A DNA stretch of 64,000 nt. It comes from Candidatus Omnitrophota bacterium. Its GTDB lineage: Bacteria > Omnitrophota > Gorgyraeia > Gygaellales > Profunditerraquicolaceae. The notes below the pieces were generated by a model. It was not told the origin of the DNA and searched no databases. It saw only the letters and a program-made list of their open reading frames with translations. The first letter of the stretch is position 1. Every line of letters begins with the position of its first letter. Location of the stretch: assembly GCA_041662125.1 (NCBI GenBank), contig JBAZTA010000001.1, positions 518,379 to 582,378 of the forward strand, given 5' to 3'. Made by a program: the position numbers and the translations under genes. Below, one piece after another: positions 1 through 64,000 of this stretch.

Positions 1-24
1 CAACGCAATTCCTTTTAAGCGTTG
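1..24. repeat. GC-stem hairpin (caacgc-aattcctttta-gcgttg), a member of the conserved-loop hairpin family
   Basis: 6-bp inverted repeat around an 11-nt loop AATTCCTTTTA. The loop matches the AAT(A/T)CC(A/T)(A/T)TTA loops of the other family copies. Confidence 0.5.
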
Positions 25-35
25 GGTGTAGCAGT

Positions 36-73
36 AAGTGAAACACCCGCGCAATACCTATAAGCGCGGGGTG
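36..73. repeat. Dispersed hairpin repeat (agtgaa-ACACCCGCGC-aatacctataa-GCGCGGGGTG), copy A
   Basis: 10-bp perfect GC-rich stem with an 11-nt loop. The 37-nt segment is near-identical (1 mismatch) to 7794-7830 and it lies downstream of the dnaB stop. Confidence 0.6.
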
Positions 74-177
74 CTATCGTAAAAAACAGTAAACACTTTG
101 TAACCAGAAACCTACGTTCCTAATTTTATTTAATATATCACAATCTTTTCGAAATGCAAACTATTTTCTTTGCCGGG

Positions 178-1515
178 TTATTCCCCTTGAATGATATTTT
201 CGAACTTGGTATATTCCTTGATAAACGTCAGCTTCATCGAACCCACCGGGCCGTTACGCTGCTTAGCGATTATGACCTCCGCGATGCCCTGGTTATCCGG
301 CGTCGGATTATAATATTCTTCCCTTAAAAGCAAGACCACGACATCAGCGTCTTGCTCGATAGCGCCGGATTCGCGCAAGTCGGAAAGCTGCGGCCGGTGG
401 TCCTGCCGGGATTCGACGGCGCGGGACAACTGGCTGATAGCGATAAGCGGGACATTAAGTTCTCGCGCCAGCGCTTTTAAAGAACGAGAAATCTCTGAGA
501 TCTCAGCCTGGCGGTTATCGACGCCTAATTTGCCGCGCATCAATTGCAGGTAATCCAAGACAATAAGCTGTATATTATACTGTGATTTTAAGCGCCTGGC
601 TTTGGCGCGCAACTCCATCACTGAGATAGCCGGAGTATCGTCAATAAAGATCGGAGCCTCTGATAATTTACCCGCTGCCGCGGTTAGACGCGGCCAATCA
701 GACGTAGAAAGATACCCGGTACGCACTTTATGGGCGTCTACTTTCGCGTGAGCGCAGAGCATCCTCTGGGCCAGCTGCTCCTTGGACATTTCCAGGCTAA
801 AAAACGCGATCGGAACCTTTTCCACAATACCGGCGTATTCAGCCATACATAAAGCCAAAGCGCTCTTGCCCATTGACGGCCTTCCGGCGATAATAATCAA
901 ATCAGAAGGCTGCAGACCGGCAGTCTTCATGTCGAATTCTATAAATCCCGTCGGGATACCGGTGACATGCGCTTTTTTCTGATAAAGCCTGTCAATAGTC
1001 TCAATACTGTCTTTAATGATCTCTTTAAGATGAAGGCAGGCACCCTGGGCGCGGTGGTCCCTCACTTCAAAGATCAAAGTCTCTGCGGTATCAACCAGCT
1101 CATCGACATTACCTTCGTTCTCAAAACACATTGAAACGATTTTTGTCGCGTTATTGATCAAGCCGCGCAGCGTGTTTTTCTCTTTAACGATAGAAACATA
1201 GTGGCTGATATTGGCGGCAGTGGGGACAACGTTTACTAATTCTGTCAGGAAGCTGACTCCGCCGACCGCATCCAGCAGGCCTAAACGTTTTAATTCATCG
1301 GTCAAGGTGATCAGGTCAACTGCCCTATTTTCGCCGTAGAGGTCCGATATAACACCAAATATCCTGCGGTGCGAATCTTTGTAAAATGAAGTTTTATCTA
1401 AAGCTTCAACAGCCACAGCAATGGCCTCATCATCCATCAGCATAGAGCCCAAAACTGCCATTTCAGCCTCGAGATTTTGCGGCGGGAGTTTGTCTGCAGA
1501 TAATTCTTTAGGCAT
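178..1515 (-). CDS. dnaB: Replicative DNA helicase DnaB
   Basis: 445 aa with a DnaB N-terminal domain (EAEMAVLGSML), Walker A (GRPSMGKSA) and RecA-like C-terminal domain motifs. Confidence 0.95.
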   Translation of the reverse strand: MPKELSADKLPPQNLEAEMAVLGSMLMDDEAIAVAVEALDKTSFYKDSHRRIFGVISDLYGENRAVDLITLTDELKRLGLLDAVGGVSFLTELVNVVPTAANISHYVSIVKEKNTLRGLINNATKIVSMCFENEGNVDELVDTAETLIFEVRDHRAQGACLHLKEIIKDSIETIDRLYQKKAHVTGIPTGFIEFDMKTAGLQPSDLIIIAGRPSMGKSALALCMAEYAGIVEKVPIAFFSLEMSKEQLAQRMLCAHAKVDAHKVRTGYLSTSDWPRLTAAAGKLSEAPIFIDDTPAISVMELRAKARRLKSQYNIQLIVLDYLQLMRGKLGVDNRQAEISEISRSLKALARELNVPLIAISQLSRAVESRQDHRPQLSDLRESGAIEQDADVVVLLLREEYYNPTPDNQGIAEVIIAKQRNGPVGSMKLTFIKEYTKFENIIQGE

Positions 1516-1524
1516 GTTTTTTAG

Positions 1525-1968
1525 TTACTTCTTCACGATCCAAATCTTTATTTTTGTGGAGACCTCAGGATGCAATTTAACCATTACTTCATAAATGCCT
1601 AAAGCCTTGATCGGATCATCCAAAACAATAAGATTTTTCTCAACATTAAAGCCATCGTCTTTAAGAGCACGGGAAATATCTTGCGCCGTGACATTGGCGT
1701 ATAACTTCTCCCCTTCATGGACTAAAACAGGAAGCGTTAACGATACATTTGCCAATTTTTCTTTAAGCGCCTCTGCCTCTTGCTTTAACTTTTCCTGCTG
1801 AATATTCCTGCGCTGTATTTCCTGCTGAAGTTTATTGCGATTGGCATCGGTAGAGGCAACCGCTAATCCGCGAGGGATAAGATAATTCAAAGCATACCCG
1901 TCTTTGACTTTAACGACGGCACCCGCTTTCCCCGCTCCGGGAACATCTTTTTCTAGAATGACTTCCAT
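1525..1968 (-). CDS. rplI: 50S ribosomal protein L9
   Basis: MEVILEKDVPGAGKAGAVVKVKDGYALNYLIPRGLA is an L9 signature. The start is likely the MEVIL Met, since the ORF-track ORF begins 4 codons earlier. Confidence 0.9.
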   Translation of the reverse strand: MEVILEKDVPGAGKAGAVVKVKDGYALNYLIPRGLAVASTDANRNKLQQEIQRRNIQQEKLKQEAEALKEKLANVSLTLPVLVHEGEKLYANVTAQDISRALKDDGFNVEKNLIVLDDPIKALGIYEVMVKLHPEVSTKIKIWIVKK

Positions 1969-2037
1969 TGGCTCTCTCACTGGTTTATCCTTAAGGCGAG
2001 CGTATCCTTACCGCTCAACCCGCAGGCATTCTGTCAA

Positions 2038-2271
2038 TTACGCCTTGATATACGGCATAAGCCCCAGGAAACGGGCCTTTTTAATTTCTTGGGTGATCTT
2101 GCGTTGATGCTTGGCGCAATTGCCGGTGTTACGCGTCGAAATAATCCCCCCGCGCTCCCGCGCGAATAGTTCCAGCAATTTGATATCTTTATAATCTATA
2201 CTCTTTACTCGTTCTGCGCAAAACCGGCACGATCTTTTCCTCATCGGCAAAAAAGACCCCGGCCTTTTCAT
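2038..2271 (-). CDS. rpsR: 30S ribosomal protein S18
   Basis: CRFCAERVKSIDYKDIKLLELF...GLMPY is an S18 motif. The exact start is uncertain (candidate Mets at 2295, 2271 and 2247), so a start was chosen downstream of the ssb stop. Confidence 0.85.
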   Translation of the reverse strand: MKRPGSFLPMRKRSCRFCAERVKSIDYKDIKLLELFARERGGIISTRNTGNCAKHQRKITQEIKKARFLGLMPYIKA

Positions 2272-2284
2272 GATTTTCTTAGGC

Positions 2285-2719
2285 TTAATTCTCATTTGAT
2301 TTCTCCTCACTTTCGTCTACCCATGCTGTCTCTGTAGCATGCTCCTGTCGCGGTTCTTCAGATGACTCGACTGGCGCTGCTTTTCCGGAAGGCGCTCCTA
2401 TAAATTGCACGCGTTCCACCCGCACCTCAATGACGCTGCGTTTATTCCCCGCATTATCTTCCCATGAACGGGATTGAAGCCTGCCCTCGATAAAAAGAGG
2501 GCTTCCTTTATGTAAATACTGATTGCATGTTTCTGCCTGCTTATCCCAGACAACAGCAGTAATGAAACAAACCTCTTCTTTCAACTCCTGGTTTCTATCT
2601 TTGAATTTCCGGTTCACCGCCAGGCGCAGATTCGCCACAGCCGTACCCTGAGGAGTATAGCGCAACTCCGGGTCTTTCGTCAAATTTCCCATCAACAATA
2701 CTTTATTGAAACTGGCCAT
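2285..2719 (-). CDS. ssb: Single-stranded DNA-binding protein
   Basis: OB-fold N-terminus (VLLMGNLTKDPELRYTPQGTAVANLRLAVNR) and an acidic C-terminal tail. It sits in the rpsF-ssb-rpsR context. Confidence 0.95.
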   Translation of the reverse strand: MASFNKVLLMGNLTKDPELRYTPQGTAVANLRLAVNRKFKDRNQELKEEVCFITAVVWDKQAETCNQYLHKGSPLFIEGRLQSRSWEDNAGNKRSVIEVRVERVQFIGAPSGKAAPVESSEEPRQEHATETAWVDESEEKSNEN

Positions 2720-2837
2720 AATCCTCTCCTTTAAACCAATACTATCAAACTCGCCACAGATACGCGCGTATGTATCCCTGCGTCAATATCGGCAAACGAA
2801 ACTAACGATATCAACCAGACCAACGACATTAACGATT

Positions 2838-3131
2838 TTACGCTTTGCCCAAAACTGAAACTAAAAGCCTCAGGATATTTTCATTTAATTTATATATTTC
2901 TTTTATTTTTACGATAGCACCCGGGGCAACGCTGAAATTCATCAGGTAATAGACCCCTTCCGTCGATTTCTTGATCGGGAATGTCAATTTCCTTCGTTCT
3001 CCCCAAACGGCTGCCTGCGTAATCTCACCGTTATTCTTAATAACCGCATCCTGAATTTGAGCAAAAAGGCTTTTACGTTCTTCGTCGGATAAATCAGGTT
3101 TCGTTATAAACATCGCTTCATACTTATTCAT
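2838..3131 (-). CDS. rpsF: 30S ribosomal protein S6
   Basis: MNKYEAMFITKPDLSDEE...GVYYLMNF is typical S6. It lies upstream of ssb. Confidence 0.92.
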   Translation of the reverse strand: MNKYEAMFITKPDLSDEERKSLFAQIQDAVIKNNGEITQAAVWGERRKLTFPIKKSTEGVYYLMNFSVAPGAIVKIKEIYKLNENILRLLVSVLGKA

Positions 3132-3727
3132 TCCTGCTTTCCTTTCATTTGTTTTTTTTCTTTTTTGTTAAAGACGTTCATACTTACATCTATACCATCA
3201 CGAACCCACATTTGGCAACACTCTATCGCTTTTGCCGTTACTTCATCTAACTGTTTCTTCTCTGCCCTCGAAAAAGAAGATAACACATAATCAGAAACAA
3301 CTTTTTCTGACTTGCCGGGCCTGTCAATACCAACACGAAGGCGCGCGAACTCTTGGCTTTTGAGTGAGTCAATGATCGACTTAAGGCCGCGCTGGCCGCC
3401 AGAGGAGCCGCACGCTTTGATCCTGAGCCTGCCGAACTCCAGGTCAAGGTCATCGCAGACAATCAAAAGATCAGAGAGGTTAACCCGGTACTTACGCAGA
3501 AGAGCTCCGACGGCATTGCCCGATAGGTTCATAAAGGTACCGGGGACCGCCACGACCACGAGGTGCCCCTCAATATCGGCTTTTGCGCTTAATGCCGATA
3601 CTGCGTTATCTTTTTTTAACGCAAGCTTATAGTGCTGCGCCAAACCCTTTATTATCGAAGAACCAATGTTATGCCTGGAATGAGCATACCATATACCCGG
3701 GTTACCCAACCCCACAATTAATTTCAT
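3128..3727 (-). CDS. pth: Peptidyl-tRNA hydrolase
   Basis: MKLIVGLGNPG...HNIG...GHNGLKS-like motifs in a 199-aa protein. Confidence 0.93.
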   Translation of the reverse strand: MKLIVGLGNPGIWYAHSRHNIGSSIIKGLAQHYKLALKKDNAVSALSAKADIEGHLVVVAVPGTFMNLSGNAVGALLRKYRVNLSDLLIVCDDLDLEFGRLRIKACGSSGGQRGLKSIIDSLKSQEFARLRVGIDRPGKSEKVVSDYVLSSFSRAEKKQLDEVTAKAIECCQMWVRDGIDVSMNVFNKKEKKQMKGKQE

Positions 3728-3763
3728 GATGCTCCTACGCCAACCAATCGCCGGTGCAGCTTC

Positions 3764-4456
3764 TTATGCCGGTTTTTTCTCTTTACCTTCCGCCTCTTTA
3801 CCCTCAGGCAAGACTTCCTTCTTCTCTTTAATAACTTCAGGTTCTTTCTTCTCTTCGCCCTCAACACCTTCAACAGGAACTTCTTCTTTCATCGGAGCGG
3901 CAACTGAGAGAATGATCGAATCAGGGTCATTTAAAACTTTAATATTCGCGGAGAATACCACATCTTTAATATGGATAGCCTCACCTAATTTCAAATGGCT
4001 GACATCGACTTGAATATCTTCAGGCATCTCTGTCGGCAAACACTCAATTTCAATCTCCCAAAGGATATGTTCGAGTGAACCGCCTTCAAATTTAACACCG
4101 GGAGCCTCACCTTTGACCGTGACAGGGACACTCACCTTGATAGCTTTCGTCAAAGAGATCTCATGAAAATCGACATGGATGATATCGCCTTTTACCGGAT
4201 GATGCTGAATATCCTTGATCAAACAAGGCCGGTTTTTTGCTTTCTTATCATCTTTTATCTTAAGGGTAACGACCACATTTTCCAGCCTGTGCTCGTGCAG
4301 CAGGTGCAGCAATGCCCGATAGGCAACCTTCACCGGCTGGGCTTCTTTACCTTCTCCATAAACAACCGCCGGGATAAAATTTTTGAGGCGCAAATCTTTC
4401 GCTTTAACTCTGCCTGTTTCTTCGCGTAACTCTGCTTCCAAGACTATCTCTTCCAT
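3764..4456 (-). CDS. rplY: 50S ribosomal protein L25 / general stress protein Ctc
   Basis: N-terminal L25 domain (LEAELREETGRVKAKDLRLKNFIPAVVYG) and a Glu/Lys-rich C-terminal tail. It sits in the prs-ctc-pth context. Confidence 0.9.
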   Translation of the reverse strand: MEEIVLEAELREETGRVKAKDLRLKNFIPAVVYGEGKEAQPVKVAYRALLHLLHEHRLENVVVTLKIKDDKKAKNRPCLIKDIQHHPVKGDIIHVDFHEISLTKAIKVSVPVTVKGEAPGVKFEGGSLEHILWEIEIECLPTEMPEDIQVDVSHLKLGEAIHIKDVVFSANIKVLNDPDSIILSVAAPMKEEVPVEGVEGEEKKEPEVIKEKKEVLPEGKEAEGKEKKPA

Positions 4457-4526
4457 GGCTTCCTTTTTCCTTTCATACCTTGAATTACATTACCGTGATT
4501 TCTTAAGTTTTATGCTTTTGGTTACT

Positions 4527-5465
4527 TTAATCAAATAAAGAACTAACCGATTCTTCATTATGAATCCTCTTGATGGCTTCGCCTAAAAGGCTAGCCATTG
4601 CTAAAACTTTAATCCGGGGGTGCTTTTTATGGTCAGCGAGCGGTATACTGTCGGAAATAACCAGTTCTTTAAGGTCACAACACTGCTCTATCCGCTCAAG
4701 AGCCGGGCCGGAGAGGACACCGTGGGTTATCGCCGCGCTGATCGACTTACACTTTGCTTTCTTTAACGCCTCCACAGCTTCGATCAACGAACTGCCGGTA
4801 GCTACCAGGTCATCGACAATGATCGCGTTTTTATTCTCAACCTCGCCTAAAATATGCATTACTTCCGTCTTCTCGGGAGAATCCCGCCTTTTATCGATAA
4901 TGGCTAACCCCGCGCCAAACCTTTTGGCGTATGCGCGCGCCATTTTGATACCTCCGACATCAGGAGAAACGATAACGAGGTTATTGATCTTTTCTTTTGA
5001 AAAATAATCGACAAAAACACCAACTGCAAGCAAATGGTCTACCGGGATATCAAAAAAACCCTGGATCTGGCCGGCATGCAAATCTATCGTCAAGATACGG
5101 TCAGCACCAGCCGTCGTTAACAAATTGGCAACAAGTTTTGCGGTAATAGGCACCCGCGGCTGATCTTTACGGTCCTGGCGGGCGTAGCCGAAATAGGGAA
5201 TAACCGCCGTAATGCGGTCACTGGATGCCCTCTTTAAAGCATCGATAATGATTAAAAGCTCCATCAAATTATCATTCGTCGGAGGACAGGTCGGCTGCAC
5301 GAGGAAAACATCTTTCCCCCGGACATTATCATTTATCTTGACCCGGATCTCCCCCTCGCTGAATTTTGAAACAAACGCGTCAGACAAATTAACCTTCAGG
5401 TATTTGCAAATATCTTTGGCTAAAGCCGGATGGGCATTACCGCTAAATACTGCTAATTTATCCAT
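4527..5465 (-). CDS. prs: Ribose-phosphate pyrophosphokinase (PRPP synthetase)
   Basis: Full-length similarity to PRPP synthetase, including the PRPP-binding loop DLVATGSSL and the RQDRK flexible loop. Confidence 0.95.
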   Translation of the reverse strand: MDKLAVFSGNAHPALAKDICKYLKVNLSDAFVSKFSEGEIRVKINDNVRGKDVFLVQPTCPPTNDNLMELLIIIDALKRASSDRITAVIPYFGYARQDRKDQPRVPITAKLVANLLTTAGADRILTIDLHAGQIQGFFDIPVDHLLAVGVFVDYFSKEKINNLVIVSPDVGGIKMARAYAKRFGAGLAIIDKRRDSPEKTEVMHILGEVENKNAIIVDDLVATGSSLIEAVEALKKAKCKSISAAITHGVLSGPALERIEQCCDLKELVISDSIPLADHKKHPRIKVLAMASLLGEAIKRIHNEESVSSLFD

Positions 5466-5472
5466 AATGATC

Positions 5473-6744
5473 TCACTTTTTATGTATCTGTGCTTTTGCC
5501 TTCAAGGGTTGAGCAGGGACGCCGACCACAGTCTGCCCCGCAGCCACATGATGATTCCGCCTCACTACTGATCCGGCACCTGTCTTAGCCGCTTTCCCGA
5601 TACGCACGGGAGCGATTAACACCGTATCAGAACCAATAAACGCCCCATCTTCTATAACGGTGATATTTTTATGCGTCCCGTCGTAGTTGGCGGTAACCGT
5701 GCCTGCCCCAATATTAACTGATTTTCCGATACGGCAATCGCCGATATAAGAAAAATGCTTTGCTAAAGTTTTTGACCCTAATGCAGAACGGGAAATTTCC
5801 AGGAAGTTTCCTATGACAACTTCATCGTTTAAAACCGTGCCTTCGCGCAAACGGGCGAAAGGGCCGACTTTGCAGGATTTTCCAATTTTAACATTTTTTT
5901 CAATAACTGTAAAGGGATAAATTGTAGTATCCTGCCCTATTTTTACTCCATAACTGATAAAGGCCGAGTCAGGGTCAATGATACTTACCCCGGCTTTCAT
6001 AAATTCTTCATTAATACGCTGCTGCATGATTTTTTGCGCCTTGGACAATTCTAACCGGGAATTAACCCCCATAGTTTCAAGAACATCCGGTGAATCCACG
6101 CTTTCAATCACATCCCCCTGTTTATAAAGGATCCCGATAACATCGGTCAGATAATATTCTTTTTTACGGTTGTTCGGCTTAACTCTTTTGAGGGCACTCA
6201 CCAGCTTTTTCATATCAAAACAAATAATGCCGGTATTGATTTCTTTAATTCCCTTCTGGAAATCATCAGCGTCTTTTTCCTCAACGATCCCGTAAATACT
6301 GCAATACGCGTCCCTGAGGACCCTACCATACCCAACGGGTTTTTCAATTTTAGCCGTTAACATGGTAGCCGCGGCGCCAGAATCTGCATGGCGCTTGATC
6401 AATTTCGCGATCGTCTGCTTCTGTAATAACGGAATATCGCCATAGAGGACGATGACCGAACCGCTAAAACCTTTCAAAAGCGGCAAAGCTTCTTTCACGG
6501 CATCGGCAGTGCCTAAGAGTTTTTTCTGGATCACGGTTTGAGAAGCATTACCAATAAAATCCCTGACATCATCGGCCTTAAACCCCAAAACAGTAACGGT
6601 TTTCTTTATTCTTAAACTCGCGACCAGATCCAGGACATACCCAAGCATCGGCCTGCCGCAGACCTTATGCAAAACCTTAGGCACCTCTGATTTCATCCGG
6701 GTGCCTTTACCTGCTGCCAATATTATTGCTGCGATGTTTTTCAT
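5473..6744 (-). CDS. glmU: Bifunctional UDP-N-acetylglucosamine pyrophosphorylase / glucosamine-1-phosphate N-acetyltransferase GlmU
   Basis: AIILAAGKGTRMKS nucleotidyltransferase motif plus C-terminal left-handed beta-helix hexapeptide repeats. The start is likely the MKNIAA Met. Confidence 0.93.
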   Translation of the reverse strand: MKNIAAIILAAGKGTRMKSEVPKVLHKVCGRPMLGYVLDLVASLRIKKTVTVLGFKADDVRDFIGNASQTVIQKKLLGTADAVKEALPLLKGFSGSVIVLYGDIPLLQKQTIAKLIKRHADSGAAATMLTAKIEKPVGYGRVLRDAYCSIYGIVEEKDADDFQKGIKEINTGIICFDMKKLVSALKRVKPNNRKKEYYLTDVIGILYKQGDVIESVDSPDVLETMGVNSRLELSKAQKIMQQRINEEFMKAGVSIIDPDSAFISYGVKIGQDTTIYPFTVIEKNVKIGKSCKVGPFARLREGTVLNDEVVIGNFLEISRSALGSKTLAKHFSYIGDCRIGKSVNIGAGTVTANYDGTHKNITVIEDGAFIGSDTVLIAPVRIGKAAKTGAGSVVRRNHHVAAGQTVVGVPAQPLKAKAQIHKK

Positions 6745-6774
6745 AAGTAATAGCTGTCCTGCTACGCCCTTCAA

Positions 6775-6818
6775 ACGAAAAATTCCGGTGGGGCTTCGCA
6801 GAGACAGTTCTGCTTCGC
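6775..6818. repeat. Inverted copy of the ~57-bp repeat unit (ggtggggcttcgcag ... ttctgcttcgcc)
   Basis: Contains the reverse complements of ctgcgaagccccacc and ggcgaagcagaa, the unit ends of the tandem array at 7068-7272. It flanks the GIY-YIG gene on its other side. Confidence 0.6.
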
Positions 6819-7061
6819 CTAAAGAAACCTTCGTTTTAAAAATGCAAACCCTGAACCTGATTTAAGATATTTCTCAAATTCTTCTGCGCGGGCCTTACGC
6901 TTAAACGCAATATATGTCTGTAATCCCCACGGCATATAGCGTTTTGTGTATAACGAATCCCCACTATTGTGTTCTTGTATTCTACGCTCTAAATTCTGAG
7001 TAATGCCTATATAATATCTAAGGGGATATTTCTTACTTGTTAAAATATATACAATATACAT
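6819..7061 (-). CDS. GIY-YIG nuclease family protein (YhbQ/UPF0213-like small endonuclease)
   Basis: MYIVYILTSKK..YYIGITQNLERRIQEHN is a GIY-YIG core. The first ATG lies two codons inside the ORF-track start. Confidence 0.85.
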   Translation of the reverse strand: MYIVYILTSKKYPLRYYIGITQNLERRIQEHNSGDSLYTKRYMPWGLQTYIAFKRKARAEEFEKYLKSGSGFAFLKRRFL

Positions 7062-7067
7062 ACGCAA

Positions 7068-7272
7068 TTCCTGCGTAGCCCCACCGAGGTTTTACATTTT
7101 TAACGGCGAAGCAGAATTGTTCCTGCGTAGCCCCACCGCAGCTTTACATGTTGATGGGCGAAGCAGAAAAGTTCCTGCGAAGCCCTACCATCATTTAACT
7201 TATCAATGGGCGAAGCAGAAAAGTTCCTGCGTAGCCCTACCATCATTTAACTTATCAATGGGCGAAGCAGAA
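7068..7272. repeat. Four tandem copies of a ~57-bp repeat (ttcctgcgtagccccaccg-N18-ggcgaagcagaaaag) abutting the 3' end of tRNA-Gln
   Basis: Four units were read directly. Units 3 and 4 are near-identical, and units 1 and 2 share the conserved ends but differ in the central ~18 nt. Each unit starts and ends with near-inverted segments (cctgcgtagcc / ggcgaagcagg). Confidence 0.85.
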
Positions 7273-7343
7273 CTGGGACGCATGGACTCGAACCATGATA
7301 GCGAGACCCAAATTCTCGTGTCCTACCATTGGACGACATCCCA
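7273..7343 (-). tRNA. tRNA-Gln (anticodon UUG)
   Basis: Minus-strand cloverleaf TGGGATG-TC-GTCC/AATGGTA/GGAC-A-CGAGA/ATTTGGG/TCTCG-CTAT-CATGG/TTCGAGT/CCATG-CGTCCCA-G, with U1:A72 and G73 as in bacterial tRNA-Gln. CCA is not encoded. Confidence 0.9.
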
Positions 7344-7358
7344 AAATAACATTATAAT

Positions 7359-7775
7359 CTATAAGTCAGCATCCCCGAATTCACTGGGTTTACCGGTCTT
7401 TTTCTCTGTCTCATATGCTTCCAGGACTTTCTTCTGCAGAGATTCACGGAAAGCCTGTGTTATCGGATGAGCAATATCCTTATGTTCTGACTGAGCGAAT
7501 GCACCTGCATCCGGCCCCACAGGACGGGCCGGTACGCTTAACTGCCCTCCACACTGGTTGCAAAATTTCGAACGCGCTTCATTCTTAAATCCGCATTTCG
7601 AACAGGACTGCTTAATCTTACGAGAGGGCATGGCGATAAACAATTCGCTTGTCCCCTGAATAACCTTGATATTCCTCACTACAAATACATCATCAAAAGT
7701 AACCGTAGCGTATGCCTTTAGTTTCTTGTCGGGTGACTCCCTTAAGAAGATTTTAACTTCAGTTATATCCATAGT
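7359..7775 (-). CDS. spoVG: SpoVG family protein with an inserted zinc-ribbon segment
   Basis: MDITEVKIFLRESPDKKLKAYATVTFDDVFVVRNIKVIQGTSELFIAMPSRK...DIAHPITQ matches SpoVG. A ~45-aa insertion, CSKCGFKNEARSKFCNQCGG (CxxC...CxxC), sits between the AMPSRK and DIAHPI segments. The start is at the MDIT Met. Confidence 0.85.
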   Translation of the reverse strand, partial: TMDITEVKIFLRESPDKKLKAYATVTFDDVFVVRNIKVIQGTSELFIAMPSRKIKQSCSKCGFKNEARSKFCNQCGGQLSVPARPVGPDAGAFAQSEHKDIAHPITQAFRESLQKKVLEAYETEKKTGKPSEFGDADL

Positions 7776-7793
7776 AGCACCCCTTTCACAGAA

Positions 7794-7830
7794 AGTGAAA
7801 CACCCGCGCATTACCTATAAGCGCGGGGTG
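7794..7830. repeat. Dispersed hairpin repeat, copy B (agtgaa-ACACCCGCGC-attacctataa-GCGCGGGGTG)
   Basis: 36 of 37 nt identical to 36-73. It lies in the spoVG leader, downstream of ispE. Confidence 0.6.
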
Positions 7831-7834
7831 GCCC

Positions 7835-8758
7835 TTAAATCGTCCTTGTTACCGCCACACGTAAAAACTGATTTTCTCTCTTAAGCTGGCGAGAAAATAT
7901 TCGAGCTTCTTTTTGAGAAGGAACAAGAGCAAAAACCGACGGCCCGCTTCCAGACATTAAACTGGGCCGTAACCCTAAAAAAGCAAATCTTTTTTTCAGA
8001 AGGCTTACTTCAGGATAGACTTTTACCGTAACAAATTCTAAGCTGTTAAAGAGAGCTTTTCCAATCAAAGCAACGTCTTTTTTCTTTAATAATGAACACA
8101 ATATTGTAACATTTTGTTTAGGGATTGTCAACCTCAGCGGGCGCCCAAAATACTGATCCCATTTCTTATAAATAAGCGGCGTAGAAACATGCAAAGGCAG
8201 GACAGCCAAAACATGCCACAAACCCGTAGCTTTAAGCGAATGGACCGGTTTAATCTTTTCTCCGCGGCCGCTTCCTAAAGCAAAAGGGGAATCATACATA
8301 AAAAAAGGCACATCACTGCCGATATTTTTGGCTATAGCAACTAATTTATTTCGCGTAAGCCCAAGTTTCCAAAGGTGATTCAGCCCTAAAAGAACCCCGG
8401 CGGCATCACTTGACCCTCCGCCCATCCCGGCGCCTACAGGAATACGCTTGGTAATCTTTATCATAACCCCTTTATTGATATTCAAGCTCTCCTGCAAAAA
8501 TTGAGCGCTCTTATACGCCAGGTTTGAACTATCCTTAGGGATACCCGGATGATTTGATTTAATTTCTATTCTTTTGCCCGGCAAAGAAGATAAAATAAGA
8601 GTATCATGCAGGTCAATCCGCTCAAAAAGAGTCTTTATCTCGTGGTAATTATCAGGTCGTTTCTTAATAACCTCAAGAAAAAGGTTAAGTTTCGCGTAAC
8701 AACTGACCTCCACGCCTCTGGAACCAAGCAGTTTCAGCGCTGAATGTAATTGACCCAT
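7835..8758 (-). CDS. ispE: 4-diphosphocytidyl-2-C-methyl-D-erythritol kinase
   Basis: GHMP kinase motif PVGAGMGGGSSDAAGVL and an N-terminal AKLNLFLEV. It is adjacent to spoVG as in Bacillus. Confidence 0.9.
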   Translation of the reverse strand: MGQLHSALKLLGSRGVEVSCYAKLNLFLEVIKKRPDNYHEIKTLFERIDLHDTLILSSLPGKRIEIKSNHPGIPKDSSNLAYKSAQFLQESLNINKGVMIKITKRIPVGAGMGGGSSDAAGVLLGLNHLWKLGLTRNKLVAIAKNIGSDVPFFMYDSPFALGSGRGEKIKPVHSLKATGLWHVLAVLPLHVSTPLIYKKWDQYFGRPLRLTIPKQNVTILCSLLKKKDVALIGKALFNSLEFVTVKVYPEVSLLKKRFAFLGLRPSLMSGSGPSVFALVPSQKEARIFSRQLKRENQFLRVAVTRTI

Positions 8759-8784
8759 GGACGTATGATTATATTTAGATTATA

Positions 8785-9714
8785 TTAAGGAGAAATTATT
8801 TTAAAAACCGCTTTTTCTATATCGGCACTGGTAAGGTTGTATTCTTTCATAAGTTCAGCCGGCTGGCCGGATTGGCCAAACCTGTTTCTTACTCCAACGC
8901 GGATAACTTTGGTAGGATGATTCTCAGCCACCACTTCATCAACGCTTGAAGCCAGGCCGCCAATAACCGTGTGTTCTTCACATACGACGATCCCTTTGGT
9001 CTGGCGCGCCGCAGCTAAGATCGTTTCGGCATCCAGGGGGCGAATGGTATGAATATTGATCAAACGTGCCGAAATATTTTTCTTCAGCAGGCTCTCCACC
9101 GCAACTAAGGCTTCATGAACCATGATCCCGCAGGCAATGATCGCGACATCATTACCCTGGGTCAAAACCTGAGCCTGGCCTAACTGAAATTTCCCTTTAT
9201 TTTCAATGGTCGTAACTTTCGGCCTTCCTAAACGGACATAAAACGGCCCTTTGTTGTGAGCCGCGGCGATCACTGCTTCGCGTGTCTGAGGGCCGTCACA
9301 GGGAGCCAGGATATTCATATTCGGGATCACGCGCATAAGCGCGATATCTTCCAACGCCTGGTGGCTTGCCCCATCCGGGCCGACACTGACACCGGCGTGC
9401 GTAGCAACAATATTAATATTAAAATTATTATAGGCGATACTATTTCTGATCTGATCCCAGGCCCTGCCGGTAGCAAATATCGCGAAGGTAGAGGCGAATA
9501 CGATCTTCCCGCAGCTTGCCAGGCCGCTGGCAACAGCCATCATATTCTGCTCAGCAACTCCCATATTGAAAAAACGTTCGGGATATTCCTTGGCAAACAA
9601 GCCGGTACGCGTGGAACTGGATAAATCAGAATCTAAAACAACGATGTTTTTATTCTCTTTACCCAGCTCGACTAATGTCTGGCCGTATACATCTCTTTGG
9701 TATAATTGTTCCAT
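8785..9714 (-). CDS. Transketolase, C-terminal (pyrimidine-binding) subunit
   Basis: Split-type transketolase subunit B (FNMGVAEQNMMAVASGLA ... VATHAGVSVGPDGASHQALEDIA). Confidence 0.92.
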   Translation of the reverse strand: MEQLYQRDVYGQTLVELGKENKNIVVLDSDLSSSTRTGLFAKEYPERFFNMGVAEQNMMAVASGLASCGKIVFASTFAIFATGRAWDQIRNSIAYNNFNINIVATHAGVSVGPDGASHQALEDIALMRVIPNMNILAPCDGPQTREAVIAAAHNKGPFYVRLGRPKVTTIENKGKFQLGQAQVLTQGNDVAIIACGIMVHEALVAVESLLKKNISARLINIHTIRPLDAETILAAARQTKGIVVCEEHTVIGGLASSVDEVVAENHPTKVIRVGVRNRFGQSGQPAELMKEYNLTSADIEKAVFKIISP

Positions 9715-9719
9715 CTCAG

Positions 9720-10541
9720 TTATGCAAGTTCTCTTAACGCCTGTTCGGTTTCTTCTTTGGTGGGGGTACGGCCGTGGAAATCAACCACATTCTCCATAAA
9801 AGAAACCCCTTTGCCTTTAATTGTATGGGCGATGATAATAGACGGCTTTCCTTTTACGGACTGCGCCTGATCATACGCCTCTAAGACCTGTTGCATTACA
9901 TGGCCGTTTATTTCAATGGTGTGCCACCCAAATGCCTGCCATTTTGCGACAACCGGCTCCAGGTTCATAACATCTTTTGTCATACCGTCGATTTGATACC
10001 CGTTGTAATCCAGGATACCGCAGAGATTATCGCAATGGTAGTGGGCCGCAGCCATAGCCGCTTCCCAAATATTGCCTTCTTGTATTTCCCCGTCACCCAT
10101 CAAACAATAAACGCGGTAACCTTTCTTATCGATCTTTGCCGCCAGGCTCATGCCAACCGCAATTGATAACCCCTGCCCGAGCGAACCTGACGCGACATTG
10201 ATCCCGGGAGTACGCCGATCAGGATGCCCCTGCAACAAAGAACCCAGTTGCCGTAACGTCATAAGCTTTTCAAGAGGGAAATACCCCGATTCAGCAAGAA
10301 CCGCGTACAACAAAGGACAGCAATGCCCTTTTGACAAATGGAAACGGTCGCTATCCGTAGCCAATGGAATTTTAGGGTCATGACGCATCACCGCGAAATA
10401 TAACGCGGTGATCAAATCCGTCGCCGAAAGGCTGCCCCCCGGATGGCCGGAACCTGCCTTAGCAAGCATTGAAACGATCAATCTACGGACCTGCTTTGCT
10501 TTAGCTTCTAATTCTTTAATCTTAGTGTCGGAATACGCCAT
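9720..10541 (-). CDS. Transketolase, N-terminal (TPP-binding) subunit
   Basis: GHPGGSLSATDLITALYF and GSLGQGLSIAVGMSLA...CLMGDGEIQEGNIWEA TPP-binding motifs. Confidence 0.92.
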   Translation of the reverse strand: MAYSDTKIKELEAKAKQVRRLIVSMLAKAGSGHPGGSLSATDLITALYFAVMRHDPKIPLATDSDRFHLSKGHCCPLLYAVLAESGYFPLEKLMTLRQLGSLLQGHPDRRTPGINVASGSLGQGLSIAVGMSLAAKIDKKGYRVYCLMGDGEIQEGNIWEAAMAAAHYHCDNLCGILDYNGYQIDGMTKDVMNLEPVVAKWQAFGWHTIEINGHVMQQVLEAYDQAQSVKGKPSIIIAHTIKGKGVSFMENVVDFHGRTPTKEETEQALRELA

Positions 10542-10576
10542 CAGAATAATTATTTCTCAAACGCCCTGCGCTCATA

Positions 10577-11584
10577 TTATTGCACTACCGGCGCAGACCC
10601 ATTTTTAGTTATTTCCTGATTCAATTTATCCAATTTCTGCTTAATCTGCTCCTGCTTTGAATCTATGATCAAGGATTTTTCCCAGCTTGTTTTAGCGTTC
10701 TGACGGTCTTGGAGCTTCAAATAAGCATCCCCTAAATGGTCATAGATAACATGGTCTTCTAATAACGTGCTGGCTTTCTTTAATTCCTGGACCGCGTCGA
10801 TGAATTTGCCTTGTTTAAAATAAAGCCAGCCTAAACTATCAATATATGCCCCATTTTCAGGCTCAAGAGTCAGAGCCTTCCTTATCAACCCTTCAGCGAT
10901 ATCAAAATTCTTGTTTTCTTCAATATAAAGATACCCGAGATAATTTAACGCTTCGGCATAATCAGGGCGTAATTCAATAGCTTTCTTGAGCTCCGTGATA
11001 GTTTCATCCCGGTTCTTTAACTCATCATAAATATTTGCCATGTAAAAATGCGCTTCACTATCAGCAGGTGATAAGTCAAGTATCAGCCGATAGGTATTTT
11101 GAGCGTCTTTAAACTTCTTCTGACGCAGATAAACGATCCCTAAACTTTTATAAACGTCTATATTCTTAGGCTCGATCTTGGAGGCATTCTTAAGCGCGAT
11201 CTCATATTCCACGGTAGCCAGGTCAGGTTTGCCTTGAGAAAAATAAAGGAGCGCCAAAACAGCATGCGGCTCTATAGCTTCCTCATCATATTTAATGGCA
11301 AGGTTTAGCTCAAGCGTAGCTTTGGAAGCGTCGTTTTGCCTTAAATAACAAAGCGCCAGGTTTAAATGGATCAAAGCATTCCTGGGGTCTAAATCTAAGG
11401 CTTTTTTATACTCAGAAACCGCTTCTTCGGTATCGCCTGACTGCTCATGCATAGAAGCCATAATATAATGAGTCAGGGTCAGCGATAACCGTTTATCTAA
11501 CGCAAAAACGCTTGTCGAACTGCACAGCGCTATGGAAAGGCAACATAAGAATAAAGAAACGCGTCTTTTTAACTTAGGAAGCAT
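10577..11584 (-). CDS. TPR-repeat protein with an N-terminal signal peptide
   Basis: Multiple tetratricopeptide repeats (AL.LDP....A...LA..Y pattern). There is a hydrophobic N-terminus after the MLPKLKRR Met, but the start is uncertain. Confidence 0.7.
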   Translation of the reverse strand: MLPKLKRRVSLFLCCLSIALCSSTSVFALDKRLSLTLTHYIMASMHEQSGDTEEAVSEYKKALDLDPRNALIHLNLALCYLRQNDASKATLELNLAIKYDEEAIEPHAVLALLYFSQGKPDLATVEYEIALKNASKIEPKNIDVYKSLGIVYLRQKKFKDAQNTYRLILDLSPADSEAHFYMANIYDELKNRDETITELKKAIELRPDYAEALNYLGYLYIEENKNFDIAEGLIRKALTLEPENGAYIDSLGWLYFKQGKFIDAVQELKKASTLLEDHVIYDHLGDAYLKLQDRQNAKTSWEKSLIIDSKQEQIKQKLDKLNQEITKNGSAPVVQ

Positions 11585-11758
11585 ACTCAAGAACGCTTCA
11601 CCGGCACGCCAGTGATAGCGTATTCCCAACGAATTTTTATGATCCTTTTAGGCAAAAACAAAGTACCTAAGAAGAACAAAATATTTCTTCGAGAACCCGC
11701 GCTTTTAAGACAAACCTCTTGCCTTATCAGCTAAACGGGCGTTCTTTCGATCTACGAA

Positions 11759-11860
11759 TTAGCTCCAATTTCTCTTCTTCAAATGGCGCAGCTTGCGACG
11801 CATCTTTTTTCTTTTATGCGTCTTGATCTTCTGTCTTTTTCTTTTCTTACCGCACGGCAT
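11759..11860 (-). CDS. 33-aa highly basic peptide, bS22-like ribosomal protein candidate (MPCGKKRKRQKIKTHKRKKMRRKLRHLKKRNWS)
   Basis: The ORF is below the 60-aa track threshold. A perfect Shine-Dalgarno GAGGAGG sits 5 nt upstream of the ATG. Its composition and KRKR..HKRKK..RRKL pattern resemble bS22-family micro-proteins. Confidence 0.55.
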   Translation of the reverse strand: MPCGKKRKRQKIKTHKRKKMRRKLRHLKKRNWS

Positions 11861-11884
11861 TACTTCCTCCTCGATAATACAATC

Positions 11885-12766
11885 TTAATAAATTACCTTG
11901 TTCAAAGGATATTCAATGATCCCCTCTGCTCCGGCTTTCTTTAATTCGGGGATCAATTGCCTGACAACCTTTTCATCAATCACCGTCTCCAGCGCGAACC
12001 ACCCCGTTTCAGAAAGCCCTGAAACGGTAGGATTCTTTAAGGCAGGGAGAACAGCGATAACTCTTGCAAGGTCCTTTTTCCTGACATTCATCTTCAAACC
12101 GACTTTTTCTTCAGCAGCAATCGCCCCTTTTAATAAAACAGAGATCTGCTCCATTTTATCCTTCTTCCAGCTATCTTTAACCGCCGTCTTATTGGCGATA
12201 AATTGCGTGGTTGATTCACAGATAGTGGCGATTTCAACTAATTTATTCGCCCGCAGGCTCCTGCCGGTTTCTGTCAGCTCCACAATAGCATCGACGAGGC
12301 CAGAACTTACCTTGACTTCAGTCGCTCCCCAGCTAAATTCCACATCGACTTTAACCTTATGCTGGGCGAAAAAATCCCTGGTGACACCGACAAGCTCGGT
12401 AGCAATACGCTTATTATGCAGATCCCGGACCGTTTTCATCCCTGAATTCTCCGGAACTGCCAAAACCCAGCGGACCTTGCTTAAACTCTGCTTGGAATAC
12501 ATTAAATCGGTGATACGATAAACTGAAGACTTATTTTCCATGATCCAATCATTTCCGGTAACACCACAATCCAAAACCCCCTCCTGGACATACCGAGACA
12601 TCTCCTGTGCCCGCAATAAAATCGCTTCTATTTCCGGGTCATCGACCGAAGGAAAATACGAACGCTCAGACGATAAAGAAACATTAAAACCGGCTTTCTT
12701 AAACATCCTGAATGTCGACTCCTGAAGACTCCCCTTAGGGAGCCCGAGTTTTAATATTTTTTTCAT
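11885..12766 (-). CDS. hisG: ATP phosphoribosyltransferase, long form
   Basis: 293 aa with a HisG catalytic domain ([10 protein letters not shown]..., [17 protein letters not shown]) plus a C-terminal regulatory domain. Confidence 0.92.
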
Positions 12767-13018
12767 CGCATCCTACTGTTAGCCACAGGCGTGGGACTTA
12801 CTTAAAAGAGAATAAACCATCACCGGATAAAAACGCTCAATGATGCCAAATTTAACACGGCATGTTATTATACAAGGTGTGTAATAATTTGTAAAGAAAA
12901 AATTGCAAAAACTAAAATTTCCCTTATAATAAATCTTTATAGCTTTCAAGCGCTTAGAGGACACATAAGCGCACACTCATCTAAACTTCACGATACTTGC
13001 CCACAGGGAGGAATTTCA

Positions 13019-14434
13019 ATGTTTAAGCTGTTACGTAACAAGAAAACCCAGAAAACAATCTGGATTATATTAGCAATTATTATCGTTCCGGCGTTTATTT
13101 TCTGGGGCTCAAGCAGCATGGTGCGCAACCCCGGAGAAAACACAAGCTTCTCCCTTAAGATTTTCGGAAAGGACATTCCTTATGCCGCCTATCAGGATTC
13201 ACTGGCAGCGGTGCGCAACCAGGCACTGCTCCAATTTGGAGAAAGTTTTGACCAAATGCAGAAATTCCTGAATTTAGAAAGGCAGGCAATCGAACGGCTG
13301 GTCTTAATCAGCGAAGCAGGCAAACGCAAAATAAAGGTCAGCGACAAAGAAGTCGTCGATTTTATTCAGGCGTTTGCGCCTTTTCAAAACAAAGGACAGT
13401 TTGACAACCGGGCATACGCATACATACTGCAATATGTATTCCGCACCCAACCCCGGATATTTGAAGAACAAACCAGGCAAAACCTGACGATAGCAAAACT
13501 TTATGAAACTATTACGAAAAACGTAACCGTGAGCGATCAGGAAGTCAAAGACGCCTACGCGAAAGAAAACGAACAAATAAGCATCAGCTATATCGCCAGC
13601 CTATACGCTGACTTTACAAAAGAGGCCACAGCAACCGATGAAGAATTAAAGGATTATTTTTCAAAGAACTCGCTTTCTTTTAAGCAACCGCTTTCATTCA
13701 ACACCTCCTACATTGTTTTTGAGAACGAAAACCAGCAAAATGATATTACCACCAGGATCAACAAAGAGAAAAGCCTGGAAAAAGCTGTATCAGGATTAAA
13801 CCTTACCATCCAGGAAACAGGACTATTCAGCCAGGTAGACCCTATTCCGGGAATCGGCTGGAGCCCTCAGATTACTTCGATCATTTCAAAACTTGATCTA
13901 GGGCAAATCTCAAACGTCATCCCCTTCGATAAAAAATTCTATATATTCCAGCTTAAAGAGCGAAAAGACCCTTACATTCCCGATTTTGAAGCTATAAAAG
14001 AAAAGGTAAAAGAAACTGTTATTAAAAACAAGGCAAAGAATATCGCGAAAACAAAAGCTGAAAACTGCTTAACAATACTCCGGGATGCCGCGAAAATAAG
14101 CCTTAAAACAATCGATTTCGACAAGATCAGTAAAGACGCAGGGCTAAAATCAGGGACAACCGCCCCTTTTAAATTCAGCAGCTATATCGAAAACATAGGC
14201 GCCTCTGACGAATTCTATACCGCGGCGCAGTCATTAAAAGAAGACGAATTCAGCGCGGTCATCGATTCCCCGTCCGGGTACTTCATCATCAAGGCAAAAT
14301 CGAAGATACCCGTTGATGAAACAAAGTTTAAAGCAGAAAAAGAGGAATTTACGCAAAAACTTTTGTCGGGAAAGAAACAAAATGATTTCTCAAAGTTTGC
14401 CGAAGAATTAATGAAAAAGGCGCAGGCAGGATAA
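13019..14434 (+). CDS. Periplasmic chaperone PpiD-like (SurA N-terminal domain protein with a degenerate PPIase domain)
   Basis: N-terminal TM anchor (IWIILAIIIVPAFIFW), a SurA_N-like domain and a rotamase-like C-terminal region. GGGAGG RBS 7 nt upstream of the ATG. It is the only plus-strand gene in this part of the window. Confidence 0.75.
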   Translation: MFKLLRNKKTQKTIWIILAIIIVPAFIFWGSSSMVRNPGENTSFSLKIFGKDIPYAAYQDSLAAVRNQALLQFGESFDQMQKFLNLERQAIERLVLISEAGKRKIKVSDKEVVDFIQAFAPFQNKGQFDNRAYAYILQYVFRTQPRIFEEQTRQNLTIAKLYETITKNVTVSDQEVKDAYAKENEQISISYIASLYADFTKEATATDEELKDYFSKNSLSFKQPLSFNTSYIVFENENQQNDITTRINKEKSLEKAVSGLNLTIQETGLFSQVDPIPGIGWSPQITSIISKLDLGQISNVIPFDKKFYIFQLKERKDPYIPDFEAIKEKVKETVIKNKAKNIAKTKAENCLTILRDAAKISLKTIDFDKISKDAGLKSGTTAPFKFSSYIENIGASDEFYTAAQSLKEDEFSAVIDSPSGYFIIKAKSKIPVDETKFKAEKEEFTQKLLSGKKQNDFSKFAEELMKKAQAG

Positions 14435-14451
14435 ATCGGTTTAGAAAAAAG

Positions 14452-14502
14452 AAAAAGCCCTGTTTTCGTATCGGATCACGATATAAAACAGGGCTTTTTC
14501 TT
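14452..14502. terminator. Bidirectional rho-independent terminator between convergent ppiD-like and ferredoxin/por genes
   Basis: Hairpin aagccctgtttt...aaaacagggctt with T-tracts on both strands. Confidence 0.8.
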
Positions 14503-14512
14503 AAAACGGCCC

Positions 14513-14695
14513 TTAACTTACTTTTATGGAATTAACCGGGCACTGCTCGGCTATTTCGGCGAGATTATGAGTTGAACATACCTGGGCTTTCACATGAGCT
14601 ATACCATCACCCTGGACTTCAAAAACCTCAGGACAAGCCTGCTCACATAAACCACAACCAACACAAGTCGAAGCATCAACGCTAACTTTTGCCAT
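14513..14695 (-). CDS. 4Fe-4S ferredoxin (small single-cluster type)
   Basis: 60 aa with CVGCGLCEQACP plus a distal C....CP motif. Confidence 0.85.
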   Translation of the reverse strand: MAKVSVDASTCVGCGLCEQACPEVFEVQGDGIAHVKAQVCSTHNLAEIAEQCPVNSIKVS

Positions 14696-14729
14696 TGTAT
14701 TATCCCCCCTTGGAATGAATATAACCTTT

Positions 14730-15620
14730 TTAAGCCGCTGGCGGCACAGCTTCTATCTTAAGGTTATATTTTTTAATATTATTATCAGCGACTTCCTGGA
14801 TCTTCTTGACCAGGTCAACATTATTCAACAAATGCTTAAATCTTCCCTGCGTCTTCAAATATTCTTCCACCGGGAGACATTTGATCTGCCTTTTAGAAAC
14901 CAGAACCCCATTTTCATATTCAAAAATCGGATATAAACCAGTTTCGACCGCTAATTTCGCGATATCAAAAGTCCCTTTCGATTCATGGCGCCACCCCAAC
15001 GGGCACGGCACATGGATCTGGATATATTTCGGGCCTTTGATGGATAATGCTTTTTTCACCTTACGCTGAATGTCCTGGGGATAACCTACTGTTGCGGTAG
15101 CAACGTAGGGAATCCCGTGCGCGAGGACGATTTCAGGCATTGGTTTCTTAGGACGCAGATTCCCCACAGAATTACTGCCAATAGGGCTCGTTGATGTGTT
15201 CGCCTCAAAAGGCGTCAGGCCGCTACGCTGAACGCCGGTATTCATATATGCTTCATTGTCATAACAGACATACAAAATATCATGCCCGCGTTCCAGCATG
15301 CCGGAAAGCGCTTGTAACCCGATATCAGCTGTCCCGCCGTCACCGCCTTGGGCAATAACATTGATCCCCTCTTTTTTCCCCAAGTAACGTAAAGCTGCCT
15401 CTACCCCAGAAGCAACTGCGGCGCAATTTTCAAACAAAGAGTGGATAAACGGGACTCCCCAGGCAGACTCAGGATATTTAGTAGAGAATACTTCAAGGCA
15501 TCCGGTATTATTCGCTACGATAGTATTCGGGCCGCTGGCATCAACAACCAAACGCGCCGCTATTGACTGCCCGCAACCGGAACATGCGGTATGGCCACTG
15601 ACAAATAAATGTTTACTCAT
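14730..15620 (-). CDS. porB: Pyruvate/2-oxoacid:ferredoxin oxidoreductase, beta (TPP-binding) subunit
   Basis: GHTACSGCGQ and GGDGGTADIG TPP-binding motifs. Confidence 0.92.
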   Translation of the reverse strand: MSKHLFVSGHTACSGCGQSIAARLVVDASGPNTIVANNTGCLEVFSTKYPESAWGVPFIHSLFENCAAVASGVEAALRYLGKKEGINVIAQGGDGGTADIGLQALSGMLERGHDILYVCYDNEAYMNTGVQRSGLTPFEANTSTSPIGSNSVGNLRPKKPMPEIVLAHGIPYVATATVGYPQDIQRKVKKALSIKGPKYIQIHVPCPLGWRHESKGTFDIAKLAVETGLYPIFEYENGVLVSKRQIKCLPVEEYLKTQGRFKHLLNNVDLVKKIQEVADNNIKKYNLKIEAVPPAA

Positions 15621-16794
15621 ATTTTTCCTTTAATAACTCTGGTTTTAAATCAATAAATTCCAAACAACGCTCTTTCGGCGTAAGCAAACGAAAAACCTCT
15701 TTAATCGAATTCCTGGTAATATCGCGCCCGCCCAAACCAACCACAAAACTGCTGATCACCCCCGGCTGTTTCTTTTTTCCGAAAAACACAGCCTTGATCT
15801 CTGAAGAAAGCGGCGCATACGAACCTAAAGACAATGCCCGGTCCAGAACAGCAACTTTAGGGATATTTTTCAAAGCTTCATAGATCTGCGCTGAAGGAAA
15901 CGGACGATAGGAAGTGATCTTAAGCAATCCGACTTTTTTACCTTTTGCCCGCAATTCATCAACAACATCCTTAACAGTCCCGCAGACAGACCCCATTGCT
16001 ACGATCACCCGCTCGGCATCTTTCGTCCGGTATTCTTCGATAAGCCCGTTATAGGTACGGCCAAAAACCTTTGAGAATTCAGCGGTGATCTTCGGTATCA
16101 ATTCCAAGGCCTGCTTCTGCGTCTCTTGGATCGCGTAACGTGCTTCCGTATAATAATCAGGATCAGCCAATGGCCCGAGTGTCGCCGGATTTTCAACATC
16201 CAATTTATACAACGGCTTGTAAGGAGGCAGGAACTTATCAACCTGCTCCTGTGAAGGCATATCGACCGTTTCGATGCCATGCGTCAAAATAAACCCATCC
16301 ATACAAACCATAACGGGAAGCATGATCGATTTATCCTCAGCCAAGCGATAGCCGATAAAATGAAGATCAACTGCTTCCTGATTATCTTCCGCGTATAATT
16401 GTATCCAACCGGCATCACGCACGGAAATCGAATCCTGCTGGTCGTTCCAGATATTGATCGGCGCCGAAATAGCCCGGTTAGCGCACGTCATGACTAATGG
16501 CAGCCGCATACCGGCAATATTAAAAACCACTTCCGCCATAAGCAATAACCCTTGAGAACTGGTCGCGGTATACGCGCGGACTCCCGTCGCTACAGCCCCC
16601 AAAACAACCGACGCCGCTGAATGCTCTGATTCGACATTGACAAACTGCGTATTGAGTTCGTTGTCTGCCACAAATTGAGCTAACTCTTCAACAATATGCG
16701 TCTGAGGCGTAATCGGATAAGCAGAAATAACGCCGGGTTTACATAATTTTACTGCCTCTGCAACCGCTAATGAACCCTCTAGAAATTCTTTCAT
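15613..16794 (-). CDS. porA: Pyruvate/2-oxoacid:ferredoxin oxidoreductase, alpha subunit
   Basis: 393 aa of PFOR domains I/II. It lies between the delta and beta subunits. Confidence 0.9.
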   Translation of the reverse strand: MKEFLEGSLAVAEAVKLCKPGVISAYPITPQTHIVEELAQFVADNELNTQFVNVESEHSAASVVLGAVATGVRAYTATSSQGLLLMAEVVFNIAGMRLPLVMTCANRAISAPINIWNDQQDSISVRDAGWIQLYAEDNQEAVDLHFIGYRLAEDKSIMLPVMVCMDGFILTHGIETVDMPSQEQVDKFLPPYKPLYKLDVENPATLGPLADPDYYTEARYAIQETQKQALELIPKITAEFSKVFGRTYNGLIEEYRTKDAERVIVAMGSVCGTVKDVVDELRAKGKKVGLLKITSYRPFPSAQIYEALKNIPKVAVLDRALSLGSYAPLSSEIKAVFFGKKKQPGVISSFVVGLGGRDITRNSIKEVFRLLTPKERCLEFIDLKPELLKEKYE

Positions 16795-16796
16795 AT

Positions 16797-17096
16797 CTAA
16801 TCCTTTTCTTCCTCTTTTATCATTTCGATATCTTTTTTAGGGCAAATCACCGCGCAGCTTCCGCACCCTTTACAGTAAGCAAAATCACAGCGATACGTAT
16901 TCTTTTCTTCCCCTTCAATGCATGCCTCCGGGCAAATTAAAACACACAACTTACAGGCAATACAATTCTTCTGAAGGAATTTGGGGCGCACCTCAACCCT
17001 CCATGAACCTGTTTTGTTATTCTTACTTGAACCTGGCTTTGAAACAAGAGGACCAAACATGTCAATTCTCCTATAATTTTGCTTTGATAAACTCAT
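16797..17096 (-). CDS. porD: Pyruvate:ferredoxin oxidoreductase delta subunit (2x[4Fe-4S] ferredoxin-like)
   Basis: CIACKLCVLICPEAC and CKGCGSCAVICP motifs. Confidence 0.9.
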   Translation of the reverse strand: MSLSKQNYRRIDMFGPLVSKPGSSKNNKTGSWRVEVRPKFLQKNCIACKLCVLICPEACIEGEEKNTYRCDFAYCKGCGSCAVICPKKDIEMIKEEEKD

Positions 17097-17616
17097 AGCC
17101 CTGTTTCACAGCATCAATATTGCCTGCCTGGGCTTTACCCGCGAACCTCTTCTTTATTGCCTCAACTAAAGTATCTAAGCTAATTTCTCCGGTAGCAGCA
17201 GCATAAGCTCCAAGCAAAGCAGTATTACCTAACGGCCTGCCGATTGTTTTCATGGCAATCTCATTGGCGGAAATACAATAGACTTTCTGTGTTGCCTTTA
17301 TTTTAGGAAGTTGGAAACCTTCTTTAGCGTTAACAATAGCAATACCATTATCTTTCAACCCTGAAAAACAGTTAAAACCGCGCATCAAGGTAGAATCGAC
17401 AATAATCACATAATCAGGTTCATAAACCTGGCTTCGTAACCGCACCGGCTTAGAATCCACACGCACAAAAGCGTTCATGGGTGCGCCCATACGTGCCGCG
17501 CCAAAATGGGGAAAAGCGTAAGGGTAACTGCCCTGATGAAAATAAGCATACCCTAATAAAGATGCCGTGGTTATCGCACCTTGCCCCGCGCGGGCATGAA
17601 TGCGTATCTCTTTCAT
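17071..17616 (-). CDS. porG: Pyruvate:ferredoxin oxidoreductase gamma subunit
   Basis: MKEIRIHARAGQGAITTASLLGYA is typical of PorG. It is the first gene of the porGDAB order. Confidence 0.9.
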   Translation of the reverse strand: MKEIRIHARAGQGAITTASLLGYAYFHQGSYPYAFPHFGAARMGAPMNAFVRVDSKPVRLRSQVYEPDYVIIVDSTLMRGFNCFSGLKDNGIAIVNAKEGFQLPKIKATQKVYCISANEIAMKTIGRPLGNTALLGAYAAATGEISLDTLVEAIKKRFAGKAQAGNIDAVKQGYEFIKAKL

Positions 17617-17751
17617 ATCTAAACTCCTTTTCTCTTGCAGTGGAACCCTTACAAACGAAAGTCAGGGATTCCTTACTTTTTGCTTCTTAGAGCGAACCCC
17701 TCCGAAGCAACACCGCTACTTTACTTGTCGATTTGCGTAGGAGGGTAAAAA

Positions 17752-17790
17752 CAGATTTTTATCTTATTACTTTTGGATACACTTGTCAAT
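17752..17790 (-). promoter_or_regulatory. Candidate sigma70-type promoter for the por operon (TTGACA-N17-TAAGAT on the minus strand)
   Basis: The plus-strand ttgtcaa at about 17780-17786 is the -35 in reverse complement. Only hexamer matching was done, with no transcript data. Confidence 0.3.
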
Positions 17791-17794
17791 TGAT

Positions 17795-18020
17795 TTTTTG
17801 CTGCAGAAAGCAGCACACCGGCGCAATTCCAATTAGCGCCGGGTGTAAGCAGGAAGCCGTACACCCGCGCAATACCAATTAGCGCGGGGTGTTGCGCAGC
17901 ACCCCAGCTAAATAGGTATGCTGGGTGCGCCCTTTCTGGGCAGAAAGCCGCACACCTGCGCAGAAAGCGCGCACTTGGCATCCGATAAGCCAAAGTGCGG
18001 CGCAATTCCAATTACCCGCT
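17795..18020. repeat. Cluster of at least 8 consecutive GC-rich hairpins: three of the conserved-loop family (17815-17846 aattccaatta; 17861-17892 aataccaatta; 17999-18019) plus four small GC-AGAAA-GC hairpins (17800-17814, 17938-17951, 17957-17973, and another at 18143-18158) and two others
   Basis: The inverted repeats were read directly. Loop sequences are conserved and the stems differ by compensatory changes (acaccggcgc/gcgccgggtgt versus acacccgcgc/gcgcggggtgt). Confidence 0.6.
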
Positions 18021-18027
18021 TAAAAAA

Positions 18028-18160
18028 ACCCGGTCTTGACATGTAACTTTTAAGTTATAGATAAGACCGGGTCTTAAAACGATACTCTATTTCAAGACCG
18101 GGACTTATTAATAATAAAAAACCACATTTCAAGTCCCGGTCTTGCCGCAGAAAGCCGCCC
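18028..18160. promoter_or_regulatory. Array of four AAGACCGGG-type palindromic half-sites / long inverted repeats (cccggtctt...aagaccgggtctt; caagaccgggactt-N26-aagtcccggtcttg)
   Basis: There is a perfect 14-bp inverted repeat, and agaccgggtct is itself a palindrome. The array lies in the long por-operon upstream region, so it is a candidate operator. Confidence 0.4.
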
Positions 18161-18163
18161 ACG

Positions 18164-18358
18164 CTACCGCAAAAGCTTCCGGTCTTCCAAACTCAATTTC
18201 GTTTTCTTATCCCCAACCACATTACTGCACCTGGTGCACCAATACTCATACAGGTACCCATCGGGTAAAATCAAAAGTAACCTTTCCCGCACCGGCATAG
18301 ACTTGCCGCAACGGTCGCAATATAAAGAAGTAGCCTGTAAATCTTCGTATTGTTTCAT
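18164..18358 (-). CDS. Small zinc-ribbon protein (CxxC...CxxC), hypothetical
   Basis: 64 aa with CDRCGKS ... CTRCSN. Confidence 0.55.
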   Translation of the reverse strand: MKQYEDLQATSLYCDRCGKSMPVRERLLLILPDGYLYEYWCTRCSNVVGDKKTKLSLEDRKLLR

Positions 18359-18373
18359 TTTCTCAAGAAAAAC

Positions 18374-18670
18374 TCAGGTTGATCCGGGGAGGTTAAAACC
18401 GGCAACACTCTTCATTTTCTCAGCAGCAACCACCTGTGATTGCTTAATTGCTTTAGTAAAAACATCTTTCATCGCCTGCTCTAATGTCTCCTCCTGCATA
18501 TTCGAAAGGTCACCTGAGACTTTAATATCAGTAATCTCCTGGGCGCCATTCATGGTAATCTTGATCAAGCCGTTGGAACTCTGTACATCAAAAGTCGTAT
18601 TTTCCAGCTGTTTTTTCATTTCCTGCATTTTCTTTTGCATATCCATCAATGCTTTCATCTTATCAAACAT
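18374..18670 (-). CDS. ybaB: Nucleoid-associated protein YbaB/EbfC
   Basis: MMKQ..MQ..M.KMQEE...V.G..G.G.VKVT.NG and a C-terminal GFNLPG, typical of the YbaB family. Confidence 0.85.
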   Translation of the reverse strand: MFDKMKALMDMQKKMQEMKKQLENTTFDVQSSNGLIKITMNGAQEITDIKVSGDLSNMQEETLEQAMKDVFTKAIKQSQVVAAEKMKSVAGFNLPGST

Positions 18671-18692
18671 ATCCGTGGATCCTTTCTTCCTA

Positions 18693-19157
18693 TTATAAGC
18701 GCTCTTTTTTTAAATCGCCTTTCGGGCCGATCTCGGTAACTTCTTCAATTTTAATTTTAAATATAGCACATTTCTCAGGAATACCAATCTCAAAATTTTC
18801 ATGTTTCTGTCCCCGGTAAAGCCCTTCAATAATCCGTTTAGCCGAAAGGCTGACGATCCGTTCGCTTAATTCATGAACGATCTTATCATACTGGGAGCCT
18901 TTATAGAGTATCTCAACAGGGCCGTTGACCTGAAAGCCGCTCAGAGAATTAGTATCCACAAAAGAAAGAGAAACCTTAGGATTAATCTTAAGGTTTTCCC
19001 AGGTCTTACTGAGCGTATAATCAACCAGATAAATAAAATTGTTCTCGACTTTTAAAAGAAACTTTGGCGCAGCATTAGGATGGCCATCAAAATCACAAGT
19101 CGCCACGCTGATAAATTCACGCTTTTCCAGGAATTCGATTATTTTCTTGGTGATCAT
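18693..19157 (-). CDS. Pyridoxamine 5'-phosphate oxidase-like FMN-binding split-barrel protein
   Basis: FISVATCDFDGHPNAAPKFLLKVENNFIYLV is a PNPOx-like motif. Confidence 0.7.
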   Translation of the reverse strand: MITKKIIEFLEKREFISVATCDFDGHPNAAPKFLLKVENNFIYLVDYTLSKTWENLKINPKVSLSFVDTNSLSGFQVNGPVEILYKGSQYDKIVHELSERIVSLSAKRIIEGLYRGQKHENFEIGIPEKCAIFKIKIEEVTEIGPKGDLKKERL

Positions 19158-19158
19158 G

Positions 19159-19545
19159 CTATATATCCTTTATCACAATATCCCTGAACACATTGCCAAA
19201 AGCAGCCTCAAAATCGTAGACATCCTTAAAATCATCAAGGGAATCAGTCTCTGTCTTAGAAAGCATCTTCTGCTCAATCATACAATAGACAATATTACCA
19301 AAATCCCGGGTCTTGGTTATCCCCCAATGAGAAAACACTGTTTTTGCCATCGGGCCGTATTGCTCAATAACAAATTTACGGATGCCCTCTGTAAGTTCCC
19401 CGCCGGTAATGTGGCTCGTTTTTTTAAGGTCCTTCTGGGTGTAATATAATGCCTGCATGACAAATTCATAGGCGTCGGGCTTATAGCGCTTATCTTTTTC
19501 ACAAATCTCTTCTATCAACTTATAAAAATCCTTTTTTTCTTCCAT
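19159..19545 (-). CDS. Hypothetical protein (128 aa)
   Basis: ORF with good coding character in a tight operon context. No family is recognised confidently. Confidence 0.5.
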   Translation of the reverse strand: MEEKKDFYKLIEEICEKDKRYKPDAYEFVMQALYYTQKDLKKTSHITGGELTEGIRKFVIEQYGPMAKTVFSHWGITKTRDFGNIVYCMIEQKMLSKTETDSLDDFKDVYDFEAAFGNVFRDIVIKDI

Positions 19546-19553
19546 AGTAATAT

Positions 19554-20195
19554 TTAAAACCCCAAACTTTCATTAACCAAAATCACCTTTAACCTATCCG
19601 CAGCCACTTCCGCTTCAATAATTAGAAGCTGAGCGCACATACGCCTGTATTCCGGAGCAAGACAACGTTCTTGGCGGCAATTTCCGCTTTCTAAACAAAA
19701 GCTGTTCCAATTCAAGCGCTTACAATTAAGCGGCGTGGCATATTCCCGCGCGCGCTGAATCGCGCAAGGCAGATCATCCTTGAGTTTATTGATCCCGCAG
19801 ACAATAATGACGTTTTTGGCGTTGGCAACACCTGCGGTACGATTACCATAAGCGCTCAAGAAAACTAATTCGCCTGTTTTTGCTACCGCATTAGCGCTGG
19901 CAAGATAATAATCTGCGTTTGCCCCTAACCTTCTTAATTCTAAACTCTCCTGCCGGGAGATCCCCGGTTTATTCTGGTTAAAAACCTTCCTGCCGCCGGC
20001 TTCTAATTCATTTATAACCCCAAGCTGCTCCAACGTTTGCGACCCTGAAACTCCGACGGATACAACTGCAGGGACTAATGTTTTGATCATTTCCAGGGCT
20101 TCACGCTTATCCTCGCAAAAGAACCCGGCAATATTTCTTTGCTGCCATTGCGCAATAAGTTTCGCAATTTCATTTTTAATCGCAGGGTTTGCCAT
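19554..20195 (-). CDS. LUD domain protein (LutC/YkgG-like, DUF162) with a C-terminal Cys-rich segment
   Basis: 213 aa with central-region similarity to lactate-utilization LutB/C family proteins. The C-terminus carries CKRLNWNSFCLESGNCRQERC. Confidence 0.6.
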   Translation of the reverse strand: MANPAIKNEIAKLIAQWQQRNIAGFFCEDKREALEMIKTLVPAVVSVGVSGSQTLEQLGVINELEAGGRKVFNQNKPGISRQESLELRRLGANADYYLASANAVAKTGELVFLSAYGNRTAGVANAKNVIIVCGINKLKDDLPCAIQRAREYATPLNCKRLNWNSFCLESGNCRQERCLAPEYRRMCAQLLIIEAEVAADRLKVILVNESLGF

Positions 20196-20223
20196 GAATA
20201 TGCGTAATCAGGAAATAATCGCC

Positions 20224-20709
20224 CTATAAATAAAGTAACGCTTTATATTCCTTCTGCGGGAAAGAATTACTTTTCGATTTAACAACACCTTTCTTATCAA
20301 GAAGGATATACGTAGGTATTCCCATGACATTATAATTACCGGATAAAGAAGAATTTTCGTCCAAAAGGACGGGGAATGTAAAATTATTTTTTTTCACAAA
20401 AGCGCTGACCTTTGCCTGGTTTTCTCCCACATTAATCGGAAACACTTCTAATCCTTGATTCTTTAACGTGGCATATTCCGAATTTATTCGCCCTAATTCT
20501 TTACGGCAATACGGGCACCATGTGGTCCAAAATAATAACAAAACCGGCTTATCACCATTGCCGCTTATCGATACCATGGTACCATTTAAATCCTTAAGCG
20601 ATACACCGGCAGCTTCTACCCCCGGTTTCGATTGTAAAGGCTCCAAGCCGAAAATAACCCCCTGTATCAACACTAAAAACAAAAAAACAGACAAGATCTT
20701 TCTTACCAC
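20224..20709 (-). CDS. Thiol:disulfide oxidoreductase, TlpA/ResA-like thioredoxin-fold protein
   Basis: WCPYC active site within a thioredoxin fold. The ORF-track start overlaps ccdA heavily, so the likely start is GTG at 20709, preceded by GGGAGG. Confidence 0.75.
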   Translation of the reverse strand: MVRKILSVFLFLVLIQGVIFGLEPLQSKPGVEAAGVSLKDLNGTMVSISGNGDKPVLLLFWTTWCPYCRKELGRINSEYATLKNQGLEVFPINVGENQAKVSAFVKKNNFTFPVLLDENSSLSGNYNVMGIPTYILLDKKGVVKSKSNSFPQKEYKALLYL

Positions 20710-21377
20710 ATCAACCTCCCTGCTTGCAGGAGAAAATACTCTCCCGCGCCGATTAAAATAAAACCGCCAAGTTTTTTTATCCGAACTATCCAGGCTGCAG
20801 CTTTCGGAAAACTTAAAAACATGACTCCGAAAGTCCCCGCTAAAATCAATAAAAACCCCATGCCATAGGCAAAAACTAACAACAAAGAAACTCCATATAC
20901 TATATTTTGCCTGCTTGCGACCAAAGCCAAAATAGCGCCCAATGCCGGAGCTGTGCAAGGGCCGGCAATTAAACCCGAAGCTAAACCAAGAAGAAAAACA
21001 GCGATATAACCGCCTTTATTCTTTATTTTATTGTGCAACTGCAAACCGGCAAAATTAAAGTGCACCACATCCAAAAACGATAAACCGGAAATAATACAAA
21101 CATTGCCCAGGATAAAAGGCGAAAGAGGATGGGACGATACGCGGCCAAACAATTTACCGCTGAGCGCCGCAAATAAACCCAAGGTCGCATACGTAATCGC
21201 GATACCCGAGACATAAATCAGGCTTAAAAATAGGCCCCTCCAGCGGGACCCCTCTGCTTTAACCCCGATAAAACCCAGGGTGATCGGGATAAGCGGATAC
21301 ACACACGGAGAGAAACTGACAACGACTCCACCCAGGAAAGCGCTCACATACCCGATTGTATCACCGGAGAGATTCAT
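20703..21377 (-). CDS. ccdA: Cytochrome c-type biogenesis protein CcdA (DsbD-family thiol-disulfide transporter)
   Basis: Six TM segments and a conserved SPC.YPL.P motif (SFSPCVYPLIP). Confidence 0.88.
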   Translation of the reverse strand: MNLSGDTIGYVSAFLGGVVVSFSPCVYPLIPITLGFIGVKAEGSRWRGLFLSLIYVSGIAITYATLGLFAALSGKLFGRVSSHPLSPFILGNVCIISGLSFLDVVHFNFAGLQLHNKIKNKGGYIAVFLLGLASGLIAGPCTAPALGAILALVASRQNIVYGVSLLLVFAYGMGFLLILAGTFGVMFLSFPKAAAWIVRIKKLGGFILIGAGEYFLLQAGRLMW

Positions 21378-21681
21378 CGATCCACCTCAAATATTCTTTA
21401 CTGCCATCAATTATCGGCAACGCGATAATCTCAGGAACTTCATAGCTATGCAATGACTTTACTTTCTTAATCAATTTCTTGATGAGCGCTTTTTTTGTTT
21501 TAATCACTAAAAGTACTTCTTTACCGCGGTCAACTTTCCCTTGCCACCAAAAGACAGATTTTATAGCATCGATAATATTAACGCAGGCAGCAAGCCGGGC
21601 TTCAATTAATCCCGACGCTATTTCTCGCGCTTCTTCTTTATTTGAGGCTGTTACCAGGATTACGCAATACATAAAATTCAT
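21361..21681 (-). CDS. cutA: Divalent-cation tolerance protein CutA
   Basis: CutA1 fold signature EAREIASGLIEARLAACVNI...SVFWWQGK...E.LL..KT in a ~106-aa protein. Confidence 0.88.
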   Translation of the reverse strand: MNFMYCVILVTASNKEEAREIASGLIEARLAACVNIIDAIKSVFWWQGKVDRGKEVLLVIKTKKALIKKLIKKVKSLHSYEVPEIIALPIIDGSKEYLRWIDESLR

Positions 21682-21792
21682 AGTTACAATAAGTTCTATT
21701 TATAATATTTTACCATGAATTAAAGCTTCATTCAAGGAGTCTCAAACCTTTTGAAAGCTCTTTTTGATATACTTCTTTAATTTTTAAGGTGG

Positions 21793-22551
21793 TCATTTCA
21801 ACATGAGGACTGCCATCATCCTGCCGCAGGATGCGCCTTCCCGGCGATAAGAAAAATACCGGTCATTTTGGCACGAGGTACAGGAGCCGTTATCAAAGAT
21901 ATTAATGTCCCTGAGGCCCGAACGTACAAGCTGCCTGCGGTTTATTTCAGCTAAATCAAGATAATAACGGCTGCCTTTCTCTATGATATCATCAGGAAAG
22001 GAATCTTTAAATTCAACACCAACCTCGTAACAACATGCCCTGATTGACGGGCCTAACCCGGCATACAAATCCTGGGGCCGAGTATTAAATTTCTCTTTCA
22101 TTGCCTGCACTGTTTGAACGACGATTCTTTCTTGAGTGCCTCGCCAACCGCTGTGCACCAAACCAATAGCCGAAGCACAAGGATCATACAAAAATACAAC
22201 CTGACAATCAGCGCTCAAGATCGCCAGCGGCACATTACGATAATCGGTAATAAGCGCATCCGTATCCATAACTGAAGTCTGATACGATAACGCGCCACTG
22301 CCCTTATCCCAGGAATCAACATACCGGATACGGCTGGCATGGACCTGTTTTGTCGCCACAAGAGACTGATAATCAATCCCCAGGCGTATCAAAAACTCAT
22401 TGCGGTTCAAACACGCCTTTTCCCTGCCGTTGCCATACACGAAAGACATATTGCGGTGAGAGCGGTTGCTAAAGCCGCAAACAAGTTCTCCCCTGAGCAG
22501 GTCAGAAAATAAGTCGTATTCTTCTTCTTGAATAAAATCGTATGCTCGCAT
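21793..22551 (-). CDS. pgeF: Peptidoglycan editing factor PgeF / YfiH (DUF152) purine nucleoside phosphorylase-laccase family
   Basis: HSGWRGT motif and conserved C...H...C zinc ligands. Confidence 0.85.
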   Translation of the reverse strand: MRAYDFIQEEEYDLFSDLLRGELVCGFSNRSHRNMSFVYGNGREKACLNRNEFLIRLGIDYQSLVATKQVHASRIRYVDSWDKGSGALSYQTSVMDTDALITDYRNVPLAILSADCQVVFLYDPCASAIGLVHSGWRGTQERIVVQTVQAMKEKFNTRPQDLYAGLGPSIRACCYEVGVEFKDSFPDDIIEKGSRYYLDLAEINRRQLVRSGLRDINIFDNGSCTSCQNDRYFSYRREGASCGRMMAVLMLK

Positions 22552-22554
22552 TGC

Positions 22555-22791
22555 TTATAGGCAAACCCGGATAATCTTATTTTTAATTTTGTGGCCGCTT
22601 ATAATCTCAAGCTGATATTTTTTCACGTTCAAGAACTCAGCCAAGAGCTCGATCAACTGCCGGTTCGCTTGGCCTCCCTGAGCCGATTTAGTGAGATAGA
22701 CTTTTATATGATCATTTTCTTTTTTAACCAGGTTCCTGCTTGCTTTCGGGATAACACGGACATTAAGGGTAGGGGGAAGTATTGTGTTCAT
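22555..22791 (-). CDS. DUF167 (YggU) family protein
   Basis: V.V.PKAS.N.V......L.V.L...A..G.AN..L...LA..L.V signature. The start is probably the MNTIL Met. Confidence 0.75.
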   Translation of the reverse strand: MNTILPPTLNVRVIPKASRNLVKKENDHIKVYLTKSAQGGQANRQLIELLAEFLNVKKYQLEIISGHKIKNKIIRVCL

Positions 22792-22798
22792 GAAATAA

Positions 22799-23107
22799 TT
22801 ATTTCTTCTCAATTGCAACTTTATACGCATCATAAATACTAAAAATACCCACGACACAGATTAAAGACAAACCAACGATAAAAAGGCTTGTTCCCAGGAA
22901 CACGATCGCTATCCCTTTTACCTTACCCAATAACCACAGGCCGATAAGCAAGCTCCCCACAAAAAATACAAGCATATTGAGCGCTGAAATAAAGATAATA
23001 AAGAGCCCCTTACCTATCTGGCCATTATAGATCTGCCCTAACCCGTTAAAAATAAAAGAAAACACTGCCGCCAACCCCGGATGAGGTAAATTATTTTGCT
23101 GTGTCAT
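22799..23107 (-). CDS. TM2-domain small membrane protein
   Basis: Two TM helices and the NP.L..A..S.IF.GLGQIYNGQ motif. Confidence 0.65.
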   Translation of the reverse strand: MTQQNNLPHPGLAAVFSFIFNGLGQIYNGQIGKGLFIIFISALNMLVFFVGSLLIGLWLLGKVKGIAIVFLGTSLFIVGLSLICVVGIFSIYDAYKVAIEKK

Positions 23108-24083
23108 TTAACTCCTCAGTTTGCGCTTCTCCCTGCGGCCTCTGAGCAGTAGAAGCAAGCTTTTCAGTAAACTTCCCTAACTTCACCTTCGCGTCGTTAT
23201 ATTTCGTGGCAGCATTAGACAGATGGTTTCCCACGAGGTCAAAATCACCCTGGAATTTCTTAAAATCGATCTGAATACCGCCTAATTCAGCCAGGATCTT
23301 CTGGATATTACGCTGGATATTGACACCCCGCAACCCATGCAGGATAGCCTGCAAATAAGCGTAAAAAGTATTCGGAGAAACAAAAATCACCTTGCGCCCT
23401 TGAGCGTAGGCGCATAATTCCTCATCTTGGTTGATCTGGTAATAAACGGCTTCAGCCGGTATATACATAAGCGCAAAATCAAATGTCCCTTCTCCCGGCA
23501 AAATGTATTTAGAGGCAACCTCATCAATCCGTTTCTTTACATCCCGCACAAATACGCGATACACCGATTTTTTCTCATCCTCAGACGGGCTTTCAGAAAA
23601 TTTCTTAAAATTCTCCAGCGGGAATTTCGCGTCAATAGAAATAAAGTTGCCTCCGATAACAATCACCGCATCGGCAATATCGCCGCTTTTGAACCGGTAC
23701 TGCAGCTTGATATTTTCCTTAGGAAGGATATCTTCTAAAAGCCTCCCCAACAACGTCTCGCCTAACTCACCCCTGAATTTCGGCGCGCGCAGGAGGTCCT
23801 GAAGGCTTGAGATATCTTTACTGATCTCATAGATCTGTTTATGAGTCTCCTCCAGCCTTCCGAGGCTCTTCTGCACATCGCCAAAAACGCGCGTGGCAGA
23901 ATCAAGACGCTCTCCCACTGTCTTATGCGCATCCTGTAAGGCTTGCGCAGTCTCTTTTAAACGTTCATTGACCTGCTGGGTGACAGCATTCAACTGCTGA
24001 TTCATCTGCCCGGCGACCTTCATAAGCAAAGCGACGATCGCTCCCATACCCACAGCAACAACGACAATAACCACCCACATCAT
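23091..24083 (-). CDS. rmuC: DNA recombination protein RmuC
   Basis: N-terminal TM, long coiled-coil and a C-terminal RmuC nuclease-like domain (DFALMYIPAEAVYY). Confidence 0.8.
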   Translation of the reverse strand: MMWVVIVVVAVGMGAIVALLMKVAGQMNQQLNAVTQQVNERLKETAQALQDAHKTVGERLDSATRVFGDVQKSLGRLEETHKQIYEISKDISSLQDLLRAPKFRGELGETLLGRLLEDILPKENIKLQYRFKSGDIADAVIVIGGNFISIDAKFPLENFKKFSESPSEDEKKSVYRVFVRDVKKRIDEVASKYILPGEGTFDFALMYIPAEAVYYQINQDEELCAYAQGRKVIFVSPNTFYAYLQAILHGLRGVNIQRNIQKILAELGGIQIDFKKFQGDFDLVGNHLSNAATKYNDAKVKLGKFTEKLASTAQRPQGEAQTEELNDTAK

Positions 24084-24143
24084 AATCTTAGTCCTTTACG
24101 TTTAATTTTAAGGCTGCTTCAATACGATTATACCACTCTTTTG

Positions 24144-24863
24144 CTAAAGCAAATAATCCTCTTTTATCCTTTTGACACTGCGAAAGATATTCGTTTTTAC
24201 ATCAGGGCATATTTTTCTCAAGTTCTCGATAATAACACCCATTTTTGTGCGGTTAGAAGTGGCAGCATGAGGGCACAAGCAAGTTTCATGAGGGATTTTT
24301 TCTTCTTTGGCAAAACGTTTGATCATTTTTTCCTCAACATACGCCAGCGGACGGATAAGCGTGATCTTGCCGCCAAAAAGCTCTTGTTTGGCCGCCATCG
24401 CGGAAATCTCACCTTGGAAGAATAAATTCAACAAAATGGTTTCAATGATATCGTCTTTATGATGCCCCATGGCGAGCTTAGTGCAGCCAAAACGCTCAAC
24501 TACCCGAAAGAGCGCTTTCCGCCTGTTCCAGGAACACCAGAAGCAATTAATATCTTTACGCTTGGTTTTCTTAAGCACATCGACTTTCTCGATGTGGTAG
24601 GCAATACCGGCTTTTTTAAACAGCCTCTCCAATTTTTTCGCACAGGAGCGTGGATATCCCATATCAATATGTACTGCCAGAATTTCATATTTAATGGGGA
24701 CGAATTTCTTGCGGTCGTTTAAAACACGCAGCAAGCTCAAACTATCCTTACCGCCTGAGACTGCAACGGCGATTTTATCACCGTCGGAAAGCATGGCATA
24801 ATCCATAATTGCCCTGCCGATGCGCTTTGAAATATAAAATTCGGTTCCCTGCAATACGGCCAT
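24144..24863 (-). CDS. ttcA: tRNA 2-thiocytidine(32) synthetase TtcA-like PP-loop ATPase
   Basis: SGGKDS PP-loop plus CxxC...C cysteine motifs. Confidence 0.78.
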   Translation of the reverse strand: MAVLQGTEFYISKRIGRAIMDYAMLSDGDKIAVAVSGGKDSLSLLRVLNDRKKFVPIKYEILAVHIDMGYPRSCAKKLERLFKKAGIAYHIEKVDVLKKTKRKDINCFWCSWNRRKALFRVVERFGCTKLAMGHHKDDIIETILLNLFFQGEISAMAAKQELFGGKITLIRPLAYVEEKMIKRFAKEEKIPHETCLCPHAATSNRTKMGVIIENLRKICPDVKTNIFRSVKRIKEDYLL

Positions 24864-24921
24864 ATTACCTCATAACTAAACAAATCTTAGAAATTTCGGG
24901 ACCTGCGCCGTGGCTTCCAAA

Positions 24922-25740
24922 TTAATATCGGGGAATAAGAAAAATGTGGCTGATAATAGTATTTGCCCAGAACATCGACATGATCGCTGCCAGGGCTAAA
25001 AACGGCCCGTAGGGAATGGTATGGTCTTTTTTGACCAGGAGATTTACAACACCGATTATGGCGCCAAAGAAAGGTGCGAGAAAGAAGGTAATCACTGCTT
25101 TTTCCCAACCAAGAAACGCCCCGATCATCGCCAGGAGTTTAACGTCTCCGCCCCCCATAGATTCGGTTTCTCCCTGGATAGGGCCTTTTTTGAGTATTTT
25201 AAAATAAACCAGGTCAAAAAGAAACCCGGTTAAATAAATGATCCCCCCGCCGATGATTATACCGAGGAAAGACTGCAGAGCAGGATTAAAATCATAGGAC
25301 CAGGGATCCAGGTGTAATCCACGCCCCGCATTAATGAGAAAACCGACGACCAGCCCGCCCACAGATATCTCATCAGGAATGATCCGGTGCTGGATATCCA
25401 CAAATGTTGCCACAATTAGGCCTGCCACAAAAATAATATAGTAACCAGCTTGAAAACTAAATCCGTAGAGATTATAGAACCACAAGAAACTAAGCGCGGT
25501 CACAAGCTCAACAATCCAATACCGCAGTGAGATCTTTTTCCGGCAAAACCGGCATTTCCCCCCTAAAACCAGATAACTTATCAAAGGAACATTATCAAAC
25601 CAGGAAATAGGTTTTTTACAATTCGGGCAAAACGAACCCGGCACCACAATCGATTGCTCAAGCGGCATCCGATAAATGCAGACATTCAAGAAACTGCCGA
25701 CAATAGCTCCAAAAAGAAAGGTAAAGATCTGCTCGATCAT
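24922..25740 (-). CDS. pilD: Prepilin peptidase (type IV leader peptidase / N-methyltransferase, A24 family)
   Basis: N-terminal CPNC...CRFC zinc motif, multiple TMs and catalytic Asp-containing regions. Confidence 0.88.
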   Translation of the reverse strand: MIEQIFTFLFGAIVGSFLNVCIYRMPLEQSIVVPGSFCPNCKKPISWFDNVPLISYLVLGGKCRFCRKKISLRYWIVELVTALSFLWFYNLYGFSFQAGYYIIFVAGLIVATFVDIQHRIIPDEISVGGLVVGFLINAGRGLHLDPWSYDFNPALQSFLGIIIGGGIIYLTGFLFDLVYFKILKKGPIQGETESMGGGDVKLLAMIGAFLGWEKAVITFFLAPFFGAIIGVVNLLVKKDHTIPYGPFLALAAIMSMFWANTIISHIFLIPRY

Positions 25741-26585
25741 TTATGTTTTGCTATTTCATCAACCAGGGCTTTGCGCATTACTTCAACCGGTGGTTTCAGG
25801 CCTGTCCAATATTCAAATGATAACATCCCCTGGTACAGAAGCATACCCAAACCATTGGAATAACGGCAGCCTTTCGTCCGAGCCAACTGCAGTAATTTGG
25901 TCTGCTGAGGGTTATAGATCAAATCATATACAAAAGTTGACGGTGATAATTTATTTACATTCACTAAAAGAGGATCAAACTCATTCATGCCGACAGGGCT
26001 GGAATTAATTAACAGGTCAGGAACAGACTCAAGAAGCATATCTATGGTATCAACAACTTCAATATTGAAAACTTCGAAGTTCTCGGTAATCTTATTGACA
26101 ATGCTCTCTGCTTTTTCTTTTTGAATATCATAAATCAGGATCTTGCCCGCCCCCTCTGCAGCTAACGACTGTACGACCGCGCGCGCGGCACCCCCGGCAC
26201 CTATTACTGAGACGGCCTGATTATAAAGGCTTTTAGGATAAATATCCATCAAATGTTTCAGGAACCCTAACGCATCAGTATTATGTCCCATGGTACTGCC
26301 TGCAACTACTTTAACCGTATTGACCGCACCGATAATTCTTGCCTCTTCACTCAACTGATCCACATAATTAACCATTGTTTCTTTATACGGAATGGTAACA
26401 TTAAAACCGCGGATATTTTCTTTAGCAGTCGACTGCAAAAACGAACTTAACAATTCAGGCTGGACCTCAAAAAGCTTATATTTAGCATTAATGCGCAGTG
26501 CCTGAAAAGCCGCGTTATGCATCGCAGGAGAAACGCTGTGTTTTACCGGATACCCAAGTAAACCATATGTTTCAGGAACGCTCAT
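25737..26585 (-). CDS. aroE: Shikimate dehydrogenase
   Basis: GYPVKHSVSP.MHNAAF and a GAGGAARA Rossmann motif. Confidence 0.9.
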   Translation of the reverse strand: MSVPETYGLLGYPVKHSVSPAMHNAAFQALRINAKYKLFEVQPELLSSFLQSTAKENIRGFNVTIPYKETMVNYVDQLSEEARIIGAVNTVKVVAGSTMGHNTDALGFLKHLMDIYPKSLYNQAVSVIGAGGAARAVVQSLAAEGAGKILIYDIQKEKAESIVNKITENFEVFNIEVVDTIDMLLESVPDLLINSSPVGMNEFDPLLVNVNKLSPSTFVYDLIYNPQQTKLLQLARTKGCRYSNGLGMLLYQGMLSFEYWTGLKPPVEVMRKALVDEIAKHK

Positions 26586-28087
26586 CTCATCTCCGTTTTA
26601 TTAATTGCATCCAGATATGCCCGTATTGCTGCATCGATGATGTCAGTACTGGAACCTCTGCCCGCGACACTTTTAGCTTTTGCCTTCAAAGTAAGGCTGG
26701 CTTGCCCTAAAGCGTCTTTACCGGAAGTCACCGCTTCTAAGCGAAAATCCTCCAGTTTAAAGGTATTCTGCGTTATTTTATCGACTGCCTTGAAACACGC
26801 GTCCACCGGGCCATCCCCGATAGACACGCCGCTAAGCAACTTACCTTTCTTGTTTAAGGTCACCGTCGCCTCAGGAGTGACCTTGGTCCCGGAATTAACC
26901 ACGAAGCTATCCAGTTGCCATAAGGGTTTAACCACCCGTATCTGGTCCTCTACAATGGTCCGTAAATCATCGTCATAGATATCTTTCTTTTTATCGGCGA
27001 CTTCTTTAAAACGCTCAAAAGCCTTATTTAACTCCTCATCGCTTAAATGAAACCCCAAACATTTCAGGCGCTCACCAAACGCGTGGCGGCCGGAATGTTT
27101 TCCTAAAACGATCCCTTCACCGTAAAAACCGACATCTTCCGGTTTAATAATTTCATAGGTGGAACGTTCTTTTAGAATACCGTCCTGATGTATGCCTGAC
27201 TCATGCCTGAAGGCGTTGCCTCCGACAATAGCCTTGTTGGGAGCAATAACAAACCCGGTCAGTTTACTGACAAGGCGAGAGGTATTATACAGCTGTTTTT
27301 TATTGATGTTTGTTTGTAAATTTTTATAAATGTCTTTTCGCGTATCCAAAGACATAATAATTTCTTCAAGCGCAGCATTCCCCGCCCGCTCACCGATACC
27401 GTTTATGGTACATTCGACCTGACGGGCGCCATTCTTTATCGCCGCCAAAGAATTTGCCACCCCCAGCCCCAAATCATTATGGCAATGGACAGAAATGACC
27501 GCTTTATCAATATTCGGGACATTCTCCCTGATTGCTTTGATCAACGCGCCATACTCCTCTGGTTCAGTATAACCTACCGTATCCGGGATATTAACCGTCT
27601 TTGCGCCCGCCTTAATGACCGCTTCCACCACCCGGAACAAAAACCCACCTTCAGTGCGCGAAGCGTCTTCGGGAGAAAATTCAATATCAGGGCAATATTT
27701 CTTTGCGTAACTGACTGACTCTACCGCCAGGCGCAGGATCTCATCTTCTGCTTTCTTGAGTTTATATTTCATATGGATCTTAGAAGTAGCCAAGAACACA
27801 TGGATACGGGAGCGTTTGGCCTGGCGCGTAGCTTCATATGCTGCGTCAATATCTTTTTTAATTGCCCTGCTTAAACCGCAGATAACCGCACCCTTGACCG
27901 CTTTGGCAATTACCCGAACCGCGTCAAAATCTCCTTTTGAAGAAATAGGAAACCCCGCTTCAATAACATCGACACCAAGCAGCGCAAGGGCGGAGGCGAC
28001 CTCCAACTTTTCTTTTTGGTTCAAGCTTGCGCCGGGTGCCTGCTCCCCGTCACGAAGTGTTGTATCAAAAACTACTATCTTTTCCAT
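26582..28087 (-). CDS. leuA: 2-isopropylmalate synthase
   Basis: [29 protein letters not shown] and a C-terminal LeuA regulatory domain in a 501-aa protein. Confidence 0.93.
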
Positions 28088-28088
28088 T

Positions 28089-28718
28089 CTACCTCATCGT
28101 AAATGTCTTAATTGAAGTCTCAAACAATTTTATATTCTTATTAAAAGTTTCTGATTTATCTGCGCAAGATATCGTGAAACTAATGTTATTCTTAAAGAAG
28201 ATATATACTAAATACTTCAAATTAATATCCAAAGTCCCCATATTTACCGTTGATTCATACATAAACGTCACACCCGCGCACTTATTAATCGTGACTGGTT
28301 TTGGATTCCTTACCACTTTCATGTTTTTACCCATGACGTTTATGGTATTCAAATATTTCTTTGCATAATCCACTTTTGACTCTGTGCCTAAAGCATTAAT
28401 TAATTCCGCGACTAACGTTATGCTCGGATTCGATTTATTCTTTGTATTGAGAGGATACTGAGAGAATACGGTTAAGACCCCCATCCGTTGAGCGGCTTGA
28501 TCAGGGGTTTTTGTAATATCATCGATGGTTTTGGTGATCATACCCTGAAAAGTCTCTCCCGAGGTAGCTACCCACCCGTCAGGAGAACTAAAACTGATCC
28601 CCATCGTTTTATTATCATAAACGGCTGATTTCGCCTGAACAGGGACTAAACACGTTCCGCCGGAAAGGCCAAGAACAATCATTACTACTAACGATAATAC
28701 TATTTTCTTCAAACACAT
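28089..28718 (-). CDS. Secreted hypothetical protein (signal peptide)
   Basis: N-terminal hydrophobic signal MCLKKIVLSLVVMIVLGLSGG. No family is recognised. It is translationally coupled between ilvC and leuA. Confidence 0.55.
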   Translation of the reverse strand: MCLKKIVLSLVVMIVLGLSGGTCLVPVQAKSAVYDNKTMGISFSSPDGWVATSGETFQGMITKTIDDITKTPDQAAQRMGVLTVFSQYPLNTKNKSNPSITLVAELINALGTESKVDYAKKYLNTINVMGKNMKVVRNPKPVTINKCAGVTFMYESTVNMGTLDINLKYLVYIFFKNNISFTISCADKSETFNKNIKLFETSIKTFTMR

Positions 28719-28728
28719 GGCATATTCC

Positions 28729-29721
28729 CTATTTCTTCATCCAGGGCATCATTTCCCGCAGCTGTCTGCCTACTTTTTCAATCTGGTGGTCATCGCCTGC
28801 CTTTAATAAACCGTTAAAACGAACCCTGCCTGTTTCATTCTCCTTGATCCACTCTTTGGCAAATTTGCCTTTCTGGATCTCCTTAAGGATCTTCTTCATT
28901 TCTTTTCTGGTCTTCTCGGTAATCACCCTCGGGCCTCTCGATAAATCTCCGTAACAAGCAGTATTAGAAACCCGGCGGCGCATTCCTGAAATACCATATT
29001 CCTGAATTAAATCAGTAATGAGTTTTAATTCATGCAAGACTTCAAAATAAGCGATTTCAGGCTGATATCCGGCTTCAACTAATGTATCAAACCCGGCCTT
29101 GATCAATTCACTGACCCCTCCGCATAAAACAGCCTGTTCGCCAAAAAGGTCGGTTTCTGTTTCTTCTTTAAACGTGGTCTCAATAACGCCGGCTTTTGTG
29201 GCACGAAGCGCTTTGGCATATGCCAGAGCGATCTTCAAAGCATTGCCGGTAGCATCCTGGTATATCGCCACTAATGACGGGACACCTTTGCCTTCCTCAT
29301 ACATCCTTCTCACGAGCGCTCCCGGCCCTTTCGGAGCTACCATAAAAACATCAACGTTCTTCGGAGGCTTAATTTGTTTAAAATGAATGTTAAATCCGTG
29401 AGAGAAACAAAGCGCTTTACCTTTTTTTAAATTCGGCTTAATGGATTCCTGATAAACCTTTGCCTGAACATGATCCTGAGTTAATATTTGGATCACATCG
29501 CCGGTTTTAGCTGCTTCTTCCGCGGAAACAGGGCTGAACCCGTCTGACTTAGCCTGTTCGAAATTCGTGGTACCGGCCATTTCAGAAACAACGACCTTAC
29601 AACCGGAATCACGCAAACACAGCGCCTGGCCGCGGCCCTGAATTCCATAGCCGATAATCGCCACGGTCTTATCTTTTAACATATTCAGATCTGCATCGTT
29701 ATCATAATATACTTTAATCAT
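28729..29721 (-). CDS. ilvC: Ketol-acid reductoisomerase
   Basis: [21 protein letters not shown] Rossmann region and full-length KARI similarity. The start is likely the MIKVYY Met. Confidence 0.93.
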
Positions 29722-29809
29722 TTTTTTCCTTTCTGTACTCAGGCTCAAACAATTGTTAAGACAAACCTTATACCATGCATACCGTGTACGAACGAATTAA
29801 CCTTGTTTT

Positions 29810-31246
29810 CTATACTATTTCGGAAAATATTTCTACTATTCTCTTATCATAACGCACACCAATATATTTCCGTAATTCTTCTTTGGCGACATCAGCACTA
29901 AACCCTTTACGATACGGACGGTCAGTTGTCATCGCGTCAAAACTATCCGTCACCGCAAGTATTTTTGCCTCCAGAGGGATCTGGCTGTCTTTTAATTTAT
30001 CAGGATAGCCGCTTCCATCCATCCATTCATGGTGCCCCCGGATAATACTACAGAGACGGGCAAGTGAACGTACCGGCTTTACAATCCCCTCACCGATCAC
30101 CGGATGCTTGCGCATCATATCCATTTCTTCGTCAGACAAAGAACTTGATTTCCGCAAGATATCATCGGTAATTCCGATCTTCCCAATATCATGGAGTTCT
30201 GCCGCATCCTTTATATTCTTGATCGTATCAGCATCCAAACCCAATTTCTCCGCTATTTTAACCGAATATTGAGAAACCCGGTCGGAATGGCCACGGCTGT
30301 AATGATCCCGCGCCTCGACCGCCATTGCCAACGCAGAAATTGTTTCCAAATACGTCTTCTCCGCGTCCAAATGAAGCCTGTCATTCTCAACAGCGATCGC
30401 TGTCTGAGAAGCAAGGTTTGAGATAATTAATAACTCATCTTCCGCGAAACTTCCTCCCGTGATCCTGCCGGACACCAATAAAACTCCGATCACCCTGTCC
30501 TGATACAACATTGGCGAACACAGTAACGGAGGGCTAAAGATATCATCGTCAGACTGATTACTTATTTTCTGTAACGCAGGGACTAAAAGCGGCTTTTTAT
30601 GTTTTGCCACCCAACCAGGAACTTCTTCTCCGACTTTTAAACGGATGTCTTCAACATTTCTGCCTATTCCGGAAATATTTTTGAGGTATAACTCTTGTTT
30701 TTCTTCATCAAGCAACATCAAAACGCCAACCCGGGCATCTAAAGCATTAGCAGTTATTTCGACGATCAATTCTAAAAAAGTATCAATGGTCTGCAGCGAA
30801 GTCATCCCTACTGCCAGTTTTGACAACACATACTGCATGGTCCGCTTAGAAGCCTCAAGGCGCGTAATATTGCCTTCCAAATTCTTAGTAGCTTCGCTGA
30901 ATGCCCTGGTCAGTTGCGTGATCTCGTTTTCATCGATAGACGCAGGATTTGCCAACCCGGGAATATCTTTTACAAGGCTTTTGGTTGCCTGCTGCGTCAA
31001 CACCTGGATCTTCATGATTGATTTACGCATGGCAAAAAAACCCACTAATGCCCCCGGCCCAAGAAAAACAATAAGCATAAAAAATGTATTTTCATCCAGA
31101 GTAATCTTTCCCGTTGACCTAAACTGCCAAAACAAATAAACGATCACTAAAAACGGAACGAGAGACATAACGATAAAAAGGATCGAGAACTTATGTATCA
31201 AAGGGGCATTTTCTATCGATGAAACCAGCCTGATTTTCGCGCTCAT
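29810..31246 (-). CDS. Membrane-anchored GAF-domain HD-GYP phosphodiesterase (c-di-GMP)
   Basis: Two N-terminal TMs, a GAF region, and HD ... HHEWMDGSGYPD (HD-GYP signature). Confidence 0.85.
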   Translation of the reverse strand: MSAKIRLVSSIENAPLIHKFSILFIVMSLVPFLVIVYLFWQFRSTGKITLDENTFFMLIVFLGPGALVGFFAMRKSIMKIQVLTQQATKSLVKDIPGLANPASIDENEITQLTRAFSEATKNLEGNITRLEASKRTMQYVLSKLAVGMTSLQTIDTFLELIVEITANALDARVGVLMLLDEEKQELYLKNISGIGRNVEDIRLKVGEEVPGWVAKHKKPLLVPALQKISNQSDDDIFSPPLLCSPMLYQDRVIGVLLVSGRITGGSFAEDELLIISNLASQTAIAVENDRLHLDAEKTYLETISALAMAVEARDHYSRGHSDRVSQYSVKIAEKLGLDADTIKNIKDAAELHDIGKIGITDDILRKSSSLSDEEMDMMRKHPVIGEGIVKPVRSLARLCSIIRGHHEWMDGSGYPDKLKDSQIPLEAKILAVTDSFDAMTTDRPYRKGFSADVAKEELRKYIGVRYDKRIVEIFSEIV

Positions 31247-31247
31247 A

Positions 31248-31724
31248 CTACTCGACTCCGATCGCTAACCGCCCTGTCCTGACAAGTTCCTGTATGCCAT
31301 AGGGGCTTAATAACTCAAGCAACTGTTTAATCTGCACCTGATCCCCCACCGCTTCTATAATTGCCGTATTAGCTTTACCACGAACAAGTTGAGCGACAAA
31401 CTTATTCAAAACGGCTTCCAATTTATTCTTATCTTTTAAGGAATAGGTAATTCTCACTAAAATCAGCTCGCGGTCAACATGCTCTTTTTTGGTATAATCG
31501 GTTACCTTAACCACATCGATCAATTTATTAAGCTGCTTCTTGATCTGCTCTAAAACAGCCTCATCTTTGGCATCTACGATGATCGTCATATAAGAAGTCA
31601 ACGGATCAAGCGTTTCACTGACCGCTAAAGAAGCGATATTATATCCGCGCGCGCTAAACAATCCCGCCACACGCGCCAGGACTCCGAACTTGTTTTCGAC
31701 TAATACTGATATAGTGTGTTTCAT
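31248..31724 (-). CDS. ilvN: Acetolactate synthase small (regulatory) subunit
   Basis: ACT domain start ISVLVENKFGVLARVAGLFSARGYNI. Confidence 0.92.
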   Translation of the reverse strand: MKHTISVLVENKFGVLARVAGLFSARGYNIASLAVSETLDPLTSYMTIIVDAKDEAVLEQIKKQLNKLIDVVKVTDYTKKEHVDRELILVRITYSLKDKNKLEAVLNKFVAQLVRGKANTAIIEAVGDQVQIKQLLELLSPYGIQELVRTGRLAIGVE

Positions 31725-31750
31725 TCGCCGCTACCTCTCCCGTAAAACAA

Positions 31751-33415
31751 TTATGCCAAGCCTTCGATCATCCGATTAATCGCTTCACCCGCAGGAACCA
31801 TAGGGAAAACATTCTCTTCCGGTTCCACGACAAAATCAATAAAGACGGTATTATCGATAGAAATTGCTTTCTCAATTGCTTTACGCACATCTTCTTTTTT
31901 AGTGACACGAATACCTACCGCGCCATAACTTTCCGCCAATTTCACAAAATCAGGAGAACTAATACAAACATGAGAATAGCGCCTTTTATAAAAAAGCTCC
32001 TGCCACTGCCGCACCATTCCTAAATACCCATTGTTAAGGATAGCGACCTTCACATTTATTTTATTGTACACGCAGGTAGCCAGCTCCTGGATATTCATCT
32101 GGATCGAACCGTCACCGGCAATATCAATAACCGTTCTCTCAGGATTGCCCATTTTAGCCCCCATCGCCGCAGGGAATCCAAACCCCATAGTCCCCAGTCC
32201 GCCGGAAGAAACAAAAGTACGCGGATGGTCGTATTTATACCACTGCGCAGCCCACATCTGATTCTGGCCGACTTCGGTAGTAATGATCGCATCTCCCTTG
32301 GTAACCGCATAGATCTGTTCGACCACATATTGAGGTTTCAATTTACCATCATCCTTATAGCGTAAGGGAAACTTCTTTTTTAATGCCTCAATAGACTTAA
32401 GCCATTCTGTCGTATCAGGGAGTTTCTTAAGCTGTTCAACGATCTCCCCCAGTATATTCTTAGCGTCCCCTACGATCGGCACATCGACCCGTATATTCTT
32501 ACTGATAGAAGAAGGATCAATATCAATATGGATGATCTTTGCATGAGGAGCGAATGTATCAGTCCTTCCGGTAACACGGTCATCAAACCGAGCGCCCACC
32601 GCAATGATCAGATCCGAATCCATTACTGCGTGATTAGCGTAGGCGGTCCCATGCATGCCCAGCATCCCCAGAGATAATTTATGCGTCGCCGGGAATCCCC
32701 CGATACCCATCAATGTCCAGGTAACCGGCGCCTTGATTTTCTCAGCCAATGCCCGTAACACCAGATGAGCGCCGCTGGAAATAATCCCTCCGCCGGCGTA
32801 AATAAGCGGTTTCTTAGCTTGCGAGATCAATTGCGCGGCTTTCTTTATTTGTCCCGGGTGCCCAAAATACGTGGGCTTATAACTACGCAGATCCACCACC
32901 TCAGGCCAGACAAAAACTGAGTCCTGCATCTGAATATCTGATGGAATATCGATCACCACCGGCCCCGGCCTTCCGGTGGAGGCAATATAAAAAGCTTCCC
33001 GGACTATACGGGCCAAATCTAAAACATCCTTAACCAAATAATTATGCTTAGTGATCGGGCGTGTAATACCGGTGACATCGGCTTCCTGAAATGCGTCATT
33101 ACCAATAAGAAAAGATTTCACCTGGCCGGTAATAGCCACCAAAGGAATAGAATCCATATAGGCGTTAGCAATACCGGTAATCAGGTTTGTCGCGCCGGGG
33201 CCGGAAGTAGCCAAACACACGCCTGTTTTACCCGTGGCACGCGCGTAACCGTCAGCCGCGTGCACCGCTCCCTGTTCATGGCGGGTAAGGATAAACTTTA
33301 TATCAGCATCATAGAGTTTATCAAAAATAGGCAGCACCTGTCCTCCGGGATAGCCAAACATCACTTCTACCCCTTCACGTTTTAAACATTCTATTAATAT
33401 CTGGGCACCTATCAT
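31751..33415 (-). CDS. ilvB: Acetolactate synthase large subunit
   Basis: TPP enzyme with GYPGG...H and GDGSIQMNIQEL motifs, 554 aa. Confidence 0.93.
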   Translation of the reverse strand: MIGAQILIECLKREGVEVMFGYPGGQVLPIFDKLYDADIKFILTRHEQGAVHAADGYARATGKTGVCLATSGPGATNLITGIANAYMDSIPLVAITGQVKSFLIGNDAFQEADVTGITRPITKHNYLVKDVLDLARIVREAFYIASTGRPGPVVIDIPSDIQMQDSVFVWPEVVDLRSYKPTYFGHPGQIKKAAQLISQAKKPLIYAGGGIISSGAHLVLRALAEKIKAPVTWTLMGIGGFPATHKLSLGMLGMHGTAYANHAVMDSDLIIAVGARFDDRVTGRTDTFAPHAKIIHIDIDPSSISKNIRVDVPIVGDAKNILGEIVEQLKKLPDTTEWLKSIEALKKKFPLRYKDDGKLKPQYVVEQIYAVTKGDAIITTEVGQNQMWAAQWYKYDHPRTFVSSGGLGTMGFGFPAAMGAKMGNPERTVIDIAGDGSIQMNIQELATCVYNKINVKVAILNNGYLGMVRQWQELFYKRRYSHVCISSPDFVKLAESYGAVGIRVTKKEDVRKAIEKAISIDNTVFIDFVVEPEENVFPMVPAGEAINRMIEGLA

Positions 33416-33497
33416 TTTTCAACTCAAAAGTCAAAAGCCAACATACCTTGACTTTTTACTCTTGCTTTCTTGCCCCGAGCTTGTCGGGGGATCACTA

Positions 33498-35174
33498 TTA
33501 ACTTAAAACTGCGCCTTTATCCGCCGAACTGACCATCCGTGAATAACGAGAAAGATATCCTCGGGTAATCTTAGGCGGGACAGGTTTCCAAGACTTGAAC
33601 CGTTTTTCAATTTCCTGTTTACTTAATGCAACTTCTAATCTTCTTTTGGGTATATCAATAATTATTATATCATCGTTTTTCAGAATCGCAAGAGGTCCCC
33701 GTGCAGACGCTTCGGGAGAAATGTGGCCGATGCAGGGGCCTTTGGTCCCGCCGGAAAATCTACCGTCAGTAATAAGGGCAACACTATCCTCTAAGCCCAT
33801 GCCGACGATCGCAGCAGTCGGCGCAAGCATCTCACGCATACCCGGCCCGCCGCTGGGGCCTTCATAACGGATAACGATCACTTCTCCGCCTTTTATTTTC
33901 CCGTTAAGAATTGCCGCCATAGCCTCTTCTTCGCGGTTAAAAACACGGGCTTTTCCCTGGAACTGCATCATCGCCGGGCTTACTGCCGACTGTTTTACCA
34001 CGGCACCATTGGGTGCCAGATTCCCGAATAAGACCGCAATACCTCCCTGCGCATGATATGCTCGGTCAAAGGGACGAATCACTTCTTCATTAAAAATCTC
34101 AGCGCTGTCGGCAATACTGAATATTTTCTTGCCGCTTAATGTCAGCGTATTATTCAACTTGCTTTTTAAACGCTTCAAAACCGCGGGTATCCCGCCTGCA
34201 TATTCCACATCTTCCATGAAATACGGGCCCGCCGGCTCGAGGTTCGTGATGTGGGGAACTTCTTTGCTGATCTTATCAAACGCCTTCAACCCCAGAGGTA
34301 TTCCAGCCTCATGGCTTATCGCCATCAAATGCAAGATCGTATTACTGGAACCTCCCAGCGCCATATCAACAACGATGGCGTTATGGAGAGATTCTTCAGA
34401 AATAATATCCAACGGCTTAATATCTTTTTTCACCAGTTCTACGATACGCTCCCCGCTTTCACTTGCGATCCGTCGTTTCTTGGCGGAAACTGCCAAGGCT
34501 GTCGCGCAGCCGGGCAGCGACATACCTAAGGTTTCAGTAAGGCAAGCCATCGTATTAGCCGTATACAACCCCTGGCAGGAACCTGCTCCGGGGCATGCTT
34601 CCATCTCCAGGCAGCGTAACTCTTCTTGAGAGATATCGCCCTTCTTCGCGCGGGCTAAAGCCTCATACGTATCATGCACAAAAGCAAGCTTGCGTTGTTT
34701 ATAACGGCCTGAGATCATCGGCCCGGCAGTCACTATGATCGCCGGAATATTTAAACGCGTGATACCCATCAGCATTCCGGGAGTGATCTTATCGCAATTA
34801 GTCAGGCAGACAATACCATCGAGCTGATGCGCTTGACAGACCGTTTCAATCGTATCGGCGACGATCTCGCGCAGCGCCATAGGATAACACATCCCCAAAT
34901 GCCCCATCGCGATGCCGTCACATATACCCGGGACTCCGAAGAAAAACGGGACACCCCCTCCATAACAGATACCGCGTTCGATAAACCGTTCTAAATCACG
35001 CATGCCGATATGGCCGGGGATTAAATCGGTAAACGATGTCGCTACCCCGATAAACGGGCGCGCGAGGTCTTTTCTGCTCAACCCCGTCGCATGCAGCAGC
35101 GCGCGATGCGGGACCCGCTCTAAACCAACTTTGATTTTATCACTCCGCATAGGTATCTCCTGGTAGGTTACCAT
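33498..35174 (-). CDS. ilvD: Dihydroxy-acid dehydratase
   Basis: [10 protein letters not shown] and SGGTKG...HISPEA motifs in a 558-aa protein. The start may be the internal MRSDKIK Met. Confidence 0.93.
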
Positions 35175-35185
35175 GGAGGGGCCAA

Positions 35186-36511
35186 CTAATCGGCGCCTTC
35201 TCCATCATGATGCAATTCATCGCCTTGTTTACGCTTACGCACAATCACCCGCTTTAAGGTCACGTATTTATCGATCATTGACTTATTATTGACGGCGCCC
35301 AGCTGTTTAAACAGGAACTCAAACCTGTTCTCTATCTCGCCGGCGATCGCATCCCTGACGGCCTGAGGCAACCCCATGATATCCTTCTTAAACGGCCCTA
35401 ACGCTTTCTTGCGGCTGGTGTAAAAGAATTGCTCATCAGTCTGGCCTTCTTTTCTTTCTGAAGCGGCATTTACTTTAAGCCATTCATAAATTTTGGCTTT
35501 TAGTTCTTTCGGGAAATTTTTGCTGTCATAAATCATATTCTGGAATTCAGTCGCCAGATGCACTTCAGCGGCATCGCAATCCACGAATTTATGAAATGCT
35601 TCTGAAGGCAAGGTTGATGCCCCATGCTGAACAGCCCCTGCCATGTTAAATTCTTTGCGTGCCAGCTCAGAGAGAGTTTTAAGCGTATCAAAATCAAGTT
35701 TTACCTGCGCGATAGTCCCGTCAGGCAATACGACGCCGCCGTGAGAAGTCCCGGTCTGAATGGAGATCTTGCTGATCCCCGTCAGCCCTTTGCGCAAACG
35801 CTCGGTATATCCGTTCATGAACGCGCGCAGATCCTCAGGCGTAGAATTCTTATGGCCTACCTCTCCGATCTCTCCACCGACGGAGACCGTAATGCCTTTA
35901 GGTTCAATGCGGCGGATAAATTGCGTCAATTGAGCGCAAACCTCATAATTATAATATTGCTGTTTTTTTACATCCGCTTTTGAAAGGTCAACTACCGTCG
36001 AGGAGTCGATATCGATGTTATAGAATCCGGCGCCTATTGCGTCGGTGATCAACGACTGGAGGCCTTCGATCTCTTTTTCCTGGTTCTCCTGGAATTTCTT
36101 CGCGTTCACCTGGAAATGGTCGCCCTGGACAAATACCGGGCCGGCATACGACTCTTTGATCGCCGCTGCCAGAATAACCGCTGAATATTCTACCGGAGGC
36201 TGCGCGGTATATCCCATTTCAGACTTAGCTATCTCGAAAATAAACGCCCCCGCGTTATTCTTCTTAGCCACCCTGAATATCGCCCGCGCCAGGTCATAAG
36301 TCATACTGCGCAAATTGATCGCCGGCACGGTAAACCCGCTCATTTCCCCTTTTCCACGCGCCGCGTAAAATTCATGGATACTTGAAAGATAGATCCCTTT
36401 TTTATACGCAAGGTCAGATATTTTCTTTGCGACAACACGCTTGTGCGCCATGTCATCATTCATGATCAGATCCATTACAATTGTATCAATATTCAACGGT
36501 TTTCTTCCCAT
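35186..36511 (-). CDS. fba: Class II fructose-bisphosphate aldolase (long form)
   Basis: Zn-ligand regions [17 protein letters not shown] and VQHGAST align with class II FBA catalytic motifs. Confidence 0.75.
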
Positions 36512-36547
36512 GTATTCCTCCCTATTTTCACCTTTTTACTTTTTAAC

Positions 36548-37516
36548 TTATGTTAATACTTTAATTAAATTAACCAGCCGGTTAACTTTTAAATCTTTCT
36601 TGGCAATCGCACGCTTAAAGTCAATGGTACCAATTTCACCGTTATTGAGGCTTACTGCTTTATCTTTCTGGCCTTGTAACAAAGAATCAACCGCTGCTTT
36701 TCCTAAGATCAGTGCCAGCGTCCTGCTATAGGCGGTAGGGCGGCCCCCCCGCTGGATATGGCCCAAGACAACCGCGCGTGCTTCAAGGCTTGTGATCTGG
36801 TTTATTTGCTTTGCTATATCAGGAGCCGACCCTGCTCCTTCAGCAACAACTATGATCCAGCTTATTTTACCCCGTAAATTCCCTTCAACGATCTCATGGC
36901 AGATCTCCTCCAGATCAAATTCCTGTTCAGGGATCAAAGCCCTTTCACAACCGCCTGCCAAAGCAACCTGGAGAGCGATAAAACCGGACCCCCTGCCCAT
37001 AACTTCAACGACAAAAACCCGTTCCATAGAGGTCGCCGTATCACGGATATTATCAATCGCCAAAAGCGCGGTATTGACCGCAGTATCAGATCCTATAGTT
37101 ACATCAATGCCACGTATATCATTATCTATAGAAGCCGGGACACCAATACAAGGAACTTTATATTTTTTATAAAAACTGTGGGCCCCGGCAAATGAACCAT
37201 TGCCTCCGATAACAATAAAACCATCGATCTTATGCTTTTGAATAGTGTCATACGCCCGCTTCTGCCCACCAGAAGTATGAAACTCAGGGCAGCGCGCTGT
37301 CTTTAAGATCGTCCCCCCTAAATTAATGATCCCCGATACCGCGCGATGATCCATCATTTTGAGGTCATCATTGATCAACCCCGCATAACCGCGCGAAACA
37401 CCCACCACTTCCAAGTTTTTATTGAGCGCGCTGCGCACCACACTACGGATTGCCGCGTTCATCCCCGGCGCGTCTCCTCCGGTTGTTAAGACTGCGATCT
37501 TTTTTATCGGCACCAT
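36548..37516 (-). CDS. pfkA: ATP-dependent 6-phosphofructokinase
   Basis: KKIAVLTTGGDAPGMNAAIRSVV, MGR and GHIQRGG motifs. Confidence 0.93.
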   Translation of the reverse strand: MVPIKKIAVLTTGGDAPGMNAAIRSVVRSALNKNLEVVGVSRGYAGLINDDLKMMDHRAVSGIINLGGTILKTARCPEFHTSGGQKRAYDTIQKHKIDGFIVIGGNGSFAGAHSFYKKYKVPCIGVPASIDNDIRGIDVTIGSDTAVNTALLAIDNIRDTATSMERVFVVEVMGRGSGFIALQVALAGGCERALIPEQEFDLEEICHEIVEGNLRGKISWIIVVAEGAGSAPDIAKQINQITSLEARAVVLGHIQRGGRPTAYSRTLALILGKAAVDSLLQGQKDKAVSLNNGEIGTIDFKRAIAKKDLKVNRLVNLIKVLT

Positions 37517-37538
37517 TCCCTCCGATTACACCACTCTT

Positions 37539-39227
37539 TTATAATCCTTCAACCTGCATATCGCGCGGATGCTCGACGATGTAATTCGACAGTATTTCTT
37601 TCTTGGCTTTCGGCTCTAACTCCAACTCCCAGAGCCAGACACCTTTTCTGTCCTGCCAGTTCTTTTCTTTCGGCTCCGCTGAAACCTGCCCGAGCTTAAC
37701 CTTGATCCGGTCATCTTCAGAAACAGGCATCGCCTCGAACAATTTAACTTTTATTTTTTTCGATTTATAATTTTCTACTGTCAGCTTATATTTAAATGTG
37801 GTTTTACGCGTCGGCGACAGGATCCCTCCGATCATGGTCTCATCGACTTTTTTCTCAATCTGCTCGCGTTTTACCTTCACATTCTCATCAACACCCAAAT
37901 AAAGGTCAAATTCTTCCTGTGGCCCGGTAGCGCCCAAATTGGAAGTACCGACAAAATCACCATCTAAAAAAATATTTACTCTGCCGGCAAGGAGCTGCAG
38001 ATCCTTCGCATTCGTGACCCGGCTTCCCAAATAAGCAGCAGGTATACTACGCGGATAGGTGGAATATTCAAAATCCGCTTTCAACACTTGTGAAGAAACC
38101 GCCAATTTATGGTCTGAACCGTCGGATTTAATACTGGCTTTCTGGGGCAATGTATAAACCACTGCCACGCCTTTTTCTTCTGCCACGGCGTAAGCAACTT
38201 CATTCTTCATTTTTTGTAATCCCCCGACCGCACCATCTTCCCCTAATTTTTCATCGCTTTCAAAAGCGCTCATTTGCATCGTAGGAGCCATCGCATCCAT
38301 CTTTCTGGCGCGTTGTTCAAAATGCAGCTGAAGCGGCCGCAATACCCAAGGGCTCACATACGGAAGATTTCCTCCTATAGACGGCTTTGCCGTTGACAAA
38401 ACGATATCAACATCCTGCCAATCTTCCCCGGTATTCTGCTTAATGATCCCGAACGACACTAACTCTACTTCTGAGTTCTGAAAGTTTGCCCGAGCATCGT
38501 AAATCGGCTGCCAGGAAGCGCCATTGACCAAATACGACAAGTTTAGAATAACAACCCCCTGTTTCAAAACCTGGACATCAACCACGATCGAACGCTTCAG
38601 TTTTTGCACCGGCCCTGCTATCTGCGCCAATTCTCTCTTTAAAGCATCGATCTTCAAAGAAACATCCCGCAGTTTGATCTCGCAATCCATGACCAAAGAA
38701 ATGTTTTCTTTTAACTTTATATCAAGGAACTTTAAGGTATCATCTAAATCTTTAACCGAAGGCATTTTAGTGATCAGATCTTTCGGCAATTGCTCCCGCG
38801 AGAAAAAACGCAACGAATCCAGAAAACTTTTTTCTTCCTGGAAGACATTTTTAAGGTCAGCTACCCCTGCACGTTCATCTTCTAACTTTTGGATTTCATC
38901 CTGCAGTTGTTTTATCCGCTCGGAAGGAGTTTCTTTAAGGAATTCTTTCTTAAGCTGAGCGCCTAATATCCTGACCGTAGCTTTTCCCTCTTCGGTGATC
39001 CTGAGAGAATTTTCATCGACGTTGGGAATGATATTAGGGAATACGACTTTGTATTCTCCGGGATTTAAGGAAAGCTGTGCCTGACGGGTCAACAAGGCCT
39101 GCCCGGGATAAATCATTACCCGGGTAATCCGGGAATCCGCTTCAATTTCAGCGGCAAAACAATAGCCTGTAAAGACAGACATGAGTAAAGCGAGTATCGC
39201 TACAGAAATACCCTTTTGCTTGCGCAT
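37539..39227 (-). CDS. Secreted DUF4140/DUF4139-like (MuiA-family) protein with a central coiled coil
   Basis: Signal peptide MRKQKGISVAILALLMSVFTGYCFA and a coiled-coil middle. The family assignment comes from recalled architecture and carries only moderate confidence. Confidence 0.55.
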   Translation of the reverse strand: MRKQKGISVAILALLMSVFTGYCFAAEIEADSRITRVMIYPGQALLTRQAQLSLNPGEYKVVFPNIIPNVDENSLRITEEGKATVRILGAQLKKEFLKETPSERIKQLQDEIQKLEDERAGVADLKNVFQEEKSFLDSLRFFSREQLPKDLITKMPSVKDLDDTLKFLDIKLKENISLVMDCEIKLRDVSLKIDALKRELAQIAGPVQKLKRSIVVDVQVLKQGVVILNLSYLVNGASWQPIYDARANFQNSEVELVSFGIIKQNTGEDWQDVDIVLSTAKPSIGGNLPYVSPWVLRPLQLHFEQRARKMDAMAPTMQMSAFESDEKLGEDGAVGGLQKMKNEVAYAVAEEKGVAVVYTLPQKASIKSDGSDHKLAVSSQVLKADFEYSTYPRSIPAAYLGSRVTNAKDLQLLAGRVNIFLDGDFVGTSNLGATGPQEEFDLYLGVDENVKVKREQIEKKVDETMIGGILSPTRKTTFKYKLTVENYKSKKIKVKLFEAMPVSEDDRIKVKLGQVSAEPKEKNWQDRKGVWLWELELEPKAKKEILSNYIVEHPRDMQVEGL

Positions 39228-39263
39228 ACACTCCTCCCCTTTTTTTTAAACCCGACCCGTCAC

Positions 39264-40520
39264 CTACGTCCCCATCTCCCAGCTTGATAAATATTTCTTT
39301 TGCTCTTGAGTCAAAGTATCAATCCTGACTCCCATTGACTTTAATTTCAACCGGGCAATATTGGTATCGATATCTTGAGGGACCCCATAAACTTTATTCT
39401 CTAATTTCTTATAATTTTTGCTGATATATTCAGCGCTGAACGCCTGATTGGCAAAAGACATATCCATGACACTTGCAGGATGGCCCTCTGCTGCCGCAAG
39501 ATTAATTAACCGGCCTTCCCCCAAAAGATAAATCCTGCGCCCGTCTTTAAGCGTATATTCATCAACAAAATCGCGTATCATCCTTTTGTGCTTCGCGAGG
39601 CTTTCTAACCCGGGGATATCGATCTCAACATTAAAATGCCCGGAGTTAGAGACTATCGCCCCATCTTTCATGGTTTGGAAATGTTCTTTACGGATAACAT
39701 TAATATCGCCGGTGACCGTCACAAAAATATCTCCGATCTTAGCAGCATCTTTAATAGGCATGACCCCAAACCCATCCATGACAGCTTCAATAGCTTTTAA
39801 CGCCGAAACTTCCACCACAACAACATTGGCACCCATGCCTTTGGCGCGCATGGCAACACCTCTGCCGCACCAACCGTAACCGCTGACCACGACCGTACTG
39901 CCGGCTATTAATTTATTGGTCGCGCGGACTATGCCATCGATGGTCGACTGTCCCGTCCCGTAACGATTATCAAAAAAATGCTTAGTCTGGGCGTCATTAA
40001 CGGCGATGATAGGATAACGCAGCTTTCCTTCTTCTGCTAACGCCCTCAGGCGGATGACACCGGTTGTCGTTTCTTCGGTCCCGCCGATAATATTGCTATG
40101 CACCGCAGGATCACGCTTATGAATAGAACTGACAAGGTCAGCCCCGTCATCCATGGTCATCTCAGGTTTTATTCCTAAGGCCGCTTCCATATGTTTATAA
40201 TACGTCGAGGTATCTTCCCCTTTAATGGAAAACACAGCGATCTTAAGATCTTGCGCTAAAGAAGCAGCGACATCATCCTGTGTCGATAATGGATTAGACG
40301 CGCAGAGAGCAAGCTGGGCACCTCCGGCTTTTAAGACTTCCATTAAAACAGCAGTCTCGGTAGTCACATGTAAACAACAGGCGACTTTTAATCCGGCAAG
40401 CGGCTTTTCTTTCTTAAAACGCTCGGCAATAAGCTTTAAAACAGGCATATTGTTACGCGCCCATTCAATCCGTAACGCGCCTTTTTTCGCCAACTTCATA
40501 TCTTTAACATCATATTTCAT
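39264..40520 (-). CDS. ahcY: Adenosylhomocysteinase
   Basis: 418 aa with an NAD-binding [14 protein letters not shown] motif and full-length SAHH similarity. Confidence 0.93.
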
Positions 40521-40585
40521 ACGAGCTCCCTTTTAAGTATAGTATTAGAATGATACGGGTTAATGGTCAATGGACCCGGAATTCT

Positions 40586-41764
40586 TTATAAGCGCGCTGC
40601 CTGTTTCTTCAATACAGCTGATTTATCCGTTATTTCCCATTTAAATTCCGGCTCATTCCTTCCAAAGTGGCCGTAACAAGCTGTCTTGCGGTATATCGGA
40701 CGCAGCAGGTCTAATGTTTTAATGATCCCACCGGGAGTAAGGTCAAAATTCTCACGGATAAGCTTTACGAACTTCTCATCAGAAAGTTTTCCCGTGCCAA
40801 AAGTATTGACAAAAATTGACAAAGGATCTGCATAGCCGATAACGTAGGATAACTGCACCATGAATTTATCCGCCAGGCCTGCGTCAACGATATTTTTGGC
40901 AACATAACGGCACATATAGGCCGCGGAACGGTCAACTTTAGTCGGATCTTTTCCTGAAAAAGCCCCTCCGCCATGCGGAACAACACCGCCATAGGTATCA
41001 ACGATGATCTTTCGCCCCGTCATCCCGGTATCTGACTGAGGGCCGCCGATAACAAATTTCCCCGTCTGATTCACATAATACTTCGTATGCTTATCAATTA
41101 ATGCGGTCAAAACCGGCTTGGCGATCACCTCGATCATTTCCTGCCGCGCTTTATCAGTAATATGCTGGCCTGTTTTATCTAAAATATCTTCGGTGTGCTG
41201 GCAGGCAAGAACGACCGAATCAACGCGCAGCGCCTTATCATTTTCATATTCGACGGTAACCTGCGATTTGCAATCCGGGCCTAAATATTTCAAAGTCCCG
41301 TTCCTGCGCACATCAGCCATGCGTTTCACCAATCTATGCGATAGCATTATAGGAAGAGGCATAAGCTCTTCAGTTTCACGGCACGCATAACCGAACATTA
41401 TACCCTGGTCACCGGCTCCTCCGGTATTAACCCCTTGCGCGATATCAGGAGACTGGCTATTGATCGTATTAACTATAGCGCAGGTTTCATAATCAAATCC
41501 ATACTTGGGATCAGTGTAACCGATTTCCTGGATTATCCTGCGGGCGAGCTTTTGTATATCCACATACGCGGTCGTGGTAATTTCTCCTCCAACGATCAAA
41601 AGCCCCATGGTAACATACGTTTCACAGGCAACCCTGCTTTTTTCTTTATCTTTATCAGACGTTAACACCTGGTCCAAAACAGCATCGGATATCTGGTCGC
41701 AAACCTTATCCGGATGGCCTTCGCCGACCGATTCTGAAGTAAAATAATGTTTTTTCATCGTCAT
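40586..41764 (-). CDS. metK: S-adenosylmethionine synthetase
   Basis: [51 protein letters not shown] upstream of the first ATG. Confidence 0.95.
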
Positions 41765-42004
41765 AGCTACTCCTTAATAAGCAGATACCTTACCAAGCCT
41801 TTTTTAAAACGCGATAAGCACCGTTAAAAGCCGTAAGATTACCTGCACCTGCCGTTACTGTAAAGCAGGATTGCTCCCGATACGTATAGAAATGAGTATC
41901 AAGATATTATTATTAAACAACCTTCCTTCGACCCAGGTTGTGACAAAAACCCCCTTAAAGCCTCTGTATACCGGTTCCAGGCCAAACCTTAAGGGCACCT
42001 TTCA

Positions 42005-43735
42005 TTATCCCAGGATTTCACGTAATTTTGACTGGCTGTATTCCTCAACTTCTTTTCCGGTACACAACTCTAAAGCACGGCGGGAAATTTCCTGCACTTT
42101 CTTTACCGTGATCAACCGAATGATGTATTTTATTTCCGGGATCGCCAGAGGCGGCATACTAAACTCATCTAAACCTAATCCCAACAATATAAGCACAGAT
42201 GCCGGTTCACTGGCCATTTCACCGCACATCCCTACTTTGATATTTGCCGCATGAGAGGCGTCAATAACGTTCTTAATCAAGCGTAACACAGCAGGATGCA
42301 TCGGTTCATAGAGATAGGCTGCTTTTTCGTTGGTCCGATCCACTGCCAGCGCATACTGGATCAAATCATTTGTCCCGATACTGAAGAAATCAGCTTCAGT
42401 CGCGAGAATATCAGCCGTCATTGCCGCCGAAGGCACTTCGATCATAGCGCCTACTTCAATATCTTTATCAAAACCTATATTTTTGGAGCGTAATTCTTCT
42501 TTAACTTCTTCTAATATTTTCTTTGCCTGACGCAACTCTTCAATACCGGAGATCATCGGGTACATAAGCTTTAATTTCCCGAACACAGAAGCCCGCAATA
42601 TCGCCCGCAGCTGTAATTTAAAAACATCCGGCCTGGCAAGGCAGAACCGGATCGCCCGCCAGCCTAAAAAAGGGCGCATCTCTTTAGGGATCTCAAATTG
42701 CGACAAAAACTTATCGCCCCCCAAATCCAAGGTGCGGATAATAACCGGATGAGGCGCCATATGCTCTGCCACATACTTATACGCCTGAAAATGCTCCTCT
42801 TCCAACGGTAAATCTTTTCTATTCATATAAAAGAACTCAGTGCGGTACAACCCGATACCCTGGCCGCCGTGCAGCCTTACCGAAGGGACCTCGTCGGGAA
42901 ACTCTATATTACCGCTTATCTGAATGGCCCTGCCATCAAGAGTAACCGCCGGCAGGTCTTTGACGGTATAAAAACGTTCAATGATCCCTTTTAATTTCTG
43001 TTCTTCCTGCTGGTAAATCCGCAGCGTTTCTTCATCGGGATTGACAATAACAATCCCCATGCTGCCGTCAACGATCAACATATCGCCGCTTTTAATCTTT
43101 GCCATCGCTTCTACCGCTCCGACAACCGCGGGAATTTCAAGCGATTTAGCCATGATCGCCGTATGAGAGGTCTTGCCGCCGATATCGGTAACAAAAGCGC
43201 TGACCAGCTGCTTATGCATCGCGGCAGTATCTGAAGGAGAAAGATCATGGGCGATAACAATCATGCGTTCTTTCAAATCCTGCAAGCCTTTTTGCTCTTT
43301 TCCCAGAAGATTACGCAGGATCCGCTTGCCGACATCATTAACGTCTGCAGCGCGCTCTTTGAGATACTCGTCTTCTATTTTAGAGAAAACATCGATGTAT
43401 TTCTTTAAAACCTCGGAAAAGATATACGCCACATTGATATATTCTTTCTTAAGGCGGGAAATAACTTCTTCGATGATCATGCGGTCTTCCAACACAAGAA
43501 GATGCGCATTAAAAATATCGGCTTCCTGCTGCCCGATATCATTGGAAATCTTAGACTGCAGACCCATGATCTCTTTACGAGTCTGTATCAATGCTTCTTC
43601 GAAAAGCTGAATCTGAGAGGGGATTTCTTCCGGCGCTATACTTTGCTTGGTAATAGCAAATTCTTCCTTGCCTATTTTATAGGCGGGGCCAATACTAATG
43701 CCGGCAGCAGCGGGAATACCTTGTAATTTTATCAT
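42005..43735 (-). CDS. ptsI: Phosphoenolpyruvate-protein phosphotransferase (PTS enzyme I)
   Basis: 576 aa with a conserved His domain (GGKTSHTAI) and a PEP-utilising C-terminal domain. Confidence 0.93.
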   Translation of the reverse strand: MIKLQGIPAAAGISIGPAYKIGKEEFAITKQSIAPEEIPSQIQLFEEALIQTRKEIMGLQSKISNDIGQQEADIFNAHLLVLEDRMIIEEVISRLKKEYINVAYIFSEVLKKYIDVFSKIEDEYLKERAADVNDVGKRILRNLLGKEQKGLQDLKERMIVIAHDLSPSDTAAMHKQLVSAFVTDIGGKTSHTAIMAKSLEIPAVVGAVEAMAKIKSGDMLIVDGSMGIVIVNPDEETLRIYQQEEQKLKGIIERFYTVKDLPAVTLDGRAIQISGNIEFPDEVPSVRLHGGQGIGLYRTEFFYMNRKDLPLEEEHFQAYKYVAEHMAPHPVIIRTLDLGGDKFLSQFEIPKEMRPFLGWRAIRFCLARPDVFKLQLRAILRASVFGKLKLMYPMISGIEELRQAKKILEEVKEELRSKNIGFDKDIEVGAMIEVPSAAMTADILATEADFFSIGTNDLIQYALAVDRTNEKAAYLYEPMHPAVLRLIKNVIDASHAANIKVGMCGEMASEPASVLILLGLGLDEFSMPPLAIPEIKYIIRLITVKKVQEISRRALELCTGKEVEEYSQSKLREILG

Positions 43736-43740
43736 TATAT

Positions 43741-44004
43741 TTACTCTTGGCTGGCAATATGCTTTTCTAATTCTTCAAGCGCAAGCTCCGCGTCAGTTCC
43801 TTCAGCTTCCAGTTCGATGACACTTCCCTTTTCAGCGCCCAACATAAGGATCCCCATAATAGACTTACCGTTAACTTTCTCGTTATCGCGAATAACATTA
43901 ATCCGGGAATCAAACTTGTTGGCGATCTGAACAAAAACTGCCGCAGGGCGGGCATGTAACCCCTGGCTGTTCTGAACCACAACTTTTTTTCTAATAACTG
44001 GCAT
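43741..44004 (-). CDS. ptsH: Phosphocarrier protein HPr
   Basis: 88 aa from MPVIRKKVVVQNSQGLHARPAA (His15 region) and GKSIMGILMLGA (Ser46 region). The ORF-track N-terminal extension was rejected because an RBS precedes the ATG at 44004. Confidence 0.9.
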   Translation of the reverse strand: MPVIRKKVVVQNSQGLHARPAAVFVQIANKFDSRINVIRDNEKVNGKSIMGILMLGAEKGSVIELEAEGTDAELALEELEKHIASQE

Positions 44005-44050
44005 ACTCCCCGCCCTCTCGCTCTTGATCAAAAAGAAACATCGAAAAAGA

Positions 44051-45313
44051 TCAAAGTTCTTCTTTAAAATTAAAAATAAACTTAGCCAATTTAACCGGAT
44101 CATGACGGATCACGTCGTTGGTGGCGACAATATCTTCTTCTATGATCCGATACCCCATACTTTCAATATTCTTTTTATCAACGACGACCGGATACGCATT
44201 GTCCGCTTCATAGCGTTTCAAAAGCGAAGCGGGGATCTTCCCATTATTAACGAGGCAATAATCAAAGACTTTCGGATGGCTATGCTGTAAAAGCATATTG
44301 ACATGGGTAGACGCGGCATAGCCGTCAGTTTCACCGGGTTGAGTCATAACATTACACACATATATCTTTGTCGCCTTGGCACCCGCGATCGTTTCGGTTA
44401 TTTCCCGTATCAGCAGATTAGGAATGATACTGGTAAACAATGAACCAGGGCCCAAGACAATAATGTCTGCTTCTTCGATGGCCCGTATCGCTTCAGGAGT
44501 TGCCTCAGGATACCCGGGCTTCAAAAAAACTTTTTCAATAGGTTTTAAAGCCTTGGGGATCTTAAATTCTCCTTCAGTAATAGAGCCGTCCTTATGCCGG
44601 GCAACGAGAGTGACATTGTTTAACGTCGAAGGTATAACCTGCCCGCGTAATGCCAGGACTTTGCTGGTTTCTTTGATCGCTTTCTCAAAATCTCCGGTCA
44701 AACGGGTCATAACGGTAATAAAAAGATTGCCGAAATTATGTCCCTCGAGTTCTGAACCCTGCGCAAAACGGAACTGGAACAAATCCTGCATCAAGGTCGA
44801 AGCATCAGCCAGCGCCACCAGGCAGTTGCGGATATCACCGGGAGGCAGAATATCAAACTGCTGACGTAACCTGCCGGAAGACCCTCCGTCGTCGGCGACC
44901 GTCACAATAGCGGTAATATTAGACGTGTATTCTTTAAGCCCGGACAAAAGGACCGCAAGCCCGGTCCCGCCACCTATCGTTACAATCTTAGGGCCGTGCC
45001 CTAAGAATTTACGCTGGTATAAAACATCCACCAGTTCTTTTTCTTTAAACGATGGGATGAAAGCCGTTATAAAAGAACGAAGCAGCCGCTTAATCGCTAA
45101 TACTAAAATAACAATACTTGAAACAACAACGATGATATCTAATGCCTGGATAATCCAGAGTTCTTCACTGCGCAAATGGCTTGAACTGATGATCAATAAC
45201 AGTATTCCAAAAGCCCCTAACCCAATCCACCGCTTAATTCCTATACCCGGATACAACCACTTGATCGCACTTTTAATCCTTAAAGTCAGCCACTTGACCT
45301 TAGAGTTTATCAT
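44051..45313 (-). CDS. YvcK/CofD-family gluconeogenesis factor with an N-terminal TM extension
   Basis: IVTIGGGTGL...TVADDGGSSGRLR (UPF0052 signature) preceded by ~90 aa containing two hydrophobic segments. The start is uncertain (45313 or 45373). Confidence 0.8.
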   Translation of the reverse strand: MINSKVKWLTLRIKSAIKWLYPGIGIKRWIGLGAFGILLLIISSSHLRSEELWIIQALDIIVVVSSIVILVLAIKRLLRSFITAFIPSFKEKELVDVLYQRKFLGHGPKIVTIGGGTGLAVLLSGLKEYTSNITAIVTVADDGGSSGRLRQQFDILPPGDIRNCLVALADASTLMQDLFQFRFAQGSELEGHNFGNLFITVMTRLTGDFEKAIKETSKVLALRGQVIPSTLNNVTLVARHKDGSITEGEFKIPKALKPIEKVFLKPGYPEATPEAIRAIEEADIIVLGPGSLFTSIIPNLLIREITETIAGAKATKIYVCNVMTQPGETDGYAASTHVNMLLQHSHPKVFDYCLVNNGKIPASLLKRYEADNAYPVVVDKKNIESMGYRIIEEDIVATNDVIRHDPVKLAKFIFNFKEEL

Positions 45314-45767
45314 CTTCTTGGGTAATGATTTTAATAATAGCCTTATCGTCAGTACAGGCACGCAGGCTATCACGGAAATATTTATCTTTAAACAAGCGCG
45401 AGATACGCGCGAGCGCCTTGAGGTGCGGGCCAGCAGAATCCTGAGGCGCGACTAATAAGAAGAAAATATAGACCGGCTCTCCGTCTAACGAATCGAAATC
45501 GACCCCTTTTTTTGCAAGAGAGAACGCGCCCACCAATTTACTGACTGCCTCTGATTTCGCGTGAGGAATAGCTATCCCCTGCCCGATTGCCGTAGACCCT
45601 AACGATTCGCGTTCCATGAGCGCGTCAACGATCTTATTGCGATGGTTTTTCTCGATATCACCGGCATTAATCAAAGCGTCGACAAGTTCACGCACGACAT
45701 CTTCTTTTTTCACCGATTTGAGATCGGAAAGGATAGCTTTTTTAGATAAGAAGTCCAAAATCTTCAT
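45300..45767 (-). CDS. ptsN: PTS EIIA-Ntr (nitrogen regulatory IIA, PtsN)
   Basis: 154 aa from MKILDF, with the EIIA-fructose/Ntr family active-site region GIAIPHAK. The ORF-track extension runs into tRNA-Gly and was rejected. Confidence 0.85.
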   Translation of the reverse strand: MKILDFLSKKAILSDLKSVKKEDVVRELVDALINAGDIEKNHRNKIVDALMERESLGSTAIGQGIAIPHAKSEAVSKLVGAFSLAKKGVDFDSLDGEPVYIFFLLVAPQDSAGPHLKALARISRLFKDKYFRDSLRACTDDKAIIKIITQEDDKL

Positions 45768-45839
45768 CATTACTCCTTTTGTTTTAAAATTATAAACGCG
45801 TTTTATGCAAAGCGGTTTTAGGTCGATTATAAGAAAAAA

Positions 45840-45912
45840 AGCGGGAGACGGGGATCGAACCCGCGACAACTACCTTGGCAAGGTAGCGCTCTACCAACTG
45901 AGCTACTCCCGC
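45840..45912 (-). tRNA. tRNA-Gly (anticodon GCC)
   Basis: GCGGGAG-TA-GCTC/AGTTGGTA/GAGC-G-CTACC/TTGCCAA/GGTAG...CTCCCGC-U is a canonical cloverleaf. Confidence 0.92.
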
Positions 45913-46135
45913 GTCATACAACATAGATGATGTTATTAGGTTTAGAGCGATTCCTCTTCTCAACGCTATCACGATACTATCTATGAATTCTTAAATTTTC
46001 CCGTCGGGGAAACATTTTTATTTCCACGAAAAAATAATGGAGCCAAACTCCTTCCTTATGTGTTACTTTTACTGCTTATCCTGCCGCAAGAAAAACTCAG
46101 GCTAAAATCAAAAATATCGATCCCGGGCATAGTTA

Positions 46136-46217
46136 TGGGCGGAAGAGGAGTTGAACCTCCAAGGGTTGCCCCAATAGCTCCTAAGGCTATCGCGTATGCC
46201 AATTCCGCCATCCGCCC
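46136..46217 (-). tRNA. tRNA-Leu (anticodon UAG), type II with a long variable arm
   Basis: GGGCGGA-TG-GCGGAATTGGCATACGCG-ATAGC/CTTAGGA/GCTAT-long variable arm-GGAGG/TTCAACT/CCTCT-TCCGCCC-A. Confidence 0.88.
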
Positions 46218-46321
46218 GCAAGAAAATGTAACGAGTAACCAGTAACACGTAACGAGTAATTAACAGTTAGTCCGGGCGGAAACAATCTTTACCTTCCCCT
46301 GCGTAGCACAGAAAAAATTAG

Positions 46322-46394
46322 TGAGCCTCCCGCGGCTCGAACGCGGCACAACCACATTAAAAGTGTGGTGCTCTACCAGATGAGCTAGAGGCCC
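46322..46394 (-). tRNA. tRNA-Lys (anticodon UUU)
   Basis: GGGCCTC-TA-GCTC/ATCTGGTA/GAGC-A-CCACA/CTTTTAA/TGTGG-TTGTG-CCGCG/TTCGAGC/CGCGG-GAGGCTC-A. Confidence 0.9.
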
Positions 46395-46411
46395 GAATTT
46401 ATCTTTAAAAC

Positions 46412-46972
46412 TTAAAATTCAGTTATTTCTTTTTCTTTACTCTTAAGCACTTCATCTACGCGCGCGATATATTTATCAACAATTTTCTGAAGTTCGTCTA
46501 TACCTTTAAACTTATCGTCTTCTGATAAAATCTTATCTTTTTCAGCCTTTTCTAACAATTCTTTTGAATCACGCCTGATCGTGCGCAGGGAAACCCTTCC
46601 TTCTTCAATGATTTTATGCACCAATTTTACCAGATCCTGGCGCCTTTCTTGTGATAACGCAGGAACTGAAAGCCGGACAACTTTCCCGTCATTCATCGGC
46701 GTAATCCCCAGTTTAGATTTTTGGATCGTTTTTTCAATCTCTGCGATTACAGAAGGATCCCATGGCTGTATGACAATCATATGAGCATCAGGGACAGAAA
46801 TTGAAGCTAATTGCTTGATCAAGGTAGGAGTCCCGTAATAATCAACATGCAGCCCTTCAACCAAATGGGGGCTTGCCCTGCCGGTACGTATTTCAGAGAA
46901 TTCACGCATCACAAAATCGATAGCTTTCTTCATTTTATCTTCGCTTCCATGCAAAATTTCTCTGACAGTCAT
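46412..46972 (-). CDS. frr: Ribosome recycling factor
   Basis: 186 aa with full-length RRF similarity (VRTGRASP.L...V.V.YYG..TPL). Confidence 0.93.
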   Translation of the reverse strand: MTVREILHGSEDKMKKAIDFVMREFSEIRTGRASPHLVEGLHVDYYGTPTLIKQLASISVPDAHMIVIQPWDPSVIAEIEKTIQKSKLGITPMNDGKVVRLSVPALSQERRQDLVKLVHKIIEEGRVSLRTIRRDSKELLEKAEKDKILSEDDKFKGIDELQKIVDKYIARVDEVLKSKEKEITEF

Positions 46973-47009
46973 TGTAAGCCCCCTTATTTTAAATTCTTCG
47001 AGCCTAAAA

Positions 47010-47735
47010 CTAATCCCTTACCACGGTCCCGATCTTCTCTCCCAAAACAACCCTCTTGATATTGCCTTCTTTATTCAGGTTAAACACCACAATGGGCAAT
47101 TTATTATCCATGCACAGGCTGATTGCTGTCGCATCCATAACTTTCAAACCTTTTTTCAACACATCGATATATTTCAATTGGACGAATTTCTTGGCATCCT
47201 TAACCTTCACGGGATCAGCGGAATATACCCCGTCTACTTTGGTGGCTTTTAATATCGCGTCAGCGTTAAGTTCCATTGCGCGCAGTGCCGCGGCGGTATC
47301 CGTCGTAAAATAAGGATTCCCTGTCCCGGAAACAAAAATAACCACCCGCTTCTTTTCTAAATGACGGACTGCCCGGCGCCTGATATAGGGTTCGGCGATC
47401 CGCTGCATCTCAATAGCCGTCATGACACGGGTCGGGATCCCGATCTTCTCCAACACATTCTGCAAAGCCAAGCCATTGATCACCGTCGCCAACATCCCCA
47501 TATAATCAGCTACCGACCTATCCATATCCAGGCCTAAAGAAGCGGTATTCTCCTGGCCGCGGAAGATATTTCCTCCTCCCAGGACTAACGCGACATCGAC
47601 ATTTAAATCGCGTATCTCCTTTATCTGGCGAGCAATAGCCACAAGGACTGTCTGATCGATACCGTGCAGCTTCTTGCCCTGCAAGGCTTCGCCGCTGATC
47701 TTTAAGACTATTCTTTTATAGATAGGATGAGACAT
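47010..47735 (-). CDS. pyrH: UMP kinase
   Basis: [20 protein letters not shown] and [21 protein letters not shown] motifs. Confidence 0.93.
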
Positions 47736-48265
47736 TATTCGGCAACGCCAACTTTATAACGCACAAACCTGCGGATAAGGATATTTTCTCCAATCTTACC
47801 GATCAAACTCGTCAGGTAATCTTTTATGGTAAGGCTGGGGTCTTTAACAAAGGGCTGTTCTAATAAACAGCTGGTTTTATAAAACCCTTCTTTATCGGCC
47901 TGCTCTTTCAAAATATCTTCGGGGACATCTTCCCTTTTGATATATACAGGATTACATGCCGCGATCTGCATGGCAAGGTCTTTAGTAAACTGGCAGAATT
48001 CACTGCTGCGAGCCACAAAATCGGTCTCACAATCAACCTCCACCAGGACACCGATCTTACTGCCTAAATGGATATACGCTTCAACCCGGCCGTCTTTGGC
48101 TAACCTGCCCTGCTTATTTGCCGCAATCTCCATGCCGCGTTTACGTAATAACTCAACTGCCCTCTTTAAATCTCCCGAGGCTTCCTGCAACGCTTTCTTA
48201 CAATCCATGACGCTGGCATTCGTTAAATTCCTTAATTCTTTAATTGCTTCAACCGGTATTCCCAT
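47735..48265 (-). CDS. tsf: Elongation factor Ts (short form)
   Basis: N-terminal UBA-like segment [19 protein letters not shown] plus a dimerisation domain, ~176 aa from the MGIPVE Met. Confidence 0.88.
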
Positions 48266-48269
48266 TTTA

Positions 48270-49166
48270 CTATACCTTCCTTTTACTTCTGGCCTTATCA
48301 TCTACGGGCTTACTGCGAACTTTCTTGCCGGCTTTCTGATCATCTTCAGGCTTTTCTGTTGTTTCAACAATTTCTTCGATCTCTTTTATTTTTATTTCCT
48401 CTTCGGGGGCAACCACAGGAGCTTCCGCAACATCTTCTTTTTTAGCCTTGATAGCCACACCGCTTTCTGAAAGATATGACAGGAATTTCTTGCGCCCTTC
48501 AATGATGCTATCGGCAAGTAACCGGGCAATTAAACCGATCGACTTGGTCGCATCATCATTACCCGGGATAGGATAATCAACAAGATCAGGGTTGGAATTG
48601 GTATCGATAAACCCGATAACCGGAATTCCTAACCGGCGCGCTTCTCTGACCGCAGTTTCTTCTTTCTTAGTATCGACGATAAAGACGGCTTTCGGCATCC
48701 GCTCCATCATGACAATACCGGAGAAATTTTTCTTTAATTTTGCTAATTCTTTCTCAAGCAATGCCACTTCTTTCTTCGTCAACTTTTGGAAAGTCCCGTC
48801 TTCTTTCATTTTTTCAATTTCTTTAAGACGGTTAATACTTTTCTTGATGGTCGCAAAGTTAGTCAACAAGCCTCCCGGCCAGCGTTCCGTAACATAATAC
48901 ATACCGGCACGGATTGCTTCCTGCAGGATGACTTCCTGAGCCTGTTTCTTAGTCCCGACAAACAGCGCTACCTCGCCCTTAGAGGTTATATCCAGCAAGT
49001 AATCCCTGGCTTTATTGAAACATTCCTCTGTCTTTTCCAAATCAATAATGTAAATACCACTGCGCTGGCCAAAGATAAATTTCTTCATCTTAGGGTTCCA
49101 CCGTGAAACTTTGTGGCCAAAATGGACCCCTGCCTCCAAGAATTGTTTAATTAGTTCTGATGGCAA
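48270..49166 (-). CDS. rpsB: 30S ribosomal protein S2 with a Lys/Glu-rich C-terminal extension
   Basis: AGVHFGHKVSRWNPKMKKFIFGQRSGIYIIDL is the S2 core. It is followed by a ~60-aa charged tail. Confidence 0.93.
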   Translation of the reverse strand: MPSELIKQFLEAGVHFGHKVSRWNPKMKKFIFGQRSGIYIIDLEKTEECFNKARDYLLDITSKGEVALFVGTKKQAQEVILQEAIRAGMYYVTERWPGGLLTNFATIKKSINRLKEIEKMKEDGTFQKLTKKEVALLEKELAKLKKNFSGIVMMERMPKAVFIVDTKKEETAVREARRLGIPVIGFIDTNSNPDLVDYPIPGNDDATKSIGLIARLLADSIIEGRKKFLSYLSESGVAIKAKKEDVAEAPVVAPEEEIKIKEIEEIVETTEKPEDDQKAGKKVRSKPVDDKARSKRKV

Positions 49167-49332
49167 AATAAACCCCCCTGTTAGAGTTAATAAATTGTTA
49201 ACCTAAATTAATTTTATAAGTATAACATACTTTCCTTAAGTTGCAAACTCTTTTTACAGCTGAATAAAGATAGTAGTATACTTATTTTACCCTTTAAAAG
49301 CAATAAAATTGTGCATACGGCTTCCTCTGGCC

Positions 49333-49917
49333 TTATCCTCTATTAAATCGTCTTTCTTGAGGGTTATTATACATTTGCCACAAAAGCCACGCGCCTGAAC
49401 CCAGGCATACCAGCATGACCATAACCGCAATAATCCTCAATCCCCCGGCAAAAACCGCGTCAAACCGCAAAACTCCCAAACGAGTCAATAAATAATTCCA
49501 ATCATGGATAATAGGATTATCACTGCCAAACGGACTTACCAACGGCAAATCCATAGCACGAGCGTCACCCAAATATGTGGCAACTCCGAATAGATTTATC
49601 GCAAGCCATCCAAAAGATAACGAAATAGCAAAAAAGTCTTTTTGACGGTAGAAATTAAACACAGCAAAAACCGGGACTAAACACTGAGCGAGAGTCCCTC
49701 CCCAAACACCTATAAATTCGCCTAAGAAAGCAAAAATCATGTGCCCCAATTCATGTATCCCCAGGTTTAACAGGTCAAAAACAGAATGATACAAAGGGTT
49801 CATGAGATAACGGGCCAGGCAATACGCAAACCAAACCAAAAGAGGCAAACGGATCAGCCAAGACCTCCCCTTGCACCACTCAAAAGCTTCTTGACGCAGT
49901 AAATTCAAGAATTCCAT
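49333..49917 (-). CDS. Polytopic membrane protein with an HExxH motif (HELGHM), putative metalloprotease-like
   Basis: 194 aa with 5-6 predicted TMs. The HELGH sits at a TM boundary. No family was recognised confidently. Confidence 0.5.
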   Translation of the reverse strand: MEFLNLLRQEAFEWCKGRSWLIRLPLLVWFAYCLARYLMNPLYHSVFDLLNLGIHELGHMIFAFLGEFIGVWGGTLAQCLVPVFAVFNFYRQKDFFAISLSFGWLAINLFGVATYLGDARAMDLPLVSPFGSDNPIIHDWNYLLTRLGVLRFDAVFAGGLRIIAVMVMLVCLGSGAWLLWQMYNNPQERRFNRG

Positions 49918-50061
49918 CGAGATTCAATCAATAGCTCTCAAGGCTGACATTTACCTTAAGGCATTTGGTTTCTTAGGGTTATAACCCTTGAACAAAACAA
50001 CCCTTTTGCTCAAAGGCCCTTATGAGGATAAACTTAAAACGGAAGGCTGATTAAAAAAGTC

Positions 50062-50442
50062 TCACCATTGTTCTTTGATTCTCTGAGCTATTTTCATTGC
50101 TAGTTCGGGGTTCGGTTGAAGATTCTTTCCGGCTTTTATTTCTATCCGTATTCTCTGAGGCTTTACTTGGCTTACCTGAACAATAACATCGGTATCTTTA
50201 ATCAATGCTTCGATCCTACCGGCGCTCTCTTCCTGCAAGCGAATGAGCCCCATGCCATATATAACCTTGTAAGTAACACGCCAGCTTTCCTGGAAAAAAG
50301 CACGTTTTTCTAACCTCAACGTACCACTCTCTGCGTCCATGATTCTGGCATTACCTATACGGCTACTTCCCCGAACGCTCATGCAGCCGTTTAAGAATAT
50401 CGCAACAACAACAAACCAGAATAATCCCTGAATTTTCTTCAT
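50062..50442 (-). CDS. Lipoprotein (lipobox LNGC), hypothetical
   Basis: Signal peptide MKKIQGLFWFVVVAIFLNGC, 126 aa. Confidence 0.6.
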   Translation of the reverse strand: MKKIQGLFWFVVVAIFLNGCMSVRGSSRIGNARIMDAESGTLRLEKRAFFQESWRVTYKVIYGMGLIRLQEESAGRIEALIKDTDVIVQVSQVKPQRIRIEIKAGKNLQPNPELAMKIAQRIKEQW

Positions 50443-50516
50443 ATCGCCACTTTTATTTTATCACAACCGCAAAAATATAACTGATTGGATGTTCTTTTTT
50501 CAATAATAATTATCAG

Positions 50517-51827
50517 CTACTTACACGTTGTCAAATCTTTAATAACCGTAACTACCCTTGCAACTTTACCGCCTTCTAAAATAGGGATCTTTCTTGTTTC
50601 CGTAGAAAACTTCTTATTTTTAATCTTAATCTTTTCTTTCGCAACCATGATCTTGCCGGTTTTAAACACTTTTTGATAGTCTTCACGCACGCTTTCAGAT
50701 AAGAACGGGTAAACGTCAAATAAGTGCTTGCCAATAACATGAGATTTTATCTTAAAATTCTTATTCCACTGCGTAAAAACCTTATTAACTAAAATAATAC
50801 GCAGTTGGCGGTCTACAACATAGACAGCCTCCCCCATAGAATCCAGCGTCATACGATATTGCAACTCCGATGATTTTCTTTTTTCCTCAGTAAGCTTATA
50901 TGCTGTAATATCATTCACATGGCCGTGATAATGAGTAATCCTTCCGTCACTGTCCCGGGGAACAACAATAAAAACATGCACCCATTTATACAGCCCGTCA
51001 GCGCAACGGATACGGTATTCCTCATCAAAACAGCCTGATCCCTCTTTACTATGCCCTTGGACATCTTTTTCCAATTTTTTGCGGTCATTCGGATGGATAA
51101 GGCTAGCGTAAAGTATCTTACCTTTCATAAAATCAGCCGGTTCATAGCCGAATTGCATTAATACATTTTCCGATACATATTCCACAGGCCAGCCTTCTTG
51201 AGCTTTCCACTTGAATACGACGGTCGGCCCGCTGATAAACAACTTCCTTTCAGCGTCTAACTCTTCCTGAACCCTGATACGCTTGTCAATTTCAAGATGC
51301 AGGTCTTCATTAGCTTTGCTGAGTTCTGCGGTGCGTACTTTTACCCGAATTCCCAATTCAGCCCGGGAGTTCCGTAAAGCTTCTTCCATTTTCTTGCGCT
51401 CGGTAATATCAAAAATAACTCCCACTAATCCTCCGGTAAGGCCTTCTTCATTCAGGAATGTCTCTTTATAAAAGACCACATTATGCCTGATTCCATTTTT
51501 AGAAGCAACATAGCTCTCATATTCCTGAATACCGCCTTCTTTAAATAATTCCTGGTCTTTCTTATGATAAATCTCAGCTAAATCCTTTGGGAAAAGATCG
51601 AAAACCGACTTACCCATAAGCTCATCTTTTGACAATCCGACATAACGCTCAAACTCAAGATTACACCCTAAATACCTGCCATTTGTATCTTTATAAAAAA
51701 TAGGAATGGGGATCGCATCAATAATAACCTGCAGGAAACGGAGTTGTTCCTGTGAATCAATCCGGGATTGTTCTGCATTACGCGGATCTGGCTCCGGTCC
51801 CTGGCCTGATTGTTGGTTATTCTGCAT
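50517..51827 (-). CDS. Triple-PAS-domain sensor protein without a recognisable output domain
   Basis: Three repeated PAS-like blocks (IPIPIFYKDTNGRYLGCNLEFERYVG...; VVFKWKAQEGWPVEYVSENV...; EAVYVVDRQLRIILVNKVF...) in 436 aa. Confidence 0.75.
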   Translation of the reverse strand: MQNNQQSGQGPEPDPRNAEQSRIDSQEQLRFLQVIIDAIPIPIFYKDTNGRYLGCNLEFERYVGLSKDELMGKSVFDLFPKDLAEIYHKKDQELFKEGGIQEYESYVASKNGIRHNVVFYKETFLNEEGLTGGLVGVIFDITERKKMEEALRNSRAELGIRVKVRTAELSKANEDLHLEIDKRIRVQEELDAERKLFISGPTVVFKWKAQEGWPVEYVSENVLMQFGYEPADFMKGKILYASLIHPNDRKKLEKDVQGHSKEGSGCFDEEYRIRCADGLYKWVHVFIVVPRDSDGRITHYHGHVNDITAYKLTEEKRKSSELQYRMTLDSMGEAVYVVDRQLRIILVNKVFTQWNKNFKIKSHVIGKHLFDVYPFLSESVREDYQKVFKTGKIMVAKEKIKIKNKKFSTETRKIPILEGGKVARVVTVIKDLTTCK

Positions 51828-51931
51828 ATTTACCCTTAGCTCTTCAGCCGCCTTCTTTACCTATATATGTAGCTGAGAGCCTATTATATAGTATCTTAAA
51901 TTATTATAACATTCACCTTAAGCCTGTCAAC

Positions 51932-53035
51932 CTAGATTTTAGCTCTTTTACCGGGAATCAGTGACGGATAATCTAACTTGAGCTCAAAAGGATATTCATG
52001 ATAATAATGATCCAATTTAAAGAAAAGGCTGTCTTGAGCCATTTTTTTAATGATTTTACTTAATGGTTTATCTTGCGCAGACAGAAAACCGGTATTATTC
52101 CTGACTTTTAAATATTGCGTATCAATCCCCGGGCAGATCATGGCAAGGCTGCATTTCAGGCATTCTTTATGATTATGAGCATTCTGGTTATAATTCACCG
52201 TAGGCCCTGGTTTAAAAGATGTATTTTTTCCCAAGAGCTGATTATTATTAAAAAACATCTTGTTTTTTCTTAGTTTCAACGGCAGCTCAAGGCAGAGATG
52301 TTCAAAACCGCTATACAAACAAAGCGGGAAACGGCTTATGACAACACCAATGCCGTTATTCAACGCGTATTTGAGAGCTCTTTGAAGGTAACCAGCAAAC
52401 TCATTGTAATCCGGCATAAGCCCCGGATTTTCAAAGACTCGCCCTTCAAGATTAAGCGTCTTTATATGCACCAGAAAATCCCTGCTTCCCAAGAGCTTTT
52501 TCAACAGCTTAAAAACTGCAAGTATTTTAGGAAAATTAACCGAATTTGGAATAAAATTAAAGAAAATAACCATCGTACTGCTATAATCCCTGATATTTTT
52601 TATCCCTTGGATCAATTCTTCAAATGCATCCACGCCCATAAGGGCGCGAAACATCGATCTATCATGAGCATGCACGGAAATTTCAATAGAATCAAGGTAT
52701 TTTAATATCCGGCGCGCGAATACCCGGTCAGCGAACTTAATGCCATTGGTGACTAAATACGTCTTTATACCCTGACGATGAATAAACCTCAAGATCTCCT
52801 CAAGGTCTTCCCGCAGCGTCGTCTCCCCCCCCATGAAATTGATCGCTTCAATACCCATCGATTTAAGTTTCAGCACCGTTTGCTTGATAACACTCAAATC
52901 GACATTAACCGGATGCGTATGCCGGCCTTCTGAACAAAACAGGCAAGACGCATTACAAAATGAAGTCACATTCAGGATCGCGGTCTCCCCCTTGATTTTC
53001 CTAACGCCGGTCTTGAGATCAGGTAATATGCTCAT
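51932..53035 (-). CDS. Radical SAM protein with a C-terminal SPASM/twitch-like Cys motif
   Basis: CNASCLFC (CxxxCxxC), GGETTL, and C-terminal CLKCSLAMICPG. Confidence 0.8.
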   Translation of the reverse strand: MSILPDLKTGVRKIKGETAILNVTSFCNASCLFCSEGRHTHPVNVDLSVIKQTVLKLKSMGIEAINFMGGETTLREDLEEILRFIHRQGIKTYLVTNGIKFADRVFARRILKYLDSIEISVHAHDRSMFRALMGVDAFEELIQGIKNIRDYSSTMVIFFNFIPNSVNFPKILAVFKLLKKLLGSRDFLVHIKTLNLEGRVFENPGLMPDYNEFAGYLQRALKYALNNGIGVVISRFPLCLYSGFEHLCLELPLKLRKNKMFFNNNQLLGKNTSFKPGPTVNYNQNAHNHKECLKCSLAMICPGIDTQYLKVRNNTGFLSAQDKPLSKIIKKMAQDSLFFKLDHYYHEYPFELKLDYPSLIPGKRAKI

Positions 53036-53064
53036 AATATTTTAAGGCTTCGGCCTTGGTAAAA

Positions 53065-54717
53065 TTATTTATCGGGCAGCACCCGTATATACGGTTTGTT
53101 AAGTTTAACAGAAATATCCTTGCCGATAAACTTTCCTGCCGCGTGATCACGGGTCTTAATAATAAGGGACGCGGAAGAATCACGGAATAATATAAATTTG
53201 CTTTGCATGGTATGGATTGCCTGGCCGCAATCGATAAAACAGGTTGCCGGATATTGCCTTCTCAGGCTTCCTGACGCACCATGCCCATGCACCCAGATCT
53301 CAGGCATTAACTGCCGAGGTAAAAGCTGAGTAAGCGGCAAACCGGCTTTGCCGACTTTTATCAAATCAATACGGTAATGAGAGAAGACAATCCTGATAAA
53401 ATCAACTTTCTTGTTCAAAATACTCATCAGCTTCTTAAACGTCTCCTCTGTTATCGTATCCGCAGCAACCAATTCTCTATGAGAGGGAAAAGCGTCTATC
53501 GGCAAAATAATGGAACAAATGTTGCCGTCCTCAAAAGACGAGAACAGATTATTTGAAAGATATTTACGAAAATACGCAATTTGAGGTTTCTTGTTTTTAT
53601 AGACATACTCATGATTTCCCAAAACATGTGTGATCTTTCTTCTCTCTGCACAATCGGAAAAGGCTTTTTTATACGCTGCATACGCTTTTGGCCCCTGATC
53701 GCCTTCCACCGTATCACCCACAAAGAAGCCTTTTGACCAGAAAATCGAATTACTGTCCCGCAATATCGCCCTTACCTTACCTGAATTGGTGAGCCCGGCA
53801 TGTAAATCAGCAAGGCACCAGAAAACCAGATATTTACGAGCAGCATTTATAGTATGCAACTCTCCATCACAGCCTAAGGCATCCTTGCAACCAGCACACT
53901 CATTCTTCTTACTCACCATTTTTTTAATAAGTGGAGCCAATCGTTTCTGTTTCCCGTTTTCAAAGACAAGCCTAATGTTCCCTAAATTTGCGTTTCCTGT
54001 GATTTTAAATTTATGTAAGCCTCTCACCAGGCACGGGGGGATAAAACGAAGCGCCCCTGAAGTAAAACGGGTTAAAGAAAGGTTCCTCCCTAATCTGCGG
54101 ATATCGTTATAGTCAAGCATCCTGTCCTTATCAATAACGATTTCGTTTGTAAAATCAAGATTTGAAGGCACTACCGGGCTTACCATAAAAAAATGAAGCC
54201 CTCTGGCAGCGAAGAAATCGAGCGTTTTATGGACACCGGTAATGTTATAGCGGTGGACCAGAAGGCTCCCCCCCAGCTCAACTTTTTTTCCGCGAAGGTT
54301 CTTAATACCCTGCAGGAGTTCTGCGAAACTTCCCTTTACCCCGGTAATTTTTTCATAACTCTCTTGTTTATGCGAATGAAGAGAAAAAATTATCTTGGTC
54401 AAGCCCGCCTCAATGATCCTCTCGCAGAAATCACGATAATAAAACATCCTCCCGTTGGTAAAAAGCGTTATGTTCGTAAAACCATGCCTTTGGGCCTCGC
54501 GGACATACTCGAATATATGGGGGCTAATGGTAGGTTCTGCCCCGCTCAAATCAAGGCTCTTATATCCACGCCCGGCAGCAAGCCTGATTTCTGCCAATAC
54601 AAACTTTTTGTTACTATAGCCCTGAGGAGCAACCTCACAGAAAAAACACGCATTGTTACATGCATGGGTGAACTGAATGATGATTATTTTCTTTCGGTTT
54701 TTTTCCTGAATCAACAT
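53065..54717 (-). CDS. Radical SAM - metallophosphoesterase (calcineurin-like) fusion protein
   Basis: N-terminal CNNACFFC plus SGAEPT. The C-terminal half carries all MPE motifs: ADLHAG, GDTVEGDQG, GNHEY and HGHG. The start is probably the MLIQEK Met. Confidence 0.8.
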   Translation of the reverse strand: MLIQEKNRKKIIIIQFTHACNNACFFCEVAPQGYSNKKFVLAEIRLAAGRGYKSLDLSGAEPTISPHIFEYVREAQRHGFTNITLFTNGRMFYYRDFCERIIEAGLTKIIFSLHSHKQESYEKITGVKGSFAELLQGIKNLRGKKVELGGSLLVHRYNITGVHKTLDFFAARGLHFFMVSPVVPSNLDFTNEIVIDKDRMLDYNDIRRLGRNLSLTRFTSGALRFIPPCLVRGLHKFKITGNANLGNIRLVFENGKQKRLAPLIKKMVSKKNECAGCKDALGCDGELHTINAARKYLVFWCLADLHAGLTNSGKVRAILRDSNSIFWSKGFFVGDTVEGDQGPKAYAAYKKAFSDCAERRKITHVLGNHEYVYKNKKPQIAYFRKYLSNNLFSSFEDGNICSIILPIDAFPSHRELVAADTITEETFKKLMSILNKKVDFIRIVFSHYRIDLIKVGKAGLPLTQLLPRQLMPEIWVHGHGASGSLRRQYPATCFIDCGQAIHTMQSKFILFRDSSASLIIKTRDHAAGKFIGKDISVKLNKPYIRVLPDK

Positions 54718-54730
54718 GTGTAACCCTGCG

Positions 54731-55858
54731 CTATTGTGCTCTCTCCGCATAATGATAAAAACACCCCTTACAACCGGGAGAAAGGCTCTTGGAAAACAAG
54801 GCTCTTACCTTTTGCGCCTGCCTGCCATTCCAGATTTCTGAAAATGAATGCTCCTTGATATTTCCGATAAAAACATCGTGACAGACATAAATATCGCCAT
54901 TAGGCATAACGTTGACCTGATGCCAGGGAGCTGTACAATACCGGCAATAATGCAAGGCTCCCCGGTTATCTTTATAATACGGGATTATCTCATCCGGATA
55001 CAGGTCAGGGCTAAAAGATACCGCGCGGAGCTTTTTAACTTTCCTGATCTCGGCAATAAATCGGGAGAAATCAATATACCCCGGAGAATAGGTATATCCC
55101 GGCCAAAGCTCAAGCGCCGTAATATTAAGTTTATCACGCAAGAACTTTTCTTGCATTTTCAATGTCTGCCGGTTTATGAACATCAAATGCTGAAAATGGT
55201 AATTGTCAACCGCAATGCCGGCATTCTGCATGAATGCAATGAACTCTCCCATATGCGCATAACTCAGGTCTGAAATAGTATATAACATATTTAAACGCGG
55301 GCGGTTTGCATGCTTTTTCTTATACAGCGTAAGGGCGGCTAAGCCCTTTACAATCGTCTTAAAATGAGCGGGAGAATCTTCCCTGATCAGATGAAGGATC
55401 GACGGCGGCCCCCCCAGGGAGAGGCTAACCTGGTCTAATACCCGAACAGCCTTATCCATGTTTTTTAAAAGATAGACTCCGTTTGTGGTAACAGAAACCC
55501 GCACCCCTTGTTTTTTGAAACACTGAGCCAGATTGTACCAGTGCGCAGACAACAATGGTTCCCCTCCGGAGAAAGTCACTGTTTTAGGATGAAACGCCAT
55601 TACTTCTTGTGCGAATCTTTCCAAATCTTCCTGGCTTAAAGAAGCTTTATATTTGTTAAGAAACCCTTTTTTTCTGCACGGCCCTTTGATCCCCCACCAT
55701 GAGCAAACTTTACAGCGCAGGTTACAGCGAAGCGAGAACATGATGTAAACTTCCCCTACAGAGGTAGCCTTCAACAAGTCACTACTGGCTCTTCCCTTAA
55801 GCGATAAAGCCAAGGCTTGTGTATCTACTGTTAAATCAAGCATCGCGCCTCCTTGCAT
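54731..55858 (-). CDS. Radical SAM / SPASM-domain protein
   Basis: CNLRCKVC, SGGEPLL, and C-terminal CRYCTAPW...CHDV...GCKGC SPASM-like cysteines. Confidence 0.82.
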   Translation of the reverse strand: MQGGAMLDLTVDTQALALSLKGRASSDLLKATSVGEVYIMFSLRCNLRCKVCSWWGIKGPCRKKGFLNKYKASLSQEDLERFAQEVMAFHPKTVTFSGGEPLLSAHWYNLAQCFKKQGVRVSVTTNGVYLLKNMDKAVRVLDQVSLSLGGPPSILHLIREDSPAHFKTIVKGLAALTLYKKKHANRPRLNMLYTISDLSYAHMGEFIAFMQNAGIAVDNYHFQHLMFINRQTLKMQEKFLRDKLNITALELWPGYTYSPGYIDFSRFIAEIRKVKKLRAVSFSPDLYPDEIIPYYKDNRGALHYCRYCTAPWHQVNVMPNGDIYVCHDVFIGNIKEHSFSEIWNGRQAQKVRALFSKSLSPGCKGCFYHYAERAQ

Positions 55859-57822
55859 CCCGGCTGCTTAATCGGAAAATACATTTCTGAGTGAAAAAAT
55901 TCCCGGAACAATTCCTCTCGCATAAGGCTATTCACGACAATTTCTTTTTTCCGCGAGCCGCGCTTATATACATTGATGACACGCAATAATGCGGTGTCAA
56001 GATCACACAGAAAAATCTTATTGTGACGCAACCAACCAACATCGCCGATAAGACTGGCTTCTTTGAGCCTTCGGAAACGTTTAGAAAAAACAAGGTTGCC
56101 GCAGAGATACACCTTTCCTTGCCCATCAACGGTAATATCAGTTGAGGCAGCTCCAAAAACGCCGGGGATTCCACAGTTCAATATCGAAACGCCCTTACGA
56201 AAATAAAGGTCTCTGCTTATTTTAAAAAGAGATACCAGGGCGCAGGCTACAGAAGAAGCATCATACAAGATACCGGGATCATAAGAAAATCTTATTTTCC
56301 TGACCCCCTGCTTGATCAAAAAAGAAATATCTTCCTCAAAACCCTCAAGATGCAAAAAAGGCACGTCCTGTATAACCCCAAAATCACTGCCGTTTTTCTT
56401 CAAAAGTTTTATTAATCCCGATATCTGCCGCTTAAAGGCGATATTCTTTACTGATGCGTGGATACCCCCACCTATTTTCAAAAGACATAAAACACGGTGC
56501 CGCAACAGGAAATTAATTTTATCTTCGTCTAAAAACAACCCCCCAGTAACCAGCGTACAAGAAACCTGCTTACGGGAAGACTTCTTTTTTTGCTGAACAT
56601 AACTAAGAGCTGCCTTGATCATTTCAAAATGCGCCAGCGGCTCTGCTCCGGAAAACTCCAGTTCAAAGCTCTCTTGCGAAGAAGTAAAAAGCATATCAAT
56701 AGACTTCTTCAAAACATCTTCACGCATACCCGGGCCGATCATCAGAGAAACTTTACCGAAAGAGCGATACCAGCCGGCATGGATACTCTGAGCGCGAGGC
56801 TGTTTTTCGAAAAGGGAATATTCTTGGCGCAAATGATTGAATTTATATAAAAACTCTGCGGCAATACCCATATACAGAATATGCATAAATTTCTGATGCA
56901 AACTCCGGGCGTATCTACGGATTATCGCTGCCTGCTTACCTTTAGTCATTTTTAAAGCTGTCAAATCCTTACAGTCATCGAGCTTGCCAAAATAAAAAAT
57001 ACGGTTTAATTCCGGGTATGCCCTCTCCAATACCAGCGCACACCCGATATATATCGATCCTGAGGCAGTTATGCTGATCTGAGGGCAATAAAAAACCGGT
57101 TCGCAATCTACGTCAAAATTTATGATCCGCGCGGTATGTCCATGCACTGATTTTAACAAAAACCCGAGCTCTGTAATATATCCGAGAAAATCCTGTCGCG
57201 AATATTTCTGCCCCAACGCATACGCTATCCAGATACGCCGTATCCCTTTTTTGATGAGAAAATCAATATTTTTACGCATAAGCGGGATATCTTCGCTCAA
57301 AACCACCATACTGACAAAATACCGGGCTTTATGCTTATTCAACAGGCCGATATTACGCAGTACCGTATTGAAATACTCTTTATTGCCTCCTATCATCGGC
57401 CTGTTCTTTAACTGCGTCAGCCGCGCGCCGTCGATACTGACCATGATCTCGACTTTTTCCCGCGTCAAAAAACCGATCTTCTCTTCATCCAAGAGCAGGC
57501 CATTAGTAGTGAGTAAATATGTAATTCTTTTACCGGTAGCCCTTTTTCTTTGGCCCGCATAATACAGTGCTTTCTGGATCAGGTCGAACCGCATAAGAGG
57601 CTCGCCGCCAAAGAACTGCAGTTCAACTTTTTTCTCAGGAGAAGTAAACAACAGATCAATAGACTTCTTCAAAACATCTTCCGGCATATCCGGCTGAGTG
57701 CGGTTAAGAAAACAATACCGGCAGGACAGCGGACAGCGGGTAGTAAGCAATAAAGCAACATTACGGATGCTTGACGGCTCTTTAAAGCGCGTGAAATTCA
57801 CGGGTTCCATATTTACGGGCAT
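55831..57822 (-). CDS. Internally duplicated radical SAM (anSME/SPASM-twitch-like) protein. The first half has CPLSCRYC; the second half has a degenerate cluster motif.
   Basis: Halves align (PEDVLKKSIDLLFTSPEKKVELQFFGGEPL versus REDVLKKSIDMLFTSSQESFELEFSGAEPL). A 27-nt identical DNA segment, atcaatagacttcttcaaaacatcttc, occurs at both ~56690 and ~57655. The start is uncertain because the ORF-track start overlaps the upstream gene by 188 nt. Confidence 0.78.
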   Translation of the reverse strand: MPVNMEPVNFTRFKEPSSIRNVALLLTTRCPLSCRYCFLNRTQPDMPEDVLKKSIDLLFTSPEKKVELQFFGGEPLMRFDLIQKALYYAGQRKRATGKRITYLLTTNGLLLDEEKIGFLTREKVEIMVSIDGARLTQLKNRPMIGGNKEYFNTVLRNIGLLNKHKARYFVSMVVLSEDIPLMRKNIDFLIKKGIRRIWIAYALGQKYSRQDFLGYITELGFLLKSVHGHTARIINFDVDCEPVFYCPQISITASGSIYIGCALVLERAYPELNRIFYFGKLDDCKDLTALKMTKGKQAAIIRRYARSLHQKFMHILYMGIAAEFLYKFNHLRQEYSLFEKQPRAQSIHAGWYRSFGKVSLMIGPGMREDVLKKSIDMLFTSSQESFELEFSGAEPLAHFEMIKAALSYVQQKKKSSRKQVSCTLVTGGLFLDEDKINFLLRHRVLCLLKIGGGIHASVKNIAFKRQISGLIKLLKKNGSDFGVIQDVPFLHLEGFEEDISFLIKQGVRKIRFSYDPGILYDASSVACALVSLFKISRDLYFRKGVSILNCGIPGVFGAASTDITVDGQGKVYLCGNLVFSKRFRRLKEASLIGDVGWLRHNKIFLCDLDTALLRVINVYKRGSRKKEIVVNSLMREELFREFFHSEMYFPIKQPGCKEARCLI

Positions 57823-60013
57823 ACGCGGACCAGACTCCTTCGCACCAGCCATTTTCTTTGCATGATGCGCAAAATTTAAACTTGCGTTTCTTTGACAAAC
57901 GTTGTTTAGAACACTCACGCAAGGCACTCCCAAGCGTAATGACTTCGTCAAACGGACGATATGGCTCAAAAGCGCGCGCGCGTAATTGAGCTAATGAGCA
58001 TAAAGGAAACCCTTCAAAATACAATTTCTGGATGAATTCCGGCAGCTCAACGCATATCCGCTGGAGCTGACGCATAACTTCCGATATCGCAGGAAGAGCG
58101 TTTTTTGGAACCTGAATATGGCCTAATGAATTGCTTACGAAAACCAGATGTAATTCATCAACACCCAGCTTGAGCAAAACCGAACAACATTCAAACAACG
58201 AGTCAAGATTAGCGTTAGTGATAACGATATCCGCCTGGATAGAAAGGCAACGCGCGTTTTCCCTGATATTCCTGATCCCGGTAATTGCCTGGCGGAAAGA
58301 ACCGGGGACTCTGCTTATCTGATCATGGACAGGCCCCAGCCCAAAAAAAGGGATGATAACTTTTTCTAAAGAAGTAAAACCGTTCAATACTTTAACCAGT
58401 CCCGGATACGATAACATACGCGCATTGGTGTATAAGAAAAGGTTATGCATTTCCAATTCGTCGCAATAGCGCAATATATCCCTCATATCTTTTCTTAATA
58501 ACGGCTCTGCGCCTGCCAAAACAACATACTCCCCCCTGCTCTTAACAAGCTCTAACTCAGATTTTATCTGCTTGAGGCTTTTTTTCACCCGGCGGCTTTC
58601 TTTAACCAACGAGCAAAACGCGCAATTATTATTACAGGTATTTGAAATTTGGATGATACTCATCCGGGGCTTTATCATGTTAGATAGTTCTTTAAGCTTT
58701 TTTTCGCTATGCTCAAGGGTAAAAGCAGGAGGACAATGGTTGGAACCTAGATAATACTTTTTCGGGAGCAAACCTCTTTCTTCAAAGATATCATGGATCC
58801 GCGTCATCGGATAGACCTTGACAATATTCACTAAAAGGTTGTCCGGATTACAATCACGCACATAATAGGCGGTTTCCCTTATCGTCTCCTCTGTTTCACC
58901 CAAATTCCCGACCATAAGCATAAGCACGGTACGTATCCCCGCTCGCGCGGTAAGCTTTAAAGCCTTTTTCGACTTAATTAAATCGAGGTTCTTGCCAATT
59001 GAACGTTGAATCTCTCCCGATGCGCTCTCTAAACCATACGATATCTCAAAACAGCCGGCCTGCGCCATAAAAGCAAGTAAGGGCGCGTCAACCGAATCAG
59101 AACGTGTCATACACGTCCAGCTTATGGTAAGCCCTGCTTGCATGATCCCTTTACATATTGCGATAACTCTGCGCCTGTCCCGGGTAAAGAAATTATCCCC
59201 AAAGACAAAATTCTTAATCTTGAACTTTTTATGGAAATAAGCGACCATCGCGACAAAATACTCAGGGCTATGAAACCGCATTTTGTCCTGGATCACCTTA
59301 CTCATCGGGCAGAAATTACAGCTATACACACAGCCGCGGGAAGAAAGCAATAAAAGGGCGTTGCGGAAGCTCGTGCAACGTTTCCCCAGGATAAAGTTCC
59401 TTTTGGCTGAAATAGTATCCAAACAGTTGATCTTATCCTGAAATCCGCTAAAAAGATGAAATGCCGGGTATGGCAGGGAATCCAGGTCGGTAATACCACG
59501 CCGATCTTCGGTGCGTAACACTTTTCTGCCCTGCCGATACGCTATCCCATCAATAGCGCTGATATCCCCTCCTTTTGTTTTAAGGCAGCAGACTAATTCA
59601 AGAAAGGACTGCTCGCCTTCTCCGATAACGATATAATCAACCGGAAAATGCTTCAGGAGAAACTCATATTTATCTGTCGCAAACGGCCCACCGAGAATAA
59701 TGATTGCCAGGGGCGCGGCATCTTTTATCGTTTTGATCAACTCATAGACCGGTCCGCGCGTGCAGCTTTGAATGGTGATACCGATATAACGGGGCCTGGT
59801 TTTCAGTATCCGCCTGAAGCTTTTAAGCATCACCGGCACCGGCTCAAGGTCAAAATCATAGACACTGACAGGGATATGATTTTTAAGCAAAGAGGCGGCA
59901 ATCAAACTGATCCCATACGCAGGGCCGAAGTAATTTGGCGCCGGGTCCGGGTTCGTCGGGTTTACGAGGACTATTTCATGCTTAGAAAATTTATTTCGCA
60001 GGCTCATGATCAT
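57782..60013 (-). CDS. B12-binding-domain radical SAM fused to a second radical SAM domain (743 aa)
   Basis: N-terminal B12-binding-like Rossmann region, first cluster motif CVYSCNFC and a second CNNNCAFC with AGAEPLL in the C-terminal half. Confidence 0.82.
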   Translation of the reverse strand: MIMSLRNKFSKHEIVLVNPTNPDPAPNYFGPAYGISLIAASLLKNHIPVSVYDFDLEPVPVMLKSFRRILKTRPRYIGITIQSCTRGPVYELIKTIKDAAPLAIIILGGPFATDKYEFLLKHFPVDYIVIGEGEQSFLELVCCLKTKGGDISAIDGIAYRQGRKVLRTEDRRGITDLDSLPYPAFHLFSGFQDKINCLDTISAKRNFILGKRCTSFRNALLLLSSRGCVYSCNFCPMSKVIQDKMRFHSPEYFVAMVAYFHKKFKIKNFVFGDNFFTRDRRRVIAICKGIMQAGLTISWTCMTRSDSVDAPLLAFMAQAGCFEISYGLESASGEIQRSIGKNLDLIKSKKALKLTARAGIRTVLMLMVGNLGETEETIRETAYYVRDCNPDNLLVNIVKVYPMTRIHDIFEERGLLPKKYYLGSNHCPPAFTLEHSEKKLKELSNMIKPRMSIIQISNTCNNNCAFCSLVKESRRVKKSLKQIKSELELVKSRGEYVVLAGAEPLLRKDMRDILRYCDELEMHNLFLYTNARMLSYPGLVKVLNGFTSLEKVIIPFFGLGPVHDQISRVPGSFRQAITGIRNIRENARCLSIQADIVITNANLDSLFECCSVLLKLGVDELHLVFVSNSLGHIQVPKNALPAISEVMRQLQRICVELPEFIQKLYFEGFPLCSLAQLRARAFEPYRPFDEVITLGSALRECSKQRLSKKRKFKFCASCKENGWCEGVWSAYARKYGTREFHAL

Positions 60014-60035
60014 CTCTTATGTAATCAGCACGCTC

Positions 60036-63000
60036 TCATCCCTCAAAAAAACATGCTTTACAGGTAACATTCAAGTGCCGGCAGCCGCGGCAAAACTTTC
60101 TGCCGGGAACATTCTTACCTCTTTTTTGACAAGTGATCTTTAAACAATAGTCGCAATCACGCGGCACATAATAAGTATACCAAGACTCGCCGAAATCCAA
60201 CAAACATTTCGGTATAGGCTTATAGACTAAAAACACACCATGCCGGCGCCGCAAAGACAAATAGCGCCTTATTTGTTTAAGCGCGGCAAGGTCAATATCC
60301 TCTTGCCTTATCTTAAAGTCAATCACTTCAAAACCACATGTTTCTTTTTTCCGGGCCTTGATCGCATGCATATCCGCGCTTATATCTTTAAAACTGACCG
60401 GCCTGACATACGGCGCTAACGCCGATTTAAATTCTTTCAGCAAAAACTTAGATTTCGACTCAAAAAAAGAACTGGTATAGTTATACGTAAAAACCTTTTC
60501 AAGAAAATCAGTAGTCAACTCGGGGCTTGCGCACGGCCATACAGAAGGATGAAGTTCGCTCAAACTACGAGAGGAAAACTCAGACTCATATTTCCTAAAT
60601 ACCCCGGTATTCGGAATAGGAGTAAAGGCATTAAACTTAACCGCTACCGCGCATTTCCATAACTCGATAATGGTATTAATTATTTCCTGCCGGCTCTGAT
60701 CCGGCAAGCCGATAAGCACAAATGCCGAAAGCTGATTGTCGCGCAAATACATGCGCGGCCTCCTTTTTTCAGCTTTACGCAGAGACATCCCCCGCAGCGC
60801 AGGATTATACCAGCCAACACTCTTTAAATTTGAAACCGCCGTATAGAACCCCGTATTCCCTCGGGGCCGCAGGTATACTTTCGGGAACGAACGGGCAGAA
60901 ACCTCAAAAGCAAGACAAACTTGTTTTACATGCGCACGCAACAACTTCCTTGCCACACCTTTAGAAATAAAATCTGGCTGTAGCCCCTCAGGAAATTCAA
61001 TTTCCATTTTGAACTTGAGATCAATAAGCCTTTGCAGAAAATCATCAAAATAGGTATTCTTGGCCCCGAAAACATTGGATTCCCAGAAAGTAAATGTGCG
61101 GACACCGTACTTCTCATACTTCTGCCTGATCTCATCCATAACAAGGTCAAGAGAACGAAAATATGTTTTCTTGCCTTCAATAAAGGGAACCGCGCAGTAG
61201 GTGCATGAATTAACACAGCCGCGGCTGAATTTGATCACTGCCATTTTCTTAGAAAAATTGGCAAGCAAATTAAAACTAGCCTGATAGTTATCAGCGTGAT
61301 AAAAGACACCCACAAACACTTCAACCCCCAATTTCCTGACAAGAGGAGCGCATAAAGACGCTAAAATCCCTCCCACGCAGATAACCGCTCCGGGAAACTT
61401 TTTCTGAGCTGCCGTAACAATCTGGCGAACAAAATCATATTCATAAGTGAATTGCGAAGTAATAAAGATCTCATCAGGCTCACCTGCCGCTTCAAGACGT
61501 TTTAAGAATTCTACCAAAGGGGTACCCCGGCGATACAATTTCTTTTTTCTCTTCTCTTGCGCAAAATTACCGCATTGCACCGATTTAAAAAAGTAGGATT
61601 CCTTTAAAGTATCCTCCCAACAGTCTGCCAAACAATCAATAAGGCTAATCCGATGCCCGCGATCTTTTAGAAAAGCCCCGATTTTAAGTAAACCAGCGGG
61701 TTCTTCAGAATAGAGATCAGCCATCCCTTCCCCTTGCATTGTAGGAGGCCTGATTAAAAGATATTTCTTGTTTTTGGAAGATACGATCCTTTTCGTGATT
61801 TCGTAATTATCCCGCTTCTCATTGAATTTATCCGCATAGGCAATGCTTAAGCTGATAAATTCATCATAAAGCATTCCGCCTTCAGAAGAATACGGCAAGG
61901 AAAACGACCGGGTATCATACGCGTTTGTCTCCGGCTGCCTCAGCCTGAAGCCTTTTTGATGAGAATAAATAGAGGTATTCCTGCCAAAAGCGAAATACTG
62001 AGGAATAATACCGGATATTTTCTCCCTCCGGAACAATACATATTCCCATGTCTCAATATATTCCCTTTTTTCCTGGAATGGATAACTCATAATAAATAAA
62101 TCAATCTTCATGCCTGCCTCAAGGGCGGAATCAAGGAAACGGTCTAATGCAAGAAGGTCAATGCCTTTACGCAGCGTATTCAGGAATTCCTGGTTTGAAG
62201 TTTCAAGACCAACAGCCATAAAAGTAGCGCCCGAGCGTTTCAACAATAAGAACTCCGCAGGTGTTATCGGGTAATCCGCGCGGATCAAACAATCCCACTG
62301 AACCTTGATTTTACGTTTTATGATCTGCTCAGCGACTTTCAATAAAAGCGGTACAGGCGTTGAGGAATCAGCAAACGTAAAGGCCTTCAGGGAATACCTT
62401 TTTTGCAGGCTTTCGATTTCATTGATAATCCTCTCAACACTCTTCTGACGCATGATCGTCTTATCATTGATATGGTGGCAAAACCTGCACTTATGCCAAT
62501 AGCAGCCTTTTGTGGTCGATACCGGTAACGCACGAGAAACATCGTGTTTGGAGATACAATGGTCAAAATCACCCAGCGGCAAATCATTGAGAGGAACTAT
62601 CTCTGCATCTCCGGTATCAATAAGTGATCGGCCTGAAAGGAAAACTAACCCCTTAATCGATCTTAATTCTTGAGGCGGCGCGCCTTTTTTTAACGCATTG
62701 ATCAAACTCAATAAAGGGACTTCTCCTTCCCCGTTTACGACGAAATCGACAAAATCAAAGATCTGCTTGAAATTTGACAGCTCAGCCCTCGAACAAATAC
62801 ACCATGCCCCGCCTATAACAATACGGGTTGCGGGAAAACGCTCCTTTATTTTTCTGGAAAAATACAGCGCGCTGCCTAACTGTAACGGCGTTAACACGGA
62901 AAATCCCACAACCGCTGCCTTTTGCGCCAAAGCAAAAACATGGTGTTGGAGAAAAAAATCAAACAAGGGGTCATCCTGCTTAAGAAGAACCGCCATTTTC

Positions 63001-63431
63001 CTTATATCGTATTCATTATTGGTAATACTGACTAATTCACCCAGCAGCCGCATGCTTTCTTCTTGGATAAAATTATAGGTATTAAGAAAACACCGTTTAA
63101 AATCAAGCTCAATAAAAGTTTCCTTATCGATAGAACGAAACAGTGGATGGCCGCCTCGGGAAGCAATACGGGAACTAACCCGGTCTGAAAAAAGCTTTTT
63201 GTAACGAGGGAGGAATTCATTCATAAAAACAATGTTGAGATCGAACGCTTCGGCTGCCACGCCATTCTTCTTCAGAAAACCGCTCAACTGCGGAAGGCCA
63301 AGTTCGGGAATAGTAAATTGAAATCCGGGAGGAGGAAACAACAAAAGACAATCAAGCGTATGCGCTACATCCATATTTTCCCCTTCATTATTCCTACTTT
63401 TCCCTACCTGCATAAATACACAAACGGGCAA
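60036..63431 (-). CDS. Tandem B12-binding radical SAM didomain protein (1131 aa) with a Cys-rich C-terminal tail
   Basis: Two B12-binding-like modules, each followed by a radical SAM core: CYWHKCRFC (Cx4Cx2C spacing) and CVNSCTYC. The C-terminus carries CDYC...C..RG....C.GC....C.AC. Confidence 0.8.
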   Translation of the reverse strand: MPVCVFMQVGKSRNNEGENMDVAHTLDCLLLFPPPGFQFTIPELGLPQLSGFLKKNGVAAEAFDLNIVFMNEFLPRYKKLFSDRVSSRIASRGGHPLFRSIDKETFIELDFKRCFLNTYNFIQEESMRLLGELVSITNNEYDIRKMAVLLKQDDPLFDFFLQHHVFALAQKAAVVGFSVLTPLQLGSALYFSRKIKERFPATRIVIGGAWCICSRAELSNFKQIFDFVDFVVNGEGEVPLLSLINALKKGAPPQELRSIKGLVFLSGRSLIDTGDAEIVPLNDLPLGDFDHCISKHDVSRALPVSTTKGCYWHKCRFCHHINDKTIMRQKSVERIINEIESLQKRYSLKAFTFADSSTPVPLLLKVAEQIIKRKIKVQWDCLIRADYPITPAEFLLLKRSGATFMAVGLETSNQEFLNTLRKGIDLLALDRFLDSALEAGMKIDLFIMSYPFQEKREYIETWEYVLFRREKISGIIPQYFAFGRNTSIYSHQKGFRLRQPETNAYDTRSFSLPYSSEGGMLYDEFISLSIAYADKFNEKRDNYEITKRIVSSKNKKYLLIRPPTMQGEGMADLYSEEPAGLLKIGAFLKDRGHRISLIDCLADCWEDTLKESYFFKSVQCGNFAQEKRKKKLYRRGTPLVEFLKRLEAAGEPDEIFITSQFTYEYDFVRQIVTAAQKKFPGAVICVGGILASLCAPLVRKLGVEVFVGVFYHADNYQASFNLLANFSKKMAVIKFSRGCVNSCTYCAVPFIEGKKTYFRSLDLVMDEIRQKYEKYGVRTFTFWESNVFGAKNTYFDDFLQRLIDLKFKMEIEFPEGLQPDFISKGVARKLLRAHVKQVCLAFEVSARSFPKVYLRPRGNTGFYTAVSNLKSVGWYNPALRGMSLRKAEKRRPRMYLRDNQLSAFVLIGLPDQSRQEIINTIIELWKCAVAVKFNAFTPIPNTGVFRKYESEFSSRSLSELHPSVWPCASPELTTDFLEKVFTYNYTSSFFESKSKFLLKEFKSALAPYVRPVSFKDISADMHAIKARKKETCGFEVIDFKIRQEDIDLAALKQIRRYLSLRRRHGVFLVYKPIPKCLLDFGESWYTYYVPRDCDYCLKITCQKRGKNVPGRKFCRGCRHLNVTCKACFFEG

Positions 63432-64000
63432 TATTCACAGTAACGGCTGTCTTCTTCATCCGCCTTAAAGGCGACTTCGGGGTCAAAGATTTCCTGGATA
63501 ATAAAATCCAGCGCCGAAATATAAGCCCCCATTATTTTATTTTTAGACAAAAGCTGTTCTTCATTCTTAAAAAGCATACGCAAACCATGATCTTTTCCCA
63601 GTTCCTTGATCAGATAAAGGCAGGCATTGGTCGTCTTCCTTTTATATTCCTTATTTTCTTCAACCAGAAAAAGATATAACGGCAGCTGTATTGATTTCAG
63701 GATATGCTTAACCGTAAGCCTGCTCCAAAGCACCTGCTGCGCCACATGCTCATCCAAAGAAGGCAGAATATCAGCACTACCGGTCTTATAATCAAGCACA
63801 AGTATAGTACCATCTGCGGTAACATCAATCCGGTCAATAACCGCTTGAAATTTAACCAGCCCCGAAGAGAGTCGAATTGCCGTCTTAAAGGATTCTTCCA
63901 ACCCGATAATTCGCTGGATGTCTCTTTTTCTTTCATTCTCCAGGAAGCGTTCCAAGCGAAAAATAAGGATCTCTTTGATAAGGAAGGCGTCAGATTTCAT
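63404..64000 (-). CDS. PD-(D/E)XK nuclease, Cas4/RecB(AddB)-like with a C-terminal Fe-S Cys cluster. It is partial, with the N-terminus beyond the window end.
   Basis: IDRIDV...VLDYKTG (RecB-family motifs II/III) and a C-terminal CEYCPFVYLC, a CxxC-x5-C as in Cas4/AddB. The ORF runs off the 3' edge of the window. Confidence 0.7.
   Translation of the reverse strand: MKSDAFLIKEILIFRLERFLENERKRDIQRIIGLEESFKTAIRLSSGLVKFQAVIDRIDVTADGTILVLDYKTGSADILPSLDEHVAQQVLWSRLTVKHILKSIQLPLYLFLVEENKEYKRKTTNACLYLIKELGKDHGLRMLFKNEEQLLSKNKIMGAYISALDFIIQEIFDPEVAFKADEEDSRYCEYCPFVYLCR

What the first reader, a model, noticed from the sequence alone, without database searches (positions are those of the whole stretch)
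60036..63431. 1131-aa protein made of two complete B12-binding radical SAM modules in tandem, with a non-canonical Cx4Cx2C first cluster
Class B radical SAM enzymes are normally single-module proteins of about 450-650 aa. This ORF contains two successive B12-like Rossmann regions, each followed by a radical SAM core: CYWHKCRFC at roughly residue 310 and CVNSCTYC at roughly residue 740. It ends in a C-terminal tail with eight or more cysteines. The first cluster motif has Cx4Cx2C spacing rather than CxxxCxxC. This could be a true fusion that processes a substrate twice, or a sequencing or assembly fusion of two genes.
Basis: seen in the sequence. Interest (0 to 1): 0.62.

Follow-up and report, generated by a model that had tools for sequence, protein, structure and literature searches.

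The report
Two-module B12 radical SAM enzyme
This is a genuine, evolutionarily conserved fusion of two different cobalamin-type radical SAM enzymes in an Omnitrophota bacterium; it leads an operon of six radical SAM genes whose relatives sit beside His-Xaa-Ser repeat peptides, so it most likely helps to modify such a peptide heavily.

Summary
The ORF at 60036-63431 (minus strand) most likely starts at the ATG at 63374, giving 1112 aa. It contains two complete Rossmann + radical-SAM modules. The first has CYWHKCRFC (Cx4Cx2C), the second CVNSCTYC, and eight Cys lie in the last 56 residues.

It is not an assembly artefact. Collinear full-length relatives occur in independent assemblies down to about 31-38% identity, with both Cys triads kept. 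The AlphaFold model is confident (pLDDT 88.9, pTM 0.79).

The halves are homologous only at profile level (hhalign 99.5%, 15% identity), so this is a fusion of two divergent lineages. The N half is OxsB-like and the C half is MgmA-like.

Cx4Cx2C is not novel. OxsB and GenD1 have it, and it marks a large subfamily (at least 587 hits in reference genomes). Multi-module B12-rSAM proteins with 2-5 cluster motifs also exist in metagenomes.

Orthologues of this gene and of its operon partners lie in gene arrays with HxsA4, HxsD and HxsB4, the type-4 His-Xaa-Ser system. The window itself encodes no precursor.

Best reading: an accessory dual tailoring enzyme of an expanded Hxs-type peptide maturation pathway. 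The chemistry is unproven.

The parts
60036..63374 (-). Gene for the two-module B12-type radical SAM protein (1112 aa from the ATG at 63374; the maximal ORF reaches a TTG at 63431)
   Evidence: ORF. Start codon and Shine-Dalgarno-like GAAGGGG. Identical to NCBI protein P0001.
62550..63356 (-). N-module Rossmann (B12-binding-like) domain, residues 7-275, with a helical insertion at about residues 46-150
   Evidence: Pfam B12-binding 20.8 bits, below threshold. Beta-alpha pattern in the AF2 model. Aligns to the C-module Rossmann domain in hhalign. OxsB is the top fold match of the full model.
62478..62504 (-). Cx4Cx2C cluster motif CYWHKCRFC (C291, C296, C299)
   Evidence: Invariant in all full-length and N-half relatives. 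Aligns with the OxsB Cx4Cx2C loop.
62049..62519 (-). N-module radical SAM core (residues 286-442)
   Evidence: Pfam Radical_SAM 40.9 bits against a cut-off of 29.5. Conserved FADxST and GLE motifs.
61779..61868 (-). Long linker helix (residues 503-532) joining the two modules.
   Evidence: Helix 503-532 at pLDDT about 90. Sequence conserved in relatives. Free-standing relatives of each half break here: P0057 covers 11-525 and P0060 covers 534-1110.
61275..61766 (-). C-module Rossmann (B12-binding) domain, residues 537-700
   Evidence: Pfam B12-binding 33.7 bits against a cut-off of 32.1. Models.
61194..61217 (-). Canonical CxxxCxxC cluster motif CVNSCTYC (C720, C724, C727)
   Evidence: Invariant in all relatives of the C half.
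60495..61235 (-). C-module radical SAM core (residues 714-960)
   Evidence: Pfam Radical_SAM 38.3 bits. Best solved fold match of the C-half model is MgmA, 9ccb, E = 1.9e-15.
60207..60449 (-). C-terminal alpha/beta domain of unknown family (residues 976-1056)
   Evidence: No Pfam family. pLDDT about 80-90 in the full-length model.
60039..60206 (-). Cys-rich tail: C1057 then CX2CX4C-X12-CX2CX6CX2C, eight Cys in all. Possible auxiliary Fe-S or zinc site.
   Evidence: Seven Cys are conserved in P0001-P0004, P0056, P0060 and L083, fewer in P0055, none in P0058. Low pLDDT of 52-63.
57782..60013 (-). Operon gene 2 (743 aa): B12-rSAM module fused to an HxsC-like rSAM module (two CxxxCxxC motifs)
   Evidence: Orthologues at 49-52% identity lie 4.5-7 kb downstream of HxsA4 in L147 and L155.
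55831..57969 (-). Operon gene 3 (up to 712 aa): two PapB/HxsB-like modules, the second without a Cys triad
   Evidence: Homologues at 30-42% identity in the Hxs4 arrays L147, L148 and L155.
54731..55858 (-). Operon gene 4 (375 aa): radical SAM + SPASM
   Evidence: A 57%-identity orthologue lies 6 kb upstream of HxsA4 in L148.
53065..54750 (-). Operon gene 5 (561 aa): HxsC-like radical SAM fused to a metallophosphoesterase-like domain
51932..53035 (-). Operon gene 6 (367 aa): HxsC/MoaA-like radical SAM

Best explanation
The gene encodes a real single polypeptide made of two complete but very divergent class B (cobalamin-type) radical SAM modules. The N module is OxsB-like with a Cx4Cx2C cluster loop. 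The C module is MgmA-like with a canonical CxxxCxxC loop. A small C-terminal domain and a Cys-rich tail follow. Inferred mechanism: each module binds its own [4Fe-4S] cluster, SAM and probably cobalamin, and each carries out a different radical step on one shared substrate. C-methylation is the default chemistry of this class, but other B12-radical chemistry is possible. The gene is the first of a six-gene, all-radical-SAM operon. That operon is the detached accessory set of a type-4 His-Xaa-Ser (Hxs) system, so the most likely substrate is an HxsA4-type His-Xaa-Ser repeat peptide encoded elsewhere in the genome. Shown here: the architecture, its conservation, the fold relationships and the gene-neighbourhood links. 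Inferred: cobalamin binding, the chemistry and the identity of the substrate.
For: The fusion is real and old. Collinear relatives come from independent assemblies at 76-78% (P0002, P0003, L085), 49% (P0004, found in JGI, ENA and Logan data), about 47% (L083, once its local frameshifts are read through), 38% (P0055), 34% (P0056) and 31% (P0058). Both Cys triads are invariant. The AF2 model has pLDDT 88.9 and pTM 0.79. Both halves pass Pfam Radical_SAM independently. The halves are homologous and collinear at profile level (hhalign probability 99.5%, E = 2e-22, 362 columns, 15% identity). The N half matches OxsB by sequence through the Cx4Cx2C loop, and OxsB tops the fold search of the full model. 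The C-half model best matches MgmA, a B12-rSAM that C-methylates a protein residue, while OxsB falls to rank 22. Links to Hxs: in L083 the orthologue shares a same-strand gene array with an 86-aa peptide ending HVSHASHASHGSHGSHGSHGQW, which passes NCBIfam HxsA4 (58 bits against a cut-off of 55). The leftmost genes of L083 and L001 are 45-49% orthologues of the HxsB-like maturase that sits beside HxsD and HxsA4 in Omnitrophota MAGs. The operon partners have orthologues in HxsA4 arrays: W743 at 49% and 52% over its full length in L147 and L155, W375 at 57% in L148, and W712 at 30-42%. HxsA4 homologues named by NCBI come from Omnitrophota and Elusimicrobiota.
Against: No HxsA4, HxsD or true HxsB4 is encoded in the 64-kb window or in the syntenic locus L085. 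None of the 76 HxsA4 homologues lies on a contig of the window's size (646,436 bp) or L085's size (365,851 bp). Most HxsA4 loci sampled have no two-module gene within the DNA held (L147, L148, L150, L151-153, L154, L155, L156), so it is at best an optional accessory. Within the DNA held, the two-module gene and an HxsA4 peptide share an array only in L083. No curated family threshold is met by either half. The B12-binding model is below threshold for the N half. AprD4, a close fold match, has a B12-like domain that does not use cobalamin (from my own knowledge of that enzyme). The chemistry is untested.
Confidence: 0.6

Rival explanations
1. The protein is a real two-module enzyme, but the compact operon does not act on an Hxs peptide. 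Its substrate would be something else, such as a lipid, a tetrapyrrole or other cofactor, or another protein. The co-location with Hxs4 genes in other organisms would then reflect a shared pool of radical SAM genes and not a shared substrate.
For: No precursor-like ORF lies in the window, in L085 or in L084. No HxsA4 homologue lies on a contig of matching size. Core-only Hxs4 loci exist (L151-153). L001 and L156 carry NifH/CfbC-like and NifD/K/BchN-like genes, HemN/HemZ-like genes and a TP_methylase, all of which are families known from tetrapyrrole chemistry. Omnitrophota are reported to carry radical SAM lipid-modifying genes (bioRxiv 10.1101/2023.10.20.563219).
Against: The nitrogenase-like genes themselves sit in arrays with HxsA4, HxsD and HxsB4 (L156), so they do not define a separate pathway. 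The best, though sub-threshold, family matches of the operon are peptide maturases: TIGR03975, PapB, HxsB and HxsC/HxsC4. The best fold match of the C half, MgmA, acts on a protein. Four independent arrays link the operon's genes with Hxs4 core genes.
Confidence: 0.3
2. Only one module is catalytic. The other would be a degenerate scaffold or substrate-binding module, or its Rossmann domain would not bind cobalamin, as in AprD4.
For: The N-half B12-binding score is below threshold (20.8 against 32.1). AprD4 ranks high in both fold searches. The neighbouring 712-aa protein does contain a degenerate second module without a Cys triad, so pseudo-modules do occur in this operon.
Against: Both Cys triads, and the acidic residue at the GGE-equivalent position (FADxST in the N half, FWESN in the C half), are invariant from 78% down to 31% identity. 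Free-standing relatives of each half exist as complete enzymes.
Confidence: 0.15
3. The long ORF is a sequencing or assembly artefact that joins two ordinary B12 radical SAM genes.
For: Free-standing proteins corresponding to each half exist: P0057 (533 aa) and P0060 (586 aa). One relative (P0005, L083) is called as a truncated 825-aa protein.
Against: The same continuous architecture occurs in at least seven independent assemblies and sequence clusters across 31-78% identity. The L083 truncation is due to local frameshifts in an otherwise collinear locus. The conserved linker is modelled as a confident helix.
Confidence: 0.02

Closest known systems
OxsB (oxetanocin A biosynthesis; PDB 5UL2-5UL4)
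   Same: Cobalamin-dependent radical SAM with a Rossmann domain followed by a radical SAM barrel and a Cx4Cx2C cluster loop. It is the best solved sequence match of the N half (E = 2.3e-5, aligned through the loop) and the best fold match of the full model (E = 1.7e-15). The motif is documented in PMC9204698.
   Different: Only about 14% identity. OxsB has one module and, from my own knowledge, acts on a nucleotide together with the phosphohydrolase OxsA. There is no OxsA-like gene here. The N half has its own helical insertion in the Rossmann domain.
MgmA (methyl-coenzyme M reductase glutamine C-methyltransferase; PDB 9CCB)
   Same: B12-dependent radical SAM acting on a protein side chain. 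It is the best fold match of the C-half model (E = 1.9e-15, TMt 0.63) and its best PDB sequence hit.
   Different: About 14-17% identity. The NCBIfam model TIGR04014 scores 70 bits against a cut-off of 360, and that hit falls on the N half. There is no methanogenesis context.
TIGR03975 RiPP maturation radical SAM C-methyltransferases
   Same: Best NCBIfam hit of the N half and of all its close free-standing relatives. Same domain order.
   Different: Scores of 86-147 bits against a cut-off of 281.85, so neither the N half nor its relatives are members. A TIGR03975-type protein in the hit list (P0012) has a much longer first spacer in its Cys loop.
HXS anti-phage system (HxsA/B/C/D; Nat Commun 2026, PMC13128918) and NCBIfam type-4 models HxsA4/HxsC4
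   Same: Relatives of this gene and of its operon partners lie in arrays with HxsA4 (passes its cut-off), HxsD (PF27806) and an HxsB-like rSAM/SPASM maturase.
   Different: The characterised system has four genes, is 99.7% Pseudomonadota, and involves no B12 enzyme. The arrays here have 6 to more than 14 radical SAM genes. HxsA4 is a short peptide with a predicted membrane segment, with no peptidoglycan-binding domain evident. The window itself lacks HxsA, HxsB and HxsD.
Other fused radical SAM proteins: FbiC (CofG+CofH) and metagenomic tandem B12-rSAM proteins (P0009, P0062, P0070 and others)
   Same: More than one radical SAM module in one chain. FbiC is mentioned in PMC11917521. P0009 has two B12-rSAM modules. 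P0062, P0065, P0070, P0080 and P0085 have 4-5 cluster motifs.
   Different: FbiC modules are not B12-type (my own knowledge). The halves of P0009 are recent internal duplicates (33% identity, E = 1e-108), whereas the halves here are not detectable by BLASTP (E = 0.42) and belong to different subfamilies.

Membership tests
Radical SAM superfamily (PF04055) | Three-Cys cluster loop plus partial TIM barrel, scored by the Pfam model, in each half separately | tested here: met
   N half 40.9 bits and C half 38.3 bits against a cut-off of 29.5. Both triads are invariant in relatives.
Class B (cobalamin-dependent) radical SAM | B12-binding Rossmann domain N-terminal to the radical SAM core: C half | tested here: met
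   PF02310 33.7 bits against a cut-off of 32.1. Fold matches to MgmA, TsrM, CysS and TokK.
Class B (cobalamin-dependent) radical SAM | B12-binding Rossmann domain N-terminal to the radical SAM core: N half | tested here: inconclusive
   PF02310 20.8 bits, below 32.1. However, hhalign aligns it with the C-half Rossmann domain, and OxsB is the top fold and sequence match.
Class B (cobalamin-dependent) radical SAM | Actual binding and use of cobalamin | not testable with these tools
   Needs purified protein. No model coordinates or ligand modelling were available.
TIGR03975 RiPP maturation radical SAM C-methyltransferase | Score at or above the curated cut-off of 281.85 | tested here: not met
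   146.8 bits for the whole protein. 86-105 bits for free-standing N-half relatives.
OxsB-like Cx4Cx2C subgroup | Cx4Cx2C spacing of the SAM-cluster cysteines | tested here: met
   CYWHKCRFC. The pattern C-x-W-x-x-C-x-F-C occurs in every N-half relative examined and in at least 587 confirmed relatives in species-representative genomes.
MiaB/RimO methylthiotransferases | Conserved three-Cys auxiliary cluster in the N-terminal domain | tested here: not met
   In the C-half family alignment the only invariant Cys are those of the radical SAM triad. NCBIfam scores are 26-34 bits against cut-offs above 250.
His-Xaa-Ser (HXS) system, in the window | HxsA repeat peptide, HxsD and HxsB encoded in the locus | tested here: not met
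   No HxS-repeat ORF in six frames of the 64-kb window. tblastn with HxsA4, HxsD and HxsB4 from three MAGs finds only paralogous hits to the 712-aa and 375-aa genes.
His-Xaa-Ser (HXS) type-4 system, in loci of relatives | HxsA4 peptide above the curated cut-off, in one array with orthologues of this gene or of its operon partners | tested here: met
   L083 peptide scores 58 bits against a cut-off of 55 for NF038313 and lies 8.3 kb upstream of the two-module orthologue. L147, L148 and L155 carry HxsA4 and HxsD (PF27806) plus W743, W375 and W712 orthologues.
HxsC4 (NF038332) / HxsB (TIGR03978), for the operon partners | Score at or above the curated cut-off | tested here: not met
   HxsC4 gives 87.7, 72.1 and 59.7 bits against 500 for the 743-, 561- and 367-aa proteins. 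HxsB gives 148 against 370 for the 712-aa protein.

The most novel reading that the evidence does not exclude
The two-module enzyme and its five radical SAM partners (eight intact cluster motifs in six genes) form a trans-acting hyper-modification machine. It would install several B12-dependent C-methylations or cross-links on HxsA4-type His-Xaa-Ser repeat peptides. That would define a greatly expanded Omnitrophota/Elusimicrobiota version of the HXS phage-defence system, which in some members also recruits nitrogenase-like reductases. Fusion of two unlike B12 modules would enforce an ordered two-step modification.
Probability: 0.3. Interest if true: 0.75.

Novelty: new variant of a known kind. 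Interest (0 to 1): 0.5.

Why it matters
All characterised cobalamin-dependent radical SAM enzymes are single-module. A conserved chain carrying two unlike modules is a natural test case for how two B12/[4Fe-4S] active sites cooperate on one substrate. The neighbourhood evidence also suggests that the HXS system has a far more elaborate uncultivated-phylum variant. HXS was shown only in 2026 to be a four-gene anti-phage system of Proteobacteria. The variant seen here has 6 to more than 14 radical SAM genes, B12 enzymes and sometimes nitrogenase-like reductases, so there is unexplored peptide chemistry. The finding is not a new enzyme class. The Cx4Cx2C motif and multi-module fusions both have precedents.

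Tried and rejected
1. Assembly artefact: rejected by conservation across independent assemblies.

2. Recent internal duplication: rejected. BLASTP between the halves gives E = 0.42, against 33% identity between the halves of P0009.

3. MiaB-like methylthiotransferase for the C half: rejected, as there is no conserved auxiliary Cys triad.

4. Known defence-system component by PADLOC: only generic radical SAM similarity to pVip and PDC-M51A.

5. Local precursor peptide: none found. I screened small intergenic ORFs, HxS repeats, His-rich ORFs and low-complexity ORFs.

6. Looking up the window's own contig by exact protein: not on record.

7. Rfam: only four tRNAs in the window, and nothing near the gene.

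8. Alignment A3 placed the N-half relatives on the C half and was discarded. A5 was checked motif by motif before use.

9. Tetrapyrrole pathway as a separate explanation for the NifHDK-like and HemN-like genes of L001: weakened, because homologous nitrogenase-like genes sit next to HxsA4, HxsD and HxsB4 in L156.

10. The GTDB genome scan found no close orthologue of the whole protein, only N-half-type relatives at 30% identity or less.

11. Literature searches for tandem or multi-domain B12 radical SAM proteins found nothing relevant.
Full report
**What is there.**
A single ORF runs on the minus strand from 63431 to 60036, 1131 codons counted from a TTG. That TTG overlaps the last codons of the upstream AddB-like PD-(D/E)XK nuclease gene. 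The ATG at 63374 has a GAAGGGG box five bases upstream. It gives a 1112-aa product identical to an NCBI protein, 'MAG: radical SAM protein [Candidatus Omnitrophota bacterium]', recorded on a 646-kb contig (P0001). In ORF numbering the motifs are CYWHKCRFC at 310 and CVNSCTYC at 739, and eight cysteines lie in the last 56 residues.

**Two modules, both credible.**
- Pfam reports two Radical_SAM and two B12-binding stretches.
- Scanned alone, residues 1-530 score 40.9 bits for Radical_SAM (cut-off 29.5) and 20.8 for B12-binding (cut-off 32.1, below threshold).
- Residues 531-938 score 38.3 and 33.7 bits.
- The last 174 residues match no family.
- BLASTP does not detect similarity between the halves (E = 0.42).
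- Profiles built from free-standing relatives of each half align collinearly over 362 columns: hhalign probability 99.5%, E = 2e-22, 15% identity.

These are two complete modules of the same kind from very different lineages. This is not a recent duplication. The unrelated tandem protein P0009 is a useful contrast, since its halves are 33% identical.

**Not an artefact.**
- Full-length collinear relatives occur in independent data sets: 78% and 77% (JGI, P0002 and P0003), 76% (L085, a 366-kb contig), 49% (P0004, assembled separately in JGI, ENA and Logan data), 38% (P0055), 34% (P0056) and 31% (P0058).
- The 825-aa relative P0005 is truncated only by local frameshifts. tblastn aligns residues 7-1111 collinearly on L083.
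- Both Cys triads and the linker sequence are conserved.
- An AlphaFold2 model built on a 40-sequence alignment, checked motif by motif, has mean pLDDT 88.9 and pTM 0.79.
- In that model a confident helix (503-532) joins the modules. Only a loop (871-878) and the Cys tail are poorly defined.
- Free-standing versions of each half exist and break at that junction: P0057 covers 11-525 and P0060 covers 534-1110. That is the pattern expected for two enzymes that work together.

**The Cx4Cx2C loop.**
The spacing is real and invariant, but it is not new.
- OxsB, a structurally solved cobalamin radical SAM enzyme, has it (PMC9204698).
- GenD1 has it (PMC4340712).
- RadicalSAM.org lists a whole megacluster with it (PMC9477430).
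- OxsB is the best solved sequence match of the N half, aligned through the loop.
- Every N-half relative examined carries C-x-W-x-x-C-x-F-C.

**Fold relationships.**
- Foldseek of the full model against the PDB returns the solved cobalamin radical SAM enzymes first: OxsB 1.7e-15, then MgmA, AprD4, TsrM, CysS, TokK and MiaB.
- A separate model of the C half (pLDDT 79, pTM 0.78) best matches MgmA, the glutamine C-methyltransferase of methyl-coenzyme M reductase (1.9e-15, TMt 0.63).
- For the C half, OxsB falls to rank 22.
- So the N half is OxsB-like and the C half is MgmA-like.
- No curated NCBIfam model reaches its cut-off for either half or for their closest free-standing relatives. The best is TIGR03975 (RiPP C-methyltransferases) at 147 bits against 282.
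- The C-half family has no conserved auxiliary Cys triad, so it is not a MiaB-type enzyme.

**How unusual is a two-module protein?**
Among characterised class B enzymes it is unusual. Two literature searches found no paper describing a tandem B12 radical SAM protein. The exhaustive search of 1.84 billion representatives shows that it is not unique in sequence space.
- Of the 150 best hits, many are over 1000 aa with several matched stretches.
- Those I fetched carry two to five cluster motifs, for example P0062 with four and P0070 and P0085 with five.
- P0083 has two Cx4Cx2C modules.
- P0059 has a canonical module, then an N-half-type module, then the start of a C-half-type module.
- C-half-type modules are also fused to class I methyltransferase domains (P0064, P0071).

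**Genomic context.**
- The gene is the first of six tightly packed or overlapping radical SAM genes, with gaps of -188 to +29 nt.
- The others are: a 743-aa B12-rSAM fused to an HxsC-like rSAM; a 712-aa double PapB/HxsB-like protein whose second module lacks the Cys triad; a 375-aa rSAM-SPASM; a 561-aa rSAM fused to a metallophosphoesterase-like domain; and a 367-aa rSAM.
- The same operon, flanked by AddAB-like genes and a PAS-domain gene, recurs in P0002's contig and in L085. L084 holds its first four genes before the contig ends.
- The more distant orthologues lie in much larger same-strand arrays of at least 14 radical SAM genes (L001, L083).

**Link to His-Xaa-Ser systems.**
- In L083, 8.3 kb upstream of the orthologue, an 86-aa ORF ends in HVSHASHASHGSHGSHGSHGQW. 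It passes NCBI's curated model for HxsA4 (58 bits against 55).
- Its homologues, where NCBI names the organism, come from Omnitrophota and Elusimicrobiota.
- Their loci show a core: HxsD (PF27806), a small ORF, an HxsB-like rSAM/SPASM gene, HxsA4, usually an unknown gene beside the precursor, and HxsC4-like rSAM genes. A variable set of further radical SAM genes often follows.
- The window's 743-aa protein has full-length orthologues at 49% and 52% identity in L147 and L155.
- The 375-aa protein has a 57% orthologue in L148.
- The 712-aa protein has 30-42% counterparts, in the same gene order as in the window.
- The leftmost genes of L001 and L083 are 45-49% orthologues of the HxsB-like maturase.
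- The nitrogenase-like genes next to the orthologue in L001 have homologues beside HxsA4 in L156.

The canonical HXS system was shown in 2026 to be a four-gene anti-phage system. Its HxsA effector is matured by HxsB and HxsC and blocks phage DNA entry. It is 99.7% Pseudomonadota, and the paper does not mention B12 enzymes (PMC13128918).

**Limits of that link.**
- The window, L085 and L084 encode no HxsA4, HxsD or true HxsB4.
- No HxsA4 homologue lies on a contig the size of the window's or of L085's.
- Core-only loci exist (L151-153).
- Most HxsA4 loci sampled lack a two-module gene within the 20 kb held.
- The two-module enzyme is therefore at best an optional accessory, and in this genome it is encoded away from any precursor.
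- A different substrate cannot be excluded. I give that about 0.3.

**Mechanism proposed.**
Shown here: two intact cluster loops, two radical SAM barrels each preceded by a Rossmann domain, a conserved fusion, and membership of an all-radical-SAM operon. Inferred: each module binds a [4Fe-4S] cluster, SAM and cobalamin, and each performs a distinct radical step on a shared peptide substrate. C-methylation is most likely, by analogy with MgmA, TsrM, CysS, TokK and TIGR03975 enzymes, but OxsB shows that other outcomes are possible. Fusion would secure stoichiometry and order. The Cys-rich tail (CX2CX4C-X12-CX2CX6CX2C plus one upstream Cys) may hold an auxiliary Fe-S cluster or zinc. It is conserved in most but not all relatives.

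**Verdict.**
This is a real and conserved protein, and a new variant of a known enzyme kind. The 'non-canonical' cluster loop is ordinary for its subfamily. The most interesting aspect is the context: an expanded, B12-containing, type-4 His-Xaa-Ser maturation machinery in Omnitrophota.

Noticed in passing
window 55831-57969 (-): The 712-aa protein has two PapB/HxsB-like radical SAM modules, but only the first keeps a CxxxCxxC triad (C79). The second, from about residue 410, looks like a degenerate pseudo-module. Its ORF overlaps the upstream gene by 188 nt, so the true start is probably later.
   Followed up: partly
window 57782-60013 (-): The next gene is also a two-module enzyme: a B12-rSAM (CVYSCNFC at 228) fused to an HxsC-like rSAM (CNNNCAFC at 460). 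Three of the six operon genes are fusions. The same modules are combined differently in L001 and L083 (for example a 932-aa B12-rSAM + PapB-like protein).
   Followed up: partly
window 53065-54750 (-): Radical SAM domain fused to a calcineurin-like metallophosphoesterase domain (Pfam 21.5 bits, right at the cut-off). The role is unknown.
   Followed up: no
L001 13535-17464; L156 15687-19515: Nitrogenase-like genes lie inside Hxs4-type radical SAM arrays: a NifH/CfbC-like gene (280 bits against a cut-off of 402) plus two NifD/K/BchN-like genes. In L156 the NifH-like part is fused to a NifD-like part. The two loci are homologous (32-40% identity). An ATP-dependent reductase in a peptide-maturation cluster would be unusual.
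   Followed up: partly
L083 13380-17381: A 1333-aa protein combines a peptidase U32-like N-terminus with three radical SAM modules (HxsC-like, PapB-like, HxsC-like).
   Followed up: no
L083 1433-1693; L147, L148, L150, L155, L156 at 10001-10390: HxsA4 peptides share a Lys-rich N-terminus (..K.FL.SEE[AG]K[IV].KK..), a hydrophobic segment, and then His-Xaa-Ser repeats that usually end in GSHGQW. A prepilin-peptidase-like (A24) gene is adjacent in L148 and L154.
   Followed up: partly
proteins P0062, P0065, P0070, P0080, P0085, P0095, P0101, P0135: Giant metagenomic proteins of 1800-2700 aa carry three to five radical SAM cluster motifs each, mostly repeated B12-rSAM modules. Some have an N-terminal SPASM-type rSAM, or TPR and methyltransferase regions. 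I found no literature on them.
   Followed up: partly
window 50517-51827 (-): A 436-aa protein made only of PAS domains follows the operon and is syntenic in L085 and in P0002's contig. Core Hxs4 loci L151-153 are followed by a response regulator and a PAS histidine kinase. This may be a regulator.
   Followed up: no
window 45840-49166 (-) and 63404-64000 (-): Housekeeping context: three tRNA genes (45840-46394), then frr, pyrH-like, tsf and rpsB (46412-49166), and an AddB-like PD-(D/E)XK nuclease gene ending just upstream of the two-module gene. The listed long ORFs at 19554-64000 lie on the minus strand, with steady negative GC skew over 50000-64000.
   Followed up: no
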